Program-made: the position numbers and the translations under genes | The notes under the pieces: model-generated | Seen by the model: the letters and a program-made list of their open reading frames with translations, nothing else | What the model was told of the DNA's origin: nothing | Database searches by the model: none | From: a virus | Virus record (IMG/VR): IMGVR_UViG_3300028591_000123 | Span: 1-64,000 of that record | Strand: one strand, 5' to 3' | DNA: 64,000 nucleotides | Part shown: positions 1 through 64,000 of the stretch, one piece after another | Numbering within the stretch: the stretch's first letter is position 1 | How the letters are laid out: every line of letters starts with the position of its first letter

Positions 1-1
1 G

Positions 2-208
2 GATTGGGAAACATACATAAATAATCTTGAAATAATGACAGAAGACGAATGCTACCTTGATGATGAAGAAAGGCTCATTCTCGACGCACCTGATGATCAG
101 GCTTACGATCAATGGAACTACAACAAATTCAAAGAAGAAGAGAGAAGAGCCCTGAATCTTCCTCTTCGGATAATCAAAGCACAAGGAGGTACTCTTGATG
201 ATTTTTAA
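2..208 (+). CDS. partial CDS (3' end), acidic hypothetical protein ending KAQGGTLDDF
   Basis: Hand translation: frame open from base 2 to TAA at 206-208; its tail contains the GGAGGT RBS of the next gene. Confidence 0.7.
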   Translation, partial: DWETYINNLEIMTEDECYLDDEERLILDAPDDQAYDQWNYNKFKEEERRALNLPLRIIKAQGGTLDDF

Positions 209-383
209 ATTCTTAGGACACCCAAAGAAACCAAAGGTCAGACTGGACAAGGATGAAAACCTGACTAATATGAGGATAGAAAAATATCAAGGATACATAT
301 TACTGCTAATCATAATACTGGCGGGAATTCTTTTCATTGATTTCTGCTTCACCCTTGTCCCGGCGGTGGAAATATGCTTGTGA
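198..383 (+). CDS. small membrane protein
   Basis: ATG 198 preceded by GGAGGT (185-190); one hydrophobic stretch YILLLIIILAGILFIDFCFTLV. Confidence 0.6.
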   Translation: MIFKFLGHPKKPKVRLDKDENLTNMRIEKYQGYILLLIIILAGILFIDFCFTLVPAVEICL

Positions 384-691
384 AACTAAACACAATAGAG
401 CTTCATAAGATGGTGATGTTCATAGCCGATATGGAATTCATAAGAGGCAGCGAACTGACAAATTCTCTCAATGAGAGAATAACCCATCTCTTGAATCTTT
501 ACAACAGATACGGAATACTGACAAACGAAGACATCGGCATCCTGAAGAAGCTTGACAAGACAGTTCTCTTGAAAACACTCCTGAAATTATCAGATGACTA
601 CTTGTCATACGTTATCAGATGCGCCAGGATCGGATATGTTGAGACTTGTCAGATAACATTGGAGGTGAATAATGTTGAAAGAAATACCTGA
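374..691 (+). CDS. hypothetical protein
   Basis: 105-aa ORF overlapping both neighbours in an operon-like run. Confidence 0.6.
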   Translation: MLVKLNTIELHKMVMFIADMEFIRGSELTNSLNERITHLLNLYNRYGILTNEDIGILKKLDKTVLLKTLLKLSDDYLSYVIRCARIGYVETCQITLEVNNVERNT

Positions 692-2492
692 CCTGCCTCA
701 AGGTTACTCTGATTACAGGCCACATCAGCTGGAAGGAATCACCGAGATCATAAATGCTTTGGAATCAGGATGCCGCAATATCATACTCAAGGCCGAAGTC
801 GGATCAGGAAAATCCCTCATAGCAACTCAGGTGGCAAGATACTTCAATTACGCACATCATTACACAACAATGATCACTACTGAGTCAAAGTATCTGCAGG
901 ACCAGTATGTTAAGGATTTCCCCTTTATCAGAACCGTGAAAGGCAGAAATACTTTTGAATGTTTTTCAGATATCTCACAACATTGTGACAAGGGGTCATG
1001 TGTATACATTGAAGGCTTCAGATGTCCGCATGGGGTCAGATATGATGATGGGAAACCAACCCTGATCGATAACGATGAACTTGACTGCTTGTATTGGAGT
1101 CAGAAAATAGAAGCTATGAATGCTCAAATATGTCTCCTGAATAATGCATATGCTCTTACAGACCATTCTTTTGTCAAGCATTTCAAGCCAAGGGATCTGT
1201 TGATTATAGATGAAGCTCATTCAATAGAGGAATCCATGATGGGATTCATGGAGGAAACTCTGTCCTTGCAACAAATAAATAAAGACATTGGTTTTTCCAT
1301 TCAAAAGCCGAATTCAACATCAATGCTTTATTTTGCGGAACAGATTGAAGACATATCAGCAGCATATAAAACAGAAGCGGACACACAAGACAATGATATG
1401 AAGAAGAAGAGATTCAAGGATAGGTCTAAATCATTGCGTGTTCTCTCAGAATGGTTGTATGAGGATCCGGATAATTTCATTAAAGTGATTGACAAGGATT
1501 CCATCATCTTCAAGCCAATCACAATTGACAGATTCGCAGAAGATCTGTTTCTATCACTTGGGGAACAGAGATTGTATATGTCAGGGAGCATACTGAAGGA
1601 AGATATCTTCCTTGAAAATCTTGGAATAACCGATGATTACAAGGTTATTGATATTCCTCCAATCATCCCGCCTCAGAATAGACCGATTTTTCTTGATTTT
1701 GTAGGGAGCATGAGCAAAAAAAATATCAAAGCCACACTACCTTTGATGGTTGAGAAAATTAGGTCAATAGCTTACTCCGATAAGCATAAGAATCAAAAGG
1801 GAGTAATACATACATATACATATCCGATCGCGAATATGTTGAAGAAGTATTTCAAGGATGATGATAGATTCATATTCCATAGCAGCCGTGATAGGAATAT
1901 GAAAATAAACGCCTTCAAACAAGATCCGGGAAATAAGATTCTTGTTTCTCCATACGCCTACACAGGAGTAAACTTCCCGTATGATGAGTGCCGTTTCGCA
2001 ATTGTAGTGAAGAATCCCTACCCGAATATTGGTGATGCTCAGATTCAAGCAAGAGAAAATCTTAGTCAGAATAAGTACAAAGGATTCTCATATATTTATC
2101 AAAAACGTTCAGCGGTTCTCAGTCAAATCTACGGCAGGGGAGTCAGAGCCGAGGATGATTATTGTGATTTGTATTTATTGGACAAGGATATAAACGGGCT
2201 CCTGGGGAAAACATCATTATTGACAACATATTTCTGGGAAGGATTGGTTGATAGTGATGCGAACAGGGAGATCAGGATAATCGACAGGACCAGATTATCT
2301 CCTGACAAGAGGAAATCATATGAATTTGAACGGCAAATAGAAACATCAATCCTGAATGCGATTGAAGATGAAGGCTTAAACACACTAACCAAATTAAGAG
2401 ATGCTTATAAAAAATTAAGAGGGCCATCATATACTTTGGTTCTTCCGGCATTTCAACGATTATTAAAAAACAAAGCGATTGAGTTGATATAA
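672..2492 (+). CDS. DinG/XPD (Rad3)-family SF2 helicase with probable Fe-S cluster
   Basis: Walker A GSGKS, DEAH box, Cys cluster (CFSDISQHCDKGSC...C...C), motif VI QIYGRGVRAEDDYC; RBS GGAGGTGA upstream. Confidence 0.9.
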   Translation: MLKEIPDLPQGYSDYRPHQLEGITEIINALESGCRNIILKAEVGSGKSLIATQVARYFNYAHHYTTMITTESKYLQDQYVKDFPFIRTVKGRNTFECFSDISQHCDKGSCVYIEGFRCPHGVRYDDGKPTLIDNDELDCLYWSQKIEAMNAQICLLNNAYALTDHSFVKHFKPRDLLIIDEAHSIEESMMGFMEETLSLQQINKDIGFSIQKPNSTSMLYFAEQIEDISAAYKTEADTQDNDMKKKRFKDRSKSLRVLSEWLYEDPDNFIKVIDKDSIIFKPITIDRFAEDLFLSLGEQRLYMSGSILKEDIFLENLGITDDYKVIDIPPIIPPQNRPIFLDFVGSMSKKNIKATLPLMVEKIRSIAYSDKHKNQKGVIHTYTYPIANMLKKYFKDDDRFIFHSSRDRNMKINAFKQDPGNKILVSPYAYTGVNFPYDECRFAIVVKNPYPNIGDAQIQARENLSQNKYKGFSYIYQKRSAVLSQIYGRGVRAEDDYCDLYLLDKDINGLLGKTSLLTTYFWEGLVDSDANREIRIIDRTRLSPDKRKSYEFERQIETSILNAIEDEGLNTLTKLRDAYKKLRGPSYTLVLPAFQRLLKNKAIELI

Positions 2493-2960
2493 ATGGATAA
2501 GTTATTACGAGCTAAGGTGAAAGTATTAATAAAATCATATTTATTGCAATACCCAAATGGGTTGTCAGCTTCTCAAATGGCGTCAATGATAAACCAACAT
2601 AGATGGGGTTTTTCAAAGGATATTGATTCAAAAATCATTCACTATGTAATCAGAACCTCAGGACGTGGTGATGATTTTTTGAATTGCTTGCAGCATAAAT
2701 TAGTAGCTGGTCGAAAAGTGTATTTCATTGAAGATGATAACTCTGTTAGAAGAGAGCCATTCCGTCCGGATATTTTTGATGATTATGGAGGTAGGAATTT
2801 CATTCTTGAAAAAATTCAGGAAGGGTATACTCAAAACAGATTAGCGATTGAAGTGGGATGCACACCCGCCGTGATTCATTATTATTGCAAAAAGAATGGA
2901 ATAAACTGGGGAGAAACTAAAAAGGAGCTTAAAAATGAAAAAATCAAAAATAACAATTAA
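2493..2960 (+). CDS. putative DNA-binding protein (C-terminal HTH)
   Basis: YTQNRLAIEVGCTPAVIHYYCKKNGI resembles an HTH; starts directly after the helicase stop (TAAATG). Confidence 0.55.
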   Translation: MDKLLRAKVKVLIKSYLLQYPNGLSASQMASMINQHRWGFSKDIDSKIIHYVIRTSGRGDDFLNCLQHKLVAGRKVYFIEDDNSVRREPFRPDIFDDYGGRNFILEKIQEGYTQNRLAIEVGCTPAVIHYYCKKNGINWGETKKELKNEKIKNNN

Positions 2961-3654
2961 TGATGCGTATCTTTTTTTTGTTAAAAAGATAATAGAAGAT
3001 GGGGTTTATACATATAAGGATGAGAATGATTGGATTATTGAAACGTTAGGTAATTTTGCATACATAAATGATCCATTAAATTTAAAATATTCTGCCAAGT
3101 ATAAAAATTATACATCAGAAATGTTATTAAACGATATCCAAAACGAAACCTTTGACATTCAGGGAAATCCTATTAAGTCAAAAGCATTATATGAATATGT
3201 TAAAAGTTTTGATGACTCATCAAAACATGGTTTTGTATACACATATCCAAACAGGATACTGGATCATTTCCATGTCAATCAATTCAATATCATGAAAGAC
3301 AGGCTGATTAAACATATTAACTCCAATAGGGCGGTCGCGGTTACATATGATCCGATCCTGGATGGAGTTAATAAAGACATTCCATGTCTGCAGGTACTGC
3401 AAATTGTAATACGGGATAATAAATTAACATTACATTGTTTCTTTAGATCCAATGATATGTATTTCGCTTTTTATTCCAATATGTATTTCCTAACATATAT
3501 CGCATTGAAAATGACAGAAGAACTAAATCGCGAGATTGTGAATGCGGATATAATATTCGCTGGTATATATTATCACTCAAGCAGCTCTCATATTCATGCT
3601 GGAGATGTTCGGGGGGCAAAAAAAATGATTAAGGAGGTTAATAATGCAAAATAA
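2935..3654 (+). CDS. thyA: thymidylate synthase, archaeal-type ThyA family
   Basis: Catalytic PCLQ, RSND motif, downstream Asn (FYSNM) typical of dUMP specificity, and SSHIH motif. Confidence 0.85.
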   Translation: MKKSKITINDAYLFFVKKIIEDGVYTYKDENDWIIETLGNFAYINDPLNLKYSAKYKNYTSEMLLNDIQNETFDIQGNPIKSKALYEYVKSFDDSSKHGFVYTYPNRILDHFHVNQFNIMKDRLIKHINSNRAVAVTYDPILDGVNKDIPCLQVLQIVIRDNKLTLHCFFRSNDMYFAFYSNMYFLTYIALKMTEELNREIVNADIIFAGIYYHSSSSHIHAGDVRGAKKMIKEVNNAK

Positions 3655-3958
3655 TGTAGAAGTTTCACAGAAACTTAAAAAGGCTTTCAAAGTTTATGTT
3701 GCGAAAAAGGATGTCAAGATTAAAGATGTTGTATCTCAGGAATTAGAAGAGATGCTTGAAAATAACATCAGGATCATTCAGACAAAAAAATCTGATGACT
3801 ATACTCAAATGAATATTGTTACTGATGATGACTTATCGGATAGAGTGAGGGACCTGGCTGAATATAGAGAATGTTGCATCAGGGATGTGTTCGCAACCGC
3901 GATGATTCGATTGTTAATCAAGGACGATATGACATTGGATATTGAAGAGTTGTTGTAA
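3644..3958 (+). CDS. putative tandem ribbon-helix-helix transcription regulator
   Basis: Two RHH-like segments: VEVSQKLKKAFKVYVAKKDVKIKDVV and MNIVTDDDLSDRVRDLAEYRECCIRDVF. Confidence 0.45.
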   Translation: MQNNVEVSQKLKKAFKVYVAKKDVKIKDVVSQELEEMLENNIRIIQTKKSDDYTQMNIVTDDDLSDRVRDLAEYRECCIRDVFATAMIRLLIKDDMTLDIEELL

Positions 3959-4123
3959 ATGGAAGAAAACATAGTTGACTTGTTGATTGCGAATAAATGT
4001 TATTGTCAAAAGAAAAATAAAGTGATATCATTGGAAGAATGTGATATTGATTGTCACAGGGAACAGTCATGCAGAAAAAAACATAATAGAGAATATGAGA
4101 GGTTTTTAAATGAAAGAAAATAA
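3959..4123 (+). CDS. small Cys-rich protein (54 aa, not in ORF track)
   Basis: Hand translation MEENIVDLLIANKCYCQKKNKVISLEECDIDCHREQSCRKKHNREYERFLNERK; TAAATG-coupled to the previous gene and fills the gap. Confidence 0.6.
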   Translation: MEENIVDLLIANKCYCQKKNKVISLEECDIDCHREQSCRKKHNREYERFLNERK

Positions 4124-4625
4124 TGAGGTAATTGTATCAGAGGAAACAACAAAAAAGAAAGTATTTCAAATTTTTAAAAAAATTCAGAAGAAAGTTCCTG
4201 GACTTCATAATATTAGGATTACTGCATCTCAAATCAGTTTTCTTATCAAGCATCAGGATAATCAATTATACATTGAAGATGTTGAACGGCTGAGGAAGAT
4301 TTCACCTATTGATTATATTAATTTTTATGAAGGAGATTACGTGATTACAGTTGTCGATCCAGATGAAAGAGATATATATAAAGACAATGAAGATATGCTG
4401 TTTTTACGATATATTATGCATCAGATTAGTGAAGTAATCTGTTCCTGTGTTGGCAATGAATTTGTCATAACTGAAAATCTAATCACCTGTTTTATTGACT
4501 CATCTGAATTCAGCAATGAGCAATTCACAGGATTGGATAATATTTTTGGAGATCTGGGCCTAATGTATTTCGTTGGAAGACCAAATATCGTCTATTATAA
4601 TTACGATGGTGATGTCAGTGAATGA
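4110..4625 (+). CDS. hypothetical protein
   Basis: 171-aa ORF with GAGAGG upstream. Confidence 0.65.
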   Translation: MKENNEVIVSEETTKKKVFQIFKKIQKKVPGLHNIRITASQISFLIKHQDNQLYIEDVERLRKISPIDYINFYEGDYVITVVDPDERDIYKDNEDMLFLRYIMHQISEVICSCVGNEFVITENLITCFIDSSEFSNEQFTGLDNIFGDLGLMYFVGRPNIVYYNYDGDVSE

Positions 4626-5172
4626 TAAGGTTTGTGAATTTTGCATCTATTCTAAGAATAATAAGAAATGCAAACAAAAGAAGTTGAATCAAAAGGGAGA
4701 GTGTGAGTCATTTGTTTTTGTATTCGCATCTCCGCTTCCGTATTCAGTCATCAATGAATTATCTCAATTGGATTCCTTTTATGATGATGTTTCTAATCTT
4801 GTTGGAATGGTTTTTTCTGCTGCGATTGAAAAGACTTTCCTTTATGTTAAGTGTTCTCTCCTTGAAAGAACTATTGAGATTATAAATGTTTTTGAAGGGA
4901 AACAGAGCTATGGGGTTATTCCTGTTTCTTATTTTGTTTTTGGAGATGGGTCTCTTCAGTTTTCGGTTGATAAGGATTCTTTGAGGATGTTGAAAGCAAT
5001 TTTTGAAGATACAACAAGATTTGTTGTTGAATTTACTGATATTGTTGGTGAGGAAGATACTTTTTATATGGGTGAAGGTTTGGTTATTAATAATAGATTA
5101 TTTAGAAATTCTGATGTTCTTTTTTATTATAAGAAAGAGAAGAAAATATCTCCTGATTATCTTTCAATATAG
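4573..5172 (+). CDS. hypothetical protein with N-terminal CxxC motif (true start probably ~30-40 nt downstream)
   Basis: ORF track; VCEFC...C...C near the N-terminus. Confidence 0.6.
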   Translation: MEDQISSIIITMVMSVNDKVCEFCIYSKNNKKCKQKKLNQKGECESFVFVFASPLPYSVINELSQLDSFYDDVSNLVGMVFSAAIEKTFLYVKCSLLERTIEIINVFEGKQSYGVIPVSYFVFGDGSLQFSVDKDSLRMLKAIFEDTTRFVVEFTDIVGEEDTFYMGEGLVINNRLFRNSDVLFYYKKEKKISPDYLSI

Positions 5173-5190
5173 AAAGTTTTATATATAAGA
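5172..5190 (+). promoter_or_regulatory. archaeal promoter (BRE + TATA box)
   Basis: GAAAGTTTTATATATAAG matches the methanogen-type purine-rich BRE + TTTATATA box in a true intergenic gap. Confidence 0.65.
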
Positions 5191-5209
5191 ATAAATATAC
5201 TATAATTAC

Positions 5210-5225
5210 ACCTATCTTAATAGGT
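5210..5225. promoter_or_regulatory. inverted repeat ACCTAT-N4-ATAGGT, candidate operator
   Basis: Exact 6-bp arms about 25-30 nt downstream of the TATA box, near the expected start site. Confidence 0.35.
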
Positions 5226-5247
5226 AAAAAAAAAGAGGATGTTATAA

Positions 5248-5481
5248 ATGAATTATGCGGAAAAAGATAAAAAAGAATATTTTGAAAATACCAAGAATTG
5301 TTTCTTACTTATTGGTGTAAGAAATAATAGACAAAACATTGTTGGAGTTTGTCTAACAGAAGAAGATTGCGAAGCTCTCATAGAAGAACTCGCTGACTCT
5401 GGAAAGATATTTGATTATACAATTCAACATAAAATTCCTTTCTATCAAAATGTCTTAGCTTCCAGTTATGCCTGGAGATGA
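5248..5481 (+). CDS. hypothetical protein
   Basis: 77-aa ORF after promoter and GAGGA RBS. Confidence 0.6.
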   Translation: MNYAEKDKKEYFENTKNCFLLIGVRNNRQNIVGVCLTEEDCEALIEELADSGKIFDYTIQHKIPFYQNVLASSYAWR

Positions 5482-6610
5482 TAATCTTATGAAGATTTGT
5501 GTATTTACAGACCAACACCTTGGATATAGACAATATTCACAAGAAGAGAGAGAACAGGATTTTTATGATGTATTTAATCAAGTTGTCCGAGCAATGGTCA
5601 AGGAGCAGCCTGATCTTATCATTAATGCCGGAGATATTTTTCATACAAAAAATCCATCTCCAAGGGCGATCAATCAATTCCAACAAGGATTGGACTTGAT
5701 TGACGTACCTGTTTTATCAATTATTGGAAACCACACAACCGCAAAGATCAGAAATTTTTTCCCTTCCGATAAGTTGTTTGATCTGTATTTTTTAGAAGAC
5801 AACCCATTTATATCACAAGATTTATTTATTGCGGGAGTTAATTACAGACCAATTCTCGAATTTAATGATTTGATTAACAAGATTAATGATCTGGCCGTTC
5901 AAGCTCAGGATTATAAAAAAAGAATTCTTGTTCTACACCAAGGCTTGGAAGATGATTTTCCATTTGGATTTGAAATTCCAAGAGGTGCGATAGATTATTC
6001 AAAATGGGATATTGTGATTGTCGGACATATTCATAATAGAATGTATAGAGTTGATCCATCAGGATGTCAAATATTATATCCTGGGAGTACAGCTCGTTCT
6101 TCAATCGCAGAAGCTCAGGATGAAGTTAAAAATGGGAAAGGATATTCCATAATTGATACGGATACAATGAAGATACATAATGTTTCTCTTCCAATGCCTC
6201 GGCGTTTCGTTTTCATAGAAGCGGATCAGGAAGACTTGGAAGATGAGATTCTTAAAATTAAAGATTCGTTGGATGGTGATTTGCTTTTCATTACAATGGC
6301 TGGAGAGAATTCTAATTATGGATTTGATCTCATTGATCAGTATAATTTGAAAGGTAAGTGTTTGAGAGTTGATTATAATTTTATTGATATTAATCCAATT
6401 ACAATACAGGAAGAGGTGATACAAACAGATGATGATGGTAATGCGATTATTCCATCAGCTGGTGAGATTTTATTTGAGACTGTTAAGGAAAAATATGATG
6501 AGGATACCGCCAATTATGCGGTAAGTTTGATGAATATATTTCAAGATGGAACACAGGAGGCTTTTGAAGAAGCGAAACTCTTGTCAGAAAAATTTATTGA
6601 AAATCAATAG
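5468..6610 (+). CDS. mre11: Mre11/SbcD-like metallophosphoesterase nuclease (likely start ATG 5489)
   Basis: Motifs TDQHLG, AGDIF, IGNH, VLHQ, VGHIH and YPGS. Confidence 0.88.
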   Translation: MPGDDNLMKICVFTDQHLGYRQYSQEEREQDFYDVFNQVVRAMVKEQPDLIINAGDIFHTKNPSPRAINQFQQGLDLIDVPVLSIIGNHTTAKIRNFFPSDKLFDLYFLEDNPFISQDLFIAGVNYRPILEFNDLINKINDLAVQAQDYKKRILVLHQGLEDDFPFGFEIPRGAIDYSKWDIVIVGHIHNRMYRVDPSGCQILYPGSTARSSIAEAQDEVKNGKGYSIIDTDTMKIHNVSLPMPRRFVFIEADQEDLEDEILKIKDSLDGDLLFITMAGENSNYGFDLIDQYNLKGKCLRVDYNFIDINPITIQEEVIQTDDDGNAIIPSAGEILFETVKEKYDEDTANYAVSLMNIFQDGTQEAFEEAKLLSEKFIENQ

Positions 6611-6645
6611 TTTTATATATTATGAAATCTAATATAAAATTGTAA
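6611..6645 (+). promoter_or_regulatory. TATA-containing promoter, conserved 35-nt class (copy 1)
   Basis: TTTTATATATTATGAAATCTAATATAAAATTGTAA; 29/35 identical by hand to 17561-17595. Confidence 0.6.
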
Positions 6646-6695
6646 CATAAGTTAATTCTTGTGTATTAAACCGTAAAATTTTAAGAAAATGTTAG

Positions 6696-7295
6696 GTGAT
6701 TAGCATGGTAGAAGAATTAATAAACCCAAATGTTAAAGGCAAACAAAGTGTAATGAATATTGATGTTGAAAGTCTTGGCGAAGCAGCTGACCAAAATATT
6801 ATGGCTTCCTCTTCCGATCAGGAGAAGGTCATTTTGGAAGAACCGGTTAGAGGCAGAGTCATTGGAATGGAATTGATTTTAAATAATCAATTGAGAGTTA
6901 ATGATAGTGATATTAACAAAAAATATTACCCTGTAAGATTAATGGTCTCAACCGAGTTTGAAGATCCTAAAACAGGTGACAAGGTTATATCCAGGGATGG
7001 ATTTGGTGGATTAAGATTTTATCCAGCATTTGATGAGTCAGGAAATGTTAAACTAAAAGAAAATGGTGAACCAGTCCTTGATCATTTCTGGTTTAATTCA
7101 TCCAGTTCCAAACAAGCATCAGGATTTTCCATATTATTTGGCAGAGCTCAAGACTTTGATTCAACCATATTATCTGCAAGCAAATTGTTTAAATTTTTAA
7201 ACTCAAACCCTAATTGTATGCTTTTAACTGAATACACAGCATTTCAGGGAGAGGATTTAAAACCAAAACAAGTCATCCAATCTTTTGTGGAATAG
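6696..7295 (+). CDS. hypothetical protein
   Basis: 199-aa ORF with AGGTGAT RBS-like sequence at the start. Confidence 0.7.
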   Translation: MISMVEELINPNVKGKQSVMNIDVESLGEAADQNIMASSSDQEKVILEEPVRGRVIGMELILNNQLRVNDSDINKKYYPVRLMVSTEFEDPKTGDKVISRDGFGGLRFYPAFDESGNVKLKENGEPVLDHFWFNSSSSKQASGFSILFGRAQDFDSTILSASKLFKFLNSNPNCMLLTEYTAFQGEDLKPKQVIQSFVE

Positions 7296-7297
7296 AT

Positions 7298-7420
7298 ATA
7301 ATCTATGGGATTATATCAAACGGAAAAATAATTTATAAAAGTGACAATTTAGATGAGGTTTATGATTATTATAAGACTCTTAATCCTCATAATACTTTTA
7401 TATGTGAGATAGAAGTGTGA
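7298..7420 (+). CDS. possible 40-aa protein lacking a canonical start codon
   Basis: IIYGIISNGKIIYKSDNLDEVYDYYKTLNPHNTFICEIEV fills the gap; its TGA overlaps the next GTG (GTGA coupling). Confidence 0.35.
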   Translation: MIYGIISNGKIIYKSDNLDEVYDYYKTLNPHNTFICEIEV

Positions 7421-7977
7421 TTATGAATTTTATAATAAGTTCTTCAGATGTTCGTGAGGAGGAGATATGGAGGGAAAGTGTTTCTTCCGTATTTCCTCCT
7501 TTTTTTTTAAAAGAAGTTGATATAAATGGAGACGACAGAATCGATATCATTTTTGGAGACGTTATTAAAGGAATACAATCAAGTAAATCCGGAGACGCAG
7601 AAACAAGAGATAGAATTTTTCAAATCAAAGAACTTTTACGAGGTGGATGTACACTTGCTTTACTGCAAATCAACAAAGATGTATTATATGAAGAATCAGA
7701 CAAGATTCGGAAGGAACTTCTTAGGTTATTCTCCAAGGATGATTATTGGTTTGAAATTCGGAGCTGTTGCTTACAAGCATTCGGAGTGAATACAACAGCT
7801 TTTAGACATTTTATCATAATTTATAAAAAAAGCCTGACTCATCAGGTAATTTTTACGTCTCCACGGGGATTAACATTTCAGGTTAATCAGGAACGAGATA
7901 CCAATAATAATGTCAATATAAATAAATCATTATTGGTTTTTTTGTTAAATCATATTAAGGAAAAGATATTATGCTAA
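7417..7977 (+). CDS. hypothetical protein
   Basis: 186-aa ORF. Confidence 0.65.
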   Translation: MIMNFIISSSDVREEEIWRESVSSVFPPFFLKEVDINGDDRIDIIFGDVIKGIQSSKSGDAETRDRIFQIKELLRGGCTLALLQINKDVLYEESDKIRKELLRLFSKDDYWFEIRSCCLQAFGVNTTAFRHFIIIYKKSLTHQVIFTSPRGLTFQVNQERDTNNNVNINKSLLVFLLNHIKEKILC

Positions 7978-9086
7978 GTGATGCTATTAGTGAATTTTTA
8001 GGCTTGTATTTACAAAGCACTTCAGATTATTTTGTTGAAGTCGTAGGTATCAAAGCATTTGATAATTGTGATCACAATGAAGTTAAATTATATTTGCAAC
8101 AATTCAGTCCGCATTATAAGCAGCTTTTAAAAGATCTGGCTTACAATATAATAGAAGAAAACGGAGCAAGTGTATTTGTCAATATCGATCAAAATATTGA
8201 TGACTTTTTATCACAGTATGTGAATGATGATGTGAGTTTTACTTCATATTTGGCGGATTTTGATTTTGATTATAAAAAAAGACTTCGAGATAACTTAATT
8301 AATCCAATTTTAGATGCCAAAATACTTAATGAGATTGAATTTATAGCCCAGGATAATCTTGTTACAGAATGTATTAATAATACATTAGTTACAGGAATAG
8401 ATGGTTTTGATTTTAAAAATTGTTTGAATCAATTCAGTTCTGATTATAGAAACATATTAAAAGAATTAGCGCTTCATATTGTCAATCAAATATCCGATGA
8501 TGTTGATGAGTATATTGAAGATTTTCTCGAAAAAGATCAAATCAGCGTATCTTTGAGAGAATTAACATTAAAAAGCGCTTTGGAATATGATGTGGACGCG
8601 AAATCAGTTAGTGATGATGATTCTTCAATTTTTTATTCAGCAACCATGGATGCAAGCATTCAGGATATAGTTATTAATTCAAATACTCTTGAAGATACTT
8701 TTTTAGGCTTGATTGATGATACGGATGAGATTCTTATCAAGGATGGCGATCAAATTGCGCTTGATATTAAATTATCAAATGCGTTAGGTCATGGGCTTTC
8801 TAATAAGGTTATTTATTTGTATTTAAGAGATGCCAAAGGTGATTATGTTTGGAAGGATGAAAATGGAAATGCAATTAAAGCGGCTTTGATTACAGATGAT
8901 AAGGGAGTGGCTCATTTCTTATATGATTCTTTACCAACTGAGGCGGATAAACAAAAAGATGCTGAAGATTTAATCGATTATTTATTAAGAAAATGTTACT
9001 TGTACCATCTTTGTATTGAATATCCAGGTTTATTGAATGAATATAATTCAACACAAATGGAATGCAAGATTTATATAGAATACTAA
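7971..9086 (+). CDS. hypothetical protein with internal duplication and C-terminal Ig-like segment
   Basis: LQQFSPHYKQLLKDLAYNII vs LNQFSSDYRNILKELALHIV; C-terminal IKLSNALGHGLSNKVIYL...TDDKGVAHF resembles Big_1-type domains. Confidence 0.6.
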   Translation: MLSDAISEFLGLYLQSTSDYFVEVVGIKAFDNCDHNEVKLYLQQFSPHYKQLLKDLAYNIIEENGASVFVNIDQNIDDFLSQYVNDDVSFTSYLADFDFDYKKRLRDNLINPILDAKILNEIEFIAQDNLVTECINNTLVTGIDGFDFKNCLNQFSSDYRNILKELALHIVNQISDDVDEYIEDFLEKDQISVSLRELTLKSALEYDVDAKSVSDDDSSIFYSATMDASIQDIVINSNTLEDTFLGLIDDTDEILIKDGDQIALDIKLSNALGHGLSNKVIYLYLRDAKGDYVWKDENGNAIKAALITDDKGVAHFLYDSLPTEADKQKDAEDLIDYLLRKCYLYHLCIEYPGLLNEYNSTQMECKIYIEY

Positions 9087-9461
9087 GTGATTGAAATGTT
9101 GTATGGACAATATAAAAATGTTTTAAAACAAGACGCATATAGAATAGAATCTCCAACCACAGATTTATCTTATATTATTTACACAATCCCAGACAAAAAT
9201 TTGGACGGGATATCATGTGGGAATATAGCGGATAAGGTTTTTGAAAACATCGCCACGGAATTGGGTAAATATAAAAACAGCAATATTGGTGTTGTTGTGG
9301 TTGATTTTGGGGGGGTCACTCATATTGGTACAGCGTTTTTACGGAAATATATCAAATATTGTTTAACTGTCAAACCAAAAATTTTAAACATTAATATGTC
9401 AGCAAATGTTGAATTAATATATTCTCAATGTATTCAGGAATATATTAATGCTATTAATTAA
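9087..9461 (+). CDS. STAS-like (DUF4325-like) domain protein
   Basis: VVVVDFGGVTHIGTAFLRKY resembles the STAS signature VxxDxSGVxFIDS. Confidence 0.55.
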   Translation: MIEMLYGQYKNVLKQDAYRIESPTTDLSYIIYTIPDKNLDGISCGNIADKVFENIATELGKYKNSNIGVVVVDFGGVTHIGTAFLRKYIKYCLTVKPKILNINMSANVELIYSQCIQEYINAIN

Positions 9462-9474
9462 TCTTTATTAAAAC

Positions 9475-9558
9475 AATAACTTAATTTATATATGAGCAAA
9501 TGTTTAAACACCTCATATATGTAAGTTATTAAATATTAAATGTAAAGTAACATTTGCT
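9475..9558. repeat. nested inverted repeats in an intergenic region (hairpin-forming, contains TATA box)
   Basis: AATAACTTA-attt-ATATATGAG (9475-9496) pairs with CTCATATAT-g-TAAGTTATT (9512-9530); AGCAAATGTT (9495-9504) pairs with AACATTTGCT (9549-9558). Confidence 0.7.
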
Positions 9559-9817
9559 TGTCTTTTTTTTTGGAGGTGTTAATATATTAGATGACGATAC
9601 ATTATCAGAATATGCTCAACAGATGCGTATATTAAATGAAGAGGTTTTACCGGCTTTCATAGCTCTTTTACAATCCAAAGGCATACATGAGAAGATCAGC
9701 ACAATCTTTTTCTTGGTTTTTGTTAGAGAGCAGATGAAGGCGATGCATGATCAGAAATTTACAGAACTTTGTTATGCATTATTCACTAATGATATGGAGT
9801 TGGGGAGAGATGGCTAA
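9554..9817 (+). CDS. hypothetical protein (true start probably downstream of GGAGGT at ~9572)
   Basis: ORF track; RBS lies inside the called 5' end. Confidence 0.55.
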   Translation: MLVFFFGGVNILDDDTLSEYAQQMRILNEEVLPAFIALLQSKGIHEKISTIFFLVFVREQMKAMHDQKFTELCYALFTNDMELGRDG

Positions 9818-10481
9818 TAATTTTGATCTTATCCCTTTGCAGAAAAAGTATAGTGAATTGACAAGAAAAGAGAAACAGATTTTTGCATCATGCTATCCTT
9901 ATTTTATTAAAAAATCTCTTTTTGGAGATGAGTTAAGTAAGACTCAGACACAAAACCATGTTCCTCCAGTCTCATCAATTTCAACAATTCAGCAGGTTAG
10001 AGAGTTTCCTGAGGAAGCGGAAAAGGAAGGTGTTTCTTTAATGCAGGATGATAGTTTCATTAGTTTAAATGATGAACCAACATCTCTTTTGAGAATAGCT
10101 CTTAATGATTTGCCTGAGGATTCCATGCGTGCTGCCTTGGAATTATCAAAGGTATATTTTGAACCTGTTGAAGTTTTAAAGCAAATATATGCGATTGAAG
10201 CGACAAGAGTTAATGAAGGGATTAAATATGAACAGGAATTAGGTTTAGGTTTGAATCAAGACACTCAGGCTGCAATAAATAGTCTGGTTAATATTGCTAA
10301 AACAATTAATAATATCCAAGAAGGTCAGAAATTATCTGTTAACTTTTCTAACAATTTAGCTAATATGATAACAGAGATGGATTTGAATGATGACTCCGAA
10401 GACTATGATGAGGCGGATATTATTGATGCGGAATATGTGAATGTGGAATCTTTTAAATTAGAAGATAAAGATGACGATTAA
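9810..10481 (+). CDS. hypothetical protein with acidic C-terminus
   Basis: ATG 9810 after GGGGAGAG, overlapping the previous stop. Confidence 0.65.
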   Translation: MANNFDLIPLQKKYSELTRKEKQIFASCYPYFIKKSLFGDELSKTQTQNHVPPVSSISTIQQVREFPEEAEKEGVSLMQDDSFISLNDEPTSLLRIALNDLPEDSMRAALELSKVYFEPVEVLKQIYAIEATRVNEGIKYEQELGLGLNQDTQAAINSLVNIAKTINNIQEGQKLSVNFSNNLANMITEMDLNDDSEDYDEADIIDAEYVNVESFKLEDKDDD

Positions 10482-10492
10482 GAGGTGTTAAT

Positions 10493-10753
10493 ATGGATAT
10501 AGATGAAGAGTTTAATGATCCTAATACAAATTTTCTTATTCTTATGAAAGAGCTTGAACAGAGAATCAAGACTTTACAGAATGATTTACAGGTTATTCAA
10601 GATCCAGAACTGAGGGGTTTTGCGAATAAATTATATCGGAAATTAAAAGTAGAATATTTTTATTTGTTGAAATCCGATTTGGAATTAGCAAAAATGTTTG
10701 AATCAGAAAATACAAACAAAGAAGAAGATGAGTTTATACCATTTGAGGGATAG
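10493..10753 (+). CDS. small coiled-coil protein
   Basis: GAGGTG RBS; heptad-like LMKELEQRIKTLQNDLQVI. Confidence 0.6.
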   Translation: MDIDEEFNDPNTNFLILMKELEQRIKTLQNDLQVIQDPELRGFANKLYRKLKVEYFYLLKSDLELAKMFESENTNKEEDEFIPFEG

Positions 10754-10754
10754 T

Positions 10755-11648
10755 ATGATTAATCTTCATGTGCATACAATGTATTCTCTTCAGGATTCTG
10801 TTATTAAACCTAATGATTTAGCTGCTCTTTTAAAAAAATATAAACAGGACGCATGCGCAATCACAGATCATGGCAGCATATCAGGTTGGTATGATTTTAA
10901 CAAAGCATGTCTTGATCAAGACATAAAGCCAATTTTTGGCAATGAGTTTTATTGCGTAGATAGCTATAACGATGACAATAAGACCCGCAGAGATCATTTA
11001 GTTTTATTAGCGATGAATCAGGAAGGATTGCATAATATTAGAACATTACAGAAAATATCTGTTGAACATTTTTATTACAGACCAATCTTATCTTATGAAG
11101 TATTAAAAGAACATACCTCAGGAATATATTGTACTTCAGCGTGCTCTTTGAGTTCTATATCAAAAAATATATTGAATAATAATTTCAAAGAAGCTGAACA
11201 GTATGCGGAATTTTTTGATGAGATATTCGATGGCAATTTTTCTTTGGAATTGCAATTTCATCCTAATTATGCAGACCAGGATATAATTAACAATTCATTA
11301 ATTCAAATCGCAGATGGATATGGTATTCCATTATCTGTTTCATCTGATGCTCATTTCTTAGATGAGAATCAAAGGTACTTAAGAAGAGCTGTCCAGGCTA
11401 TTTCTTGGCACAAAAGTTTTGAAGATGTCGATGAATCTTTGAAAAGCAATTGCTTAGGCAATGATGATTTGATTCTTAAATTTGCCAAAGAAACATCTTT
11501 TGATTTGGATATTGTGAAAAAAGCCTTACACCAAACTGAACGAATCTCTCAAAAATGCAACGCTCAATTGGAAGGAGCTTATCCCAAAATTCCTGTATTC
11601 AACAAACATGATAAATTAGATGAATTATTTGAACAAGTCAGGTGGTAA
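10755..11648 (+). CDS. stand-alone PHP domain of family C DNA polymerase (DnaE N-terminal part)
   Basis: LHVHTMYSLQDS, AITDHG, IFGNEFY, DHLVLLAMN, TSAC and SSDAHF metal-ligand motifs; ends YPKIPVF, the normal PHP-to-palm linker. Confidence 0.88.
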   Translation: MINLHVHTMYSLQDSVIKPNDLAALLKKYKQDACAITDHGSISGWYDFNKACLDQDIKPIFGNEFYCVDSYNDDNKTRRDHLVLLAMNQEGLHNIRTLQKISVEHFYYRPILSYEVLKEHTSGIYCTSACSLSSISKNILNNNFKEAEQYAEFFDEIFDGNFSLELQFHPNYADQDIINNSLIQIADGYGIPLSVSSDAHFLDENQRYLRRAVQAISWHKSFEDVDESLKSNCLGNDDLILKFAKETSFDLDIVKKALHQTERISQKCNAQLEGAYPKIPVFNKHDKLDELFEQVRW

Positions 11649-11649
11649 C

Positions 11650-14079
11650 TTGGATAATCGAGAATACTTAAGAAACAAAGCCTATGATGGCCTGAGACGA
11701 AGAGGCTGTATTCAATCTTCTAATTATGACAAAGACAAGGATTACATTCAGAGATTAGAAGATGAATTAAATATTATTAATAAATTTGGATTTGCAGATT
11801 TCATCCTTGATGTTTCATATATTTGTCTGTTATGCAAGTCAAAAAACATTTTGATAGGACCAGGAAGAGGCTCTGTCGGAGGCTCTTTGGTTGCTTATGC
11901 GATGGGAATCACAAATATTGATCCCTTGAAGTTTGATTTGAGTTTTGCAAGATTTCTGAACCCAGGTAGGTCATCATCCTTACCGGATATTGATATTGAT
12001 GTGGGTACAAAACAAAGGCAAGAAGTTATTCAATTGATGAAACAAGAATTTGGTGAGGATTCAACATATCAATTTATTAATATTATAAAATTCACAGAAA
12101 AGACAGCTTTAAAGGATTTGGCCAGAATTTTTAATGTTCCTTTTGATATTATAAACAGAATCACATCAAAAATGAATTCTCAAAATGATCGAGAGGTTCA
12201 AGATTTTTTAAACAAATATCCGCAGATCAAACAAATGTATCCATACTTAATTGATTTGAATCGTTCTTATGGAGTTCATGCTGGTGGAATAATTTTAGCT
12301 CCTGATTCAATAGATAATTACGCTTCTCTTGTTAAGGTCAATGGATTGGATGTCATTGGGTATGATAAAAGGGTTTTGGAAGATAATTTATTTTTAAAAC
12401 AAGACCTACTTGGTTTGAAGACATTATCAATTATCCAAGATACATTTGAATTAATCGGAGTCGAGGATTTTGAAGACTTTGATTATGATTTAGATGATCA
12501 AAAAGTATATGAAACAATCAATACAAGCACATTAGGAATCTTCCAACTTGAAGGAATGGGCGCAGCAGAATATACTTACAAGCTCAAACCAGATAACTTT
12601 GACATGATAGTCGCTGATCTGGCACTTGTAAGACCAGGAGCTATGGATTCCGGGGATGCCGACACCTTTTTAAGAGTCAAAGACGGATTGGAAGAAGTAA
12701 GTTATGACCATCCATCCTTACAACCTATCTTATCATCAACAATGGGTTGTATCATCTATCAGGAGCAAGCCATGCAAATCGCCAAGTCACTTGCAGGATT
12801 TACAGATTCCGAAGCGGATATTCTTAGAAAAGGAATAGGAAAAAAACTTGATTACATTTTTGAAGAATATAAGCCAAAGTTCATCCAAGGTTGTTTAGAC
12901 AACAATATTGATCAAGAAACAGCTGAAATAATTTGGAATAAAATTGAAAAAAGTTCTTCATATTCCTTTAATAAATCTCATAGTGTAGGGTATTCAATGA
13001 TTACTTATCAGACAGCTTATTTGAAAACATATTATCCTATCGAATTTTATCTGGCTTTATTAAATAATACAGATGATGAGGAAAAAAGAACAAAAATATA
13101 TAATGAGATGAAAACAATTGATAAAAACATCAAGAACCCTGACATTAACATTAGCAAAGAGGTGATGGTTAATCGAGATAATGATGTTTATTTGTCATTT
13201 TCATTAATCAAGGGTATTGGAGAAAAGGCGATCAAGTCAATCATAGATGAACAGCCGTATCTTTCTTTTGATGATTTCATGAATCGAAAAGATTCCCGTA
13301 AGGTTAATAGAAGAGTAGTTGAAGCTTTGGTTGAAAGCGGCTGCTTTGATTCTTTTAATACAAACAGAGCCCTCTTAATGGCGACTGTGAACGGCGAACA
13401 GTATGTTCCATGGTCGGAGGAAGAGAGATTGTTTAGAGAATATAATAGATTAAAAATAAATCCAAAAGGAGATTTATTATCCTTTTATGATATATCAAAT
13501 TATAATATTACTCCAACTTCAATATCATCCTTGAAGAAAATAACAGAAGACCAAATTATTTACATAAAAGTGATGATAACTGGATTTAAATCAAAGGACA
13601 ATTACGGATTCTTAACAGTTAGTGACAACCAAGATTCCCTCAGCATATACTGCTCTCAAAAAAATATTGACAAATACATAACATTAATGAAAACAACAGG
13701 ATCCCCCGTCATTATTAAATTAAGAGTAAGAAATGGAAAAGCCACATTCATTAATATGCTGAATCTGAAAGACACATCTCAATACCGCAAGGAAGAATCT
13801 CTCTTGGATGGAACAATTTTCCAGCAATTACATCATTATAAACAAAAATATAACAACATTAATGTTGGAATCGCTGTGAATACAAACTTTTTCATGTCAA
13901 AAAAGGGCAATGACTGCGTTCGTTTTGACATACTTCAGAACGAAAAAGATGTATTAACAGGCAGAATGTGTGTTAATAATTATCCAGAAAACCTTGAGGA
14001 AGGATCAATAATAATGTATTTTGTAGCTGATTCAGAAGATATGTCAAATCCTTTCACAAATATTTACGGATGTGTATAA
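11650..14079 (+). CDS. dnaE: DNA polymerase III alpha (family C) catalytic core with C-terminal OB fold(s)
   Basis: GPGRGSVGGSLVAY, FARFLNPGR, PDIDID, HAGG, DLLGLKTL, GIFQLE, YSFNKSHS and AYLKTYYP motifs; TTG 11650 preceded by AGGTGGT. Confidence 0.93.
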   Translation: MDNREYLRNKAYDGLRRRGCIQSSNYDKDKDYIQRLEDELNIINKFGFADFILDVSYICLLCKSKNILIGPGRGSVGGSLVAYAMGITNIDPLKFDLSFARFLNPGRSSSLPDIDIDVGTKQRQEVIQLMKQEFGEDSTYQFINIIKFTEKTALKDLARIFNVPFDIINRITSKMNSQNDREVQDFLNKYPQIKQMYPYLIDLNRSYGVHAGGIILAPDSIDNYASLVKVNGLDVIGYDKRVLEDNLFLKQDLLGLKTLSIIQDTFELIGVEDFEDFDYDLDDQKVYETINTSTLGIFQLEGMGAAEYTYKLKPDNFDMIVADLALVRPGAMDSGDADTFLRVKDGLEEVSYDHPSLQPILSSTMGCIIYQEQAMQIAKSLAGFTDSEADILRKGIGKKLDYIFEEYKPKFIQGCLDNNIDQETAEIIWNKIEKSSSYSFNKSHSVGYSMITYQTAYLKTYYPIEFYLALLNNTDDEEKRTKIYNEMKTIDKNIKNPDINISKEVMVNRDNDVYLSFSLIKGIGEKAIKSIIDEQPYLSFDDFMNRKDSRKVNRRVVEALVESGCFDSFNTNRALLMATVNGEQYVPWSEEERLFREYNRLKINPKGDLLSFYDISNYNITPTSISSLKKITEDQIIYIKVMITGFKSKDNYGFLTVSDNQDSLSIYCSQKNIDKYITLMKTTGSPVIIKLRVRNGKATFINMLNLKDTSQYRKEESLLDGTIFQQLHHYKQKYNNINVGIAVNTNFFMSKKGNDCVRFDILQNEKDVLTGRMCVNNYPENLEEGSIIMYFVADSEDMSNPFTNIYGCV

Positions 14080-14562
14080 ATGTTTTCAACAAAATGTCGC
14101 ACATGCGCGTTGGCGCATAATTGTCATTTTTGGTTTCGAGACAGGAAGGAATCAGAAGAATGCAGATATTATGTTTTCAAACAAGATTCCTGTCCTTTCA
14201 GTAGAGATGTTGATGGAGAGGTTTTTTGCGTAGCCAAAGAAGATGTTGATAGTGTTGATAGCCATTGTACTGAATTGGTTTTCCAGAACTGCAATATGTT
14301 GGAGAATAATATCATCACTAGGAAGCTGCAGCAACATATTAAAGATTTGAAAGTGGACAACATCATATCAGTTGGGAAGAATCATCATCAAATACTCATT
14401 TATTTCACCAATGGACTGGTCTTAAGAATCATTGGAGATCCTTCTTATGATGATATGTCAGAAATCGGCAGCCTTTCAACTATCTTATATTATGATGACA
14501 ATGAAATAGATATAATGGAGGAAGTTTATGATGAGACGAGGAGGTTGTTAAAAAATGGCTAA
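14080..14562 (+). CDS. Cys-rich hypothetical protein
   Basis: CRTC...C...C...C...C in the N-terminal half; TAAATG-coupled to dnaE. Confidence 0.6.
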   Translation: MFSTKCRTCALAHNCHFWFRDRKESEECRYYVFKQDSCPFSRDVDGEVFCVAKEDVDSVDSHCTELVFQNCNMLENNIITRKLQQHIKDLKVDNIISVGKNHHQILIYFTNGLVLRIIGDPSYDDMSEIGSLSTILYYDDNEIDIMEEVYDETRRLLKNG

Positions 14563-14959
14563 ATACGAATGGAGGAGACTTTGCAAGTGGTTGAAGAATT
14601 ATTATCGTTTTGAATATAAGGAACTCGACGAATCATATAAAAATAATATGATTGAATATGTAATCCTTCATAATAAAGACATTATCACCGCTCAGGAAGT
14701 TGTTGATTTCGATGCCTGTTCTCAATGTGGATACTGTTGCAGGACAATGCATTGTCCTGATTTTGATGAGAATACTAACTTATGCACATCACATGATGAA
14801 CAAAGATGGGTAATATGTCAAACAGCTCCTTTTGGAGACCCAGATTTTGGTTTGTTATTGAATCTGGGAATTAATTGCACGTATTTGACGGCATTTTTAG
14901 TTGATTATTTAAATAAGGTTTTTGATAAGGCTATGGAGATGAAGAGTAATGAAAGTTGA
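14555..14959 (+). CDS. CxxCxxCC (YkgJ-family) Zn/Fe-S-binding protein
   Basis: CSQCGYCC...C...LCTSH...IC..APF matches the YkgJ pattern. Confidence 0.7.
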   Translation: MAKYEWRRLCKWLKNYYRFEYKELDESYKNNMIEYVILHNKDIITAQEVVDFDACSQCGYCCRTMHCPDFDENTNLCTSHDEQRWVICQTAPFGDPDFGLLLNLGINCTYLTAFLVDYLNKVFDKAMEMKSNES

Positions 14960-15620
14960 TGTTGATGTTCGAGAACAAAATATGGTTCAGAAATCATTAA
15001 TCTTTTTTAAGAAGCAGAAGATTATTGCGGATAAAAAAATGAATGAAGATGGCGACCTGGTATTTCATCTTCAGGATGGTCATGAATTATATATTGAAAG
15101 GAAGACATATTGTGATTTCCTATCAAGTTATATTAGTGGACATCTGCAGGAACAATGTATTAGGATGAATCAAAAAGAATTTTTCGCCGTAATAGTATAT
15201 GGGAATATACATCAATGTAGAAACATTCCAACTTTAAAACATATCAATCAAAATTCTGTTCAGAAGATGGTTGGAAACATAATGTTAATGTATAAAACAC
15301 CTGTTTTCTTTGTCGATAATGAAATTTCCTACCTTAGATTATCACTTCTTTTAGCTCAATCAGTTGAGAAGAATTATAAAAAATCTTTGGATTCTACAAA
15401 AATATCCGCAAGAGTGAAATCACGTCCTGATCTTAGCATGCTGATGGCTCAACCAGCTATAGGTCAGAAGAAAGCTGAAATGCTTCTTGATAATTTCGGA
15501 AGTGTTAAAAATGTATTATACGCTGACCGAGAAGAATTATTAAAAATCAAAGGCGTTGGAAAAAGCATGGTGGCGAATATCAAAGAATTGAAAGAAATTT
15601 ATGAAAATGGAATGAGATGA
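14949..15620 (+). CDS. short XPF/ERCC4 structure-specific endonuclease with HhH2
   Basis: VDVRE, GDL, IERKTYCDFLSSYISGHLQEQ; C-terminal IGQKKAEMLL and GVGKSMVANI helix-hairpin-helix motifs. Confidence 0.88.
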   Translation: MKVDVDVREQNMVQKSLIFFKKQKIIADKKMNEDGDLVFHLQDGHELYIERKTYCDFLSSYISGHLQEQCIRMNQKEFFAVIVYGNIHQCRNIPTLKHINQNSVQKMVGNIMLMYKTPVFFVDNEISYLRLSLLLAQSVEKNYKKSLDSTKISARVKSRPDLSMLMAQPAIGQKKAEMLLDNFGSVKNVLYADREELLKIKGVGKSMVANIKELKEIYENGMR

Positions 15621-15624
15621 TCAA

Positions 15625-15900
15625 ATGGCTCAAAGAAAATTCAGACCAAGAAAGAGACTCCCCAAGGAAGAGTTAATTGATTATTTAAAAAAAGGATATA
15701 CTCTTCAAGAGATAGCCGATCACTATGGCGTTGCTGTATCATATGTCTCCGAATACTTAAAAATGTTAAAAATTGATTTAAGAACATTCAAGGGGAGAGA
15801 TGCGAAAATGAAAGCCCGCAAAAAACAGAACGCCAAAAACAAAACATTTATTTCCGAATTTTATAAATTAATTGAAGGAGAAGTCACAAATGCAAGATGA
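15625..15900 (+). CDS. small basic HTH DNA-binding protein
   Basis: GYTLQEIADHYGVAVSYVSEYLK is a typical HTH. Confidence 0.75.
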   Translation: MAQRKFRPRKRLPKEELIDYLKKGYTLQEIADHYGVAVSYVSEYLKMLKIDLRTFKGRDAKMKARKKQNAKNKTFISEFYKLIEGEVTNAR

Positions 15901-16495
15901 ATCAATTGAATTACTGACAATATTAAATAATATATCAACAAGTATTTTTGAAACAAAAAAATCCAATCGATCAAGAATTAAAAATCAGCGTTTTTCAGAT
16001 GTTCATGTAAGAAACTTTCTTTACGATAATGTGATCAACCAACTCAATATCCCTTTGAGTTTTCTCACAAAAGAAATTGAAAGAGTTTTAAATCTTATTC
16101 CTATTTACACTCAATTTCTAAAACATGTCGAAGGTTTAACTATATATGATGCAGCATCATTGATATGTCTCATTAAAGATATTGAGAGATTTCCAAAATT
16201 TAATAATTTGTTAGCCTATACGGGTTTTGTTCCTAAAAGTCGCAGAAATTATAATAAAAGAATCCATAATCTTCTTTTAAAGATTTCATACGATTTATCT
16301 CAAAAAAATGTTTTATATATGTTTGTCTATGAACAGGCTTATGAGGATTTATTAGAAAAACATCCTCAGAGAACTAAGGAACATATTCACAATATGGCTA
16401 AGAGAGTTGTTGTGAAACAATTCCTGAAAGAGTTGTATTTCAATTGGAAACGTTTAAACAAGAAAGAAGAATTAGGAGATTTTTATGTTTATTAA
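15890..16495 (+). CDS. stand-alone IS110-Tnp/Nop-domain protein (TasA-like), no RuvC/DEDD domain
   Basis: Coiled-coil N-terminus, then PIYTQFLKHVEGLTIYDAASLICLIKDIERFPKFNNLLAYTGFVP and HIHNMAKRVVVKQFLKELYFNW, matching the Transposase_20/Nop pattern; only 201 aa. Confidence 0.7.
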   Translation: MQDESIELLTILNNISTSIFETKKSNRSRIKNQRFSDVHVRNFLYDNVINQLNIPLSFLTKEIERVLNLIPIYTQFLKHVEGLTIYDAASLICLIKDIERFPKFNNLLAYTGFVPKSRRNYNKRIHNLLLKISYDLSQKNVLYMFVYEQAYEDLLEKHPQRTKEHIHNMAKRVVVKQFLKELYFNWKRLNKKEELGDFYVY

Positions 16496-16808
16496 AACCT
16501 TTTATCATATGTTGAAGGATTATGATGATATTTATATGATAGATAAAAATCAAATACGCAGACCCAAGCTTGAAAAGATGAGCACAATAACGCGTGTCTT
16601 GGATAATAAGAAAATGGATAATTTGTTTGCGTTAGAACCAAGCGAAATGTATTTTTTAGAAGTTGATACTTTGGATGGTTATAATCCTAATGAATTTCTT
16701 AGGCTGGGGTTACTCCCAGATGTTTACAAGGAAGAAGATAAATATTTTATATCTTTATTTAATCAGAGCGTTAATATAGTTTATTTGACACAGGAGACAT
16801 TACAATGA
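16485..16808 (+). CDS. hypothetical protein
   Basis: 107-aa ORF, AGGAGA RBS, overlaps both neighbours. Confidence 0.6.
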   Translation: MFIKTFYHMLKDYDDIYMIDKNQIRRPKLEKMSTITRVLDNKKMDNLFALEPSEMYFLEVDTLDGYNPNEFLRLGLLPDVYKEEDKYFISLFNQSVNIVYLTQETLQ

Positions 16809-17275
16809 TTTTAGGAAAACAGGAATTGCAAAAAAGATACGGCGAAACTTATGATGAAGACATGTTTACATCAAACGGGATTGACTATCGTTTACATGAT
16901 GTACAGGTTATCGATGATGAGTCACACCTAACAGGAATAGTTGATAATAGGAAAAAACTCCCTCAGGTGAAACAATGCATCCCAGATGCTGCTATTTTCT
17001 ATTTTAAAAAAGGACATTATTATTTGTGGGATCTGGGTTATCATGAATTATTAGATGATTGCATTACATTATTTTATATAAGATCCACCCTTATGAGGGG
17101 AGGAGGGCAAATAATATCATCCGTGGGAGATAAAGGTTTTCATGGACATATTATTGTTGGTTTCCAATGCATGAATGATATGGTTATCTCTAAATATGAA
17201 AGAGTTGTCCAGGCTGTTTTCTATAAAACAGATGATGATGGAGTCTTATATGATGGTGATTATAATGAAGATTAA
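16805..17275 (+). CDS. dut: trimeric dUTPase / dCTP deaminase family protein
   Basis: GIDYRL, IRSTLMRGG, GDKGFHG and ERVVQAVF motifs. Confidence 0.8.
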   Translation: MILGKQELQKRYGETYDEDMFTSNGIDYRLHDVQVIDDESHLTGIVDNRKKLPQVKQCIPDAAIFYFKKGHYYLWDLGYHELLDDCITLFYIRSTLMRGGGQIISSVGDKGFHGHIIVGFQCMNDMVISKYERVVQAVFYKTDDDGVLYDGDYNED

Positions 17276-17555
17276 AGTTCCTCAATTTGATGAACTTAAA
17301 CCTAAGGAAGAACTAAAGGAAAGAAATAATGTTCAGAATTTTAGAGACTTTGATATAACAGATTATTATTTACCATCAGGGTGTTTCAATGATTGTTATG
17401 ATTTAGCTCAGGAGATTTGTGAAGATCTTGATTGTCGATTAAAGTCAATGGTTATGAAGGATGGTGTTTTATCCATTGAGTTATATCCGGAGGATATTCC
17501 ACCAGAGTTTAAAGTGACAAAATTTTTCAATGTAATTTGTTTTAAACTTCCATAA
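17265..17555 (+). CDS. hypothetical protein
   Basis: ATG 17265 after GGTGAT RBS, overlapping the dut stop. Confidence 0.6.
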   Translation: MKIKVPQFDELKPKEELKERNNVQNFRDFDITDYYLPSGCFNDCYDLAQEICEDLDCRLKSMVMKDGVLSIELYPEDIPPEFKVTKFFNVICFKLP

Positions 17556-17560
17556 TTAAA

Positions 17561-17595
17561 TTTTAAATATTATGAAATTTAAAATATTTTTGTAA
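17561..17595 (+). promoter_or_regulatory. TATA-containing promoter, conserved 35-nt class (copy 2), upstream of nrdD
   Basis: TTTTAAATATTATGAAATTTAAAATATTTTTGTAA; matches 6611-6645. Confidence 0.6.
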
Positions 17596-17642
17596 AAATT
17601 ATCTAAATAATACTAAAATTTATTGATATATGAGGTATTTTT

Positions 17643-19673
17643 ATGCAAGTAGTAAATAAATATAGTGAAATTTCAGAATATAAACCAAAACGTATTGTGC
17701 AAAAAATCATGTTAGAAATCCCCGACTTTGACAAGGCTGAAGCGGAGAAAATTCAAAACAATATCACATACTTATTGAAGAATCAATATGGCCCAGATGA
17801 TGTTGTCTCAACATCCGTAATTCGATCCCTAATTACACAACAATTAATACACAAAGGTTATATCGAAGAAGAAAAGAAGACAAGAAAACTCGGAATGTCC
17901 GTTTCAGACTTTGAAGATTTACTTGAAAATGGGAATAGGGATAACGCCAATATCTTCTATTCTCCTGAAATGATAACCAAATATGCGGCCGATAGATCAA
18001 TGAAAGAATATGCTTTATTAAGTATGCCGAAAATTTGTTCCGAAGCTTATGAACAAGGATATATACACTTACATGACTTAGAATATTGGAACACTCGCCC
18101 AAATTGTGCTAACTGGTCAATTCCTTTTATTGCCCGTAATGGTATGAAATTTGATGATAATGGTGAATATGGAAGCACAACAAACCCCGCCAAAAGTTTG
18201 GAAGTCTTATTAAATCATATGCTGGAGTTCATGATGGCGGGAGCATTATTCCTTAGTGGTGGCCAGTCATTCAGCAGCTTCAATGTTTATCTGGCCCCTT
18301 ATGCGAAGGGCAGAACCTATAAGGAAATCAAACAAGCAATGCAGAACTATTGGTTCAACAGCAATTGCGCTTTAATAGCAAGGGGCGGCCAAACAATCTT
18401 CAGTAGTGTCAATCTTGAATTTGGTGTTCCTGAATTTTTAAAAAACGAACCCGCCGTAGCTCCAGGAGGAGTAATTCAAGGTGTTTACGGAGATTACGAA
18501 GAAGAAGCTCATCTAATATTCAGAGCTATAATAGAAGTCTTAAAAGAAAAAGATGCCAATGGAAGATACCACACATTCCCGAATAACATTTTCATGATTA
18601 GAGAAGGAACTCTCGACGAATACAATGAAGAAGTTAAAATGGTTCATGAGTTATTAGCTGAAAATCCGACTATCTATTTCTCTAATGTAAACGATAAATA
18701 TACAGAGAACGCTGTGACAATGGGCTGCAGAACACGTATGCCTCAGACATTCACCGGTGATTATGCAAAAGATTGTCTGAATGTTGGAAATTTCCATTAC
18801 ACAACAATCAATCTTCCATTAATAGCATTAGAGAGCAGCAATCTTGAAGAGTTTTATGAAAAATTAGGATATTATATGGATGTAAGCAAAACAGCCTTAA
18901 TGGATAGAAAAGCAAATATTGAAGACATATTATACACTAAACACATGTCAGACTTCCTTCTTCAGAAAGATAAGATCACAGGTGAACAATTATATGATAT
19001 CGAAAGATGTTCATTCAGCATAGGCTTATGTGGTTTAAATGAATGTGTTCTTGAATTATCAGGAGAAGACATTATTGATGGTGTGGATCTTGGAGAAGAT
19101 ATTGTTAAATATATGACTAATAGATTAAATGAATATAAAGAGGCTGATGGTTTAAGATGGAGTTTATTCTTTAGTCCGGCCGAATCAACAGCTCATAGAT
19201 TTGCCGAAATCAATATGAAAAAACATCCTGATACAGCATGCGTCCAGGGCGTTAAGGGCAGTTACTATTTAACAAACAGCAGCCACATCGATGTCAACAG
19301 CGAAGCTGATCTGGTTGAACATATTAAGAATGCTGATGTATTTCATAAGTATGCGGTTGCAGGAAACATCTGCCATTTATGGCTGGGTGAGGCATATCCT
19401 GATCCTGAGGCTCTCTACTCTTTGAATAAAAAAATAGCTAAAACAAATATTAAATTCTGGGCGTTCACCAATGATTACACATACTGCAGGAATTGTCATA
19501 CAACAATTCAATTAAATCTCCTGGGAGAAACCTGTCCAAGATGTGGCAGCGATGACCTGTTGGTTATGTCCCGTATTACTGGTTATTATCAACCTGTAGC
19601 ATCTAAGAATGGAGGAGGTTTCAACAATGGTAAACTACAGGAATTCAAAGATAGATATAGGCATAAATTATAA
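17643..19673 (+). CDS. nrdD: anaerobic (class III) ribonucleoside-triphosphate reductase with N-terminal ATP-cone-like region
   Basis: IHLHDL, PNC, TMGCRT, PAESTAHRF, CRNC/CPRC Zn site and glycyl-radical loop RITGYY. Confidence 0.95.
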   Translation: MQVVNKYSEISEYKPKRIVQKIMLEIPDFDKAEAEKIQNNITYLLKNQYGPDDVVSTSVIRSLITQQLIHKGYIEEEKKTRKLGMSVSDFEDLLENGNRDNANIFYSPEMITKYAADRSMKEYALLSMPKICSEAYEQGYIHLHDLEYWNTRPNCANWSIPFIARNGMKFDDNGEYGSTTNPAKSLEVLLNHMLEFMMAGALFLSGGQSFSSFNVYLAPYAKGRTYKEIKQAMQNYWFNSNCALIARGGQTIFSSVNLEFGVPEFLKNEPAVAPGGVIQGVYGDYEEEAHLIFRAIIEVLKEKDANGRYHTFPNNIFMIREGTLDEYNEEVKMVHELLAENPTIYFSNVNDKYTENAVTMGCRTRMPQTFTGDYAKDCLNVGNFHYTTINLPLIALESSNLEEFYEKLGYYMDVSKTALMDRKANIEDILYTKHMSDFLLQKDKITGEQLYDIERCSFSIGLCGLNECVLELSGEDIIDGVDLGEDIVKYMTNRLNEYKEADGLRWSLFFSPAESTAHRFAEINMKKHPDTACVQGVKGSYYLTNSSHIDVNSEADLVEHIKNADVFHKYAVAGNICHLWLGEAYPDPEALYSLNKKIAKTNIKFWAFTNDYTYCRNCHTTIQLNLLGETCPRCGSDDLLVMSRITGYYQPVASKNGGGFNNGKLQEFKDRYRHKL

Positions 19674-19679
19674 AAAAAG

Positions 19680-19705
19680 AATAATATGATGTACATCATA
19701 TTATT
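19680..19705. terminator. 26-bp perfect palindrome at the convergence of the two gene blocks (bidirectional terminator or protein-binding site)
   Basis: AATAATATGATGT|ACATCATATTATT, next to an A-tract at 19672-19678 (T-tract on - strand). Confidence 0.5.
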
Positions 19706-19752
19706 ATAAAATTATTTTTAATAATATATTATTAATTATATTGAATCTATGA

Positions 19753-19914
19753 TTAATAATATTCATCTTTTTCTTTTTCAATATATTTTAATGGAGTGAT
19801 GCATTCATTAAATTTAACATTTAATTCGCATCTTTCATCCCCATCCAATACGCAATCAACACATTGCTTTGCATATATAAGGATGAACTCATTATCTTTA
19901 CTGCTTCTTTTCAT
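19753..19914 (-). CDS. small hypothetical protein (53 aa, not in ORF track)
   Basis: Hand translation MKRSSKDNEFILIYAKQCVDCVLDGDERCELNVKFNECITPLKYIEKEKDEYY. Confidence 0.55.
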   Translation of the reverse strand: MKRSSKDNEFILIYAKQCVDCVLDGDERCELNVKFNECITPLKYIEKEKDEYY

Positions 19915-19919
19915 AATTA

Positions 19920-20216
19920 TCAATGAAACATATTGTCTTGTTCTTCTTCTTTTTGCTCAAATAATATATCATTTAAATAACACATTTCAATGGATGATAT
20001 GCATTCCTTATTCAGAATGCATATTTTTTCCATTCCATCTGTTGTGGTGGATACAATATTTAGATAATTATCTGTTTCATAAACAATAAAGGATAGTGGG
20101 TAGATTTCTCCTGTTTTTAAAAATATATTTACAGGGATTTCTTCAATATCTTTACATTTATCTAATTGTTGTTTAACAGCATATAATAAATTATCTGATA
20201 ATGTATCGTGAATAAT
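19920..20216 (-). CDS. 98-aa protein with probable non-canonical ATT start (not in ORF track)
   Basis: Open frame IIHDTLSDNLL...VNIFLKTGEIYPLSFIVYETDNYLNIV...KICILNKECISSIEMCYL...FH fills the gap exactly; GGAGAG lies just upstream. Confidence 0.55.
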   Translation of the reverse strand: MIHDTLSDNLLYAVKQQLDKCKDIEEIPVNIFLKTGEIYPLSFIVYETDNYLNIVSTTTDGMEKICILNKECISSIEMCYLNDILFEQKEEEQDNMFH

Positions 20217-20221
20217 TTATA

Positions 20222-20494
20222 TTACTCTCCTAAAAGTCTTAAGATTTTATCTAATTTCGCATCTTGCTCATTCAATCTTTCTTCGATATTCTCTTGAATA
20301 TCGTCCAGATTTGTTTGCGATTCAAGATTTGTTTGAACAATATCCTTTATCTCACTTATTTCAGGTGAGATAGTAGATATTGAAGCTGATTCTTTTTTCA
20401 ACACTTTGATTTGTTGTTTCATTTCTTGTCTGGCTCTGATGTTCTTGACCTGACTATCGGTCTGAGCTTCAATTTCTATCCCCATATTGATCAC
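20222..20494 (-). CDS. small coiled-coil protein
   Basis: AGGTGAT RBS-like sequence at the start; heptad pattern. Confidence 0.65.
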   Translation of the reverse strand: MINMGIEIEAQTDSQVKNIRARQEMKQQIKVLKKESASISTISPEISEIKDIVQTNLESQTNLDDIQENIEERLNEQDAKLDKILRLLGE

Positions 20495-23400
20495 CTATAT
20501 TCTATTACCGCTCCAAATTTGCGGATGCTTGGTTTGTTTGTACTATTTGCGACACTACTGCTTAATGGTTTTGAATATAATTTCAACCTTACATTTGGAT
20601 GGAATAACGGTATATGTTCGGCTTCATGAAGAACAATGTCATCAATGAATATTGTTAATACACTTTTTCCACCTAATCCCAGCCGTCTCTCATTTTCAAA
20701 GTTAGCATTCATTATCTTTTCCATGAATGGTTTGAATTTTTCGGTTGTTGATATGCTGATTGAATTTATCGTTTCATCATCATTGATTTTCTTAAAGATT
20801 TGAGAGAATTTAGGTTCAGGCTTGTTTGTTTCTTTTTCATCTTCTAATTCGATTATGTCTTCATAGAATGTGACTTTGATGGCTATAGCTTCAGTTAATC
20901 CTTCATATTGAGATTTCACACTTCCTTGGTATGTGAAGTCTATATGTTTATTTATTTTATTTTCAATTGAGTCACCTCTATATGATGAGAAGAGATAACT
21001 CCATAACGCATCATCTTCATCATTATATTCTAATCTTTCAACATTATATAATTTATTTTTCACATAATCATCGAATTCGCTTTTGGATCTTGTTCTCTCC
21101 AAGATTGTGTTTGTCGCATCATCCTTGTTATTGTCATTCGCAAGAACCCAATCTTTTGTGAATAATTCCTTATCTACAATTTTTGTGGTTTTTGTTTTAT
21201 CTCCATCCTTGACAACAAAGTCTGTAAATAATTCATCAATTGTTATTTTATCCTGAGCCCTAGGTTGATATTTTTTAGTACAGAATGTTATGTCACTAAC
21301 TTTATGGTTTCTGAATGTGAAACTTGTTCCCTCTGAATATGACATGTTTTCTGAATACTTCAATATATCATAACTAATGGTTATGGTTTCTTTATGTGTC
21401 TTCTTTGTAGTTGTTTTTGTATAAGAACTCTTTGAACTATTTGATCCACTTGAACTGCTTGATCCACTTGAGCCTTCTTTTGGATTGCCGTCCTTTGGAT
21501 TACCATCCTTTGGATTACCGTCTTTTGGATTGGTTTCTTCTTTTGATTTGGATTTCTCCTGCTTTGTATATTGGACAATTGTTTCCTGATATGTTTTTTC
21601 GATTACATATCCATTTCCCTTATTTGAAACTGATATATTCATATCTCCATTCGTAGAACTATTGCCTTTATCCTCGTCAACAGTTTCACTTGAACTTGAA
21701 GTCTCAGAAACATTACTTGACTTCTTGATTTTCTTAACAATCACAAACTCAGTTGGAGTCTTGCTTTGTTTGACAACATATTTACGAGGATACAAACTAT
21801 TATCATTTGTAGCGATTAAATCAAAGTTTGCATTTGTATCAATCGCTTTTCCAATCGGACTTAATCCATATACTTTAAAAGCATCAAATGCGGTTTGCAA
21901 GTCCATGAAATCATCTACGCCTCTATCATTTAAGAATTTAGCGAGGAAACCATCAATCGCATTCATAAGAACCTTAGTTGAACTTATGCTTGCAACCTGG
22001 CCACTTGAGGATGTTGTACTTGATGCGGATCCGGTATCATATCCCACGACAGCATCATTGATTTTTATAGCGGTCAATTTATTATTAGTATAATATGTTA
22101 TCAATTTTTTCGTATCTGTTACATTTTGCTCCAAGTTTTCAATAATATTTGTCACTTCTTTTACTGTTTCCGTTGGAGCTTTAGCAGCTGATTCGCTCTC
22201 TTCTGTATCATATGATATCAGGTTTTGCACATATTGAGAGTTTTGCACAAGATCGGTCCAGACAAAGTTGGATATTCCTGTTCCTCTATATTCTTTTGTC
22301 GCTTCATAGAATATATAATTCAAGGTTGGAACATTCAAGGATAATGATTCTATAGGTTTTCTACCATATAAATCTGAACAGAAATTAATCTTCAATGCGT
22401 TCTTTGGAATGTAGTTATCCGCAATCATTTGTATTGCAAAATGATTGAAATCTGTGGTAATTGAATTGTTGGTCCAATAACATAAAATTTCACCATCGTC
22501 CGCTAAATTAGCTGGATAAATATTTAATCTGAATATCTTGTTTCCATCACTTAAATATGTGTTGTTCATTAGATATTTTCCATCTGGACGATTGGATTCA
22601 CTTTGATATGGGATAAAGGATCCGCTTCCATCAAAGATTGTATTAAACCCTTCGGCAACGCTTTTGATTTGTTTGATTACTAAATTCCAATTGTTCCCGC
22701 TTAATGTTAATCCATCTGCTGGGGATTCCCAATCTGCGTTAATCAGAACCGCATCATATAAATCAGCTGGATAAATATAATATGTTTTATTATCATATGT
22801 GACATTTGTTAATATTATATCTCTATTGTTTGTTGAACTGTTTGGATTGTATGATGTGATTAGTTTTGGATTGGTTGAATCATTATTCGCATCATTATTA
22901 TTATGATAAGGAATATATCTATCTTGATTGTTATCTCTGAACTTGTAATATTTGTCTTCGCCAAATACTTCCGGTGAGTTGAAATATGTATAGTTTGTTG
23001 CGATATATATTCTTACATCTTGTTTGACTTCGTTTTCATATAATCCCGCATCAACATATTTGAAGTGTGTAACGTTTTGAGATACTAAATATACGATTTT
23101 GTTATTATATGAGTTTGGTGTGTAACCTACCCCAGGGGTATCTGATGTATCACTTTTTCTTACAAAGTCGTTATCGCCTACTTGGACCAAAGGAGGTTCT
23201 TTCATTAATGAAGATGTATATGCGTAATAGGTCATTTCAGAATTGTTTAAATCTTGAACCTTTACTAATGAATTTGTTTCATCTGTTTTGGTTGCTCCTG
23301 AAATATTGAATTCGATTCCATCTCCCACTAATGTTATTAATCCTATTTCTTTAATGTTTTGGAAATTTTCATTATATTTGTCAATAGGGATTAATACTTG

Positions 23401-25614
23401 GTTATTTGCGGTTAAAGGTGGAAGTCTAAACAATGTGTAGGAATTTACATTATGGTATTGTTGTTTCTTGTAAACGCCATCCCCGTTGAGTTTGTATTCA
23501 TAATACGCATAACCTGTCGCACCAGTATAACTGTCCTGATATGATTCCTTGAACACTTTTCCGACCCATGATTCTATAATGTTCTCAATATCATCATTAG
23601 GATCTATCACTTCAGGAAGGGTTGTTGTTGACAGTTCAACATCATCATTTAAGGTAGGCGCTTCTTCTTCAATATTCTGACTGATATATAATCCCAAACC
23701 AGATATTGTTGAGCTTTTTGAACTTCCGTTTAATGCATATGATAATTTTAACGCACTATAATTGCTTAAGTCAATACGATTTGTATTAGTAAATTTCAAA
23801 AGGATTTCATTCTCATTTGAAGTATAGTTAGCCGGAATATTCAGGGCTTTCATATTCGTTGAAGTAACATTTCCATCATCATCAACATTATCTACTGATT
23901 CATTTCCATATGTGAATGTTGTACCATCAGCCGTGGCTTGTGATTCAACAATGAATGTGATATCATCGTTATTATATAGAACTATGTTGTCATCATTGTA
24001 TGACTGATCGGTATCTATTTTGAAACGCAGATTATGCTCATCATATTCAAGATCAGGGTCATAATTTGAATAATCAACACTATCCCGTGTGAAGTCATCA
24101 AGTGTTAGGTCGGCGTAATGCAATGTATACATATCCACTTCTGTATACCTGTTTCCATTCTTGGTATATGTTCTTGGTCTTACAGCTCTGGAGTTTATTG
24201 TATCAACCCATTTATATCCTCCATTAACTGATTTCATCACGCTTCTCACATCTGATGCCTGAATATCACAAATCAATTTATGAGAATCACTATCTCTTGC
24301 CCATAAACGCAGCCATTCGTAATTGGAGAATCTTGATGATCCATCAAAGAAATCATCATTTATGTATTTATTCAATATGTCTCCAGGATATAACGTTTGT
24401 GTTGTGATGACTTCATTGAACTCATCTTCCAATTTATTGAAATCCCCGGATATGTGTGGCGCTTGTTTTGTAACAGTAAAATTAATCGCATACTTTTGAT
24501 TACTGTTGTATTTGATTTTTGGAGTGCCTTCTCCATTGGATGTTAAGTCTATTCTCCATTTGAAAGTGTTTTGACCACCAACAATATTCACGGCCGTGTT
24601 TTCATTTGGAAGCTTGACCCATCCATTACCGGCATTGACAGAGACGGCATAACCACATCCATCATCAGTTGTCGCATTAATATCATATGATACTGATGCG
24701 ATAGGTTCTTCTGTATTGTCATTCCAGACAACCTCTCCTGATTCAATGAATCCGCTTCTTGCATATTCCGTTTTTGTGACTTCGGTTTGTTTTGTTGATG
24801 TCGAACCTGTTAAATGTATTGGATCATACCAAACCTCGAAATACCTGTCTTTTAGTAGGAAATGTGATGCATCGGCGCTTCCATAGTATCTGATCAAGAA
24901 GTCTCTGGTGCCTTGTGGTTTATATGTGTATATGTATACAGAACCTTTTCCTGATTTTGGCACAGGTAGAACCAGTACGATATATTGTGCTTTATCTAAA
25001 TACAGACTCTTTCCAGCGGCTTTTAAATCAATTGTAATCGGTTCGCTTAAAGTTTGTATATTATCTTTTACTTTGGCATGTTTCAATGAGTATTTTTTTG
25101 TTCTGAGTTTTCTTTCTTTTAACGGATATACGGTATTCTTTTTATTATTTGAAGTTTGTCTTTCCCAGATTTCAAATATGACATGGGAACAGTTTTTAAA
25201 TCTTACAACAGGAACAGTTAATTTATGCAGAGTGAATGGTTTTGAAACATAAAAAGTCATAGCTGGGTATTCGCTGGACCAAGCGTTTCTACCAACCTTG
25301 TCTTTATCAACTGTGAATTTTCTTGTAATCTTATCATCTTTGTCGATTGTTCCTTTATGTCTGTTTGCCTTATAATCATCCCATATATTCAATGTCTTAT
25401 CTGCTTCCGTTTTGGTAACACCTGTGGAATATTTGATATTGCTTGTTGATTTTTTATCTTTTGTTGATTTAACAGTTTTTGTTGATAATTGAACGATTCC
25501 GTTTGTTGTATCAATACTAACATTATTATGATTCGCAATGACTTTTCCCAGGGCTTCACCAGTTTTGTTGTTTGTTGTTTGAGAGCCCTTGAAAGTAGCT
25601 GGGATGTTTATCAC
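20491..25614 (-). CDS. giant virion structural/adhesin-like protein, C-terminal part of a probably frameshifted gene (frame open to 25827)
   Basis: 1707-aa beta-rich ORF; GTG 25614 has no RBS and the frame continues upstream into the end of 25761..26948. Confidence 0.75.
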   Translation of the reverse strand: MINIPATFKGSQTTNNKTGEALGKVIANHNNVSIDTTNGIVQLSTKTVKSTKDKKSTSNIKYSTGVTKTEADKTLNIWDDYKANRHKGTIDKDDKITRKFTVDKDKVGRNAWSSEYPAMTFYVSKPFTLHKLTVPVVRFKNCSHVIFEIWERQTSNNKKNTVYPLKERKLRTKKYSLKHAKVKDNIQTLSEPITIDLKAAGKSLYLDKAQYIVLVLPVPKSGKGSVYIYTYKPQGTRDFLIRYYGSADASHFLLKDRYFEVWYDPIHLTGSTSTKQTEVTKTEYARSGFIESGEVVWNDNTEEPIASVSYDINATTDDGCGYAVSVNAGNGWVKLPNENTAVNIVGGQNTFKWRIDLTSNGEGTPKIKYNSNQKYAINFTVTKQAPHISGDFNKLEDEFNEVITTQTLYPGDILNKYINDDFFDGSSRFSNYEWLRLWARDSDSHKLICDIQASDVRSVMKSVNGGYKWVDTINSRAVRPRTYTKNGNRYTEVDMYTLHYADLTLDDFTRDSVDYSNYDPDLEYDEHNLRFKIDTDQSYNDDNIVLYNNDDITFIVESQATADGTTFTYGNESVDNVDDDGNVTSTNMKALNIPANYTSNENEILLKFTNTNRIDLSNYSALKLSYALNGSSKSSTISGLGLYISQNIEEEAPTLNDDVELSTTTLPEVIDPNDDIENIIESWVGKVFKESYQDSYTGATGYAYYEYKLNGDGVYKKQQYHNVNSYTLFRLPPLTANNQVLIPIDKYNENFQNIKEIGLITLVGDGIEFNISGATKTDETNSLVKVQDLNNSEMTYYAYTSSLMKEPPLVQVGDNDFVRKSDTSDTPGVGYTPNSYNNKIVYLVSQNVTHFKYVDAGLYENEVKQDVRIYIATNYTYFNSPEVFGEDKYYKFRDNNQDRYIPYHNNNDANNDSTNPKLITSYNPNSSTNNRDIILTNVTYDNKTYYIYPADLYDAVLINADWESPADGLTLSGNNWNLVIKQIKSVAEGFNTIFDGSGSFIPYQSESNRPDGKYLMNNTYLSDGNKIFRLNIYPANLADDGEILCYWTNNSITTDFNHFAIQMIADNYIPKNALKINFCSDLYGRKPIESLSLNVPTLNYIFYEATKEYRGTGISNFVWTDLVQNSQYVQNLISYDTEESESAAKAPTETVKEVTNIIENLEQNVTDTKKLITYYTNNKLTAIKINDAVVGYDTGSASSTTSSSGQVASISSTKVLMNAIDGFLAKFLNDRGVDDFMDLQTAFDAFKVYGLSPIGKAIDTNANFDLIATNDNSLYPRKYVVKQSKTPTEFVIVKKIKKSSNVSETSSSSETVDEDKGNSSTNGDMNISVSNKGNGYVIEKTYQETIVQYTKQEKSKSKEETNPKDGNPKDGNPKDGNPKEGSSGSSSSSGSNSSKSSYTKTTTKKTHKETITISYDILKYSENMSYSEGTSFTFRNHKVSDITFCTKKYQPRAQDKITIDELFTDFVVKDGDKTKTTKIVDKELFTKDWVLANDNNKDDATNTILERTRSKSEFDDYVKNKLYNVERLEYNDEDDALWSYLFSSYRGDSIENKINKHIDFTYQGSVKSQYEGLTEAIAIKVTFYEDIIELEDEKETNKPEPKFSQIFKKINDDETINSISISTTEKFKPFMEKIMNANFENERRLGLGGKSVLTIFIDDIVLHEAEHIPLFHPNVRLKLYSKPLSSSVANSTNKPSIRKFGAVIEYR
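21433..21531 (-). repeat. in-frame tandem repeats: ~3.5 x 15 bp (KDGNP) at 21479-21531 and 2 x 18 bp (SGSSSS/SGSNSS) at 21433-21468
   Basis: TTTGGATT(G/A)CC(G/A)TC(C/T) units; TGAACT(AT/GC)TTGATCCACT units. Confidence 0.85.
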
Positions 25615-25760
25615 AGTTGCTTGTGTTGATTTGATAACAGGGTTTCCAAATTCGTCCGTAGTCAGGAATGTGTTGTTTGGTTCAATAACGCTATCTTCAA
25701 TCTTCCATAAATCATCCCCTGATGTAACTGATACATCTTTGAGGTTATCGGTGATGATAT

Positions 25761-26948
25761 CTAATCCTGAAGAACATACTTCATTCGTGGTGGGATTGTG
25801 ATATCTCTTTGATATTTCATCTCTTTCTCAAGTCTGCGCAGTCTTTCATGATGAGACCTCATCCTTGTTATTAAGTTGGTGTCATCCTGCTCTATCTTTG
25901 GAGATTTGACATCGTTCATGTATGTTGTTATTATACCAATCAATAACTGGTTTGGCATAACATCCATTGGAATTTCAACATCATCAATGTTTGTATATGC
26001 AGGAGAAGTATATCCATTCAGAAAGCCGTCCTTATCCATTGTGACATATGTTTTTGTGTCTCCATATGTGCTTGCTCCATCTATACTGATATGAGTATCA
26101 TTTAATTGAACAAGATCTCCATCTATTACGGCTTCTCCAAATTCACATAAATAAGTTGGATTGTTTGCATATATATCCTTGAACATCAAGCTATATATGG
26201 TATCCTGATATTCTGAATCAGGTGTTCCGATTCCTTTTGTAGCGAGTTTCCCATAAGGATATCCTCCAGATTTATCAACTTCCACAGCGAACAGATTATC
26301 ATCTAATGATAACCCCAAAGCGTTTATCACAAGATATATGCTTGGTGTTCCAGTACTATTGCCCTTTATTCCGAGAGCTTCATCTATCGGTTGATTATCA
26401 ATATAGAAATCATCCGTATTGGGCTGTAAGTGCATGTCTCCTAATACTTCTATCTGCTCAGGATCTCTTCCATGAGCCACCGCCAGATGTCCAATATTGA
26501 ATATTACTTCATACCATTCCCCATTTGGGGTTTCTTTTGATATTGTTATCTTTTTACGAGAATCGGGAATTGTTCTTCCATCAGCTCTTTTTAATTCAAG
26601 ATGAACTTCTCTATCTTCAACATCAGCATTTCTAATATTCAGCATGATAGAATAACATGAACTTTTTGTTTTATGTATAGGCTGTTTCAGAGTATGTTTG
26701 TTAAATGAAAGCCATTCGACTTCATTTGTGATGTTCATTGTATCAACATATCTTTTGCCTCTTTTTGTGGCTGGAGTAAGTAGGAATGCATATTCATCGC
26801 TTCCTACAATAAAAGGATCATTTTCCTGAAGTTTGTTCCACATAAGCTTTGACATATCCTCGATATGTGTTTGTATCATATTGACGTCGCTTGATCTTGC
26901 TAAGTGGCCAGGACGTATATCTCCTATCACACGGCTGTAAAAATTCAT
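25761..26948 (-). CDS. virion structural protein, N-terminal part of a probably frameshifted giant gene
   Basis: 395-aa ORF ending RRLEKEMKYQRDITIPPRMKYVLQD; AGGTGAT RBS. Confidence 0.75.
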   Translation of the reverse strand: MNFYSRVIGDIRPGHLARSSDVNMIQTHIEDMSKLMWNKLQENDPFIVGSDEYAFLLTPATKRGKRYVDTMNITNEVEWLSFNKHTLKQPIHKTKSSCYSIMLNIRNADVEDREVHLELKRADGRTIPDSRKKITISKETPNGEWYEVIFNIGHLAVAHGRDPEQIEVLGDMHLQPNTDDFYIDNQPIDEALGIKGNSTGTPSIYLVINALGLSLDDNLFAVEVDKSGGYPYGKLATKGIGTPDSEYQDTIYSLMFKDIYANNPTYLCEFGEAVIDGDLVQLNDTHISIDGASTYGDTKTYVTMDKDGFLNGYTSPAYTNIDDVEIPMDVMPNQLLIGIITTYMNDVKSPKIEQDDTNLITRMRSHHERLRRLEKEMKYQRDITIPPRMKYVLQD

Positions 26949-26957
26949 TTAATCACC

Positions 26958-27395
26958 TTATAATGTAAGATTTATTACAAAAGTTAATGCATTTTGATTA
27001 GATTTTGCATATGGTGTACAGCTGCTTGCTCCAAAATAGATTGTTTCTGTTTCATCTTGGTTTTGTCTATCACAGATTGCGAATTGATTAATCTCAACAG
27101 CATTATCCTCTGATACATTAATATTATCGGTATCAAAAGTGGCTGTGACCTCTATTTGAACCTTGCTGTCGCTGATGGCTGTAATGGTAGTGCTATTACT
27201 TTCCAATGGGGCTCTTGAATAATTATCTTTGTTTTCAATCTCTTCAAAGTTTATCAGTTTACCCGTCTTCGCATCTTGTCCGATAATGTCATTTGAATAT
27301 CCTAAAGCAAGATACCCAAAGATAGCGTCATCTTCAAGAAACATTTTTTTCAAAGCATATTCTTTTCCAGCTCTACAAATACATTGACTAGTCAT
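26958..27395 (-). CDS. putative tail/baseplate-associated protein
   Basis: ATG 27395 after GAGGATGA; beta-rich with VEINQFAICD, like tail-fibre attachment domains; structural context. Confidence 0.55.
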   Translation of the reverse strand: MTSQCICRAGKEYALKKMFLEDDAIFGYLALGYSNDIIGQDAKTGKLINFEEIENKDNYSRAPLESNSTTITAISDSKVQIEVTATFDTDNINVSEDNAVEINQFAICDRQNQDETETIYFGASSCTPYAKSNQNALTFVINLTL

Positions 27396-27486
27396 TTTCA
27401 TCATCCTCGTTGTTGTCTTTTCTTTTTTCAATAACTTCTTTTAATGTAATATCAATTGAACCTATGTTAATGTCTTTTTTATTCAT
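27388..27486 (-). CDS. 32-aa micro-ORF
   Basis: MNKKDINIGSIDITLKEVIEKRKDNNEDDEND fills the gap and overlaps the next start. Confidence 0.4.
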   Translation of the reverse strand: MNKKDINIGSIDITLKEVIEKRKDNNEDDEND

Positions 27487-27488
27487 AT

Positions 27489-30400
27489 TCATTCTTCCGT
27501 ATAGATATTTAATTTGGAAATCTCCCCTATCTCATTATTTATTTTTAATAATATATAAGGGTTCTCTATATCTAATTCGCCCCCTAAATGAGCTATTGGG
27601 AAATGAGTGTAATTGATATAATTATTATCTTTCTGCAGGGAGAATCTTAAATTAGATGTGATATGTGTCAGGTCTTCGCCATCCTCCACACACATTTTAA
27701 AATTGCCATTGTTGGTTGGAGTTCCTTTCAATTTATAATAATTGTTTTTATCTTGAGTTAAGGATTTAATTTTAATCCAATATGTTTTATCCTGTTCTAA
27801 TTTATCATAATTAAAGGAATAATTCATTGTTTTCATTCCGCTTTTCCAGGCGTTAACATAAATTGTCTTTAACTCCTTGTTCGGTGATCCTCCATAGTCA
27901 TCCATTAAACTTATCTTCAAAGTATTGTCAGGATTTCCAAAAAATCCGTTTGGGTATAGTGTCAAGCTTGTTATATCTGGATCATTCGCTTCAAAACTTT
28001 GGTATACAGTATTTGTAAGTTTAATTCCATCATATGGCTTATTATTCACTATATCAGTATATTTTGGCTGCTCAACATTTGTCGCCTCATTATATACAAG
28101 TGTGTTGTAAATCGTTGAGGAAGTTGGTTCACCATTTATAACAAGATTTGTTTTATCAATTTTATCAATTAATAATTCTGAATGTTGTCTTTGATATATT
28201 ATATCAATATCAATTTTATAAATATTAATAATCTGTCCCTTCTTTATTGATCCAAAATCAAAGTTTAATAAGATTCCCGTATTACAATACCGAGCATCCA
28301 TTTCAACATTATCTAACAAGAAATATTGATTGATGTTATTGATTGTTACAAATTGCTTTTCTTTTGAATATGATAATTTTGAACGTAATTCCTGTTTATT
28401 ATTGAAGGTCACTTTTAATTTTAAATTTGATATTTTCACATTACTATCTTTGGTATCGATTTTTATTCTGCATAATATATTGCTTAAGAGATTACTGGTT
28501 TGTATGTTCAATGGCATATGTATTTCAAAATATCCCTTTTGAATGTTTATGTCTTTACTTCCAAAGCCTTGGGTTGCTGTGAATAATTCAACAGAACCTA
28601 TTGTATCAAAGGAATTATTATACCCATCACATATTAATTCTATTTTTGACACATCTCTTAATGATATATTGAAATCGTTTTTGAAATCAAATTCCGTCCA
28701 ATAATTTCCATCAATTAAAACAAAATCATCACCAACATTCTTTTGATGATTTTTATTGAATGTGATTGATTCTTTTAAAGCGTTATTATACTCCTGAGTT
28801 TTGTCAGGATTGCTTTCATAAATTTGTTTTTGGAATCTCAAATACTCTTGGTTATCTTGCTGGGTTCTCGCAAAACTGATTTTTGAGTAATCCAGTATGA
28901 TGTCTTTGGTTGTTGTATCCTGAGTATAATTGATGTTGTTTTTATAATCAACCTTCATATAATTGCTTGCATTATTATTTATAATCGTATTGATTCCGAT
29001 ACCTTTTACTATTGCGTTTTCAGGAAGATTTGGATTTGGTATGAATAAAGAGATGTTTGTATCGGATGAATCTTCAACCGCTTTCAAACTAGCATAGGAA
29101 TTCTCGTCATCATTGATACGATATAATTTATTCCATTTTGAGTTTTCTAAATCAAGAATCTCATATGAATCGGTATGGACAATATCATAAAATTGAGGAG
29201 TATTATAAGTAATCTCATCTATTATATTATCCTCAAGGTCAAATTTATCGGCGTATTCAATATCATCACATCTTAATGTTGAAGTGTTTTTAATACGATT
29301 TGTATTTCTTATAGTCGCATCTATTGTGTTAAAGTCTTTAACATCAACATGTGTTAGATAATGCAGCTGTCCTTTTTTAAATGAGTAGAAGAATACAATG
29401 TTTCTTTTTGTTGCTGTATCTTGATATATTTCACATGCAATTTTATTTACCTCATTATCTAAAAATGATTTGACTGTTGTTACTTTATCGTTTTCAAATA
29501 TTTTATAAGATAATAAGTATGAGTTATAATTTTTCACATATTCATATGAAAAAATATGTTTCTTATTAAATACGATTGCTCTTTCTACAAATTCTTCAAA
29601 CTGAGTTACATTTAATAATATGATTTTTCTATTTTCTATTGGAATATCTTCATTGGTATCCTTGATATTGATGAATTTACTTTGCTTGAATACCTGACTA
29701 TATGATAATATGTTGGCGTTTGAGAAGACATGAACATCATTATTTTGTTTATCAAACGGTTGAAGAGTATTTGTTTTCTTATAAAATGATAATCTTTCTG
29801 AGTTTGAATTGATTATCATTGGGAAAGCATTATCTGGTTCATACATCTTCAATAATGGCTTTGTTTCTATTGTTTGAGAATCATTCCATAATAGTTCGTT
29901 ATCTTCAAAAACATCATCTGTTGTATCAATGGATGCCCTCATTTGTGATAATTGCATGCCGGGTTCTAAGATTGGGTAGTAATAGTTGCTGCTATGTTGC
30001 AAGGAAATCCATTTTTTATTTATATCATCATATTTTGTTTTTGAGATATTATATTTTATATTATCGAAATCTCCAATGTCTAAATCATATGTGAAGCTTC
30101 TATTCACATAGAAGTCGAAATCCATATCCAGATCAAAACTGCCGTTAATGATGAATCGAACGATAGGCTTTAATCCATATGGTTTTGTTTTTTCTATGAT
30201 AGGGGCTAATTCAGAATTTACGATTGGATAGAAATTTTTAGGAATTTGGTCTACAGGAATGTTTATAAAGAAAACACCCTCGGAGTATAGGGATTCTTTT
30301 GTGTAATACCTATAACCTCTGATTAAAGTGCCGTCTTCATCATATTTATTCATTCCGCTATATTCATCCCAGCTTTTCAAAGCCGCTATATATGTTAAAG

Positions 30401-31466
30401 CTTCTTCTTCTGTTTCACAGAACATTGTTTCTTCTGACCAATGTTCATTGTTTTCATAATCATCATAATATGTATATACATACCATCCATGACCAACCCA
30501 TTTGTTTTCATCCCAATTGTAATCCCTCAATGGCGGATAAATGAGATTAGCGATTTCATCATCTTCTCTCGCCCATCTGAATAGTCGATCAACCATATAT
30601 GAGAAAGTTGGGATAACTCCGATTTTTTGATAGATTTCACTTCTCAGCAATCCAAAACGATTGATGAAACCCTCAGGATGTAACGGCTGCAAATCCAATT
30701 TCATCTCATTATTGCCGCTTCTCAAATAATTAATGTTTATTACATTGGAATTTTCATTAATATGTCTGATCAAATCTCTTAAAGAGCTTCCTTCAAAAGT
30801 TTCAATAACATTTGAAGTATTCTCTTCTCGTCCTAAATATGTTAATGGGAAGTAATCCTTGTTCTTCAATTCAATGTCCTGATCATATAAGTCTAGTTCA
30901 ACTTTGGATAAGGAGTAATAGAATTCTTTTTTCTTCCACGCCTTATGAATTTCCTTTGTAAGCTGTGTTACGTTATCATTATAATCTGAGCTTTTCAGAT
31001 AATATCCTTTCTCATAAGGGTCAAAATTTAACACATCAATCCGATGATATGTTTCCGGGACATATTTTGTATATCCACAAGTTATTACCGTATTCGTAAA
31101 TTCAACAGATGTACTATCTCCATATGTGAGGAAATTGACATTATAAGCTCCTGATTCTGAACAGAATACATCAAAAGTTAATAAAATTGATTCTCCAGCT
31201 CTTAAATCACCAATCTCATAATATGTGTTTGTTAAGGTTTCGCCTCTTGTTTTCGCATTTGTAAAAACAACAGGCTCCTGGTTCAAAATCCAAACTCTAA
31301 CATTCGTCATTAAAGATGATGAAGCATTCTTTACATATAATTCATATTGATAATGTTGATTTGGAAATACAAAGGTTGTGCTTTGATTAACATTGATGAT
31401 GAGTTTTTTCTTTTCATTAATGATGCTGGATCCTAAACATTTTGTTGGTATACACCTATCAGCCAT
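27489..31466 (-). CDS. large adhesin-like virion protein (DUF11/CARDB-like Ig domain, beta-sandwich modules)
   Basis: 1325 aa; YELYVKNASSSLMTNVRV...IGDLRAGESILLTFDV resembles DUF11. Confidence 0.65.
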   Translation of the reverse strand: MADRCIPTKCLGSSIINEKKKLIINVNQSTTFVFPNQHYQYELYVKNASSSLMTNVRVWILNQEPVVFTNAKTRGETLTNTYYEIGDLRAGESILLTFDVFCSESGAYNVNFLTYGDSTSVEFTNTVITCGYTKYVPETYHRIDVLNFDPYEKGYYLKSSDYNDNVTQLTKEIHKAWKKKEFYYSLSKVELDLYDQDIELKNKDYFPLTYLGREENTSNVIETFEGSSLRDLIRHINENSNVININYLRSGNNEMKLDLQPLHPEGFINRFGLLRSEIYQKIGVIPTFSYMVDRLFRWAREDDEIANLIYPPLRDYNWDENKWVGHGWYVYTYYDDYENNEHWSEETMFCETEEEALTYIAALKSWDEYSGMNKYDEDGTLIRGYRYYTKESLYSEGVFFINIPVDQIPKNFYPIVNSELAPIIEKTKPYGLKPIVRFIINGSFDLDMDFDFYVNRSFTYDLDIGDFDNIKYNISKTKYDDINKKWISLQHSSNYYYPILEPGMQLSQMRASIDTTDDVFEDNELLWNDSQTIETKPLLKMYEPDNAFPMIINSNSERLSFYKKTNTLQPFDKQNNDVHVFSNANILSYSQVFKQSKFINIKDTNEDIPIENRKIILLNVTQFEEFVERAIVFNKKHIFSYEYVKNYNSYLLSYKIFENDKVTTVKSFLDNEVNKIACEIYQDTATKRNIVFFYSFKKGQLHYLTHVDVKDFNTIDATIRNTNRIKNTSTLRCDDIEYADKFDLEDNIIDEITYNTPQFYDIVHTDSYEILDLENSKWNKLYRINDDENSYASLKAVEDSSDTNISLFIPNPNLPENAIVKGIGINTIINNNASNYMKVDYKNNINYTQDTTTKDIILDYSKISFARTQQDNQEYLRFQKQIYESNPDKTQEYNNALKESITFNKNHQKNVGDDFVLIDGNYWTEFDFKNDFNISLRDVSKIELICDGYNNSFDTIGSVELFTATQGFGSKDINIQKGYFEIHMPLNIQTSNLLSNILCRIKIDTKDSNVKISNLKLKVTFNNKQELRSKLSYSKEKQFVTINNINQYFLLDNVEMDARYCNTGILLNFDFGSIKKGQIINIYKIDIDIIYQRQHSELLIDKIDKTNLVINGEPTSSTIYNTLVYNEATNVEQPKYTDIVNNKPYDGIKLTNTVYQSFEANDPDITSLTLYPNGFFGNPDNTLKISLMDDYGGSPNKELKTIYVNAWKSGMKTMNYSFNYDKLEQDKTYWIKIKSLTQDKNNYYKLKGTPTNNGNFKMCVEDGEDLTHITSNLRFSLQKDNNYINYTHFPIAHLGGELDIENPYILLKINNEIGEISKLNIYTEE

Positions 31467-31478
31467 TCTTTCGCCTCT

Positions 31479-34400
31479 TTAAATATTTACTATTAATCTT
31501 TTTTCCTTTGTTGCTTTTTGGTAATAATCGTTATCAATATTAGTTATAATATCTATATAATCATTATCGTAATCTATTGGAATTTGATAATATAATACAG
31601 AACATATATTTCCATTTGGCAACTTGCTTGTTTGAGTGATTAACTGCTTGTTATTTATTTCATTATTGACCTGAATATGTTCTATAGGTTCTCCTATTAA
31701 ATTATCAGCTTCTTCGGATATAGTGTTTACAATAACAATTGTATCCCCCGGAGAACAGGACTCTATCTCAGAACCGAATGAAATGTTATTGAATGATTCT
31801 TCATTATACACTTGAGTTTCGATTACCGCATTTGTCTTTTCAATATCATATTTGTTTTCATAATTATATGCTTGTATTTTGATATGGGAATTTGAATTCA
31901 GATTATTAGCCTTTAATTGTATTTTCATGATTTCAGTACGATTTGATTCAATATTATTTAAAGTCCAATATAAGTAATTGTTTTTCGTACTATGTTTTAC
32001 ATAATCATAGCTTCCATTTGTTAGGCTTGTGACATTTATTAGGTCATAATCACCCAAGCTAATTACAATATTCACATCCTTATTAGGTTTGCTTTTGTTT
32101 TTAATCTGAACTGTTAAAATATTTAAATTATTCTGTTGAACAATTTTCTGAGATAAATAACCATTTATTTCAAGATTAGTCGGAGTATTGTAGAAAATTC
32201 TTTTAGTCTTAACAAGATTAATGAAGTCATCATTAGGGATTGTTGAGATGCTTGTTTTAAATGTTTGATTGTTTTTAATCGCCTTATATCTTACATCGAC
32301 ATATGTTTTTTGATTTGCTTTTAGAGTGTCATCTCCTGAGGCGTTCGTTACATATAACTCATCTCCAGAGAAATACAATTTGCCATCTTCAATATATCCA
32401 TTATCGGAACTGACTTCTATCATTTCAGGAGAATTCTGAATTTGCACCCATAACTTGTCTTTCGGGATATCGTATGTTGTGTCTAAATTTTTAATTGTGT
32501 ATCTAAGATTGATGTAACATTCTTCACCGATATAATCTTTAGATACATCTTCATTATTTTCATTTAAAACTGATATGATGTTTCCTTCCCGATCTCTCGT
32601 TATAGTGTACTCTCCATCTGTAATCTTCACATTGCATCCATCATATTCCATTCCCGCATCAATATCTATATAATCATCTTCACAGATAATTTTCAAATCA
32701 TCATCTGGGATTGGACATATGTTTGTTTCGACAATAATCAAATCATTTACAATAAATTTCGCAGCATTATGAAGATAATCATACATTACATTATCGACTT
32801 CATTTTCATTATAACTATAAGTAGTAATTGGAGTTCCATTGATTTTTAAGTTTAAGAAAACTTCTCGTTTCTCATCATCTGAAAATGGAAGTTTCATGGT
32901 GATTTCTTCATTTGCATATAAAGTGTTTAAGGCAATACAGACATTTGTTGTGTCGTCATCTATTATCTTAATAAATGTGAGATTTGGATTTAATTCGTAG
33001 AAATATGTTTTAAAATTATTGAATATTCCATCGCTGCCCCATTCATTACTGTAAACATATTCATTGTTTTCATCATCATAAACAAATGGGTTTAACTCTA
33101 TATAAACATTTTTTAAATCTTCATCGCTTTTGTTTTTTATTGTTAATAATCCATGTCTTAATTCAAATAAAGGAGCTTTTCCTCCGTTTATTTTGCAGAA
33201 TATCTTATCATAGTAATCATCATATTCATCAACATAAGCATAGATTGGGTAGGTTATGTTATCTCCTTCTCTTATTACTAATGAATCATAAGAGAATTCT
33301 CCTCGGCTTCTTATGTATAGTTTATCAGCATATTTTTGATGTTGACGAGTGATTTGTATTGTTTCTGTTTCTGTTATATCTTTACATTTGTTATTATAAG
33401 AAAATCCGATTTCAAATTGACCTGCGAAGTATTTTCCAATTTCTGTTCTGATATTACCATTTCCATCGATTGTATACCTTGGGTTTGTTTTGTTTTCATC
33501 GAATGTTGGATTTATTACATAAATCTCCGGAGTTTCAACAGGTTCTGTGTCGATTCTTTTAATTATATAATAATATTTTGTTGGATCTTCTTTATAACTT
33601 TGAAAAGTTTTTTTATTAAACTTATTTCCTGATTCATCAATGATTTCTGTCTTGAATTGAAAATTCGGACCCCTTATGATAATATCCTGATTCTGATCAG
33701 GGGTTGTATGATTATCAAAATATACTCTTACATTATATATTCCACATGCTAATTTTGATAATTCATTATATAATCCTTGATTAAGATCGGGTTCAGGAGA
33801 TACCTCGGTTTCCTGGTTGCTGTTGTAATCATATATCTTCAATGATATATTATTATAACATGTTTCTTTACTATCAATAACATTAAAATAATTGGTTTTG
33901 CTATCATATGGGTATCCAAGGGTAAATTTATTGATAATACTTACTGATGGTGTTTTTGTCATAACAACATTGACATTATATTTCCCAGATGTTTTCTTGA
34001 TTGAATTGGATGTGCTTTGATAATATATTGCATAAGTTTTCGCTACCGCTTTCTCCGTAGCTTTATATATGTATGTTTTTGTAAGAGAATTTTCATTTGA
34101 GATGGTTTGAATTAGTTTAATGTTGTTGTTCTCATAAACGGGCTTTAATGTTTGATAAGCTTCTTTGTTATTCATTTTCACAGTATGTGTGATTGTCTTA
34201 TAACATTTGTTGTTGTCAAGCCCGTCCTGGTTTTTATATAAAGTATTTCCTTGGGTTGTGATTGTGAATTTAGGACCGTCCAAAGGAACATAGTCAATGG
34301 ATATGTTAAAATCCTTCAAATAAATTATGCAAGGATTTGTTCTGATGTTTTTATCATATGATAATGTTATTTCAAACTCATCCTTTGATGTGTCTACTTC

Positions 34401-34940
34401 AAAATCTTCATTGAATGTGAGTGAGATTGCATTGTATTCACCAATTTTTGGTCCATTCGCTGATTTTTTATTTTTTGGCGTCTTTATATAACAATGTTCA
34501 AAGAATCCTCCCCAATTATTGTATTGTTTCCCATTAGACACATCTATGCCGCAATTTTTATGTTTAAGTGACACAACGATCTTTTTTATCTTTATTCTTC
34601 CTTTTACATTATGTTCTTCAAAATTGAAATTTGAAAATCTTATAGGAGATGGCTGAACATAATCACCACATGCCCCAGCGATTGGACAAACATTCCTGAA
34701 TCCTTTTATTCCATAATATTCAGCGTGGCTGCATGAATGATTATTTTTATGTCCGCATTGAGCTACTTTTCCATTTTTTAGGTTGTTGAGATTATCCCAG
34801 TCGTGATAATACTGATTATCTCCAGCCCATGGACATGTCTTCCATCCTTGACCATCATTATAATAATGTTTTTTTCCAATCTTCTTGTGTTCATCAATGG
34901 CTTTAATTGTTTTTGGTTTTAGTTGTTTAATTGTTGCCAT
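31479..34940 (-). CDS. large adhesin-like virion protein with C-terminal DUF11-like domain
   Basis: 1153 aa; LTVQIKNK...YWTLNNIESNRTEIMKIQLKA; Cys/His-rich N-terminus. Confidence 0.65.
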   Translation of the reverse strand: MATIKQLKPKTIKAIDEHKKIGKKHYYNDGQGWKTCPWAGDNQYYHDWDNLNNLKNGKVAQCGHKNNHSCSHAEYYGIKGFRNVCPIAGACGDYVQPSPIRFSNFNFEEHNVKGRIKIKKIVVSLKHKNCGIDVSNGKQYNNWGGFFEHCYIKTPKNKKSANGPKIGEYNAISLTFNEDFEVDTSKDEFEITLSYDKNIRTNPCIIYLKDFNISIDYVPLDGPKFTITTQGNTLYKNQDGLDNNKCYKTITHTVKMNNKEAYQTLKPVYENNNIKLIQTISNENSLTKTYIYKATEKAVAKTYAIYYQSTSNSIKKTSGKYNVNVVMTKTPSVSIINKFTLGYPYDSKTNYFNVIDSKETCYNNISLKIYDYNSNQETEVSPEPDLNQGLYNELSKLACGIYNVRVYFDNHTTPDQNQDIIIRGPNFQFKTEIIDESGNKFNKKTFQSYKEDPTKYYYIIKRIDTEPVETPEIYVINPTFDENKTNPRYTIDGNGNIRTEIGKYFAGQFEIGFSYNNKCKDITETETIQITRQHQKYADKLYIRSRGEFSYDSLVIREGDNITYPIYAYVDEYDDYYDKIFCKINGGKAPLFELRHGLLTIKNKSDEDLKNVYIELNPFVYDDENNEYVYSNEWGSDGIFNNFKTYFYELNPNLTFIKIIDDDTTNVCIALNTLYANEEITMKLPFSDDEKREVFLNLKINGTPITTYSYNENEVDNVMYDYLHNAAKFIVNDLIIVETNICPIPDDDLKIICEDDYIDIDAGMEYDGCNVKITDGEYTITRDREGNIISVLNENNEDVSKDYIGEECYINLRYTIKNLDTTYDIPKDKLWVQIQNSPEMIEVSSDNGYIEDGKLYFSGDELYVTNASGDDTLKANQKTYVDVRYKAIKNNQTFKTSISTIPNDDFINLVKTKRIFYNTPTNLEINGYLSQKIVQQNNLNILTVQIKNKSKPNKDVNIVISLGDYDLINVTSLTNGSYDYVKHSTKNNYLYWTLNNIESNRTEIMKIQLKANNLNSNSHIKIQAYNYENKYDIEKTNAVIETQVYNEESFNNISFGSEIESCSPGDTIVIVNTISEEADNLIGEPIEHIQVNNEINNKQLITQTSKLPNGNICSVLYYQIPIDYDNDYIDIITNIDNDYYQKATKEKRLIVNI

Positions 34941-35785
34941 TATTCTTCAACCTCGTCTGTGTCTTGATATGCTGATAATGGAATCTCATTCTCTTCTTTC
35001 CATTTTGTGAACGTGCCGGTTTGAGGGTAACAATTCAATTGTCTATCAGTATAATATTCAGTATGTGTATCTACAAACAAATCTTCGGAGATATACTTTA
35101 ATGTGGATACGTATTTTTCATTCTCTAATAATGTTTCTGGAAATCCATTTCTCATATTGCGTTCTGAAAATACATAATTGTTATCAATATTGAATTCGTA
35201 GTCTTCATCATCATCTTCTTTTTTTGCATTCTGTAGGATATTCTTTTGAGTGTTTAATTTGCTAAGCATCAAGGATGTGGAATCCCATTCAGTATTTGTT
35301 GAATCCAATAATCCAATCACATTTATTCTGCTTAACTCCCCAACAATATCAATCTGTATGTTTTTCATTAATGGATCGACATCTCTTAATGGACTTATGT
35401 ATTCATGAAGAGATTCATCATCATTATGAATTCCCTCTTCATCTGTATCTTCATCATTATGAAGGATCAAATAATCCATATTATGCACCTCTTTTGGAAG
35501 AACATGCATAATTAATCCATTTGTTAAGTAATCACATCTTATATAAAACCAGCCTTTATAATATTCATACTTGAATATGTGATTGTCATTGTCGGTAAAC
35601 GCGATGTTTGAATAATCATCATTATATATGTTCGCAGATAAAACAGGTAAGCTATCTAAGCTAATTTTCAGATTCACAACAGATTGTATTTCCTCTGGAT
35701 CATGATTCTCATCCGTTTCAATTTTTATCACGAATTTTTGATGATATCTTTTTAAGTATTCAGTCACACTCGTCATTAATAACAC
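34940..35785 (-). CDS. hypothetical structural protein
   Basis: 281-aa acidic ORF overlapping both neighbours in the late operon. Confidence 0.6.
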   Translation of the reverse strand: MLLMTSVTEYLKRYHQKFVIKIETDENHDPEEIQSVVNLKISLDSLPVLSANIYNDDYSNIAFTDNDNHIFKYEYYKGWFYIRCDYLTNGLIMHVLPKEVHNMDYLILHNDEDTDEEGIHNDDESLHEYISPLRDVDPLMKNIQIDIVGELSRINVIGLLDSTNTEWDSTSLMLSKLNTQKNILQNAKKEDDDEDYEFNIDNNYVFSERNMRNGFPETLLENEKYVSTLKYISEDLFVDTHTEYYTDRQLNCYPQTGTFTKWKEENEIPLSAYQDTDEVEE

Positions 35786-38477
35786 CTGTTGTATGTCTTA
35801 TTGTTTTTGTTATTATCTCCTTGTCGCAAATCAAGGATATATCATAAACTCCGGTTTGTGAATATCGTATTGGAACATGGATGGATAAGTTTTCACCCTT
35901 ATTGAATGTTTTCGGTAATTGAATGATGATAGGACCGTCTGAATGCATCCACATGTTAGTTGAATTATCATAATATTCTATTTCAGGAGGCAGAACCAGG
36001 AACAATCTTTTATTGTTGATATTGACATCCCCATTGTTTTTCACATAAATATCAACTATCTTTTGGCTTTCTCCATTCCACCATCTCTCCCATGAGTATG
36101 GATAGAATTTTGAAGGAGGGATATACATGATCTCCGCATGACCCTCATTGAGGAGTGACTTATTCAGGTTCATATATCCATCCCTGTATGGGTAATAGAC
36201 AACCGCAAGAGTTCTTCCATAAGTTGTTCTTACATTGCCATCATCATCTGTATCCTTATCAATGTATAAGTATTTCTGATAACATTTTTCATATGTGAAA
36301 TCCATCGCGAGGCGTCCGCGTTCATATTCCTCTCTGACCTTTTCATCAGTTTCGGCTTCGACCTCATCGGCCAGGGTATGCGGAATCTCAGGACAGTTCA
36401 CTCCAACAAGCCTTACTCTATAAGTCTTGTTTTCTGAATCCCTCACATCGATCGTATCTCCATCTACAATATTATAACAATATACTTTTTCAGCTTCATC
36501 AAGATTTGGTTCATCGACGGATGGAGTGTTGCTGATGTACATTGATGCCTTATATTTTTCTTCGACAAATTTATAATATACTGTGAGAGTTATCTTATTT
36601 ATCTTAAATTTAGCCTTGTTTATCGGGTCAAGGTTTTGGAAACCAAGATGCAGGTATATTATCTGCTGAAGCTGGTTGTTTGAGATTTTTTCATTTGGGT
36701 AGTTGAACACATGGTTTTTGTCTCCAATCGTGTATGTTGATTTCCCTCTTTCCCATTCAACATATTCATCTCCGATGTTGAGTTGAACATATTCTATATC
36801 AGAGTCCTGATGAACATACATTTCACTATATTTGTTCGCTATATTAACATATGAATCTTCTGTCAAAGTCAAGTGATTGGAATATATGTCATGCTTGCCA
36901 TGGAATTTGATTTCCATTCCCGTTATTTCCGTGTTCTGCGGGATTCTTGGAACTTGGAACGGAAGAATTATCGTTTCCGTTTCAAATGATCTTTCAGCGA
37001 TATAATCTTCTTTATATGGGTTCAGTTCTATCTCCGCATAACTGTCATCCGCTTGTGATGTTAATGCGTTGATGTTCTTCCATTCCTTTTGTGATAATGT
37101 CTTGTTTGTTTTTATATTGATTTTATTTGTTGGCTTGACCGGTCCTGTTGAGGTTGTGAGATTCTCGGTGGACGGCACGGTTTCGGTGTATAAGTAAAGG
37201 TCTTCAATATAAGGATCCGTAACTTCCACATATGCCAGGTTATTGCCGTCGGTATCTGATATGAAACATCCATTGATAGCGTCATAGTTCTCTTTATACT
37301 CGTTTAACAGTCTTTTTTCGTACCAATAGTCCTGTTCTATATCATACCTGTAGTACCTTGGGTATGTGTATCTCTCTTCTTCGGCGGTTATATCTGTTCT
37401 GTAATATCGTCGAGGCATGTTGAAGATTTTTCCCCAATGATCAAGAACCTTGTTTGTGTCAAATGTGACATCAATTAATTCATTATTGTAGTTGGTGTTT
37501 AATACTGAATACTCTTCCTGAGGGAATCCTATGGCGATTGGATATTCGATTCCGTAGTATTCGATTATTGCGTAGAATATTTCACAATCGAATTCTGTTG
37601 TTATCATATCATATGTGACTCGCTCAAGGCTTGAATATGTCTTAACATATAATTCACTCCACCCTTCATTAGAGTTAAATTCATGACAGAAGTACCCAAA
37701 TAATCTTACCCGTCTTAAAGGAAAAGCACTTGGAGTCCATAATCTTACATTTTGTTCCGTTACATATACAGGACGAAGCAATTCCACATTCAAATCACAT
37801 ACACAATCAGCATTATCCTTGAAATATTCAATATCAATCTGAAGCTCTGTCTTCTTATTCTCATCCAAAACATTATCGGTTTCCTCATCTCTCTGGACAG
37901 GCTTGATTTTTTTAAGATTGCCTTCAACCCGATCGACATATCGTCCATCCACATAGCTTCTTTGTCCTATAGCATCTTCATCATTAATAAGGACCTTTTC
38001 TTCCTTGGTGTCGATTACAATATGAGATTTGGTATCTATATCATGAATTAAGAGCTCCTGATTCGCATTTGTGATTCTCAATGTCTTTATCTTATATATA
38101 TTGATGTCAAAACTCTTCAAGCCATCAGCATCCCTATGATAAGGATGCAATTCCAGATCAATAATGACATCGCAGTCGCGCTTGGTATTAGGAAAACCCA
38201 CTACTATGGGGTTGTCTTTCTGCAAAGTCAATCCCTTGTTTTGTTTTATCCAATCATCCTTATATGGAACATACTCATGCTTCCAATTCACTTCCTCAGG
38301 CAAGTATTTCCATAACATCCATGGTTGCATGACAGCCATGTATGGAAGAAACTCCTTAAGCACGTCTCTAATGACAACTGAAGAATAATGATTAACAACA
38401 GTTAAGAATAAATCATCTTTCCACCATTCAGGCAGTCTTGTCCATATTTCATAATTTTCAACATCAAAAGCTCCCAT
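35760..38477 (-). CDS. baseplate wedge/tail protein with inserted staphylococcal-nuclease (thermonuclease) domain and C-terminal CARDB-like domain
   Basis: Follows gp25/J genes; LDHWGKIFNMPR resembles gpI-type wedge proteins; IVDGDTIDV, VRLVGVNCPE, YGRTLAVVY and LLNEGHA at ~36090-36495. Confidence 0.75.
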   Translation of the reverse strand: MGAFDVENYEIWTRLPEWWKDDLFLTVVNHYSSVVIRDVLKEFLPYMAVMQPWMLWKYLPEEVNWKHEYVPYKDDWIKQNKGLTLQKDNPIVVGFPNTKRDCDVIIDLELHPYHRDADGLKSFDINIYKIKTLRITNANQELLIHDIDTKSHIVIDTKEEKVLINDEDAIGQRSYVDGRYVDRVEGNLKKIKPVQRDEETDNVLDENKKTELQIDIEYFKDNADCVCDLNVELLRPVYVTEQNVRLWTPSAFPLRRVRLFGYFCHEFNSNEGWSELYVKTYSSLERVTYDMITTEFDCEIFYAIIEYYGIEYPIAIGFPQEEYSVLNTNYNNELIDVTFDTNKVLDHWGKIFNMPRRYYRTDITAEEERYTYPRYYRYDIEQDYWYEKRLLNEYKENYDAINGCFISDTDGNNLAYVEVTDPYIEDLYLYTETVPSTENLTTSTGPVKPTNKINIKTNKTLSQKEWKNINALTSQADDSYAEIELNPYKEDYIAERSFETETIILPFQVPRIPQNTEITGMEIKFHGKHDIYSNHLTLTEDSYVNIANKYSEMYVHQDSDIEYVQLNIGDEYVEWERGKSTYTIGDKNHVFNYPNEKISNNQLQQIIYLHLGFQNLDPINKAKFKINKITLTVYYKFVEEKYKASMYISNTPSVDEPNLDEAEKVYCYNIVDGDTIDVRDSENKTYRVRLVGVNCPEIPHTLADEVEAETDEKVREEYERGRLAMDFTYEKCYQKYLYIDKDTDDDGNVRTTYGRTLAVVYYPYRDGYMNLNKSLLNEGHAEIMYIPPSKFYPYSWERWWNGESQKIVDIYVKNNGDVNINNKRLFLVLPPEIEYYDNSTNMWMHSDGPIIIQLPKTFNKGENLSIHVPIRYSQTGVYDISLICDKEIITKTIRHTTGVINDECD

Positions 38478-38486
38478 TTTCTAACC

Positions 38487-38927
38487 TCATAAATATAATC
38501 TTCGTGAAAAAACACCATATACTGAATCAACCGTAAGATCTATTCTCATTGTGAAACGACCATACTTATCATATCGTTGATTAGGGGATGGTTTGACAAT
38601 ATCGATTTTAGGAAAATCATTAACCTTGTTTTGAAATTGAGGAATGGTATCTTTTATATAAACTTTAGCTAGCTCAATTGTATGATATGTTAAATTCATT
38701 CCTCTTAATTCTAACAGCCTGCTTCCATAATTTTCAAGCCCAACCCCATCAATTATTCCTAATGGAGTATGCAGGCATCCAACAATGCCTTGCCAAAGAG
38801 CTTCCTGATTCTCAAGTATTATAATGTCATCCTTTTCAATAACAGTAGTTTCATCAAAATCAATCGCTCCGGGCCAGAAATTATTTCCTTTATCTGTTAA
38901 TAAGTCCTGAATCTCACCACGTGCCAT
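38487..38927 (-). CDS. gp25/GPW-like baseplate wedge protein
   Basis: ILENQEALWQGIVGCLHTPLG...YGSRLLELRG pattern; adjacent to baseplate J. Confidence 0.65.
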   Translation of the reverse strand: MARGEIQDLLTDKGNNFWPGAIDFDETTVIEKDDIIILENQEALWQGIVGCLHTPLGIIDGVGLENYGSRLLELRGMNLTYHTIELAKVYIKDTIPQFQNKVNDFPKIDIVKPSPNQRYDKYGRFTMRIDLTVDSVYGVFSRRLYL

Positions 38928-40080
38928 AAGCATCATCCTCTGTATAATCATAATCGGTATCGATAGTGATATCATTAGCCAGGATTCTTTGATAAGGCTG
39001 GATTATTAATCTTTGAGTCTCTTCATCAATCTCAATCTCGCCCTTAGGTTTTGGTATAACCTCTAATGCGTAAATATCATAACTGCTGATGATGTAATTT
39101 AATATGAAAGCTTCTAATTTTTTAATGTTAACATTAAATCCAACGTAAATGTTTTGATTGAAAAATATATTCACAGCTGTTTTAATTGAGTCTTCTAAAT
39201 CATTAACGGTGTAGCTGTCATATGTTTGTTTTCCCAGGATTTTAACATTGACTTGGAAATCAACATTGACACGCATAACTCTCATGTAGTGGTACTTGAC
39301 TCCTACGACTTTTTTTCTTTCAAGCTGAGCGACAGCATCGTAAAATTCATCATCGGAGTTGCAATCTAATGCGATTAATACGCTTCCGAGTCCATCCCAG
39401 TATTCCTTGATATTATAGTCAGATCCAAAGTATCCCAGTTCGCCAATCGCATCTTCTATTTGCTGTTTGCTTCCGTCTCGTATATATCGATAATTGGCGA
39501 GTCTGTTCCTTGTATCAAAAGCTGTTTCTTCATCGACGCCTCCGAATGCAGGAAACTCATTCGTCACATCGACTTCCTGAAACAGATCCCCTTCAAAATA
39601 TCTTAATGTGTTTTCGGCGACGTTGCCAATTGTTCCAAAATCAACACAATATGCGGGAATCCTTACCTGATACGCATCCTTCCAGAATATTTTTGATTCC
39701 GCTGTCCTGAAAACAATGGGGTTCATTTCTTCTGTTTCGACTTCCAATCCTCTTGGGATGAATATGTCTTCGGTGTTTTCCCCAAAATTTCTTCTTGTGA
39801 ATGTTAATATTGTCTTCGCAACTCTTGATGTTCTTTTTTCAATAAAAGGTTTAAGTAGGATTTCCAAAACAGCCTCATCTGTACAATCATCTATTTGTAT
39901 GTTGCTTATATACGAAGCTATGGTTTGCAGGATTGTTCCGAAAACCCTTGCAAAAACAGCGTAATAAATATTTATTCTTGATGTTTCAAAAACCTCATTG
40001 ATCAATCCTTTTTCCTGAGCGATTCGTTGTAGGTCGGCAAGGATTTCATATTCATCAAGAACTGTCACCTCTATTGCCAT
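38914..40080 (-). CDS. baseplate J-like protein
   Basis: IPRGLEVET...FRT..., PAYCVDFGTIGNVAENT, VTNEFPAFGGVDEET...RNRL. Confidence 0.88.
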   Translation of the reverse strand: MAIEVTVLDEYEILADLQRIAQEKGLINEVFETSRINIYYAVFARVFGTILQTIASYISNIQIDDCTDEAVLEILLKPFIEKRTSRVAKTILTFTRRNFGENTEDIFIPRGLEVETEEMNPIVFRTAESKIFWKDAYQVRIPAYCVDFGTIGNVAENTLRYFEGDLFQEVDVTNEFPAFGGVDEETAFDTRNRLANYRYIRDGSKQQIEDAIGELGYFGSDYNIKEYWDGLGSVLIALDCNSDDEFYDAVAQLERKKVVGVKYHYMRVMRVNVDFQVNVKILGKQTYDSYTVNDLEDSIKTAVNIFFNQNIYVGFNVNIKKLEAFILNYIISSYDIYALEVIPKPKGEIEIDEETQRLIIQPYQRILANDITIDTDYDYTEDDAYGTW

Positions 40081-40091
40081 TTAAGGCCTCC

Positions 40092-41153
40092 TTAATTTGT
40101 TTTTGTTAATACTATATTTAAGCTGGTGTCTCCTGTAACAACAAGATTCTCTGCGGCGGTGTAGGCATTATATCCTTCCGCTGTTGCGGTTACCACGTAT
40201 GTTCCAGGGTCAACATCTCTTAACGTGCATCCTCCGGCGCTTCCGGTTGTTCCTGTTTTAGAACTTTCTCGACCGGTGCTTGTCAGGGTTACGGTGGCTG
40301 ATTCAACAGGTTTTTCTCCATCGGTGACTGTAACTGAAATGTTAGCGAATTTTGAAGGAGGAGCGACAGGGTCTCGTGGGGTTGATATGTCTTCTTTCAA
40401 GTATATATCTTTAATGCTTGTCAAACCTCCACCCCAGTTCCATAAACCAATCGTGTTCCTTTCGACATTCTCCACTACTCCAATCATTTTACCATCAACA
40501 AAGAATCCTGCCTTGTCCCCGTCTCTAATGATTTTGATTTCATAAACACCAGGTCCAAACATGATTTCATCATATTGCTGATAATCTGTACGTTCATCAT
40601 CAACAAAAGTTTCTATACCGAATCCTTTTGAAGGTATATCTATTCCCAATCTGTATCCTGTTGATAAATCTTCATCATAACCAAAGAAAATCACATTCCT
40701 GTATACATTTTTAGGGATATTACATTCATACGTAAATGATAATTCATACTGGGTGTCTGTCGTAAATTCATCACTTATGAACATGCTGACGAATCTTGCC
40801 GTGACACTTCCCTTTTCAATATTGATTTCAGGACTGCCCTTTTGGGAATGATATTTCTCATCATTAAGGAAGTTGTCCAAGTATGCGAAATCATCATTCT
40901 GATAAGCGTACCCGAGGAAGACATCATTCTCATCATACATGGGAGTGTATAATCCATCATCAAAGGCGTTTTTATTATATAATCCGTTTTCAATATCAAT
41001 AGGATTGATTAATGACATTGTGTCGGGATCGAAGGTAAAAGAAGATTCATTATCATCTTGATATGAAAAAGTATCCTGTTCAAAAAACGGAACAACCGTC
41101 AATCCTAATAATTCCTGCCATCTTTTTCCAGGGTTTTTGTTCATTTTTCCCAT
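40092..41153 (-). CDS. virion protein with lectin-like beta-sandwich and C-terminal carboxypeptidase-regulatory-like Ig domain
   Basis: YEIKIIRDGDKAGFFVDGKMI and VTVTDGEKPVESATVTL...TGSAGGCTLRDVDPGTYVVTATAEGY. Confidence 0.6.
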   Translation of the reverse strand: MGKMNKNPGKRWQELLGLTVVPFFEQDTFSYQDDNESSFTFDPDTMSLINPIDIENGLYNKNAFDDGLYTPMYDENDVFLGYAYQNDDFAYLDNFLNDEKYHSQKGSPEINIEKGSVTARFVSMFISDEFTTDTQYELSFTYECNIPKNVYRNVIFFGYDEDLSTGYRLGIDIPSKGFGIETFVDDERTDYQQYDEIMFGPGVYEIKIIRDGDKAGFFVDGKMIGVVENVERNTIGLWNWGGGLTSIKDIYLKEDISTPRDPVAPPSKFANISVTVTDGEKPVESATVTLTSTGRESSKTGTTGSAGGCTLRDVDPGTYVVTATAEGYNAYTAAENLVVTGDTSLNIVLTKTN

Positions 41154-41155
41154 GT

Positions 41156-41476
41156 TCAGGCCCCCTCGTCAATATCTTTTTCTTTCTCTTCCATGTCATT
41201 CGCAACTCTTGTGCCCGCTGATATTGTAGCATCAAGGATTTGAGGGGCTGTGTAAGCGGTTAAGAAAGCCACAAATGGTGAGGCGAACAATTCAGGATTT
41301 GTTTCTCCCAAGGTCAAAGCCGCGACAACACCAATGACAACAGTTCCGATTGATCCCAGATTAAATCTTCTCTCTCCATTCAATTCATAAAATTGAGGGA
41401 AGACAAAATATCCTCTCATTATTATAATTCTAAAAACCAAAGCGATAATTATCGCAATACATATTTCCATTTTCAT
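41156..41476 (-). CDS. holin-like membrane protein
   Basis: Three hydrophobic segments, charged C-tail, near the endolysin. Confidence 0.5.
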   Translation of the reverse strand: MKMEICIAIIIALVFRIIIMRGYFVFPQFYELNGERRFNLGSIGTVVIGVVAALTLGETNPELFASPFVAFLTAYTAPQILDATISAGTRVANDMEEKEKDIDEGA

Positions 41477-41477
41477 G

Positions 41478-41864
41478 TTATCCCTTTATCATTTCTTGTA
41501 AAACTTCTCGAATTTCATCATGCAAGTCTTCTCTGCTTAATTGATTATTCATAATTTGTTGTTGATTCTGTTCTAAATTCTTATAATTTTGGTATTTATA
41601 AACAGCGATTTCCTCATGGAATTTATCAATCATAAAAACAGTCAGTATGGCTAATAAAAAAGCTACAATTCCTAACAGAATTTGAATATAATCCATTGGA
41701 TGTGCCTTCGCTCCCATAAATATAAAGTCAAAAGCCAAAGCGATCAGGGTTGTGCTTACGGTTGTTTTGACAAAGTGACTGACCCAAAAGTCTTGTTTAA
41801 AAGAAAAACGAGGCTCGTTCTCACTATCCATTATCATCACTTTTAATATATAACATATTTTCAA
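41478..41864 (-). CDS. two-TM membrane protein (holin/antiholin-like)
   Basis: Two TM helices then a coiled-coil tail; lysis context. Confidence 0.5.
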   Translation of the reverse strand: MKICYILKVMIMDSENEPRFSFKQDFWVSHFVKTTVSTTLIALAFDFIFMGAKAHPMDYIQILLGIVAFLLAILTVFMIDKFHEEIAVYKYQNYKNLEQNQQQIMNNQLSREDLHDEIREVLQEMIKG

Positions 41865-41885
41865 AATTTCTTATTTAAAGATTAA

Positions 41886-42047
41886 TTATTGTGAAAAACC
41901 ATTATCCAATATATCATCCTTATCCGGAGAGTTCTTGGCGTTGCGTTTGCTATTGATAAACCATTGCATCTCCATAACATGATTCCTGGCGCCGAAATGG
42001 TTGAACATAAAATTATTGTATCTTTGTAGAATATCTAAATAACTCAT
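41886..42047 (-). CDS. small hypothetical protein (53 aa, not in ORF track)
   Basis: MSYLDILQRYNNFMFNHFGARNHVMEMQWFINSKRNAKNSPDKDDILDNGFSQ with AGGTGATG RBS. Confidence 0.6.
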   Translation of the reverse strand: MSYLDILQRYNNFMFNHFGARNHVMEMQWFINSKRNAKNSPDKDDILDNGFSQ

Positions 42048-42057
42048 GTAACATCAC

Positions 42058-43128
42058 CTATTTTTCTCTCGTTATTATACATAGGGCTTTTTGATTTCCC
42101 GGGGTATGTTTTGCATAATAATCCTGAGCAGCGTACTTTCGATCCTGCAGGTGGCCGAAATAACCACCATCAGATTTCCTATTACCTAATGAATTAAGAA
42201 CCCTTACGAATTTTGTGTTTATATTAATCTTATCTAACATTTCATAATGGCCGAAGATTGAATAATTGCTTCCGTAGTTCACACCACTATCTTGATAACC
42301 AATGTGCCATATTATAGCCGTATTTGGCTTGTCAATAAGTTTTCCAATGTTTTTCAGTTTCTCTTCCGTTGTCTTTCCCATATCGCTATAATATTTCCAT
42401 TGTATCTTAAAAACAGCGCCATATGTCTTTCCGCACCACATTATTCCGGATTCGATTCCAGGATGTCCCGTGCCCGCAGATGTCGTACCCATTTTGCTTG
42501 CTAAGAGAGATTCCTTGATTGTTATATTCAAAAGCTTTTTCATAGCCTGTTGAACAGCATTTGGACCGCAATTATAACTGGTGTTCTGTCCTAATCCTGC
42601 TTCTGAAGTGGTGAGATGAGGTTTTGATACATATATTCCATTAAATGTTTCCGCTTTTTTTGTGCTTGCGGAAGCTTTCTTTTTCAAATCATTTGAATTA
42701 AACATACAATAATTCGGCAAAACATTGTTTGTCAGATAAAAATTCCCAATCTTAGCGACACAATAACTGAATAATTCATAATCAATCTTATACCCTTTAT
42801 GAGATATATAAGCCGGAACTCTTGAGTTTGTCTCGCAATAATCAATAAATCGCTTGATCATATCAAGATAATCGTTTTTCATGATTTTCAGATTACTGGT
42901 TGAAGAGGAAAAGCTTATATTATATCTGTTCATGTTCTTCAAGGTCACATCATTTTGTTTTATATTATATATGACTTTTGATATTAGGTATGTTATTGTG
43001 TAATTATTATATTGTTTGCTGTTGATTGTGGAAAAATTTGGCAAAGTTTTGTTTTTTTCAATAAACACCTTAATCTCTTGTGATTCCTTTAATAAGTCTT
43101 TTTTTAAAATTTTAACCAAAAATCGCAT
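42058..43128 (-). CDS. endolysin: pseudomurein-binding repeats + C39-like cysteine peptidase (putative pseudomurein endoisopeptidase)
   Basis: PMBR-like segments (DYLDMIKRFIDYCETNSRVPAYI; YCVAKIGNFYLTNNVLPNYC); catalytic-like QNTSYNCGP, GHYE and LNSLG. Confidence 0.8.
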   Translation of the reverse strand: MRFLVKILKKDLLKESQEIKVFIEKNKTLPNFSTINSKQYNNYTITYLISKVIYNIKQNDVTLKNMNRYNISFSSSTSNLKIMKNDYLDMIKRFIDYCETNSRVPAYISHKGYKIDYELFSYCVAKIGNFYLTNNVLPNYCMFNSNDLKKKASASTKKAETFNGIYVSKPHLTTSEAGLGQNTSYNCGPNAVQQAMKKLLNITIKESLLASKMGTTSAGTGHPGIESGIMWCGKTYGAVFKIQWKYYSDMGKTTEEKLKNIGKLIDKPNTAIIWHIGYQDSGVNYGSNYSIFGHYEMLDKININTKFVRVLNSLGNRKSDGGYFGHLQDRKYAAQDYYAKHTPGNQKALCIITREK

Positions 43129-43153
43129 CCTCCAAAAAAATTGTAATATTTCA

Positions 43154-43170
43154 CTTATTTAAATTTTTTT
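43154..43170 (-). promoter_or_regulatory. archaeal promoter upstream of the endolysin
   Basis: On - strand AAAAAAATTTAAATAAG: A-rich BRE + TTTAAATA box. Confidence 0.5.
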
Positions 43171-43210
43171 CTGAAGAATTTTTTAAATGTTAATTCAAGT
43201 TATTTTTTAT

Positions 43211-43224
43211 AAAAAAAAGAAAGG
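43211..43224 (-). terminator. oligo-T archaeal-type terminator
   Basis: CCTTTCTTTTTTTT on - strand just after the stop at 43233. Confidence 0.45.
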
Positions 43225-43232
43225 ATAATATA

Positions 43233-43460
43233 TTATTTTCTTATCCTTATAATGAAGATAAACAAGATAGATGTTAATAGGAGAACGATTGGATATCCAG
43301 TTTTTTTATTTGTTTCTAATGAAACAATAGGGTTTTTTATTGTTTGCTCATTAGGTTTGTCTGTAATTGTGTTGTTTGTTATTGTATCATTCTCATATGA
43401 AGTATTGTTTTCTTCATGATGCGTATTGTTTTCTGTTATATTGTTATTATATGCGTGCCA
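43233..43460 (-). pseudogene. start-less ORF encoding the C-terminus of a methanogen surface protein (N/T-rich spacer + KKTGYP-TM-basic tail)
   Basis: Hand translation WHAYNNNITENNTHHEENNTSYENDTITNNTITDKPNEQTIKNPIVSLETNKKTGYPIVLLLTSILFIFIIRIRK; in-frame TAA immediately upstream. Confidence 0.55.
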
Positions 43461-43659
43461 TTAATCCTAATAATCCTGCGATGATAAAGTAGAATACTAT
43501 CACAAAACTCCACCAGACCCATCCGGTCAATCCTAATGCGGTTGCCAGGTAAGTTCCCAGGATAATCGTACAGATAAATGGCAGTACTGCCAGTACGAGA
43601 ATGAATAATATTATTCCCATGACTCCAATTCCAATTAATAATTCTTCAATCATAAGCAT
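43447..43659 (-). CDS. small hydrophobic two-TM membrane protein
   Basis: 70 aa, almost wholly hydrophobic; GGAGG RBS. Confidence 0.7.
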   Translation of the reverse strand: MLMIEELLIGIGVMGIILFILVLAVLPFICTIILGTYLATALGLTGWVWWSFVIVFYFIIAGLLGLMARI

Positions 43660-43707
43660 CCTCCTTTTATTTCATATTTATTTTTTTAATATTTATTTTC
43701 ATATCCT

Positions 43708-44955
43708 TTATCCTACTCGCTCCCACATATAAACCGCTAAATATGGTGGCATGTTGTTATGCGCTTCTGACGCATTTTGCGCGGTATTGTCGTTTGATGT
43801 TTTGGTTGTGTTGTTTGCAGTTGCAGTTATGCTTGTACCATACGCAACAGCAGTTGAAGTTCCTGGCTTTCGGTTTGTAGTGTTGAGCTTGTAGGTTGTG
43901 TCTGAATGTGCATATGTATGATTGTGAGCAGGCACTCCACTTTGACTAGCGGTTAATTTTACTTCCGCACTACCACCAGTCGCACCATTCTCATATGTTG
44001 TTCCACTCGCCAACAGGAATGTGTCTCGTATTCTTTCCCATTCGCCATCGAAGTAATTGGAAGGGTTTACACTATTAGTTGTGATATGTACAGAGCCGAT
44101 AGGGTATATCTTGTCGAAGAAAGTGGCTTCATGGTACCATTGCTTATTGCTTAATGTTAATTCCACATTACTCGTTGTGTCGTTTCTAAGTACCAATTTT
44201 CCATCAAAATCATCGTCAATAGTGGTATTATCAATTATTAGTTTGTCTTCTGTTACTTTGACATTGTGAGTTCCAACTGATAATGAATGTTTATACTGAA
44301 ATTCGAATGCATCACTATATAATGAAAGTGCATCTGTTGCTACTACGACATTGAATTGATAATATTCATTTGTATTGCAAGAGAATGTGAATTTGATTCC
44401 GTCATTTTCTGCGAAACTTATTGAGTTTCCTTTATTTGTTATTGTCGCTGTGTATTGTAGATCATTTGTGATAAGTTTTGCTGGTGTGAAGCTTGTTGTT
44501 ATGAGGTTTTTATTTGTTGGAGTGATTGTTCCTTTGTCTATTTCAGGTTTTGTGTAGAACCATTGATTCCCAAGTGTGCGAAGTTTATAGTACAAATTCG
44601 TTTTTTCATAATGAACATTCCAAGTTTTCAATAATGTAGCTTCTGAAAGAGGAGTGGTAAATCTTGCTGAACTAGTACCTGTTTGAATATAGAATAATGA
44701 TATTGTTTTTATATCCGTATCTAATAGTTTTTGTGTGATTTGAATAGTCCCGTTGGTGCTTGTTGATGTCGCAGTTGCTAACCTTTTATCATCATTGAAT
44801 GAATTGCTATATGTTTTGTTTCCATCTGTTTCTTCGTTGTAATTAATCCACCATATCGCCAGTTTATATTCAGGCTCGGAAGAAGCATCATATGTCAAAG
44901 TGATTTCATCGCCAAGAATTCCATTCAAAGGTGTCAGGTCATAAGTTACTGTCAT
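43708..44955 (-). CDS. tail fibre/baseplate tip protein (gp10/gp12-like C-terminal domain)
   Basis: KIYPIGSVHITTNSVNPSNYFDGEWERI...GATGGSAEVKLT...PAHNH...AHNNMPPYLAVYMWER. Confidence 0.8.
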   Translation of the reverse strand: MTVTYDLTPLNGILGDEITLTYDASSEPEYKLAIWWINYNEETDGNKTYSNSFNDDKRLATATSTSTNGTIQITQKLLDTDIKTISLFYIQTGTSSARFTTPLSEATLLKTWNVHYEKTNLYYKLRTLGNQWFYTKPEIDKGTITPTNKNLITTSFTPAKLITNDLQYTATITNKGNSISFAENDGIKFTFSCNTNEYYQFNVVVATDALSLYSDAFEFQYKHSLSVGTHNVKVTEDKLIIDNTTIDDDFDGKLVLRNDTTSNVELTLSNKQWYHEATFFDKIYPIGSVHITTNSVNPSNYFDGEWERIRDTFLLASGTTYENGATGGSAEVKLTASQSGVPAHNHTYAHSDTTYKLNTTNRKPGTSTAVAYGTSITATANNTTKTSNDNTAQNASEAHNNMPPYLAVYMWERVG

Positions 44956-45872
44956 AATCGTTCCTCCCCATATTTTATAAGTTCATCTATTGTCGCTTCG
45001 GTTATGATTCGTGTGCAAGTTTTCACTCTGAAACTTGATATTGTTCCAACACTTGTTCTTATTTCTATTATATTTTTAGTAATTTCAGAATTGTCTGTGC
45101 TAATAAATTCATGATTGTTAACTGTAATTGTTAAATCATTAGTTAACTTGTCTTGCTTTATCTTGACAGTATTTTCAGAGGTCATATTCAATGCTGTATT
45201 GAATTCATCACCACTTTGTGTTTGAATTTGAATTTCTTGATTTAAATATTGTACGAAAACACCGCCAACAGCGGGGTCTCCTATCTCTATACTTCCTTGA
45301 CAATCATTATCCTCTATGTTAGGATTGATTGTGAATATTATGTCAAAATCATAATCTTCAAAAGAAATGTCGAATATGTTTTTATTTTCATCGACGAGGG
45401 GAATCAGAGTCTTATAATCACAGAAGCTGTCATTATTAATTATACCATTGCTGGTGATGAAGCCACTATCATTATTCAAATCACTCGTATTTGAAGGAAT
45501 GCTTGGCTTATTAGTCAAGTTATTATAATCCCCATCAAAAAATGTTGGGAAGTCTGTTATTTGTGACTTGGTATGAGTGTGACTTGCTTCTGCATACAAA
45601 CTGCTCTTGGGGTGTCTGTGGTCGCTTCTCGCCCAGGTCGTGCCGGTGCCGACACTACCATTGGTTGTATCGGCGGATGGAGTTGCTGAAGAAGCGCTTG
45701 GAACACTTGAGCTTGTGATGAATCCACTATTATTGTTTAATTCACTTGTAGCGGATGGAATGCTTTCTCTTATATCCTGATGAGCATTACTGTTGCTGTT
45801 ATGGGAAGAGATGAGATTGTTTATTTTATTGATTATCGCATTTGCCACATTGGTTACACCTTGGCTGGGCAT
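44952..45872 (-). CDS. tail fibre-related protein
   Basis: Fibre motifs GTTWARSDHRHP and HTHTKSQITDFP; repeat SELNNNSGFIT / SDLNNDSGFIT. Confidence 0.7.
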   Translation of the reverse strand: MPSQGVTNVANAIINKINNLISSHNSNSNAHQDIRESIPSATSELNNNSGFITSSSVPSASSATPSADTTNGSVGTGTTWARSDHRHPKSSLYAEASHTHTKSQITDFPTFFDGDYNNLTNKPSIPSNTSDLNNDSGFITSNGIINNDSFCDYKTLIPLVDENKNIFDISFEDYDFDIIFTINPNIEDNDCQGSIEIGDPAVGGVFVQYLNQEIQIQTQSGDEFNTALNMTSENTVKIKQDKLTNDLTITVNNHEFISTDNSEITKNIIEIRTSVGTISSFRVKTCTRIITEATIDELIKYGEERL

Positions 45873-45890
45873 GTTTCTTCACCATCCTGT

Positions 45891-47072
45891 TTAATTTGTT
45901 AATGCGGTTGTTATCGCATCAAGATAATCTTCTATCTCGTCATCAACATCGCTGATTGCAAGGTCGGATTTATTATTCCAGGAACTGATATTCGCGCTTG
46001 TTATTCCCTTGGCGGCGCTGCTGTTCCAGTTATCCGCATAACCAAGGCTGGTTTGAACCCCGGAGACAAGCATTGACTTTGAGATAGCTCCGCTTGAAAT
46101 ACTGAACTGGTTGCCGGTTAATGTTAATCCTGATCCGGCCGTATAAGTATCTATCAAATCACTTACTAATACGTATAAGTGTTCGTCCGTGCCGCTTGAG
46201 TCCTTTGTATTGATTACGAAATCAAGGTACTTGTCTCCGACCTCATAACCGGTTACGGGAGTGTCTGCCGTGGATACTGTTCCCACGGTCGCGGATTTGA
46301 CCAAGTAATCCTTTGGAATGTTGATGGATGCTCCGACTTTTGCTCCGTTCTGTTTCACATGATAGGTTGCGATGTATCCGGATTCGGCGGTGGCTTGTTT
46401 TTCAACGGTCACGGTTTTGCTGTCAAGACTCTGATGAGTGGTCAGGAAACCGCTGTCATTGGTCAGTTCGCTGGTCTTCGTTGGGATATCATCTGTATCG
46501 GCTTTAGCATCCAGAGCTTCCTTGATAACCTTGTTCTGAACCGGATTAGTTGAGATTCCGGAGAGAGCCGTGTCTATGGTTACCTGATTGGCATTGGCGC
46601 TGATGCTGTCCAGTTTAGATTTATCGGTTGGACTCATTAAACCGGCTGCCGTAGCAGACGCGGTAGTGGATGGGATTGTGATTGTCCTGTCGGTCATTCC
46701 TGTTACATGACCCTGATTATCATTTATAATTTGTGAAACAGTTACGCTGTCTCCAAACGTGGGAGTCTGATTCGCGGCAGGCTTCCCGGTTCTTGCGGTC
46801 TGTGAGGGGTGAACATACTTGTTCGCCTCGGCTTCGATATTATCCAGTTTCGTCTTGTCAGAAGAACTCATCAAACCGGCGGCGGTGGTTGTGGCGGTGG
46901 TCCATAATCCGCTGATGTAATCCTTGACCGCCTTGACGGTTGGATAGCTGGTGGTGTCGCTGCTGAAGTCACCGGATATGTCGGTCTTCTTATTGCTTTG
47001 CTTGTTTTCAAATTTACTGTTCAATGCATTCACGAACGCATTGATCTTACTAGTATCAACCATAAGTATCAA
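45891..47072 (-). CDS. tail fibre-related protein
   Basis: Duplicated AAGLMSxxDKxKLD, ANKYVHP, NPVQNKVI, SELTNDSGF. Confidence 0.7.
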   Translation of the reverse strand: MILMVDTSKINAFVNALNSKFENKQSNKKTDISGDFSSDTTSYPTVKAVKDYISGLWTTATTTAAGLMSSSDKTKLDNIEAEANKYVHPSQTARTGKPAANQTPTFGDSVTVSQIINDNQGHVTGMTDRTITIPSTTASATAAGLMSPTDKSKLDSISANANQVTIDTALSGISTNPVQNKVIKEALDAKADTDDIPTKTSELTNDSGFLTTHQSLDSKTVTVEKQATAESGYIATYHVKQNGAKVGASINIPKDYLVKSATVGTVSTADTPVTGYEVGDKYLDFVINTKDSSGTDEHLYVLVSDLIDTYTAGSGLTLTGNQFSISSGAISKSMLVSGVQTSLGYADNWNSSAAKGITSANISSWNNKSDLAISDVDDEIEDYLDAITTALTN

Positions 47073-47098
47073 AATCTCCTATTATATAAAAATTATCA

Positions 47099-48394
47099 TC
47101 ATAAACTGTTAATCTCCGTGGCTAGGTTGTAAAGCATCATATCTATATCTGAATCTATCAAGTTGGCCACGGCCTTGTTGGATGGGTACATTATATCGCT
47201 TGTGACATCAAAGGAAGTGTCGCTTGTCTGCTTGTTTTCCAGTAATTCGGCTCCGGCCGGAGTAGTCCCTGATCCGCTCCCGGAGTGGGTCGCGACATAA
47301 TTGACGACAGCCTGGCTTGTCGGAATCTTATTCGGCGTGTTTGTGACGGTGTTGGTCACAACCGGATCAGCCATCCATGATCCTATCGTATTTGATGATA
47401 CATTCAAGTACCTCGTGTATGCCTTATCACCTATTATGATTCTCTGCATCACATATGAAACCCCATTCAAGATGGTTGAGTGAACGTCCATAGGGGCTTT
47501 TGTGATGTTTTCAATCGTGGATGAGGCTCCGTTTTCAGATGTCTTATATGTGATTGAGAAGCCGTTTCCGTTCTGGTTCACTACATTATAATAATCTGGA
47601 TTTATAGTTGTGTCCATGTCAAGGTAGTCAATCTCAACCCGTTCCTTGTTTTGTGATGTATCCTCCAGTAAATCTATTCTGCTGTCGCCTGTTGTAGTGT
47701 TGGATCCCCAGATTTCTCTTTTCAAAGTTGTCATGTCGGCTTCGACATCGCTTAAATCGTTTTGGATGGAAAGGTTCTCATCAGTAAGGGTTTGAATGCT
47801 GTTTGTGATTTCTGATGTATCTATGCCGCCTGATGATATTCTATTGCTTAACTCATCATAGGATTGTTTCAAATCGGCTCTGAGCTGCAGGAACTCGCTG
47901 AGATCCACAAAGTTGCTGTTATCGAAGGCTATGCCGGTATCCCCTATCTTGACCAGTTCCTTGTCATCTCCGGATCCGGCCAGGATATATTCATCATACT
48001 TGTTCTCATTCTGGATGAGATAGACTATGTTTGTCTCAAGGTTGTCGATATCGTTTTCCAATGACCCGAAGGTTGAGTAGTTTGTGTTGGTTGTGAATCC
48101 TGTGAGGTATTGAAGCTTGTTGTAGTTTTCCTTTGATAATATGACGGCATATGTTTTTCTTATCTCCCCATTTGGGATATTGATGTTGTTGATCTTATTG
48201 TCCAGGACATCATCATCTGATATGTACTGATTGACTTCCGTGATTTCAAGCACGAAATCTCCAATCTGAAGATCTTCCTGAATGTTCTCTTCAAGGCTTT
48301 CGTATAATGCTGAGGTGACGGTTGTTGTTTTTATATCAACTACTCGCCAGATGTTTTCATCGCTGATTCTTGTTCGTCCATTGTAGATTGGCAT
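47099..48394 (-). CDS. tail fibre-related protein with coiled coil
   Basis: KYDEYI...ELVKIGDT and YPSNKAVA motifs; position in the fibre cluster. Confidence 0.6.
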   Translation of the reverse strand: MPIYNGRTRISDENIWRVVDIKTTTVTSALYESLEENIQEDLQIGDFVLEITEVNQYISDDDVLDNKINNINIPNGEIRKTYAVILSKENYNKLQYLTGFTTNTNYSTFGSLENDIDNLETNIVYLIQNENKYDEYILAGSGDDKELVKIGDTGIAFDNSNFVDLSEFLQLRADLKQSYDELSNRISSGGIDTSEITNSIQTLTDENLSIQNDLSDVEADMTTLKREIWGSNTTTGDSRIDLLEDTSQNKERVEIDYLDMDTTINPDYYNVVNQNGNGFSITYKTSENGASSTIENITKAPMDVHSTILNGVSYVMQRIIIGDKAYTRYLNVSSNTIGSWMADPVVTNTVTNTPNKIPTSQAVVNYVATHSGSGSGTTPAGAELLENKQTSDTSFDVTSDIMYPSNKAVANLIDSDIDMMLYNLATEINSL

Positions 48395-48416
48395 TTATTG
48401 ATTCCTCCTGTTTCCC

Positions 48417-50381
48417 TTATCCTATCCATAACCAATAACCGCTGATGTTCACGGCGGAGTTTGTGTCGTTTATGCAACAAATTCGAAAGCTGCCTGCTTT
48501 ATTGTCATCTAAACGAGCTGTTCTGTGTATGGTATTATTATTGCAGGTAATATAAACATGACCCTTTCTGTCCTTGGGGATTCCGCTTTTAACATCATAA
48601 TATTTAGAATCTTTCGCACCAACCTTCTGTGAGAAGGATCCCATATATATGGAGAAGTTTCTCACATTTCCTAATCCAATCTGTGATTTAGTGACTGTAT
48701 GTGGATTGCTCTTGTTGTTAATATGGTTATTGACTTTGGTATTTAATGATGAATTAGAACTGCTTAAACTGTTTGTGGTGCTTGTTAAATTATCTATCGC
48801 ACTTTGTATCTCACCGAGGCTCTCGTTAATGCTTGAGATTTGGGAGTTAATACTGGTTATATTATACTCATCATCAGAGATTTGTCTGATGATTTGTTCT
48901 ATCGTCATTGAAGTTGCGTGGGTTACCGTTTGACCACCATTCAGCTTCTTTATCTTTGAATTGACATCATCTATCAATGTCTGCAATTCATCAAGTGACT
49001 CGGTCAGGATCTTATTTGATGGATATTTGTCGATGCTGTTGTTGTTTTCGTTGAATGATGCCAATGTTGTTTCCTTATTGGTTTTCTCTTCAAAAGTGGT
49101 TTGGAGATTGTTATATGGGATTAATCCAGTATCATTTTTTCCCTTGATGTAGTATAGGTTTGTGAATTCCTGCCATTCTCTATCATTGACGGCGAATTGT
49201 AATTTTGGATTGTCGCTTTCCTGTGTTTCCGGATCGACTCTGAATTTAAATCTTAACCCTGATGTTGTATATATCTTTGTCGGGTCGGCGTAATCATCAA
49301 ACGTGTTTATATCATCTCTTATTATGTAAACATAATGCCAGTTGTCTTTTAATTCGGCATCCAGGTTATCATATTCCTCTTGTGTTATAAGTATGAATTG
49401 AAGCCCGTTCACCATATCGGCGGAGAAGAATGTATTAGTATTGTATTGTGACTCTGAAACCCTTGATTCTAGGATGTATTTTCTATGATAACTTGTCTCC
49501 TCATCTTCCTCAATCTTCTTATATACTTCTATGTAGTCTTCGTTTGGAGTGCCGTCATCATTGACAGGTTGGGCATCCAGGAGATAATCCTCATCGATAT
49601 AGCGTGAGTTGAGAGTGAACAGGCAATATTCTGATGTTTCGTTGGTTTCCTCATCCAATAGTTCACATGAGATGTCGGGAACATTCGCAACAAACAAGCA
49701 TGTTCCATTATAATCCTGATACAATTCTACAACTTCTCCTTCTTCATCCGTGATGTTGGGATCATATATGACAGGAATCTTGTTGTAATAATGCACAAGG
49801 TTATTATTGACATCAACAGCCTCCACGGAATGATTGTTCAGGATTCTTTGAAGCTCGAGGGCATCCTCTGGATCTAATGCATTTGCCCATCTTGATTCTT
49901 CCTTGTTCACAAACACTTCATACTCATTCATGAATTCCCCAAAATTATACTCGCTCTCCTCGGCATGTCTTCCAAGAAGCTCCAATGCGTAATGAACATC
50001 ATTGATGTTTGTCAGGACGCTGTCGTTTGATATGGAATCATCCTTATACACATCGAATATGGAGCATTCCATATCAGACAATTTAACATCCACATCCCTG
50101 AGGAACTGACTGTTGATTGTCTTGTAATTGTTGATCTGAGTGCTTCCGATATACATTCCTGACTGCAGCACATTGAGATAGTAATCATCTTTTGTGATGA
50201 AATCGCTGGCATGATGTCCGTCCAGCATGTCGGCATCTATCTTTGAACCTTCCCCACCATATGCTATGATGAGGTCTAGGACGTACTGATACTGTTTTGT
50301 CAGGTTCTCCCTTGACAAGGCTTCGCCTATGTAATATTTCTGATTATCATTGTTCATGATGTTTATTTCTTCATTGCTCAT
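48417..50381 (-). CDS. tail fibre-related protein with long coiled coil
   Basis: IDADMLDGHHASDF, NHINNKSNPHTVTKSQIGLGNV, heptad region. Confidence 0.65.
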   Translation of the reverse strand: MSNEEINIMNNDNQKYYIGEALSRENLTKQYQYVLDLIIAYGGEGSKIDADMLDGHHASDFITKDDYYLNVLQSGMYIGSTQINNYKTINSQFLRDVDVKLSDMECSIFDVYKDDSISNDSVLTNINDVHYALELLGRHAEESEYNFGEFMNEYEVFVNKEESRWANALDPEDALELQRILNNHSVEAVDVNNNLVHYYNKIPVIYDPNITDEEGEVVELYQDYNGTCLFVANVPDISCELLDEETNETSEYCLFTLNSRYIDEDYLLDAQPVNDDGTPNEDYIEVYKKIEEDEETSYHRKYILESRVSESQYNTNTFFSADMVNGLQFILITQEEYDNLDAELKDNWHYVYIIRDDINTFDDYADPTKIYTTSGLRFKFRVDPETQESDNPKLQFAVNDREWQEFTNLYYIKGKNDTGLIPYNNLQTTFEEKTNKETTLASFNENNNSIDKYPSNKILTESLDELQTLIDDVNSKIKKLNGGQTVTHATSMTIEQIIRQISDDEYNITSINSQISSINESLGEIQSAIDNLTSTTNSLSSSNSSLNTKVNNHINNKSNPHTVTKSQIGLGNVRNFSIYMGSFSQKVGAKDSKYYDVKSGIPKDRKGHVYITCNNNTIHRTARLDDNKAGSFRICCINDTNSAVNISGYWLWIG

Positions 50382-50974
50382 TCTTCACCCTCTATTTTGG
50401 CTTTGAGTTTCATGTTTTCATCCTGTAGATCATTGATTTGAGTTTGAAGTCCGTCGATTGTTTCGTTGATGTTGTTTCCGTTGATGTTGACATTGGCAGA
50501 GTTCAGGTTGATGCTTTCCTCTGTTAATGATACATTTGTGCTTTCGTTTTTTAGGATGATGTTTTTGTAATCATTTGATGATAGATTGTTCTGGATTGTG
50601 ATGGTCCCTTCTTTTACTGATGTCGGGCTTTGTTTCAGGTTCTCGATCCTTTGGATGTCGTATTTTTTCTCCTTCTTGTTTACCGCGACATCGCATGTCA
50701 GTTTTTGCTTTGGATATAGAAACTTGTCCGTCTCCTTTCCCTCAGGCAGGACTCCATCGTATCCGCTGTATGTGCATGGATGAACCTGTCCATTGATCTC
50801 AACATACCATCCTTTTCCAAACAGCTTGCTCTTGTCTATCTTCTTCAATGTTCCCGTTTTTTCCTTTGTATCCTCATCCTGGTCGAAATGTCCTTTCTTA
50901 GTTTTTGTTCCGGCGAATTCCTGAAACCTGTCTCGGAATCTCTTATTTGTAGGACGATATGAACTTCTTACCAT
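50378..50974 (-). CDS. putative baseplate spike (gpV/gp5 OB-like) protein
   Basis: Directly after the hub genes; beta-rich, with repeat-like SINLNSANVNING and a C-terminal coil. Confidence 0.5.
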   Translation of the reverse strand: MVRSSYRPTNKRFRDRFQEFAGTKTKKGHFDQDEDTKEKTGTLKKIDKSKLFGKGWYVEINGQVHPCTYSGYDGVLPEGKETDKFLYPKQKLTCDVAVNKKEKKYDIQRIENLKQSPTSVKEGTITIQNNLSSNDYKNIILKNESTNVSLTEESINLNSANVNINGNNINETIDGLQTQINDLQDENMKLKAKIEGEE

Positions 50975-51011
50975 TTAAACAACCTCTTATGTTTTAATTT
51001 TTCCCTAAATT

Positions 51012-51024
51012 TTTTATTTAAATA
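51012..51024 (-). promoter_or_regulatory. TATA box upstream of the spike gene
   Basis: TATTTAAATAAAA on - strand in a 54-nt AT-rich gap. Confidence 0.4.
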
Positions 51025-51028
51025 TTAA

Positions 51029-52663
51029 TTATGAGTGGTTTCCATACCAAGGGTTCTGATAACCAGGGTATGAACTAGGGTTGTTCATGTCTGACGGAGG
51101 AGCTCTTGATACATGGTAGTGTCCCGCTTTCATCGCTGATGTCGGGGTCAAGCCGCTCGGCATTTCGCTCTGTTCGGGTGGGAATATCCATTCTCCCCCC
51201 TGTTTCACTTGTATGACATGGTGAGTTCCACTCACACCGCTTCCGGCTCCGACAACATCCCTTGCCGGGACGTTGCATTTGAAGTTAAGAACATAATACA
51301 GCCATGCCGTAGATGAGTAGCAATCCCATTGTTTCCTGGACGTGTTTTCTCCGAAAACCTTATAAGCTTCGGCGGGATCATGGGGGTTGCTCATTGAATA
51401 ATTATGGGACCATACTGAGTTTTTCGCGATATCCCAATACTTGTTCCAGCAATCGCTGCCGACATTCCCTGAGCTGCTTTCAGGGGAGTATCCGCCTGTC
51501 CCAGTCTCCGGGACCTCCGGGTTGTCAGGGCTTTCCGGGGAGAACTCAAGCTCCAGGTCAACCTGTATGGGGCCTTCATCCCATTCAACTCCGACTCCTT
51601 TAACGAAATAGAATTCCTGATTCTTTCCGGTGTTATGAAGCATGTGAGGATTGTCCAAGGTTACTATGTCTCCCACATCTATGTCTCCATCATGAAGAAG
51701 AGACACTCCCATTGTCATTGAAAATTCTCTGACATGGGCGGCGAGGTATGTCTTGGCTTTCCTTATGGCCTGTGTCTTGCTGAGCTTTGGCTCTTTATAT
51801 GTGATGGGGTGTTCTCCATATACGGCGACAAGGTCATTGTATTGCTCCTTGACAACCCCGTTTGAGTATTTGACATATACTGTGTTATAGAATCCAAACT
51901 GGTTCACATCAACCTCGTATGAGCCGTCTTCTATCTGCCATAGTTTAATGTCTTCGCTTGATGAAACCTTTTTCTTGTCTCTTATCTCCTGGGCTTCATT
52001 ATAGATTGATTCAAAATCGGTAACAACGACCATGTTTCTCTTGCATAAGAAGAGAATATCCAATCCGTTGCAGATATCTCCTATTATGTCCTGAAAGGTT
52101 CTTTCACCACTCAGCATTGGATTCATCAGGGCGGAATCGCCTTGCTGGGTTTCGTAATCGGATGATGAACCATTGGTCTGTCCACCCAGTACAGAGAGAA
52201 GGTTCTGAGCTAATTCGTCAAATGATGATCCGCAGGCATAGTCGCATTCGGGGTATTTCTGCATGACCTCGGCTGTTGTCATTCCGATGAGTTCGGCTAC
52301 GTATGAACGAGGAGCCACACCATCCGCAACCCAGTTGAGCTTCGCCGTTGTCGCTCCGCTGCATGTGCATGTGTTTGTTTCTATCCATCCTTGAAGGGCG
52401 AAGTAACAATGTGAGACATGGTAGTATCCTTTGCTGATTCCATCATGGAAATCCTTATATGTTTGCAGGTCAGCACCGTTCACTAGCATCACAGCTACTT
52501 TTCCTGAAGTGCTTGATGACAGGCAGGTATTCTGCAAGGGACTTGGTCCAACCGGTACTGTTTTAACCGTGTGTCCGGCATCTCTTAAAACCTTGGCCAT
52601 TTTCTGCAATGTAACCCTGTCTTCGGATATGTTGTTGCTGTCGCACCCCATTATGATATCCAT
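51029..52663 (-). CDS. hub C-half paralogue 3: unknown N-terminal alpha/beta domain + hub C-half + Cys/His transglutaminase-like domain
   Basis: TFQDIIGDICNGLDILFLCKRNM...GFYNTVYVKY; C-terminal WDCYSSTAWLYY...GTHHVIQV. Confidence 0.7.
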   Translation of the reverse strand: MDIIMGCDSNNISEDRVTLQKMAKVLRDAGHTVKTVPVGPSPLQNTCLSSSTSGKVAVMLVNGADLQTYKDFHDGISKGYYHVSHCYFALQGWIETNTCTCSGATTAKLNWVADGVAPRSYVAELIGMTTAEVMQKYPECDYACGSSFDELAQNLLSVLGGQTNGSSSDYETQQGDSALMNPMLSGERTFQDIIGDICNGLDILFLCKRNMVVVTDFESIYNEAQEIRDKKKVSSSEDIKLWQIEDGSYEVDVNQFGFYNTVYVKYSNGVVKEQYNDLVAVYGEHPITYKEPKLSKTQAIRKAKTYLAAHVREFSMTMGVSLLHDGDIDVGDIVTLDNPHMLHNTGKNQEFYFVKGVGVEWDEGPIQVDLELEFSPESPDNPEVPETGTGGYSPESSSGNVGSDCWNKYWDIAKNSVWSHNYSMSNPHDPAEAYKVFGENTSRKQWDCYSSTAWLYYVLNFKCNVPARDVVGAGSGVSGTHHVIQVKQGGEWIFPPEQSEMPSGLTPTSAMKAGHYHVSRAPPSDMNNPSSYPGYQNPWYGNHS

Positions 52664-54013
52664 CTATAAGCACCCCTTGGCTTTTCTTATCGCATTTATG
52701 ACCGCGTTCTGGTTTTTGTAATGTGTTATCGGACCGAGGGTGTTGACTACAAGGGCAATGTTTCTGTATGCGCATGGGGTTTTCATCAGGGTCCCGACGA
52801 TCCTGGCTTTTTCTGTTGTCCGGTTTCTCGGGTAAGCGTTTTGAATGACTTTTGATATCTCGGTCCAGACCTTGCTGTTGCCTGTGTCCTCGGTTGTCTC
52901 TGTTGTTGGAACATCTTCTGCCTCACCGGTTGTTCCGGAATCATCTGAAGAGCCTGAAGACCCATTACCGCCTCCACTACCCCCTGATGATGAAGAAGTA
53001 GTGTTTGATGATGTTCCTGATTCATCCCGCTCAGGAGCTTCCGGGCTGTAGGATAATTCCAAATCACATGTGATCGGGCCTTCATCCCATTCGATGTTTA
53101 ATCCTTTGACAAAATAAAACTCGGGAAGCTCGCCTTCCTGTTTCTTTATCTCATTCTTCAATGTCAATGGGTTCTCCAATGTGACAATATCCCCTATGTC
53201 TATGCCTCCATCATGAAGGATGCTTGCCTTGATTCCCATTCCGAAATCTCTCATATGGGCGGCGAGGTACATCTTGGCTTTTTTCTGAGCCTGGGTTTTA
53301 CTCAGCTTCTTTTCCTTGTATGTCTTCGGAACCTCGCCATACACTCTGACAAGATCGGGGAAGGATTCCTTGACAACCCCGTTCCTGTATTGAACATAAA
53401 CCGTGTTGAAGAATCCGTATTCATTGACATCAAGGTCGTAAGTTCCGTCCTGAAGCTGCCATAATGCTATGTCTTCGGCGCTGTTTTTTTGTTTCTCCCT
53501 CAGGTATGCGGCTTCCGCATATAATGTTTCCACATCGGTCACGACAATCATGTTTCTCTTGCATAGAAATTGCACGTCGATCCCGTTGCAGATTTCACCA
53601 ATAAGATCCTTGAATGTTTTCTCACCACTTAAAACAGGGTTGTAGGCGGCTTCTGATGATGAAGATGATGAAGATGAAGAACCACCGGCGCTTACCGGGT
53701 TCATCTCATTGGATGCTGGGGTCAGTGTTCCTCTTGACGGGGTCCACTTATCCTCTCCGTTCACACAATCATAATCGGCATCGCAAGCACTGCATGTCAA
53801 TTCTCCCTCGGCGGTTTTCTTGGGATTGAATAATAATGTTCCTTCCTTTCCACATAATGGGCATTTGTTTTTCCAGTAATGTTCTGTTAATTCGTATGAA
53901 TATCCATCCCTGCCGGGGTATGACCATGTGTGGATGATTTTCTTATCCTGTGAGTATTCGGCTTTAACTCCGTCCAATGCCATGATATCACCCGAAGAGA
54001 TTTGATAATGCAT
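52664..54013 (-). CDS. hub C-half paralogue 2: N-terminal Zn-finger domain + hub C-half + helical module (likely start ATG 53983)
   Basis: CPLC...CSAC...DC; TFKDLIGEICNGIDVQFLCKRNM...GFFNTVYVQY. Confidence 0.7.
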   Translation of the reverse strand: MHYQISSGDIMALDGVKAEYSQDKKIIHTWSYPGRDGYSYELTEHYWKNKCPLCGKEGTLLFNPKKTAEGELTCSACDADYDCVNGEDKWTPSRGTLTPASNEMNPVSAGGSSSSSSSSSEAAYNPVLSGEKTFKDLIGEICNGIDVQFLCKRNMIVVTDVETLYAEAAYLREKQKNSAEDIALWQLQDGTYDLDVNEYGFFNTVYVQYRNGVVKESFPDLVRVYGEVPKTYKEKKLSKTQAQKKAKMYLAAHMRDFGMGIKASILHDGGIDIGDIVTLENPLTLKNEIKKQEGELPEFYFVKGLNIEWDEGPITCDLELSYSPEAPERDESGTSSNTTSSSSGGSGGGNGSSGSSDDSGTTGEAEDVPTTETTEDTGNSKVWTEISKVIQNAYPRNRTTEKARIVGTLMKTPCAYRNIALVVNTLGPITHYKNQNAVINAIRKAKGCL

Positions 54014-55235
54014 TCAATAAACCATTTCCGCCACTTGATGATGAGCTTGTTGGTTCTGCTCCCAATGATTTCGGCCACCAGGATTTATTTGTTTTCGCTC
54101 CTTGTTTAAAAGTTTTCAAGTCCTTTAACAATAGATTTTTATCAGTACGTCCTTTATATATTCGATTTAGATAATATGTTGGAGATGGTCTGCCAACAGC
54201 CTTTGATGGTGAAACCCCAGAATACCATATTCTGTAGATTGTGGCGACAGAATTCAAGGCTGTAGGATTCTTAGCCCAGTACCTTGCATTGTAAGCACTC
54301 TTCAACCATTTCTTCACATTCTCCTGACCAGCATTTCCACCAGTTGGTTGACCATTTGCTGATGGAGAATAAGTGCTCGTGTTCTGTGTTGACTCCTGAG
54401 CTCCTGATTGGGCGGCTCCTCCGTATGTTGTGCCGTAGACTGACGCTCCGCTTCCGCTGTAAGTGTTTCCTTTTGCGATCTTGCTCATTGTGGGGGTGAC
54501 TTTACTATATTTCAAGGTGTAATTTATATGATAAAGGTTATTCAGTTTATCTTCGTCCAGTTTGTTCTGCAAGGTATACTTGTTTATAGTGTCGCTTGGG
54601 TTGGTCTTTTTGATCCTGTCAATGAGGTCAGGGATTTCAGTAATCTCCTCTCCATTCATTGTCACATTGCCGTTCTCATCAAAACCAATCTCTTTTAATC
54701 TTTTTTTCGCATTAGGGGATATGACGTACTTGTCAATCTTCAAGGCTTCAAATATCAACTTCATGACAGTATACCCATCCTTGTTCACCACATTGTCATT
54801 GACAAAAGCTGATGATGCGTTCTGCTCGAATTTCCATCCATAATTCTGCAATGAAACAACAAGCTCGTATCCATCTTGTCTGACTTCACGGCATCTTCCT
54901 ACAAATAATATCTTTGGAGCTCCCTTGTTTGCCCCATATATTACACATGTAGCTCTTAAAGGTTCCCAGTACTCCATCAGGTCGGAGTCGAAAGGACATC
55001 TCAGCTCCGCCGTTCCCATGAATTCAGACACCTGCACGTCAATGCTTAATGAATGAAAGTAGGTATGTGTCTGCTTATCAGTATTCGTCCATACATTGAC
55101 TTGGGTTTTGAAGTTCGGACTCTTATATGATGTATTATCATCAATCCCAAGCTTTCTGTTGTTGTTGGGTTTTAGGAAACCCGCTTTCTTTAATTTAATG
55201 TAAGCTTCAGCTGTATTCTGATCTTTTTCTGACAT
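53988..55235 (-). CDS. hub N-half paralogue 2 (GPD/gp27-like N-terminal barrel)
   Basis: DLMEYWEP...CVIYG...LFVGRCREVRQDGYELVVSLQNYGWK. Confidence 0.7.
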   Translation of the reverse strand: MSEKDQNTAEAYIKLKKAGFLKPNNNRKLGIDDNTSYKSPNFKTQVNVWTNTDKQTHTYFHSLSIDVQVSEFMGTAELRCPFDSDLMEYWEPLRATCVIYGANKGAPKILFVGRCREVRQDGYELVVSLQNYGWKFEQNASSAFVNDNVVNKDGYTVMKLIFEALKIDKYVISPNAKKRLKEIGFDENGNVTMNGEEITEIPDLIDRIKKTNPSDTINKYTLQNKLDEDKLNNLYHINYTLKYSKVTPTMSKIAKGNTYSGSGASVYGTTYGGAAQSGAQESTQNTSTYSPSANGQPTGGNAGQENVKKWLKSAYNARYWAKNPTALNSVATIYRIWYSGVSPSKAVGRPSPTYYLNRIYKGRTDKNLLLKDLKTFKQGAKTNKSWWPKSLGAEPTSSSSSGGNGLLNALSNLFG

Positions 55236-55247
55236 CTCTTATCACCT

Positions 55248-56678
55248 CTAGCAAACTTCCGAAACACTTGAAAGTTCTTTGCAATTTGATTTTGAAACCA
55301 TGTTCTTTCCGCCCCATCCGGCATAACGGCTTACGCCATCTACAATTACCCATCCGTTCCCATATTTGGCTTCTGGGTAATAGTGTCCCGCGGTATGTCC
55401 TGTTGTGAATGTAACTGAGAAACAATGATGGAGTTTGTTTGGAACTCCAACCGCTGTGAATAAATCACATAATGCCTTGGCTGTATCTGTACAATTAGCG
55501 GATTTGCTGCTAAGAACTTGTTCTGTACTTTGTCTACTACATTCATAATGTCCATAATGCATATTTGATTTCCACCAGGCCCATATTTTCTGGACTTTTT
55601 CATCATTAGTGGTGGCGTTGCCTACTATCTTTTTGGCGAAATCAGCCACGGTGCCTGATGGGTTTCCCGCCATCTGGCCACCACCACCGCTGCTTCCGCT
55701 GCTGTTATTAGTATAATATCCGCCACCGGTTTCCGGGACTTCCGGATTGTCGGGGTTTTCGGGGCCGTATCTCAGGTCGAGGTCCGCTACGAATGTTTTT
55801 TCACTAGCGTTCCAGTTTACTGACAAGCCGTATATGTAGTAAAGGTTTTCCGTCATTGTGAGGGGGTTTCTTAATTTTATGTATTGTCCGACCGCAAGCT
55901 TGCCACTATAGAGTGCGGATACTTGAACGGTCATGTTAAAATCTCTAATGTTCGCACTCAAGTATGCTTCTGCTTTCACCCTCGCTTGAGTATATGAAAG
56001 GGTCTTGTCGGAATAGGTTGCAGAAACCTCGCCATATATATTAACAAGGTCTTCATTGCATACTTTGACAGTTCCATTCCTGTAATGCAGGATGACAGTA
56101 TTTATCATTCCCGCCTGATTGACATCAACATCAAGGCTTCCATCTTCCTGCATCCAATAATCAATCACTATCGGCTTGTCAGGAAAGCCGGTTTCCTTGT
56201 ACCCTCCGGCGAATAATGTGTTAAAGGATACAAAATATACTGTATCATTAACTATGTAATAATGCGCATCAATGGCGGATGCTATGCTGTGAAGAACATC
56301 ATCAAAGGTTAAATCTTCATTATCAGCCTTGTCCGCTGAGGAATCATCGGAATCGGATGAGCCGCTTCCGGAAGAACCACCTCCTGATGATTCTGAGTCA
56401 CCGCTTAACAATGAATCTTCATCAGTAGCGTCAGGTTCTTCAAGGTCATCGGAGGCGGATGTTTCGCATCCTTTTATCCTCATGATATCCCTTATCAGAG
56501 CATTCTGGTTCTTATAATGGGAGAAAGGACCGCCCATCTCATTAGTTATGAGGGCTATGTTTCTCCATGCGCACCGTGCTCCTGCCAGTCTTTTTGAGAA
56601 GCTGTATAATTGTTTCTTGCTGTATGTTGGATAGGCCCATCTTAAATGGGTGTAGATTGAGTCGAAAACCTGTGTCAT
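55248..56678 (-). CDS. hub C-half paralogue 1 with C-terminal transglutaminase-like (PeiW/C71-type) peptidase
   Basis: TFDDVLHSIASAIDAHYYIV...NTVILHY; triad-like ANCTD, GHYY, IVDG. Confidence 0.75.
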   Translation of the reverse strand: MTQVFDSIYTHLRWAYPTYSKKQLYSFSKRLAGARCAWRNIALITNEMGGPFSHYKNQNALIRDIMRIKGCETSASDDLEEPDATDEDSLLSGDSESSGGGSSGSGSSDSDDSSADKADNEDLTFDDVLHSIASAIDAHYYIVNDTVYFVSFNTLFAGGYKETGFPDKPIVIDYWMQEDGSLDVDVNQAGMINTVILHYRNGTVKVCNEDLVNIYGEVSATYSDKTLSYTQARVKAEAYLSANIRDFNMTVQVSALYSGKLAVGQYIKLRNPLTMTENLYYIYGLSVNWNASEKTFVADLDLRYGPENPDNPEVPETGGGYYTNNSSGSSGGGGQMAGNPSGTVADFAKKIVGNATTNDEKVQKIWAWWKSNMHYGHYECSRQSTEQVLSSKSANCTDTAKALCDLFTAVGVPNKLHHCFSVTFTTGHTAGHYYPEAKYGNGWVIVDGVSRYAGWGGKNMVSKSNCKELSSVSEVC

Positions 56679-57829
56679 ATGTGAACCCCGCTTACGTATC
56701 TTTGACTTTCAATTGTTCTTTGAATCTTTCTCCTGTTCTGGGCGGGAGTGCCGTAATATGTTTGTTTCTTATAAGCCTTGTCTATCCATGCCTGCTTGCC
56801 CGTACCACTATGGGATGTCGCATTGCCGTACCAGGCTTCCCATATCTGTTTGTAGTAGGCTTTGCTGTACGCCTTTGGTTTCGGGGCCGGTGTTGTCTCG
56901 GAGGATGTTGAATCAGATGACGGTACATCAGATGATGAATCTCCTGATGATTCTGATTCCTGTGAAGCCTTCGCGGCGGCTTTCGCCTTCGCCTTGGCTT
57001 CGGATTTCATCTTCTTCTGAAGGCTCTTGTAGGCGCTTGATTTCTTGTCTATCCCGGTCACATAATATTCCGACAGATTCTCCAAGTCATTCTTTGATGT
57101 TATCCTTGAAGCCGTTTTCAAATTAACATTGTTATTGATCGTCCATGAGTTGCGGATTGATGAAGGATAATAATAATTGCTTGACCCCACAACCTGAGTC
57201 AGCTTGTAGAGTTCTCTGTTATTGAATTCCCTGCTGACTTCCGTGTTTTCCTTTGTATATTTCGCATCAGCCACAGCCTGGTCTATATCGCTTCCTTTCA
57301 TGTTTTTGATTACCTGATTAAGATCGGGAATTGACTCGACCGTTGTGCCTCCTATGGCGACAGAGCCTCCGCTTTCATATACATACTTGTTCAGGTCGGT
57401 TATTCCATCCAGATTCACATGGTATTTGACATTAGCCATTCCTAATAATGTGTATACAACATCCTTGACGGGTTTGCCATCAAGATAATCCAGGACGGAA
57501 GCTGGACACAACTGCTTGAGCTTCCATCCGATATTCTCACATGTGACCTGTATCTCATACCCCGTGTGCATGATTTCCCTGACTCTCCCGGAGAACAGTT
57601 TCTCCCGGTCATATGTTCCGCCATAAATGGCGCATGACATCCGACCTGGCTCCCAATAAGCCATCAAGTCCGGATCATAAGGCATGTGCAGGACCGCTGT
57701 TGTCACGATATCGTTCTTGTCGCAATCAAGGTCGAAAGCCGTGATGTAATCATGGATCTTGCCGTCAGGGTATGTTTCAACTCTCAACACTTCTGAGAGT
57801 CCATTGTAATCATATCTTTTAGTTGACAT
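56675..57829 (-). CDS. hub N-half paralogue 1 (GPD/gp27-like N-terminal barrel)
   Basis: DLMAYWEP...CAIYG...LFSGRVREIMHTGYEIQVTCENIGWK. Confidence 0.7.
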   Translation of the reverse strand: MSTKRYDYNGLSEVLRVETYPDGKIHDYITAFDLDCDKNDIVTTAVLHMPYDPDLMAYWEPGRMSCAIYGGTYDREKLFSGRVREIMHTGYEIQVTCENIGWKLKQLCPASVLDYLDGKPVKDVVYTLLGMANVKYHVNLDGITDLNKYVYESGGSVAIGGTTVESIPDLNQVIKNMKGSDIDQAVADAKYTKENTEVSREFNNRELYKLTQVVGSSNYYYPSSIRNSWTINNNVNLKTASRITSKNDLENLSEYYVTGIDKKSSAYKSLQKKMKSEAKAKAKAAAKASQESESSGDSSSDVPSSDSTSSETTPAPKPKAYSKAYYKQIWEAWYGNATSHSGTGKQAWIDKAYKKQTYYGTPAQNRRKIQRTIESQRYVSGVHI

Positions 57830-57830
57830 T

Positions 57831-58523
57831 TTAGAATCCCCAGTTGTTTACTTCCCTGATGGTGATGCTCCATGCGGATTCCTCTTCTCCCTCTCCTATG
57901 CTGTAATCGCATTCGGTCATGTATCCTACAACGATTGTAGGGAATAATGGAGAGATGACTGTCAATGGCCTGCCCTGCAGGTTGTCGAAGAATGATTTTC
58001 TCAACTCCACAAACTTGTCATCATAATCCTCTGGATAAACCCATAGGAATGAGAACTCCTCATCAGTATTGTAATGGAAGTCCTCGACGTGTATGTCAAC
58101 ATCCTGATTGTTGTTCTCATATGATAACTTTCCCGTCACAGAGCTGAGCCTTTGATGGACAAGAACTTCGAGCTGAACCTCGGCGAACCTGTCACAAGCC
58201 TTTTCAACAAGTATCATTCCCTGAGCGGAATCAAATTCCTCATAATCCTTCCCATGCGGCGTGAATTCAACATTCCGGACATTGAAATACATCGCATGAG
58301 GAGGTTCTACCTTCTTGTACTTATCCTTGGTCACATCATCCTTTGACACTATGCTGTTTGTTGTGTTTCCCGTGGTCTTGTCGGTGTATGAAGACCCCAG
58401 GTCCTCTGAAGATGAGGTCTTCTTGTTGTTGTTCTTCTGATTGTAATAGTTCTGCAGGTTCTCCGCGTCAGTATATCCGGGGATTATCAAGACAGAACCT
58501 TTTGTTAATGAAAACTCTGTCAT
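57831..58523 (-). CDS. putative tail-tube initiator / distal tail protein
   Basis: Between tape-measure-like and hub genes; GRPLTVISPLFP...GYMTECDY...WSITIREV. Confidence 0.55.
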   Translation of the reverse strand: MTEFSLTKGSVLIIPGYTDAENLQNYYNQKNNNKKTSSSEDLGSSYTDKTTGNTTNSIVSKDDVTKDKYKKVEPPHAMYFNVRNVEFTPHGKDYEEFDSAQGMILVEKACDRFAEVQLEVLVHQRLSSVTGKLSYENNNQDVDIHVEDFHYNTDEEFSFLWVYPEDYDDKFVELRKSFFDNLQGRPLTVISPLFPTIVVGYMTECDYSIGEGEEESAWSITIREVNNWGF

Positions 58524-58539
58524 AATATCTTATACCTCA

Positions 58540-61500
58540 TTAGTTGTTGTTTGTCTGGGTTGTTCCGGTAGGGAGGTTGTCCCCGTCGGTAGCTCCGACT
58601 GGGTCGTACTCCGCCTCCTCATCCTGTATGATCTTAGGATCGGATCTTTCCTGAACATCAATGATGGCGTTCTTAACCGCACTCTCAATATTCTTTGCCT
58701 TGTCGGCCGTGTTGATTTTGATGTCACGGAGCTTGAAGTTCTTATTCATGACCGTGAAGCTCGGAGCCTTTTTGAACAGGTTCACATTGAGTTTTGGTAT
58801 GGCTTTCTTGTTACAGATAGCCAATTGAACATAACGCTGCCTGTTGTTGTTATCATAATCTTTGCCACCACCGCCTTTTCCGGAGCCACCTGTCTCATCA
58901 TCAGCAGCATCTTCGGCATCCATATTGCTTTCATTGATTGTGTTTGTTAAGTTCATCAAGTATTTAATAACATCTGGATTATTCTTAACAACTTCATCAT
59001 TAAGTTTCATGATATCTGTTGCGTTATAATCTGAATAACCACTTGATGGAAAACCAGGGATATTTGATGCAAGTCTTTTCATGAAATTTCCAATAGTTGG
59101 ACTCTCATATTCCTTAGCTATGTCAGTATACTTTTGGTGGGTTTTCCAATATGAACCATTTTCTACTCCATATTTTTTCAAATATTCTTCAGAACTTTTT
59201 TGAGCTTTCTTCATAGCTTCAGCTGGAGTATCTCCGGCGTTCAATCTTTCGTAATATTTTGCCTGATACGCTTGAGTTTGATATTTGGTATCCATTGCCT
59301 TTACAGCATTTTTATACTCATCGCTGCTTTTATTTCCGTCTTTAATTATTTTGTTTAATTCTCCAACACTCTCTACTGGAGTATCAGATACGGCATTATA
59401 AGAATCAACGGCTGCTTCATTCGCTGTACTGACAATAACTTGACTTAATTGTTGACTAATAACAGCTAAACCTTGGTTCATTGCCTGCTCAACACTAACA
59501 CTTGATCCAGTATTAGAGTGAATACCGCTGCTGGTAGCTAATTGAGAGTATAATCCTTGTGTTTGATTAATTAATTCAGGTTTAACTTGTGTTTCAGCAA
59601 CTTGATATAAATCGTTTAAAGTATGTAACATTACTAATTGTTGGGCCGCGATTTTACTAATACCTAAACGCTGACCAAGATTAGCGAATTTCTTATCAAT
59701 GTTTTGAATATTTTTTAGAACTAATCGACCATTTTTGAATTCAAATCTAAAGTTCTTACGTTCAAAGCGGTTTAATTGTTTATCATATTGTTTTCCAAGT
59801 TTCGCTAATTGAGTTGCTGAGTATCCTCCATTGTGAGTACCAATATCATTCCAATAACTATTATATTGAGGATATAATCCCTTATTTCCTCCAAAGATTG
59901 TTGATATGTCATTTCCGCCAACATTCCTTTTATCAAATGACGCCGCTAACTTTTCAAAATCTGTTTCCAAATCCTCAGCGTTTTTAATACGAGTAGTAAA
60001 CTGCAATCCATTTTCAGATGATTGAGCAATATCTTCAAGATATTCCTCTCCTTTATCTGTGAGTCCAAATTTTGTTTTCCAAGCATTAATGTCAAGTATA
60101 TCTCCTAAACCATATTCATCTTTAGAATTCTTAATACCGCTACCTTCATACCATTCCGTGAAATCAGCTTGTGTTCCGTAATGTCCTAATTGTCCGGTAT
60201 CATCTTCAACATTAGCTTCATTTCTTAATGCCGCGGTCATTTGCAATTGTGATGTGTACAATAATCGAGTATTTGCTTCAAGAGCGGTTAAATCTTTATT
60301 GAGCTGTTCTGATTCAGTTAACTCGAGATTCTCATCCGTTAAGAGTCTGAGATCCTGCATTGTAACATCTTTATCCCGACCTTCTTTCAAAGCTTCTTCG
60401 ATTGCTGTTTCCTTATCATCTTCACTAACATTGGAGAAGTTTTCATCAGCTCGTTCTTTGCTGGTTAGGAAATTTGATTCAGCTTGTGAATATCTCTCCT
60501 GAGCCTCGGACGTTTCTGTTTGGATTTTTGTGATTCTTTCAGATTCCTTTTCAACGACTGCGGAATAGGCTTGCATAACACCTTGGAAGATAGTCATTGC
60601 GGCCATCATTGGTCCGCCCATAAGATTGGTTACTGATCCAATAGCTCCTCCTAGTTTTCCGAGAGCTCCTGTTGAGTCCTTTATTCTTTCACCGAAGCCT
60701 CTGGTTTGTACTTGACCATCCTTGTCAGTATAAGTGGATGGGGCGATACCAAGACGTGCCTTAAATCTTTGGAAAGGACTTAGTCCTGACATATACTCTT
60801 TCATCAATATATCTTTTCCAGCACTATCAGGTAATGCTCTAAGTTGTTCAAATGATAAACTACCTTTACCTGGTCCATATTTAGCGTTCATTTGTTCTGC
60901 GTGTCTTTTATTATTTTCGGCAATATCATCCTGATATTTTTTAACCTTGTTAGCTTGTTTTTCATTCAGCTTATCTAATCGTACAGCTCTTTCCTCTGCC
61001 GTACTTTCAACACCAAACAACTGATCCAAACCAAGAAGAGGGTCTTCTAAATTCTTACCATCAACTTGTTTTCTTCGCCATTTTGAAACAGCTTCCGGAT
61101 CACGATAAACAGGTCCATAAGGACGTACAAAAGGTGGTAGTTCAAATTCATCCCTAAATGGTGTCAAATCCGCATTCGCAAGATTAGAAAGAAAATCATC
61201 ATTTAAATTATCAAGTAAAACAACATCTCCAGTTCCAAAGAATCTTCCACCCGCATACGTATACTCACCACTTGCATTTTGCAATATTTTCTCACGTTTA
61301 GAAGCTTTATACTCTTCACTATTGAAATACTCATCATTAATTTTATTCATATCATCAGGATTCAAGAATCTGCCTTCACTCAATATTCTTTCCAAAGCTG
61401 ATAATTGCTGAGATTCTATTTGCTTAATCTCTTCCAATTTTTCCTCAAACTTCAACATGTTAGTTATTGTTCCGAATTGCTTCTGACCTTCTTCGGTTAG

Positions 61501-63999
61501 GAAATCATCAAAACCTGGTAAATTTGGAGTATCAGCCTGACGAGCATAAACACCTTGTTTGATATTGCGTCCAAATAATTCCTGTTCTTCTACACTAGCT
61601 TCTTTCCACCATTCTACAAACTTGTCATGATCAAAGAATCCCTTTTGTGCGCTTAACAATTCATTTTCCGCCAGCATCTTGAATGGGTAACCCCTTACAC
61701 TTTCAGGGGTATCTCCACGCCCTTCATGGATTTTCATTCTACGATAAGGATTTCTCGTTTCATCCAATTCATCAATAAGTGCTTTAACGGTATGAACCGG
61801 AGCGATACCCTTCTCTATATTATCATCGAATTGACTTAATAATCTGGCGATATTTAGATTGTCATGAAGAACTCCTTTTTCTGATACAAATTTGTTTATG
61901 ACATCATCTTCAACATGGAACGCTCTGAACCAGTTGATCAATTCATCATAATTCTTTGCATAGAAACGGGAATAGGCTTCCTGTTGTTCTCTTAATGTAC
62001 CATTAACAATCTTGTCCATATAATAAGCATGGGATTTCTCTTGTTGAGCCTTATTACGATCACTTAACCCTTCTATTGTTTTTGCCATGTTTTCAACTTG
62101 ATTTGGTTCTGGAACGGTGAATACTCCTTTTTCAACTTCATCATTAAGGAGTGAACCCTGACTGAATGAAGGAGTAACGTCTCCTATTGTTGTTATTTTT
62201 GGTTCATCAAGTTCAGGCATATTAGGATATCTTTCCTTCATTGCAAGAATTGTTTTTCTTGATTTATCTATATCCCTAAATTGACCATCCCTATTTATTG
62301 TAGGAGTGAGACCAAGATAATTACCATCTTCATCATAACTATGATAATAACCCAATTCACTATTCGCATGAATACGTTTATCCTGATCTTTTATGATTGC
62401 AGCATCTTCTTCCTTAATCTGTTCTCTAAATGCAATCATTCGTTCATAATATCTTCTAATAAACTCTTCCCGTTCTTTAACTCGCTTGTTGAATTCTTCA
62501 ACAATTGCCGGATCAGCCCAGTCTTCATTATCCAAACCAAAGAAACTTCGTCTTCTGCCGTCTATATCAATTTTAAATAACTCGTCAAATTCGTCATTCA
62601 ATCTTTGAAGTTCTTCTGTTTGATATCTTAAATCCGTTCTTCCATCAGTTCGAGCTATAATGCTTGTACTATACAATAAATCTTCCATACGGGCGTGAGT
62701 GACACGATATGTGTCAGCCACAACTTTAGCGGCCATAACTTCATTAGTCAATCCCTCGGTTATATTATAAATAGGGTTGCTGAGGTTACCTTGTGTCTTT
62801 TCAAGACGAGGCATTGGAATAGCTCCCTCAGGCAAGCTGGCGTCAGAATCCTTAAGAGCCTCCATAACCTGCATTATGCCTGCCATTCTAATTGGCACAG
62901 CTCCCATTCCATGGAAGCCCTTCGCTCCAATATTGCTGTGTAATCCACCAACAATTTTTGTCGGATCCGCAACACCATTTCCATCTAATTCCATTCCGAA
63001 TTGTTTGCCAATCCAATTAATAAATTGATGAGCATCATAATCATTGATTGAATTTCTTCTTAATTCCTCAAAAAGATCTTCAACTCCCGCGAAAACCTCG
63101 TCTGGTGCTAAATCTCGAACCCTTGACGCCATTGTTTCGATGCTTTCTTCTTTAAGGATTCCGGCACTATCCCATGCTGACGGACCCCTTTGTGTTCCTT
63201 CTCCTGATAAAATATAATCCATTGTTGACTGAGCCATTTTACCATTATCAACACGTTCCTGAAGACTTTGTCTGATCACAGCCAAATCTTCTTCGTAAAG
63301 AGGATTAGGGTTCAATGTTTCACTAGCAGACCTGTTTAATTCAGCATAACTGAAAGCGGCTTTCCCTTGTCTGATATCTGCGGTTGCAGCGTCAATACCT
63401 TTGATCCGAGATTCCAGTTCTTCCAACTGGATCCTATCGTTTTCATCAATTTGAGCATCGCTTTCAATTTTCGCCGCCAAAGCGTTTTTCTTTTCCATTA
63501 ATAATTGTCTGCGTTTATCCAGATTAGCTAATGCTCCTTGCGTACCATTCATTATTTCATATTGCTTATTAAGTGACTCCGCAGCCAGCATCTGTAATAA
63601 CTGAAGGCTTCTTGCATCCTTAAAAGCGGCTGGTGGAATAGGATTTGATTGCTCTGCAACAACCCTGGCACGTTGTGGATTCTCGCGAGTATCCTTAGCC
63701 AACATCGTATTATACTCGTCCATTTGATTTCTATGAATACCCTTCAGAGTATCTTTATCAATGGACGGTCTAGTATATTCCAAATTGTTATCTTCATATA
63801 GTATTTTCTCAGCTGTATCGGCATTCAATGTTTCTAATAAAGGTGGTGTTTCCTGTCCAATGATAGTGTTTACAGTAGGAGTTGTATGAGCTGTTTCACC
63901 ATGTAAGGAAGCTTGATACATAACTCTCATACTATCCTCGAAAGCCGCTCTCTCCAAAGGATTGTTTCTCTGATGAACAATATCACTAACAGAAACAAC
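58540..63999 (-). CDS. tape-measure-like giant protein (5'-partial; frame open to the window edge)
   Basis: More than 1800 aa, helical, with GALGKLGGAIGSVTNLMGGPMMAAMTIF; canonical position before Dit/hub; no stop between 63957 and 63999. Confidence 0.7.
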   Translation of the reverse strand, partial: VVSVSDIVHQRNNPLERAAFEDSMRVMYQASLHGETAHTTPTVNTIIGQETPPLLETLNADTAEKILYEDNNLEYTRPSIDKDTLKGIHRNQMDEYNTMLAKDTRENPQRARVVAEQSNPIPPAAFKDARSLQLLQMLAAESLNKQYEIMNGTQGALANLDKRRQLLMEKKNALAAKIESDAQIDENDRIQLEELESRIKGIDAATADIRQGKAAFSYAELNRSASETLNPNPLYEEDLAVIRQSLQERVDNGKMAQSTMDYILSGEGTQRGPSAWDSAGILKEESIETMASRVRDLAPDEVFAGVEDLFEELRRNSINDYDAHQFINWIGKQFGMELDGNGVADPTKIVGGLHSNIGAKGFHGMGAVPIRMAGIMQVMEALKDSDASLPEGAIPMPRLEKTQGNLSNPIYNITEGLTNEVMAAKVVADTYRVTHARMEDLLYSTSIIARTDGRTDLRYQTEELQRLNDEFDELFKIDIDGRRRSFFGLDNEDWADPAIVEEFNKRVKEREEFIRRYYERMIAFREQIKEEDAAIIKDQDKRIHANSELGYYHSYDEDGNYLGLTPTINRDGQFRDIDKSRKTILAMKERYPNMPELDEPKITTIGDVTPSFSQGSLLNDEVEKGVFTVPEPNQVENMAKTIEGLSDRNKAQQEKSHAYYMDKIVNGTLREQQEAYSRFYAKNYDELINWFRAFHVEDDVINKFVSEKGVLHDNLNIARLLSQFDDNIEKGIAPVHTVKALIDELDETRNPYRRMKIHEGRGDTPESVRGYPFKMLAENELLSAQKGFFDHDKFVEWWKEASVEEQELFGRNIKQGVYARQADTPNLPGFDDFLTEEGQKQFGTITNMLKFEEKLEEIKQIESQQLSALERILSEGRFLNPDDMNKINDEYFNSEEYKASKREKILQNASGEYTYAGGRFFGTGDVVLLDNLNDDFLSNLANADLTPFRDEFELPPFVRPYGPVYRDPEAVSKWRRKQVDGKNLEDPLLGLDQLFGVESTAEERAVRLDKLNEKQANKVKKYQDDIAENNKRHAEQMNAKYGPGKGSLSFEQLRALPDSAGKDILMKEYMSGLSPFQRFKARLGIAPSTYTDKDGQVQTRGFGERIKDSTGALGKLGGAIGSVTNLMGGPMMAAMTIFQGVMQAYSAVVEKESERITKIQTETSEAQERYSQAESNFLTSKERADENFSNVSEDDKETAIEEALKEGRDKDVTMQDLRLLTDENLELTESEQLNKDLTALEANTRLLYTSQLQMTAALRNEANVEDDTGQLGHYGTQADFTEWYEGSGIKNSKDEYGLGDILDINAWKTKFGLTDKGEEYLEDIAQSSENGLQFTTRIKNAEDLETDFEKLAASFDKRNVGGNDISTIFGGNKGLYPQYNSYWNDIGTHNGGYSATQLAKLGKQYDKQLNRFERKNFRFEFKNGRLVLKNIQNIDKKFANLGQRLGISKIAAQQLVMLHTLNDLYQVAETQVKPELINQTQGLYSQLATSSGIHSNTGSSVSVEQAMNQGLAVISQQLSQVIVSTANEAAVDSYNAVSDTPVESVGELNKIIKDGNKSSDEYKNAVKAMDTKYQTQAYQAKYYERLNAGDTPAEAMKKAQKSSEEYLKKYGVENGSYWKTHQKYTDIAKEYESPTIGNFMKRLASNIPGFPSSGYSDYNATDIMKLNDEVVKNNPDVIKYLMNLTNTINESNMDAEDAADDETGGSGKGGGGKDYDNNNRQRYVQLAICNKKAIPKLNVNLFKKAPSFTVMNKNFKLRDIKINTADKAKNIESAVKNAIIDVQERSDPKIIQDEEAEYDPVGATDGDNLPTGTTQTNNN

Positions 64000-64000
64000 T

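Follow-up and report, generated by a model that had tools for sequence, protein, structure and literature searches.

Separate PHP and core genes for a DnaE-type polymerase in a virus probably infecting pseudomurein-walled methanogens

Two adjacent viral genes encode, with a probability of about 0.85, the two subunits of a heterodimeric DnaE-type family C replicative polymerase in a myovirus-like virus of pseudomurein-walled methanogens. The genes lie in a 64,000-nt stretch of DNA (the window), which represents positions 1–64,000 of IMG/VR record IMGVR_UViG_3300028591_000123; the whole record spans 114 kb and is 76% complete. The sequence is present in sheep and bovine gut sequencing runs, and the virus is large, tailed and myovirus-like, of ruminant gut origin and with pseudomurein-walled methanogens as its most likely host. 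An earlier, sequence-only reading of this DNA had pointed out the split polymerase. The split is genuine but less novel than that reading took it to be, since the same division into PHP and core genes is found in GenBank (2019) as ORF58 and ORF57 of PhiF1, an isolated Methanothermobacter virus. The pair described here is therefore an extra member that adds some detail and no new principle.

The upstream gene (positions 10,755–11,648, plus strand; Pfam PHP, 3.5e-36) encodes the predicted 3′–5′ proofreading exonuclease subunit. It begins at ATG 10,755, two bases past the stop of the preceding ORF at 10,753, and ends in TAA (11,646–11,648). The protein has 297 residues, compared with 298–312 in homologues. 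All nine metal ligands of the PHP site (HHDHEHCDH) are kept, as the sequence-only reading had supposed, and an alignment shows them to be invariant across nine PHP subunits of the clade. They agree with the ‘active’ motif as defined in PMC12926913, in which HHDHEH[C/H]DH is the metal-site motif of active PHP. A Pfam search found no exonuclease (DnaQ) insert in the protein. On the strength of these ligands, PHP would be a metal-dependent 3′–5′ proofreading subunit. The polypeptide runs 15 residues past the segment YPKIPVF, and alignment places the break at about residues 282–286 of Escherichia coli α, inside the PHP–palm linker, where it had originally been proposed to lie.

The downstream gene (11,650–14,079, plus strand) encodes 809 residues from a TTG start. 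Pfam, alignment, AlphaFold and Foldseek together define a palm, thumb, fingers, (HhH)2, an OB fold and a second, C-terminal β domain. The Pfam matches are to DNA_pol3_alpha (PF07733, 6.5e-63), the finger domain (PF17657, 1.4e-44) and HHH_6 (PF14579, 1.6e-21). The protein aligns with residues 284–902 of E. coli α, catalytic Asp residues included: the palm triad D123, D125 and D262 (numbered from ATG 11,620) corresponds to E. coli D401, D403 and D555 and is invariant in an alignment of 22 homologues. Against phrog_405, a 1190-position polymerase profile, the PHP protein matches positions 39–339 and the core 335–1090; because these ranges abut, the two proteins represent contiguous halves. The AlphaFold model of the core (pLDDT 85) superposes on the M. 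tuberculosis, Thermus aquaticus and E. coli α subunits, and its top Foldseek matches are M. tuberculosis DnaE1, T. aquaticus α and E. coli α. A β-barrel at residues 645–715 follows the HhH module in the model, with OB-fold proteins among the Foldseek matches. Pfam did not find the τ-binding C-terminal domain PF20914, and the C-terminus is modelled as the second β domain. The core would hold the active site for polymerization together with OB folds and the (HhH)2 module that binds DNA.

The original assignment of this enzyme to the PolC family is correct as to family C and incorrect as to PolC. In profile and Foldseek comparisons, PolC models score far below DnaE-type models and PolC structures match less well, and the enzyme is of DnaE type. 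An OB fold beyond the core and a PHP domain free of a DnaQ insert are features that set DnaE apart from PolC, and both are seen here. It has the palm with its Asp triad, the fingers, the (HhH)2 module, the OB fold and the PHP metal site, the last on a separate polypeptide. It differs from the usual single polypeptide with PHP and polymerase in being encoded by two genes in different frames.

A search of homologues for the same split, recommended in the sequence-only reading, yielded at least 120 PHP-less cores. Among the best 120 core homologues (44–99% identity), no PHP family is on record; their sizes are about 800 residues, or about 1150–1230 residues where inteins are present. A separate PHP gene occurs in all eight relatives whose gene neighbourhoods were read, PhiF1 included. 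It lies directly upstream of the core gene in L002, L084, L085, L086, L095 and L105; elsewhere one ORF (L096) or four ORFs covering ∼1 kb (L097) stand between a UDG–PHP gene and the core gene. In PhiF1, ORF58 encodes UDG plus PHP and ORF57 the core.

The rumen group and the PhiF1-like sequences form a 17-row clade with SH-aLRT support of 99 in both IQ-TREE and FastTree. The clade adjoins Streptomyces phage Faust and stands apart from Salmonella DnaE. Fourteen of its members are split and three are fused (P0143, P0145 and P0225), the fused forms being nested among the split ones. A single chain is thus functional in the lineage too, and having two genes may serve no particular purpose. Splitting is the prevailing and probably the ancestral state in the viral lineage. 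Since the polymerases group with bacteriophage DnaEs and not with cellular replicases, the earlier term ‘bacterial-type’ is better replaced by ‘phage-derived family C’. The gene would have been inherited within a viral lineage common to PhiF1, a lineage that presumably acquired it from bacteriophage-type DnaEs. A single-protein search of IMG/VR gave no close relative of the polymerase, and an alignment-based search returned DnaEs at 31–37% identity only. Of 80 phage DnaE loci in IMG/VR, 76 are fused, three are cut at a contig end and one, from an unrelated lineage, is split.

Complex prediction for PHP and core residues 11–600 gives a score of 0.90, compared with 0.01 for the best of three controls, although the score may come from the model's memory of solved single-chain α structures. 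Scores this high were seen for 58 of 80 solved complexes and for 2 of 110 mismatched pairs. At least 97% of the contacts are common to the runs, and the partner has a pLDDT of 91. The predicted contact joins PHP residues 273–297 with core residues 59–74, and both sides of this modelled contact, the C-terminal tail of PHP and the helices of the core, are conserved. We propose that PHP and core are translated as separate polypeptides and reassemble non-covalently through the interface that links PHP to the palm and thumb in single-chain α, with the acidic–hydrophobic PHP tail docking onto the first palm helices. A Shine–Dalgarno sequence inside the last PHP codons would couple translation of the two genes, so roughly equimolar synthesis should be favoured.

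Conservation of the PHP tail and of the modelled contact helices makes it unlikely that PHP has ceased to be a polymerase subunit and serves by itself as a nuclease or phosphoesterase, perhaps in nucleotide metabolism or in repair, beside a core that does not proofread. The two genes are also found together in every neighbourhood read, even if the PHP gene of L097 is four ORFs away from its core gene. Stand-alone PHP proteins do exist, and the domain is fused to a repair enzyme, UDG, in the PhiF1-like group; the nesting of fused among split polymerases nevertheless argues for one unchanged PHP function. In addition, E. coli α is said to need its PHP domain for stability (the 4JOM work).

An archaeal host is well supported by several markers elsewhere in the window. 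One gene (42,058–43,128, minus strand), which is not part of the polymerase, encodes a protein in which Pfam recognizes a pair of pseudomurein-binding repeats (PMBR, 3.5e-14, exceeding the curated cut-off). Among 50,697 phage records, the sole match to the C-terminal half of this protein is ‘Caudoviricetes sp. vir080, host Methanobacteriales’, and the structural (baseplate) and PMBR proteins have no matches beyond PhiF1 and a Methanobacteriales virus. The thymidylate synthase gene (2,935–3,654, plus strand) is of methanogen type (NCBIfam TIGR03283, 9.2e-36 versus 7e-5 for bacterial ThyA). At the DNA level, window positions 2,930–3,580 are 63–74% identical to many of 301 genomes from the family (Methanobacteriaceae) of a Methanobrevibacter MAG, and the gene shares 64–71% of its nucleotides with Methanobacteriaceae genes.

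The thymidylate synthase gene also belongs to a replication module that is syntenic with that of PhiF1. The module is headed by an XPD/DinG-like SF2 helicase (672–2,492, plus strand; Pfam Helicase_C_2, ResIII and DEAD, with weak NCBIfam DinG/Rad3 matches). Downstream of the polymerase, and at this position in the PHP-only subclade, is a conserved 134-residue Cys-rich (CxxCxxCC-like) protein (14,555–14,959, plus strand) with BLASTP matches in six relatives (1e-16 to 1e-59), no Pfam or NCBIfam family and no match in the 50,697 phage records. It is followed by an ERCC4/HhH nuclease (14,949–15,620, plus strand; Pfam ERCC4, 2.6e-10), found at the same position in every relative read, PhiF1 included, and by the anaerobic ribonucleotide reductase NrdD (17,643–19,673, plus strand; Pfam NRDD, 1.1e-132).

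Metagenomic bins are ambiguous with respect to the host, and we therefore give them little weight. A 54%-identical PHP/core pair occurs in the Methanobrevibacter MAG, which carries mcrA, and a MAG labelled Alistipes finegoldii, which also has an ordinary DnaE of its own, includes a contig whose PHP and core are 51% and 46% identical, respectively. Window positions 1–20,000 have no CRISPR spacer match in the 301 genomes drawn from the family to which the Methanobrevibacter MAG belongs. The similarity in that comparison consists of thyA, the nrdD region and a few 35–42-nt matches at 88–91% identity, and none of the five short matches inspected lies in a repeat array. A search of genome contigs gave no relative of NrdD that could indicate the host.

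If the virus were instead a bacteriophage, for example of gut Bacteroidota or Bacillota, a family C polymerase would be unremarkable. The position of the polymerase clade among phage DnaEs, the Alistipes contig and the lack of a spacer link to an archaeon (first 20 kb, 301 genomes) would all suit such a virus. This is improbable given the PMBR score, the methanogen-type ThyA with its matches in many Methanobacteriaceae genomes, the baseplate and PMBR proteins, and a module shared with a virus isolated on Methanothermobacter; the bin into which a viral contig falls says little about its host, and the Alistipes bin has its own DnaE. The markers thus agree with the archaeal virus of the sequence-only reading, with the one Alistipes contig as a discordant point, and rumen Methanobrevibacter is most likely the host genus.

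The junction between the two genes is compact. The Shine–Dalgarno-like AGGTGGT (11,640–11,646, plus strand; read from the sequence) lies within the final codons of PHP, 3 nt ahead of the core start. Its final T doubles as the opening base of the PHP stop codon, after which a single base (C11,649) precedes TTG 11,650, which puts the core in the +1 frame with respect to PHP. The sequence at 11,640–11,650 thus bears out the ribosome-binding site and TTG start originally ascribed to the core, and GAGGTGA-type motifs occupy the equivalent position in four relatives. An alternative in-frame ATG at 11,620 would overlap PHP by 29 nt and has no Shine–Dalgarno sequence; TTG 11,650 is favoured by the N-termini of homologues and by the model, which is disordered over its first 10 residues (pLDDT 39). 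A Pfam search detected no intein or Hint family in the PHP or core protein, consistent with the earlier statement that intein motifs are missing, and the PHP tail and core N-terminus are ordinary linker sequence. Junctions take the forms TAA-c-TTG, TAA/GTG, TAATG and TAG/TTG among relatives, in phases 0, +1 and −1.

This variation bears on the idea that recoding at TGG-TAA, by programmed +1 frameshifting or stop read-through, yields a fused α with the SD-like AGGTGG as stimulator, in the manner of prfB. The core is indeed in the +1 frame, the SD-like element adjoins the stop codon, and a shift at TGG TAA would link ...EQVRW to NLDNREY. Because the core phase varies among relatives, no single recoding rule suits all of them, and in L096 and L097 other genes intervene. 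Every relative has its own core start codon, correctly spaced from an SD sequence. The frameshift site of prfB has its SD 3 nt upstream, whereas here the SD overlaps the would-be P-site codon. Recoding is thus very unlikely.

Contigs of four sequencing runs from four other studies span positions 10,700–12,700 with 43–56 substitutions and no gap. Third codon positions, in the respective frames, account for 26 of 32 PHP and 6 of 8 core substitutions among the strain substitutions listed, and purifying selection tracks each frame as far as the junction. A 99%-identical core protein of 819 residues is recorded from another contig. It is hardly credible that a sequencing or assembly frameshift broke one fused dnaE, even though a single base and a +1 shift separate the ORFs and fragmented PolIII α genes are frequently errors (Timinskas et al., PMC3919608), given four independent assemblies free of indels, the second core record, selection in each frame and a split in every close relative with varied junction phases. 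The split is real, as first claimed, and, being conserved across deep divergence, old.

The sequence-only reading asked which sliding clamp the polymerase uses. In cellular DnaE, a segment of 35–45 residues between HhH and OB contains the internal β-clamp motif Q-x-x-[LM]-F, in the form of QADMF, QKELF, QVSIF or QIKLF; this segment is missing in all 17 members of the clade. The PIP box Qxx[LIMV]xx[FYW][FYWL] is not conserved in PHP or core. The recommended search for DnaN or PCNA in the rest of the genome found neither (DNA_pol3_beta and PCNA_N, E ≤ 1, 114-kb record), and because the record is 76% complete a clamp gene could sit in the missing part. PhiF1 has no clamp, primase or helicase annotated. 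Upstream ORFs of 371 and 244 residues were considered as clamp candidates and dropped because they match no family and vary in size among relatives. The conserved PF-x-x-I within the last 12 core residues was rejected as a clamp peptide; in the model it forms part of the terminal β domain, as a strand, and not a free tail.

The clamp question is thereby narrowed to a clade that lacks the internal β-clamp motif, like most phage family C polymerases. An archaeal cell contains PCNA, RFC, PolB and PolD, and no β clamp. In such a cell the polymerase, with no canonical β-clamp motif, would probably use no ring clamp or a partner of unrecognised type. A tentative and rather doubtful extension is that PHP serves as an exchangeable proofreading/repair subunit in a family C replisome that either dispenses with a clamp or has adapted to PCNA. 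If so, the viral lineage would have converged on the α–ε logic of E. coli by detaching its own PHP domain, the UDG on the PHP subunit of the PhiF1 branch would take over the uracil-sensing role of archaeal PolB and PolD, and loss of the β-clamp motif would be an adaptation to a host without a β clamp.

The clade very probably uses a phage-derived DnaE inside an archaeal cell. Family C polymerases have been described as essentially limited to bacteria (PMC3919608) and, among viruses, as exclusive to bacteriophages (PMC4889955). A large and abundant rumen virus clade (contigs of 115–145 kb) would break the bacteriophage-only rule, as does PhiF1. The conserved two-subunit enzyme is a naturally occurring system in which to study what PHP contributes to α (stability, proofreading or both), family C processivity in the absence of a cognate clamp, and the exchange of replication modules between bacterial and archaeal viruses. 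Viruses of rumen methanogens are also of practical interest.

PhiF1 (MK994522; host Methanothermobacter thermautotrophicus) is the closest known system. Its PHP (ORF58) and core (ORF57) are likewise separate genes, both annotated as ‘putative DNA polymerase III DnaE superfamily protein’, and it shares the syntenic module (ThyA, polymerase, nuclease, ERCC4, Transposase_20-like and NrdD), the myovirus-type structure, pseudomurein-directed lysis genes and the polymerase clade. It differs in the N-terminal family-4 UDG domain of its PHP subunit and in an intein-like insert in its core gene, and the two cores are about 31% identical. The PhiF1 genome measures 74 kb and its host is a thermophile, whereas the present virus exceeds 114 kb and is of rumen source. 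A literature search, the reach of which did not extend to the 2023 methanogen-virus compendium, found no paper on the PhiF1 polymerase, MK994522 or ‘P210’ with pseudomurein.

The best structural matches (E 6e-42, TMq 0.68), M. tuberculosis DnaE1 (7PU7/5LEW) and T. aquaticus α (2HPI), have the same domain order (PHP, palm, thumb, fingers, (HhH)2 and OB), the same nine-residue PHP metal site and the same Asp triad. They are cellular replicases that use β and a clamp loader, and they differ in being single polypeptides with the Q-x-x-[LM]-F motif and a τ-binding domain, both absent here. Phage DnaEs (Streptomyces phage Faust gp61, PHROG 405) form the nearest outgroup and are similarly virus-encoded and devoid of the β motif segment, but nearly all are fused and their hosts are bacterial. 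Viral family C enzymes have been noted to differ from cellular ones past the fingers (PMC3201878). Cyanobacterial split dnaE (DnaE-n/DnaE-c) also produces a family C polymerase from two genes (PMC3919608); there the break falls at another point of the protein and split-intein protein trans-splicing restores the chain, whereas the present junction has no intein and non-covalent association would be required. The E. coli Pol III core likewise places polymerase (α) and exonuclease (ε) on separate polypeptides. In that enzyme ε is a DEDD (DnaQ) exonuclease bound to an inactive PHP, whereas here, judging from its metal ligands, the detached PHP itself appears to be active.

The record is linear, 114,461 bp long and 76% complete by CheckV, with the window as its first 64 kb. 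Replication and nucleotide-metabolism genes are densely packed on the + strand between ~0.4 and 20 kb, and the polymerase pair lies inside this block. The PHP protein (10755–11648, + strand; 297 aa; PF02811, 3.5e-36) is read from the ATG following an upstream stop, and the core (11650–14079, + strand) is the remainder of the Pol III alpha subunit (DNA_pol3_alpha 6.5e-63, fingers 1.4e-44, HHH_6 1.6e-21). Both match a single PHROG polymerase profile of 1190 positions, the PHP protein at 39–339 and the core at 335–1090. As proposed in the sequence-only reading, the break falls in the PHP–palm linker, aligning with E. coli alpha residues ~282–286. The junction sequence is AGGTGGTAAcTTG, in which the final base of an SD-like heptamer also opens the PHP stop codon; one further base separates the stop from the TTG that starts the core in the +1 frame. 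Gene callers pick an in-frame ATG 30 nt upstream of this TTG, which has no SD and would add 10 residues that are absent from homologues and disordered in the AlphaFold2 model; these features favour the separate ribosome-binding site and TTG start proposed for the core.

The PHP/core split is real on four independent grounds, which bear out what had been claimed from the sequence alone. Four Logan runs, each from a different study (bovine gut, gut and other metagenomes), have contigs that cover 10700–12700 with 43–56 substitutions each and no gap. These strain substitutions respect both reading frames, with 26/32 of those listed falling at third codon positions in the PHP gene and 6/8 in the core. 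The best 120 database homologues of the core (44–99% identity) all lack a recorded PHP family; they measure ~800 aa, or ~1150–1230 aa with an intein, and their contigs reach lengths of 145 kb. Finally, a separate PHP gene (298–312 aa) lies directly upstream of the core in six related loci: L002, L085, L086, L084 and L095, with core identities to the window of 65, 52, 47, 44 and 38%, respectively, and L105, which is in a Methanobrevibacter MAG. Two more distant relatives have the genes apart, with one ORF (L096) or four ORFs and ~1 kb (L097) in between.

The junctions of the relatives include TAA|GTG and TAG|TTG in frame and a TAATG overlap (−1), compared with TAA-c-TTG (+1) in the window. A GAGGTG-type SD within the final PHP codons is kept at all compared junctions, and this combination of varied phase and constant SD fits translational coupling of two cistrons. 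One recoding mechanism giving a fused product does not fit, since the junction phases vary among relatives.

The core gene of the window is free of inteins, as had been stated. Many cores of the same clade carry one near the palm start (Intein_splicing, LAGLIDADG_3; protein rows P0064–P0066 and P0078–P0105, loci L086:10001-13603 and L003:2693-6223), with products of ~1150–1230 aa. In the cultured Methanobacterium virus PhiF1, the core (ORF57) matches Hint weakly in the same region.

A phmmer search of 1.84 billion cluster representatives returned 31,969 family C relatives, few of which align over the full length including the C-terminal domains. Trees were built with FastTree (154 rows) and IQ-TREE (LG+C20 by PMSF, quick search; 40 rows). 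Both place the window polymerase with PhiF1-like rows in one 17-row clade with a support of 99, the kind of phylogenetic check the sequence-only reading had called for. Closest to this clade are Streptomyces phage Faust and another sequence, in a phage-rich region away from Salmonella DnaE. The clade consists of a 10-row PHP-only subclade (rumen viruses and P0142–P0144) and a 7-row PhiF1-like subclade, in which the PHP subunit usually has an N-terminal UDG. This UDG is of family 4 (L096:161-1663, L097:1190-2641, L091:4480-8295), and UDG-PHP is found next to the core, 1–4 ORFs away, or fused as UDG-PHP-core (1271 aa). A role as processivity factor has been suggested for UDG domains with other viral polymerases (PMC3201878).

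Within the clade, 14 rows are without PHP and three are fused: P0143 (PHP-core, with the same ERCC4-DCD-NrdD synteny), P0145 (UDG-PHP-core) and P0225, whose 1258 aa fit UDG-PHP-core and whose PHP was detected with an HMM built in this analysis. P0143 and P0145 are each nested beside split sisters, and the 40-row tree requires at least four changes between split and fused states. The simplest, tentative reading of these is a single early fission with three later re-fusions. Splits are rare outside the clade: the best 80 IMG/VR DnaE loci comprise 76 fused, three cut by contig ends and one split, the last belonging to an unrelated lineage. An independent split is present in L005 (IMGVR_UViG_3300033149_006567), with PHP at 637–1617 and core at 3396–6137 separated by ~1.8 kb of other ORFs; it belongs to an unrelated DnaE lineage in which the closest row, P0252 (871 aa), likewise has no PHP.

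The two subunits have the residues expected of an active enzyme of the DnaE type. In an alignment with Thermus aquaticus alpha, all nine PHP metal ligands (H, H, D, H, E, H, C, D, H) find their counterparts, and they are invariant in the nine PHP subunits compared across the clade, confirming that they are intact; a recent survey used the same motif to score a PHP domain as 'active' (PMC12926913). The palm aspartates of the core align with E. coli D401, D403 and D555 and are invariant in 22 homologues. The core was modelled with AlphaFold2 (mean pLDDT 85.3, pTM 0.74); the best structural matches to the model are the alpha subunits of E. coli and Taq and M. tuberculosis DnaE1 (E 6e-42 to 1e-33, TMq 0.6–0.7), with PolC clearly behind (E ~1e-17). 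NCBIfam also gives a DnaE-type enzyme, and the earlier 'PolC-family' label is therefore dropped.

Complex prediction of PHP with core residues 11–600 scored 0.90, against 0.01 for the best of three controls; the mark reached is attained by 58/80 solved complexes and 2/110 mismatched pairs. At least 97% of contacts agree between runs, with a partner pLDDT of 91. In the model, the conserved tail of PHP (residues 273–297, ...KIPVFNKHDKLDELFEQVRW) forms part of the interface and lies against core helices 59–74. The model is consistent with, but does not prove, reassembly of PHP and core into one enzyme, and because single-chain alpha structures have been solved its score may reflect likeness to them.

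Cellular DnaEs have a Q-x-x-[LM]-F motif (QADMF in Salmonella) in a 35–45-residue linker from the HhH module to the OB fold. This entire segment is absent in 17/17 clade members and in phage Faust, in agreement with the earlier finding that viral family C polymerases lack the beta-interaction motif with one exception (PMC3201878). The 114,461-bp record (76% complete) has no match to PCNA_N or DNA_pol3_beta, and a Prim-Pol (archaeo-eukaryotic primase) ORF is open at its 3' end (G000:C1:113078-114460 of the whole record, = L089:9078-10460; + strand). The remainder of this ORF, along with more replication genes, probably lies in the quarter of the genome missing from the record. No clamp is annotated in the complete PhiF1 genome. 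No PIP box is conserved in PHP or core, and the core has no free C-terminal tail in the AlphaFold2 model. The simplest reading is that the enzyme is clamp-independent or works with an unrecognised processivity partner; adaptation to the host PCNA is conceivable.

The host is very probably archaeal (about 0.9), and six lines of evidence, all indirect, agree on this, supporting the archaeal host assumed earlier. A protein with two pseudomurein-binding repeats (PMBR; 42058–43128, − strand) scores above the Pfam cut-off, and the sole match to its C-terminal half among 50,697 phage records is 'Caudoviricetes sp. vir080, host Methanobacteriales'. For the transglutaminase-like baseplate protein, the sole match among these records is PhiF1. 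The thymidylate synthase (2935–3654, + strand) is of the methanogen type (TIGR03283 9.2e-36 vs 7e-5 for bacterial ThyA). Its DNA (2930–3580) has matches in many of the 301 sampled genomes belonging to the same family as a Methanobrevibacter MAG, those listed showing 63–74% identity over ~110–600 bases to chromosomal genes; this resemblance suggests that the viral thyA is an auxiliary gene of host origin. Gene order in the replication module is shared with PhiF1, a virus isolated on Methanothermobacter. An mcrA-carrying Methanobrevibacter MAG contains a PHP | core pair that is 54% identical, and the sequence is present in sheep and bovine gut runs from 13 studies. Against an archaeal host stands a related 71.5-kb contig (L106, CAVFGN010000005.1; PHP gene 51% and core gene 46% identical to those of the window) in a MAG labelled Alistipes finegoldii; that MAG has its own ordinary DnaE, and the contig is probably viral and placed in the wrong bin. 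A limited search of window positions 1–20000 against 301 Methanobacteriaceae-family genomes gave no CRISPR spacer match.

Residues 166–354 of the PMBR protein match PDB 22oc_A, 'P210 WT' (193 aa; 4.5e-63), for which a literature search found no paper; the entry may represent the structure of a domain, lytic or binding the cell wall, from a related virus of methanogens.

The module also encodes an XPD/DinG-like helicase (672–2492), an Mre11-like phosphoesterase (5468–6610), an ERCC4 nuclease, a dCTP deaminase-like protein and NrdD. Downstream of the polymerase, a 134-aa Cys-rich protein (CSQCGYCC...C...C, CxxCxxCC-like; 14555–14959, + strand) has no family or phage match; it follows the polymerase in six PHP-only-subclade relatives, including the one whose polymerase is fused, and is a possible accessory factor. 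A Transposase_20-like protein that lacks a DEDD domain (15872–16495, + strand) has counterparts at this place in the modules of PhiF1 (ORF53) and L095, and is therefore a conserved module member and not an insertion sequence. The L095 module also contains an RE_MjaI-family restriction endonuclease (L095:15457-16071), a family named after a Methanocaldococcus enzyme. At the window's end (63853–64000), an RNA polymerase subunit A''-like domain (G000:C1:63853-64650, − strand; TIGR02389 7.6e-29, below cut-off) sits within a 4125-aa open frame.

Surveys describe C-family polymerases as essentially confined to bacteria (PMC3919608) and, among viruses, as exclusive to bacteriophages (PMC4889955). The gene pair described here is another example of a type on record yet uncharacterised, its observation confirmed and its interpretation supported. 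None of the papers searched discusses the PhiF1 two-gene layout. PhiF1 (GenBank MK994522, QGH-series protein accessions) is the closest precedent, with ORF58 and ORF57 deposited as DnaE-superfamily proteins. A domain check confirms ORF58 as UDG+PHP and ORF57 as a PHP-less core with an intein-like insert, and the two-gene layout is therefore already on public record.

Follow-up and report, generated by a model that had tools for sequence, protein, structure and literature searches.

The tasA-like gene and its operon

The window (the whole stretch of 64,000 nucleotides that was analysed), from a large uncultured gut virus, carries on its plus strand a small tasA-like gene, hereafter tasA (15890–16495), whose 201-aa product is predicted to comprise an N-terminal coiled-coil hairpin and a Nop-type C-terminal domain, without a nuclease domain. 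Read directly from the sequence, the open reading frame begins with ATG at 15890 and ends with TAA at 16493–16495. A GGAG ribosome-binding site (15877–15880, plus strand) lies 9 nt 5′ of the ATG, within the 3′ end of the preceding HTH gene; ribosome-binding sites of the GGTGAT type also occur in this virus. The ATG was preferred over a TTG at 15872 as the start of the gene because the N-termini of orthologues read MQDESIELL or MDEDIQ.L. On either side tasA overlaps its neighbour by 11 nt, the stop codon of the HTH gene being at 15898–15900 and the ATG of the following gene at 16485. An initial annotation of this DNA had described a 201-aa protein in this place, overlap-coupled between an HTH gene and other viral genes, and had picked out the motifs VEGL, AASLI, DIERF, FNNLLAYTGFVP, HIHNMAKR and FLKELYFNW. 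Start, stop, length and both overlaps were as described, all of the motifs are present in the translation, and the ORF at 15890–16495 is confirmed as a real gene.

The block of genes to which tasA belongs is anchored by a PHP-domain gene and a split DnaE-type polymerase gene (10698–14079, plus strand; PHROG 405 at 2.3×10−71); the viral polymerase gives a 31% match to Methanobacterium virus PhiF1. Closer to tasA is the gene for an XPF/ERCC4 nuclease with a C-terminal HhH2 domain (14949–15620, plus strand; Pfam ERCC4 2.6×10−10, HHH_5 7×10−8), found 5′ of tasA in 11/11 related contigs. Its catalytic motif, GD...ERKx3D, is intact: residues G35, D36, E50, K52 and D56 are invariant in nine orthologues and R51 is kept in 8/9, being L in L013. 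The 91-aa HTH protein, recognised by weak Pfam matches to HTH families, is encoded at 15625–15900 on the plus strand, overlap-coupled to tasA; its gene adjoins XPF in 10/11 related contigs and is absent from L013, where XPF abuts tasA. The neighbour on the other side, orf107 (16485–16808, plus strand; 107 aa), always adjoins tasA, lying 3′ of it in the window and 5′ of it in five relatives. The AF2 model of its product (pLDDT 82.7) gave weak Foldseek matches to dCTP deaminase (E 0.05, prob 0.98), and orf107 probably encodes a protein of the dUTPase/dCTP-deaminase fold.

An exhaustive HMMER search recovered 210 relatives of the TasA-like protein, among them a subfamily of 190–195-aa proteins that are 34–45% identical over their full length. 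The identical protein is recorded on ~100 contigs, the longest of them 127 kb. A scan of viral contigs yielded one contig with residues 31–201 of the protein at 100% identity and otherwise none, and neither the protein nor P0007 had a tblastn match among GenBank phages.

Gene order was compared across 11 related viral contigs (L002, L003, L005–L010, L013, V1 of 99 kb and V2 of 108 kb). The block order PHP, DnaE, CxxC, XPF, HTH, TasA is kept in L002, L003, L005–L007, L009, L010, V1 and V2, and is partly kept in L008 and L013, the short contig L008 showing the XPF-to-TasA end alone. By tblastn synteny, the polymerases of these relatives are 42–65% identical to that of the window. In most long contigs the next genes 3′ of the block are a dCTP-deaminase-like gene and NrdD, and in every relative the operon is coding throughout around tasA. 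The reading frame is intact in every orthologue examined, and dN/dS was 0.026, 0.046 and 0.107 in three close pairs and 0.15–0.22 in distant pairs. tasA is thus a maintained gene, part of the vertically inherited core of a replication/nucleotide-metabolism operon, and the lineage that carries it consists of large (~100–128 kb) uncultured tailed viruses. A host-marker search with Pfam PF12386 gave no match, and its controls likewise gave none.

That the gene looks domesticated within a viral operon had been proposed in the initial annotation, and the synteny and the dN/dS of 0.03–0.11 agree with the proposal. The annotation had also remarked on the lack of IS ends, and the position of tasA is indeed fixed, syntenic and overlap-coupled on both sides; since its operon is overlap-coupled and has the same gene order in relatives, IS ends would not be expected. 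The possibility that relatives lack the gene, raised there as well, was looked at directly: relatives keep tasA.

Family, fold and clade of the TasA-like protein

In profile searches the protein matched the NCBIfam TIGR-Tas model NF052498 over residues 57–186 with an E-value of 3.5×10−19 and a score of 69.6 bits, below the curated cut-off of 100; the NCBIfam IS110 model NF033542 showed weak similarity over residues 57–118 (E 0.006). All aligned relatives (19/19) matched NF052498, with a best E-value of 4×10−59. Pfam returned a sub-threshold Transposase_20 match (E 0.0016, residues 76–119) and no other domain, and PHROGs placed the protein in a ‘transposase’ family at 1.2×10−8. A sequence search of the PDB produced TaTasR (9MTY) as the sole match, with phmmer E-values of 1.5×10−10 for the single protein and 8×10−17 for the clade profile; identity between the TasA-like protein and TaTasR is 24–25%.

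An AlphaFold2 model built on 137 relatives (pLDDT 95.3, pTM 0.88) predicts a hairpin of two helices, at residues 4–32 and 38–67, followed by a helical domain (Nop-type, ~aa 68–194). Compared with known structures by Foldseek and VIA-align, the model fitted best to TasR 9MTY (TM 0.78, Z 20.5, rmsd 2.2 Å, 182 residues aligned), next to TasH (Z 17–18.4), with TasR and TasH covering residues 1–193, and then to the IS621 and ISCro4 recombinases (Z ~16); Prp31 (3SIV, Z 8.6) and Nop5 (1NT2, Z 8.3) came far behind the TasR value of 20.5. Pfam gave no match to the DEDD/RuvC domain PF01548, the chain starting directly with the coiled coil, and neither a RuvC nor an HNH nuclease domain was found in the 201 aa by Pfam or in the AF2 model. 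Since the CC-Nop fold fills the whole 201-aa chain, there is no nuclease domain, and this assigns the protein to the TasA type of Faure et al. (PMC12045711). By sequence and predicted structure, then, the TasA-like protein is a nuclease-free Tas effector made of a coiled coil and a Nop-type domain. The initial annotation had seen a coiled coil, no DEDD RuvC domain and a TasA-like, nuclease-less protein of the Nop/IS110 type. The model supplies the hairpin and leaves the 201 aa wholly occupied by the CC-Nop fold, and sequence and fold lie nearest to Tas, above IS110 and far above Nop5. Profile search and structure prediction, which had been suggested as checks, yielded a Nop/Tnp fold and no grouping with decayed IS110 fragments.

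The whole CC-Nop core superposes on that of TaTasR, which is the best match in both sequence and structure; TaTasR, however, possesses an N-terminal RuvC of ~110 aa, a longer insertion 1 and a tigRNA derived from an adjacent 36-nt array. The described TasA proteins (FpTasA, PlTasA, MbTasA and BlTasA; PMC12045711; 10.64898/2026.09.09.750476; 10.64898/2026.08.11.744272) are likewise small, viral, solo CC + Nop proteins without a nuclease and, compared by description, share the conserved DIxRF and the basic last helix. They differ from the present case in that here no dual-repeat or stem-loop TIGR array was found, insertion 1 has 8–9 aa and there is no Y/H loop; moreover, known TasA loci stand alone beside an array, whereas this gene is fixed inside a replication operon. 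Xu et al. (2026) report an array-less branch of compact viral TasR and call its guide source an open question (10.64898/2026.09.09.750476), but that branch is described with RuvC and without a coiled coil, the reverse of what is predicted here. With the IS110 bridge-RNA recombinases (IS621, 8WT6/8WT9; ISCro4, 9T56) the protein shares the CC-Tnp/Nop fold at Z ~16, although the DEDD domain, the conserved loop serine, element ends and bridge RNA are all lacking. Archaeal Nop5 (1NT2) and eukaryotic Prp31 (3SIV) are distantly similar in their CC + Nop architecture; unlike them, the TasA-like protein has no N-terminal fibrillarin-binding domain, and there is no sign of a K-turn/L7Ae partner.

In a tree of 137 Tas hits the subfamily, together with the long-loop proteins P0010, P0012, P0015, P0016, P0044 and P0140, forms a separate clade (SH-aLRT 94), and the clade has distinctive traits at two loops. 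The C-terminal P-Y...H tail is in no member of the clade and is present in 55/129 of the other Tas hits. Beyond W186 the TasA-like protein continues for 15 aa and the other members of the subfamily for 6–10 aa, the median for comparison being 30. Dual-repeat Tas proteins carry a C-terminal Tyr/His loop of ~27 aa. The Y/H dyad on the C-terminal loop serves tigRNA processing in dual-repeat systems (10.64898/2026.09.09.750476). The second trait is the shortened ‘insertion 1’ loop (GFVPKSRRNYN, codons G112–N122; 16223–16255, plus strand), at the site of the IS110 catalytic serine loop. That this serine loop looks short had been noticed before, and the count bears it out, with 8–9 residues in the subfamily, the shortest, against a median of 19 in the 129 other Tas hits. 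The loop serine, S118, is not conserved, orthologues having K, T, P or N in its place. Insertion 1 is reported to separate two spacers (10.64898/2026.09.09.750476).

Alignment indicates that two guide-contact motifs of solved Tas complexes, DIxRF and the last helix, are kept. DIERF aligns with D195-I-D-R198-F of TaTasR, in which R198 is described as contacting the box D uracil (10.64898/2026.09.09.750476). The last helix (HIHNMAKRVVVKQFLKELYFNWK, codons H165–K187; 16382–16450, plus strand), presumed to be the box C-binding helix, aligns with TaTasR GHAHNRAVRKVAKVFLQHYW; within it HIHNMAKRVVVKQFL, of the pattern H-x-H-N-x-A-x-R-x3-K-x-F-L, aligns with TaTasR GHAHNRAVRKVAKVFL in the same register in two 9MTY alignments. 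Conservation among 17 clade members reaches at least 90% at H165, R172, K180 and W186. In PlTasA, residues H299, R306, K310 and K314 contact box C and the stem (10.64898/2026.08.11.744272), and H165, R172, K176 and K180 would correspond to these, judged by equal spacing alone. Within the subfamily R100 and Y135 show some variation, and the two alignments disagree on the register of the junction helix (Y135 against TaTasR Y238).

Searches for an array or guide

The genome searched is a linear contig of 114 kb, ~76% complete according to CheckV and ending inside a primase-polymerase ORF. Dual repeats were sought with TRF on both the window and the genome, a lagged self-identity scan and a k-mer chain test, the last of which recovered, as positive controls, the arrays of Salicola phage CGphi29 (8 units) and Microcystis phage Mvi-JY20 (7 units). 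Neither periodicity nor k-mer chains disclosed a TIGR array in the 114-kb genome, in V1 (99 kb), in V2 (108 kb) or in loci L001–L024, and none was found beside tasA in eight other relatives. The initial annotation had seen no TIGR array nearby, and these scans, with their positive controls, extend that observation genome-wide.

Two repeats were considered and rejected. The sole chain hit in V2 is a 10-unit, 45-nt array in which a constant 26-mer with a TATA-like core alternates with one variable block of ~18 nt; with one variable segment per unit it is not a TIGR array, and it looks like a promoter or origin repeat. A 45-nt, 2.3-copy repeat at 110632–110726 again has one variable block and lies within a palindrome-rich control region.

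Guides of other forms were also looked for. Stem-loop units with the published box motifs (CUU/CCA...UG) numbered 9, against 3–16 in shuffled sequences, and when every box pair was tried without bias in three genomes, none was enriched. Split 9+9-nt self-targets exceeded the shuffles owing to repeated genome elements, and no candidate stood out. An Rfam scan of the window gave no match. The best result of a local RNA-structure scan of the operon (z −3.95) was a small hairpin inside tasA, which was rejected as not guide-like; the dispersed early-gene leader repeats R1 and R2 were rejected as guides because they are constant sequences. TATA-like boxes lie ~22–27 nt 5′ of the repeated leaders.

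V1 contains an interval, from primase-polymerase to helicase, that is absent from the 114-kb contig; it spans ~10 kb with 17 small genes, and no array was found in it. Given that the counterpart of the missing interval is without an array, a canonical TIGR array for the TasA-like protein is unlikely, while a single or atypical guide unit in the virus is possible. Xu et al. (2026) count 6,685 arrays for 20,096 tas loci (10.64898/2026.09.09.750476), and the absence of an array is therefore weak evidence, about two thirds of tas loci being without a detected one.

Possible modes of action and their significance

On balance we lean towards a working TasA, in which a dimer holds one small RNA and binds DNA uncut, with a guide from a source other than an array. 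The coiled coil makes the homodimer in solved Tas structures, and by analogy it would do so here. Such a dimer may hold one small RNA by way of DIxRF and the last helix (H165, H167, N168, R172, K176 and K180), by analogy with solved complexes. The guide RNA would pair with both DNA strands, and the resulting complex would bind DNA without cleavage and obstruct transcription or replication where it sits. There is precedent in published TasA proteins, which bind tigRNA and act as transcriptional repressors that do not cleave (PMC12045711; 10.64898/2026.09.09.750476). For the TasA-like protein itself, dimerisation, RNA binding, DNA binding and a biological target are what we infer, as would be any cooperation with the HTH or XPF protein, which the initial annotation had thought possible. 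The guide might come from a single or atypical unit, be transcribed from the roughly one tenth of the genome that is missing or be an RNA cut by host enzymes. It would presumably be trimmed by host RNases, since the protein has no Y/H self-processing loop; host RNase trimming has been proposed for stem-loop Tas systems, which likewise have no such loop (10.64898/2026.09.09.750476). Against this reading count the negative guide searches, the clade's loss of two features linked to tigRNA handling (the Y/H loop and, in the subfamily, insertion 1), the variation at R100 and Y135, and an NCBIfam score under the curated cut-off.

Given its fixed place in the replication module, tasA may plausibly serve the virus's own programme, and candidate roles would be to repress early genes, to silence host genes or to mark the site of replication. 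A more specific proposal, which we offer as a speculation with rather little weight, is that the protein is naturally an array-less guided DNA binder, its guide coming from one hidden unit, a primer, a transcript or leader of the virus, or a small RNA of the host released by host RNases, and that it serves the virus's own programme, for example early-gene shut-off or origin marking, and not a fight against rival elements.

The CC-Nop scaffold may instead have been exapted, independently of any guide, as a structural factor that binds or bends DNA or RNA in replication or recombination. We hold this to be unlikely, though deserving of serious consideration. Arrays, the Y/H processing loop and insertion 1 are all missing together, tasA belongs to the fixed core of a replication operon, unlike a variable accessory cassette, and no relative has intergenic room beside it, all of which suits a guide-free role; the positions that in solved Tas complexes contact box C and box D are nevertheless the best-conserved polar positions of the clade, all stem-loop-type Tas proteins are without the Y/H loop yet guided (10.64898/2026.09.09.750476), and some two thirds of known tas loci show no detected array in any case (10.64898/2026.09.09.750476). 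It seems improbable that TasA recruits the upstream XPF/ERCC4 protein to make a two-component guided nuclease, mimicking in trans the fusions of TasR and TasH. The constant placement of XPF 5′ of tasA (11/11 contigs, abutting it in L013 without HTH), a gene order of nuclease then Nop that repeats the domain order of TasR and TasH, and the intact GD...ERKx3D motif would fit such a partnership. An XPF-type nuclease in a replication module, however, is ordinarily explained by flap or junction processing, and there is no guide to direct it; the lack of an ERCC4–Tas fusion among ten Tas hits of 402–542 aa, and in a search of longer relatives, is weak evidence in the same direction. A complex prediction for two TasA copies with XPF scored 0.00, which speaks neither for nor against the partnership.

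Much the same doubt attaches to a canonical TIGR-TasA whose array lies in an unsequenced part of the genome. In its favour, the contig is linear, 76% complete by CheckV and broken off inside the primase-polymerase ORF, and a 127-kb contig carries the identical protein; but V1 has the missing interval with no array there, V2 is without a dual-spacer array, and the Y/H loop required to process dual-repeat arrays is absent. As for a decaying, functionless fragment of an IS110 transposase, suggested by the weak Pfam Transposase_20 match, the lack of a DEDD domain and the PHROG label ‘transposase’ on relatives, it has scarcely any probability left: the frame is intact with dN/dS of 0.03–0.11 in close pairs, the position is syntenic across polymerases of 42–65% identity, and the predicted fold is complete, confident and nearer to Tas than to IS110. 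Selection and synteny together refute this relic reading.

TasA proteins are the commonest Tas effectors, and we know of no natural role or target established for them. TasA, its fold and its repressor activity have already been published, and the protein described here therefore does not represent a system of a new kind. The novelty lies in four things occurring together: the architecture is minimal, the clade is distinct, the gene is fixed in a replication operon, and no array was found in near-complete genomes.

The clade offers a clean test case, with proteins of 190–201 aa that are without both known accessory loops and under strong purifying selection, always in the same replication operon and in viral contigs that can be searched almost end to end. 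Their small size could interest tool builders. If these proteins carry no RNA, they document how an RNA-guided scaffold was exapted for use in replication machinery. If they do carry RNA, it would show where array-less Tas proteins obtain their guides and of what use such proteins are to a virus. Array-less guidance, were it true, would be a new route by which Tas proteins obtain guides, and would give TasA a natural function.

Genes flanking tasA

Upstream, tasA is always preceded by a viral XPF/ERCC4-HhH2 nuclease gene (window 14949-15620), whose catalytic motif, GD...ERKx3D, is intact throughout nine orthologues. A small gene encoding a product of 107–125 aa (window 16485-16808; relatives at L005:9605-9982, L007:9635-9997, L009:9664-10005, L010:9661-10005 and L008:1218-1577, all on related viral contigs) is the immediate neighbour of tasA in every case, and the side on which it lies varies: 3′ of tasA in the window virus, L002 and L003, and 5′ in five relatives. 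The predicted structure of its product (pLDDT 82.7) matched dCTP deaminase/dUTPase folds weakly but consistently and, because of these matches to the model, the small gene probably belongs with the downstream dCTP-deaminase-like gene.

In one relative, L005, the NrdD homologue (L005:11803-15894) matched in three separate pieces (11803-12849, 13879-14721 and 15799-15894), with gaps of ~1 kb; this pattern suggests intein or intron/homing-endonuclease insertions, which are absent from the NrdD of the window (17643-19673).

Distant Tas relatives and tandem repeats

Distant Tas relatives of 330–347 aa were found on four short contigs (L014:1655-2647, L015:434-1426, L016:794-1798 and L017:1273-2316). 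Judged by sequence, these proteins look like the TasR type, since they have a RuvC-like N-terminal segment (YG[IVL]DW...ATENMPH). None of these short contigs shows a visible array.

Ten tandem repeat units in the related virus V2 (G002:C2; L041:16258-16740), each of 44–45 nt and composed of a constant TTACTAYAAYTCTTTATAAATAAAA and a variable block of ~18 nt, some blocks recurring between units, were considered as a TIGR array and rejected: they are without the dual-spacer layout, and the units are TATA-box-like. Tandem repetition was also seen within the gene for a 1707-aa structural protein (window 20491-25614, minus strand), where a short GNPKD-type peptide repeat has its DNA repeats at 21425-21557; the same scan flagged a 30-nt period in the near-identical contig L001 (L001:5466-5603).

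Leader elements and a control region outside the window

Two constant leaders, R1 (GACATGGTGAGTCTTAAAAATCC) and R2 (CGACCTGGAGGATGTCG-N-TAAAAGCCTCAAAAAAA), each in nine copies, are dispersed 20–30 nt upstream of early-gene start codons (L029:3280-15420, genome 87280-99420). They were weighed as candidate TasA targets, and no guide complementary to R1 or R2 was found; both elements may serve in processing or regulation.

Nearer the contig end lies a GC-richer, non-coding control region (L028:600-3050, genome 110600-113050), directly upstream of a primase-polymerase ORF that extends past the contig end. Palindromes (AATTAGTGG-N3-CCACTAATT) occur in it, together with 2.3 copies of a 45-nt repeat and with T-rich repeats of 21 nt; a tRNA-like element lies at genome ~111420-111480, and GTAACTTT iterons lie at genome 112600-113050. 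The region is probably that of the origin and early promoter.

Follow-up and report, generated by a model that had tools for sequence, protein, structure and literature searches.

Five adjacent genes of a contractile-tailed virus probably encode a split and multiplied baseplate hub

In a large virus whose hosts are most likely methane-producing gut archaea, the hub at the centre of the contractile-tail baseplate is probably encoded by five adjacent genes and spread over separate polypeptides. Two of the proteins (N1 and N2) correspond to the front half of the hub and three (C1, C2 and C3) to the back half. N1 and C1 make up hub A, and N2 with C2 or C3 makes up hub B. This split and multiplied hub is conserved in relatives of the virus, and we have not found such an arrangement described. 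The window analysed is a stretch of 64,000 nt.

Layout of the hub cluster

The five genes lie on the minus strand in the order N1, C1, N2, C2, C3 (Table 1). All five ORFs are intact and fall exactly at the coordinates given by an earlier reading made from the DNA letters (the sequence-only reading), which had listed five adjacent genes. They are tightly packed, with gaps of 0–12 nt plus an ATGA overlap of the C1 start with the N1 stop, and each carries a purine-rich Shine-Dalgarno-like motif 5–10 nt upstream of its ATG. The block is apparently co-translated, without sign of a switch. In C2, a GGTGA motif precedes Met11, most likely the true start; with this start, C2 and N2 do not overlap.

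Table 1. Hub genes and their neighbours in the window, with domain coordinates
Feature	Coordinates	Strand	Description
Tape measure gene, C-terminal part	58540..64000	−	ORF open at 5′ end; runs beyond window
g230	57831..58523	−	conserved gene between tape measure and hub genes
N1, front half of hub A	56675..57829	−	hub domain residues ~15–210; tail 211–384
C1, back half of hub A	55248..56678	−	70-aa module (56454–56678), acidic/Ser linker, hub C core (55725–56324), transglutaminase-like domain (55338–55643)
N2, front half of hub B	53988..55235	−	hub domain residues 42–235 (54516–55118); C-terminal helical bundle ~residues 300–395 (54051–54338)
C2, back half, hub B type	52664..54013	−	zinc-ribbon domain (53699–53926), hub C core (53009–53638), 70-aa module (52670–52876); probable true start 53983 (Met11)
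C3, back half, hub B type	51029..52663	−	flavodoxin/CheY-like domain (52181–52663), hub C core (51494–52138), transglutaminase-like Cys-His domain (51044–51466)
g198	50378..50974	−	conserved gene closing hub cluster

The upstream neighbour of the cluster is a giant tape measure gene, whose C-terminus is 59–83% identical to proteins found ahead of the hub genes in relatives, where they carry Pfam PhageMin_Tail. In every relative examined, a homologue of g230 immediately precedes the hub gene(s), and homologues of g198 come after the last hub gene in all relatives; Pfam and PDB sequence searches gave no match for either. By position, g230 matches a tube-initiator or hub-accessory protein and g198 the central spike (Mu gp45 / P2 gpV). 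Both the window and nearly all relatives have tape measure, g230, hub genes and g198 in this order, and baseplate J, a sheath-initiator-like gene and Gp10_C follow downstream of the cluster.

BLASTP alignments confirm that the five proteins form two paralogue classes. N1 and N2 are 32% identical over 195 aa (E 9e-29). Among the C proteins, identity is 37% for C1/C2 (E 6e-41), 38% for C1/C3 (E 3e-45) and 60% for C2/C3 (E 2e-99). The motifs that had been quoted for each class are visible in the alignments: DLMxYWEP, CxIYG, LFxGRxRE, GYE, NxGWK and IPDL in N1/N2, and DLVxxYGE, LSxTQA, YLxA and PExP in the C class. Across the whole 114-kb record, profile searches detect two N domains and three C cores and no more, and the core domains keep 13–14 invariant columns across paralogues.

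Fold and predicted pairing of the two halves

The sequence-only reading took N and C to make up a hub of the gp27 / Mu gp44 type, one half each. Three lines of evidence support this view: fold matches, homologues in which N is followed by C in a single chain, and a predicted complex of N2 with C3. None of the five proteins matches a Pfam hub family (Phage_GPD and related) at E <= 0.1; they have no sequence-level match among PDB chains, and profile searches of the PDB were also empty. The proposed check against known hubs gave a divided result, in that AF2 models yielded fold matches but hhalign against Mu gp44 was insignificant (probability about 1% or less). In Foldseek, the N2 model (pLDDT 73) matched hubs with probability 1.0 and E 7e-5 to 1e-3, and the C3 model (pLDDT 81) matched at least 30 hub chains with probability 1.0 and E 6e-7 to 1e-3. 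The hubs matched by the two models are Mu gp44, MuSo2, 3d37, diffocin, pyocin, VgrG, T5 pb3 and lambda gpJ. Foldseek TM-scores are low (0.13–0.27) because the models are multi-domain.

When aligned with VIA-align, N2 residues 42–194 superpose on residues ~3–163 of solved hubs with Z 8–10.2 (3d37, Z 10.2, rmsd 2.9 Å, 132 aligned; HFTV1, Z 9.9; Mu gp44, Z 8.0–8.3). The N2 barrel (residues 43–138) also matches tail tube and Hcp proteins (Z 7–8), as would be expected if the N proteins formed independent tube-like rings, of distal-tail or tube-initiator type, adjoining the hub genes. We consider this highly improbable, since the best N2 matches span 130–150 aligned hub residues and cover both the barrel and the second domain (T4 domains I–II; T5 hdI–hdII), N is covalently joined to C in Methanobacterium virus PhiF1 and in about 96 clusters (see below), N2 has an extensive predicted interface with C3, and the tube-initiator position is already taken by another conserved gene, g230.

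For the C core, residues 217–378 of C3 align with lambda gpJ 362–594 (VIA-align; Z 8.8, rmsd 9.3 Å over 139 residues), a range that contains the gpJ HDIV insertion (residues 483–569; PMC10721106). Weak PHROG matches of the core are to a baseplate hub family (positions 252–342 of 536) and a tail protein family (245–405 of 654). Based on this single weak alignment, the weak PHROG matches and the domain order in fused homologues, the C core would represent the second barrel plus its associated domain (T4 domains III–IV), with the exact domain correspondence roughly fixed.

A complex prediction, another check that had been proposed, was made for a single 1:1 pair, the N2 hub domain (residues 40–240) with the C3 core (residues 170–390). 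The two are predicted to bind, with an ipSAE of 0.88 compared to 0.00 for the best of three controls; of 80 solved complexes, 58 attain the ipSAE mark used, as do 2 of 110 mismatched pairs. Contact agreement between runs was at least 93%, partner pLDDT was at least 74, and the predicted interface comprises about 260 contacts, strand pairing included. One caveat here is that solved single-chain hubs look like the N2–C3 pair, so that similarity to known structures may account for the pass. Association is thus predicted for N2–C3, and we infer it for the other pairs. C2 and C3 share 69% identity over the predicted interface with N2, against 64% outside it. Between A and B, identity is 30–32% at the interface and 35–37% elsewhere, so the interface is as diverged as the rest. 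N and C would join non-covalently into one hub protomer, N1 with C1 and N2 with either C2 or C3.

Fused relatives and the history of the split

ORF35 of PhiF1 carries N, a zinc ribbon, the C core and a transglutaminase-like domain in a single 598-aa chain; a search of an isolated-phage collection yielded no other homologue. It lies two genes after the tape measure gene, with ORF34 intervening, baseplate J comes two genes further on, and the genome has a sheath gene. N1 is 41% identical to ORF35 residues 12–103, and the zinc ribbon plus core of C2 is 33% identical to residues 200–474 (E 7e-39). Clusters of the C1 lineage are N–C fusions in 96 of 104 cases (494–831 aa); in one fused protein (P0345) a zinc ribbon again lies between N and C. 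Hub A is one polypeptide in most relatives and split only in the subclade of the present virus. N1 groups with the N part of the fused hub A proteins, and the C1 core is 50–59% identical to their C part. Hub B is split in every relative sampled, and all 120 of the N2 homologues checked are N-only.

The ancestor was a single chain laid out as N, zinc ribbon, C and transglutaminase-like domain, as in PhiF1 today. Duplication of this chain gave lineages A and B. Lineage B underwent an early split and a second duplication, of its C half. A split recently, in the present subclade only, together with insertion of the 70-residue module. The suggestion that this virus cut its hub needs correction, as neither split is confined to this virus: the N1|C1 split is specific to the subclade, and the N2|C split is common to all sampled relatives of its lineage.

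Comparison of relatives also supports the claim that the halves were multiplied and bear different accessory modules. Two transglutaminase-like (Pei-like) Cys-His domains, the zinc ribbon, the flavodoxin-like domain and the 70-residue module swap among C paralogues across relatives. The C-terminal module of C2 is 40% identical to C1 residues 2–71. Residues 1–161 of C3 match the flavodoxin/receiver/B12-binding fold (VIA-align, Z ~10.9), and the C3 layout (flavodoxin-like domain, core, transglutaminase-like domain) is that of the only C subunit in one-pair genomes. The tail of N1 is low-complexity and variable, and it is not conserved, given that N1-only orthologues in L027, L028, L031 and L032 are just 229–321 aa long.

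Copy number and order, which the sequence-only reading had proposed to compare, are shared with many relatives: the complement of two N and three C, counting a fused A as one of each, recurs in lineages only 50–60% identical, with hub A either fused or split. The same five-gene layout is present in an independent IMG/VR contig (L007; 95–100% identity, N1|C1 junction identical) and in the diverged relatives L027, L031 and L032, and therefore does not stem from misassembly. These three relatives and L028 have the split-A layout. In another lineage (G001), hub A is at the tape measure gene, the B set lies 41 kb away and a block of about six genes separates hub A from g198; hence hub B need not occupy the canonical hub locus.

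These comparisons bear on whether just one N/C pair is functional, the remaining copies being redundant, decaying or produced by assembly or frameshift artefacts. In one relative (L035) the third C gene is broken into ORFs of 201 and 357 aa, which could be a frameshift, and C3 lacks the aligned catalytic Asp (see below). Nevertheless, each of the five ORFs is intact, conservation of the set extends down to ~50% identity with intact frames, the N1|C1 junction recurs unchanged in the independent contig and the split is retained in four further relatives, and the core domains keep their invariant columns. Decay or artefact is thus very unlikely.

Putative wall-acting domains, assembly and known systems

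C1 residues 346–447 match Pfam Transglut_core (E 2.2e-15; 57.3 bits versus a cutoff of 23). C3 has no Pfam match. Its C-terminal domain aligns with the transglutaminase-like domains of C1 and PhiF1, and gives atlas structure matches to Transglut_core and Pei clusters (TM 0.52–0.60), the top one being a Pei cluster (feature score 0.86); these serve as leads only. In a six-sequence MAFFT alignment, based on sequence, C396, H432 and D447 of C1 occupy conserved Cys, His and Asp columns; in C3, C448 and H481 keep the invariant Cys and His and Pro stands in the Asp column. Pseudomurein endoisopeptidases (PeiW/PeiP; Peptidase_C71), relatives of the transglutaminase-like superfamily, cleave the Ala-ε-Lys bond of pseudomurein. 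None of the five proteins matched Peptidase_C71 (PF12386) at E <= 0.1, and tblastn against phage records matched PhiF1 alone, without any PeiP/PeiW-encoding phage. The module that contains the hub genes also includes a gene with pseudomurein-binding repeats. The sequence-only reading noted that wall hydrolases are often inserted between hub halves, but the wall-enzyme-like domains here are C-terminal, and it is the zinc ribbon that sits at the cut point in fused forms.

In the mechanism that we propose, the N proteins would supply the first tube-like β-barrel and the domain beneath it, and the C proteins the remaining hub fold plus add-on domains. All five products would be parts of the virion, in which case the hub would contain several different C subunits at once. 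By analogy with the 'cleaver' domain of the phage 812 hub, the two Pei-like cysteine-peptidase domains may locally cut pseudomurein as the tube tip advances.

We lean slightly towards mixed subunits within one particle. A somewhat unlikely alternative is that each particle has a homotypic hub (A, N2–C2 or N2–C3), the population then displaying a mixture of tips that differ in their wall-acting modules, comparable to a type VI secretion system that exists in distinct versions set by alternative VgrG assemblies. Serratia VgrG1 and VgrG2 define separate functional assemblies without heterotrimers (PMC4924876), hubs A and B have diverged at their interfaces, and one complete genome (121,120 bp, with terminal repeats) encodes just a single N and a single C, hub B being its sole hub, which means that a single hub type is enough for a particle. 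On the other hand, the block is tightly packed and apparently co-translated, with a ribosome-binding motif for each gene and no sign of a switch, and N2 must serve both C2 and C3, making mixed B rings hard to avoid. Within the preferred reading of mixed subunits, two stacked rings and a single symmetry-broken ring are about equally likely, each of them somewhat unlikely on its own. A single symmetry-broken ring, with N1–C1, N2–C2 and N2–C3 as three different protomers, could explain why two N and three C persist in diverged lineages with either a fused or a split A. If so, every C subunit, with its payload, would be present exactly once per particle, and this would be a programmed heterotrimeric phage hub built from five polypeptides.

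Hubs of the Mu gp44 / P2 gpD / T4 gp27 type, including VgrG N-terminal modules and siphophage Tal/BHP, share their fold with the modelled N and C halves. Hubs of this type are trimers that make a pseudo-hexameric ring at the end of the tube. The gene position (tape measure upstream, wedge genes downstream) is also shared, as is, in the fused relatives, the N-then-C domain order. Here, by contrast, the hub comprises two polypeptides in two to three paralogous sets and lies outside the Pfam hub families.

The sequence-only reading knew of no described system of this kind, but lambda provides a precedent for a split hub with a different cut, HDI lying in gpL and HDII–IV in gpJ (PMC10721106). Like the present proteins, gpL and gpJ constitute a natural hub with domains on separate polypeptides; lambda, however, is a non-contractile siphophage, in its hub the cut follows the first barrel alone, and gpJ extends on into the central fibre. 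Lambda is not known to have more than a single hub set or any multiplication of hub paralogues. Lambda-type fission (after HDI) does not fit the present hub, as the N proteins hold the barrel and the second domain; the cut falls ahead of the point at which a zinc ribbon is inserted between N and C in the fused relatives.

PhiF1, a myovirus with a pseudomurein-walled host, combines N, zinc ribbon, C core and transglutaminase-like domain in ORF35, which differs in being a single chain in single copy, at 30–41% identity. In Staphylococcus phage 812, the hub has channel domains I–IV plus the peptidase 'cleaver', with wall degradation proposed at the tube tip as the tail contracts, and the hub protein, gp110, bears a C-terminal wall-degrading domain of cysteine-peptidase type (PMC13433997), as C1 and C3 would. 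Unlike these, gp110 is one polypeptide forming a homotrimer, its domain has a CHAP rather than a transglutaminase-like fold, and the substrate is bacterial peptidoglycan, not the pseudomurein proposed here. Type VI VgrG paralogues likewise provide several gp27-like copies with different effector domains, used combinatorially or as alternatives (PMC4924876). VgrGs differ in being single chains fused to a gp5-like spike, and are cellular weapons rather than virion parts. Combinatorial use is reportedly exemplified by the VgrG heterotrimers of V. cholerae.

The five hub genes

The sequence-only reading described five adjacent genes in two paralogue classes, front halves (N) and back halves (C). 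All five are minus-strand ORFs whose coordinates match exactly, and pairwise comparisons bear out the classes. N1 and N2 are 32% identical over 195 residues (E 9e-29), while identities among the back halves are 37% for C1/C2 (E 6e-41), 60% for C2/C3 (E 2e-99) and 38% for C1/C3 (E 3e-45). Profile searches of the entire source IMG/VR record (114,461 bp; estimated completeness 76%) recovered exactly two N domains and exactly three C cores. Each of the five genes has its own GGGG-, GAGGTGA- or GGTGA-type motif upstream. The N1 stop overlaps the C1 start in the sequence ATGA, and C2 most probably starts at Met11 (53983).

Features of the hub region and its structural neighbours
Feature	Coordinates	Strand	Description
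N1	56675-57829	-	front half, hub A
C1	55248-56678	-	back half, hub A
N2	53988-55235	-	front half, hub B
C2	52664-54013	-	back half, hub B
C3	51029-52663	-	back half, hub B
70-residue module, copy in C1	56454-56678		C1 N-terminus
70-residue module, copy in C2	52670-52876		C2 C-terminus
g230	57831-58523	-	between tape measure and hub genes
g198	50378-50974	-	after hub cluster
654-aa protein	48417-50381	-	after g198; residues ~460-620 match PHROG tail-fibre/tail-collar families (best E 2e-10)
PMBR protein	42058-43128	-	356 aa; two pseudomurein-binding repeats (Pfam PMBR, E 3.5e-14); within baseplate/fibre module
905-aa protein	35760-38477	-	structural module; staphylococcal-nuclease domain at residues 687-786 (Pfam SNase, E 5.6e-8)
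Large downstream proteins	20491-34940

A module of ~70 residues occurs in both C1 and C2. The copies are 40% identical, share the conserved motif (A/C)(W/Y)RNIAL..N..GP..HYKNQNA and have no family match. All C1 orthologues from split hub A pairs have the module and none of the ten fused hub A proteins examined showed it, indicating that its insertion coincides with fission. We also considered docking of the N1 C-terminal tail onto this module in C1, but dropped the idea: in N1 orthologues (229-321 aa) this tail is missing or varies.

Fold and predicted pairing of the halves

Among the five hub proteins, the sole Pfam match is a transglutaminase core at the C1 C-terminus (E 2.2e-15). In PHROGs, C1 and C2 weakly match two families, one labelled 'baseplate hub' and the other 'tail protein', and PDB sequence searches with single proteins and profiles found nothing. 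AlphaFold2 models of N2 and C3, which rest on alignments of 96 and 120 metagenomic homologues, were informative. With Foldseek, both models matched many hub proteins (E 6e-7 to 1e-3), including Mu gp44, MuSo2, 3d37, diffocin, pyocin R2, VgrG, T5 pb3 and lambda gpJ; the Haloferax tailed virus 1 tail is also among the matches. VIA-align placed N2 residues 42-194 onto the first ~160 residues of hubs (Z 8.0-10.2), so that in the model this segment corresponds to the first tube-like barrel and the domain below it. The C3 core (217-378) aligned with lambda gpJ 362-594, including the HDIV insertion, with Z 8.8 but an rmsd of 9.3 Å; alignment of the whole C3 model gives little range information for this core, being dominated by a flavodoxin/receiver/B12-binding-like domain at residues 1-161 (Z about 10.9). 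The predicted structures thus show the hub fold in both halves. The earlier likening of the halves to gp44-type hubs stands in these structural comparisons, but not in hhalign comparison of the N and C profiles with Mu gp44, which was insignificant.

That the halves might reconstitute a hub was modelled for N2 (40-240) with the C3 core (170-390), the sole pairing run. The complex predictor paired them with an ipSAE of 0.88 (best of three controls, 0.00); of 80 solved complexes, 58 reach this level, as do 2 of 110 mismatched pairs. At least 93% of contacts are common to the runs, with a partner pLDDT of 74 or higher. The predicted interface comprises about 260 contacts, with strand-strand pairing between N2 63-67 and C3 357-361. 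One caveat here is that solved single-chain hubs resemble the pair, and hence the result may reflect likeness to known structures. The modelling supports, rather than proves, N2-C3 binding. C2 and C3 share 69% identity at the predicted N2 interface and 64% outside it; between hubs A and B, divergence at the interface is as great as elsewhere. Hub protomers would be rebuilt from N and C halves, N1 with C1 and N2 with both C2 and C3, and these could be combined in a single ring, stacked as two rings or kept apart as alternative hubs.

Hub layouts across relatives

We compared about 40 related loci, using HMMs of the N domain, C core and transglutaminase-like (TG-like) domain to class their ORFs, and in addition searched whole records. 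The gene order tape measure, g230, hub gene(s), g198 holds across these loci, with a block inserted before g198 in genome G001. The commonest layout is a fused hub A followed by a split B set with two C genes.

Hub layouts in PhiF1, related genomes (G), related loci (L) and the window (slashes separate genes; N, front half; C, back-half core; T, TG-like; Z, zinc ribbon; F, flavodoxin-like; m, 70-residue module)
Layout	Found in
one fused hub	PhiF1; G005
one split pair, N / F-C-T	G002, G003
split pair + fused N-Z-C	G006
fused A (N-C-T), then N / C-T / F-C-Z, or N / C / F-C-T	L006, L010, L011, L012, L038, L040, L042, L052, several partial contigs
fused A beside tape measure; C, C, N 41 kb away	G001; probably L005 (same C, C, N order)
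N / m-C-T / N / Z-C-(m or T) / F-C-T	window, L007, L027, L031, L032, L028 in part

Domains T, Z and m swap positions among C paralogues between lineages, which supports the earlier suggestion of combinatorial accessory modules. G002 is a complete genome (121,120 bp, with terminal repeats) whose only hub is one split pair, showing that a split hub is sufficient by itself. Comparison of copy number and order shows that split pairs and the paralogue complement are conserved. A rule of one or three C subunits only was dropped, as G006, with its split pair and one fused hub, has two.

Methanobacterium virus PhiF1 was the sole match in the phage collection searched. Its genome has a sheath gene, and ORF35 (598 aa) is separated from the tape measure by ORF34 and stands two genes ahead of baseplate J. 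This single chain carries an N domain (41% identical to N1), a zinc ribbon resembling the C2 N-terminus, a C core (33-39%) and, at its C-terminus, a Cys-His domain resembling that of C3. Of 104 protein clusters in the C1 lineage, 96 join N to C in one chain of 494-831 aa; the C half stands by itself in just the six clusters nearest C1 (67% identity or more). Each of the 120 N2-type homologues checked has an N half without C, and each of the 93 C2/C3-type homologues a C half without N. We count at least two independent fissions of the hub.

A FastTree phylogeny of N domains places N1 and the fused-A sequences apart from N2, and the C-core tree recovers an A clade (support 82/95). In the latter tree, C2 and C3 do not come out as orthologous clades but group by virus lineage, suggesting gene conversion or repeated duplication. 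The hub C-core family is narrow: among 1.84 billion representative proteins, its profile matches just 101 clusters (50% identity).

Several loci show local peculiarities. At L009 (11180-11182), N and C lie in the same frame, one stop codon apart; because the relative frames vary among relatives, we dropped recoding or readthrough as a route to an N-C fusion and regard this arrangement as coincidence. The third C gene of L035 (metagenome contig JAEEGL011097194.1) appears as two ORFs, a flavodoxin-like part (201 aa) and a core with zinc ribbon (357 aa); another fission, a frameshift or an error in sequencing would account for this. On G001 contig C2 (L019/L020; 84-103 kb, 38-57 kb), the C, C, N set adjoins homologues of window genes 20491-27431, among them a >1500-aa protein without family match, and the block inserted between hub A and g198 consists of homologues of window plus-strand genes. 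The N-terminus of the 654-aa protein is conserved in relatives, at the same place after the g198 homologue. In L011, L038, L040 and L052, a stand-alone protein with a TG-like domain (278-285 aa) follows the homologues of g198 and the 654-aa protein; no counterpart was noted at the corresponding position in the window. Neither Pfam nor PHROGs assigned a function to g230, to g198 or to the large downstream proteins, and PDB sequence searches with g230 and g198 found no match.

Putative wall-acting domains, likely host and known hubs

In the C1 transglutaminase core, Cys396, His432 and Asp447 occupy conserved columns; the homologous C3 domain retains Cys448 and His481, with Pro at the column aligned with Asp. 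The nearest protein-atlas neighbours are pseudomurein endoisopeptidase (Pei) clusters, and given the atlas score (0.86) we treat a Pei relationship of the C-terminal TG-like domain as a lead only. By analogy, the tip of the tube may bear several wall-acting domains of the hub, each C-terminal in its protein. The PMBR protein, whose repeats make it a candidate wall-binding virion protein, is encoded in the same structural module as baseplate J and Gp10_C genes. Together with the PhiF1 link, this gene makes a pseudomurein-walled methanogen the most likely host. A scan of genome contigs for integrated proviruses yielded only viral contigs binned into bacterial MAGs, probably by mis-binning. Contigs of the group (43-108 kb; L011, L012, L013) lie within MAGs labelled Clostridiales, Alistipes finegoldii and 'uncultured bacterium'.

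The hub ranks among the most conserved parts of contractile-tail baseplates and related injection systems, and to our knowledge is a single-chain homotrimer in those structurally characterised. In the virus group studied, it tolerates fission at the junction of its two pseudo-repeats and can be multiplied to as many as three protomer-equivalents, whose payload domains are interchangeable. These viruses offer a natural system, of clear interest to phage structural biology, for studying hub symmetry, tape-measure docking and spike binding with non-identical protomers. They can also address tail-tip equipment for crossing pseudomurein, for which we know of very few virion enzymes. For annotation, hundreds of 'hypothetical' metagenome proteins, some in bacterial MAGs, can be reannotated as hub halves of these archaeal viruses.

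The sequence-only reading knew of no described system like this one. In the literature searched, we found no hub that is split after the second domain, split twice independently and tripled in an archaeal myovirus. A two-protein hub is nonetheless documented in lambda, where gpL holds HDI and gpJ holds HDII-IV (PMC10721106). The T5 baseplate hub protein pb3 follows a four-domain scheme, hdI-hdIV (PMC10038345), and VgrG proteins are a documented case of gp27-like paralogues used as alternatives (PMC4924876). We therefore rate the window hub not as a new class of system but as an apparently undescribed combination of features. As a hub with putative wall-acting domains, its closest functional analogue is the peptidase-bearing hub of phage 812 (PMC13433997).
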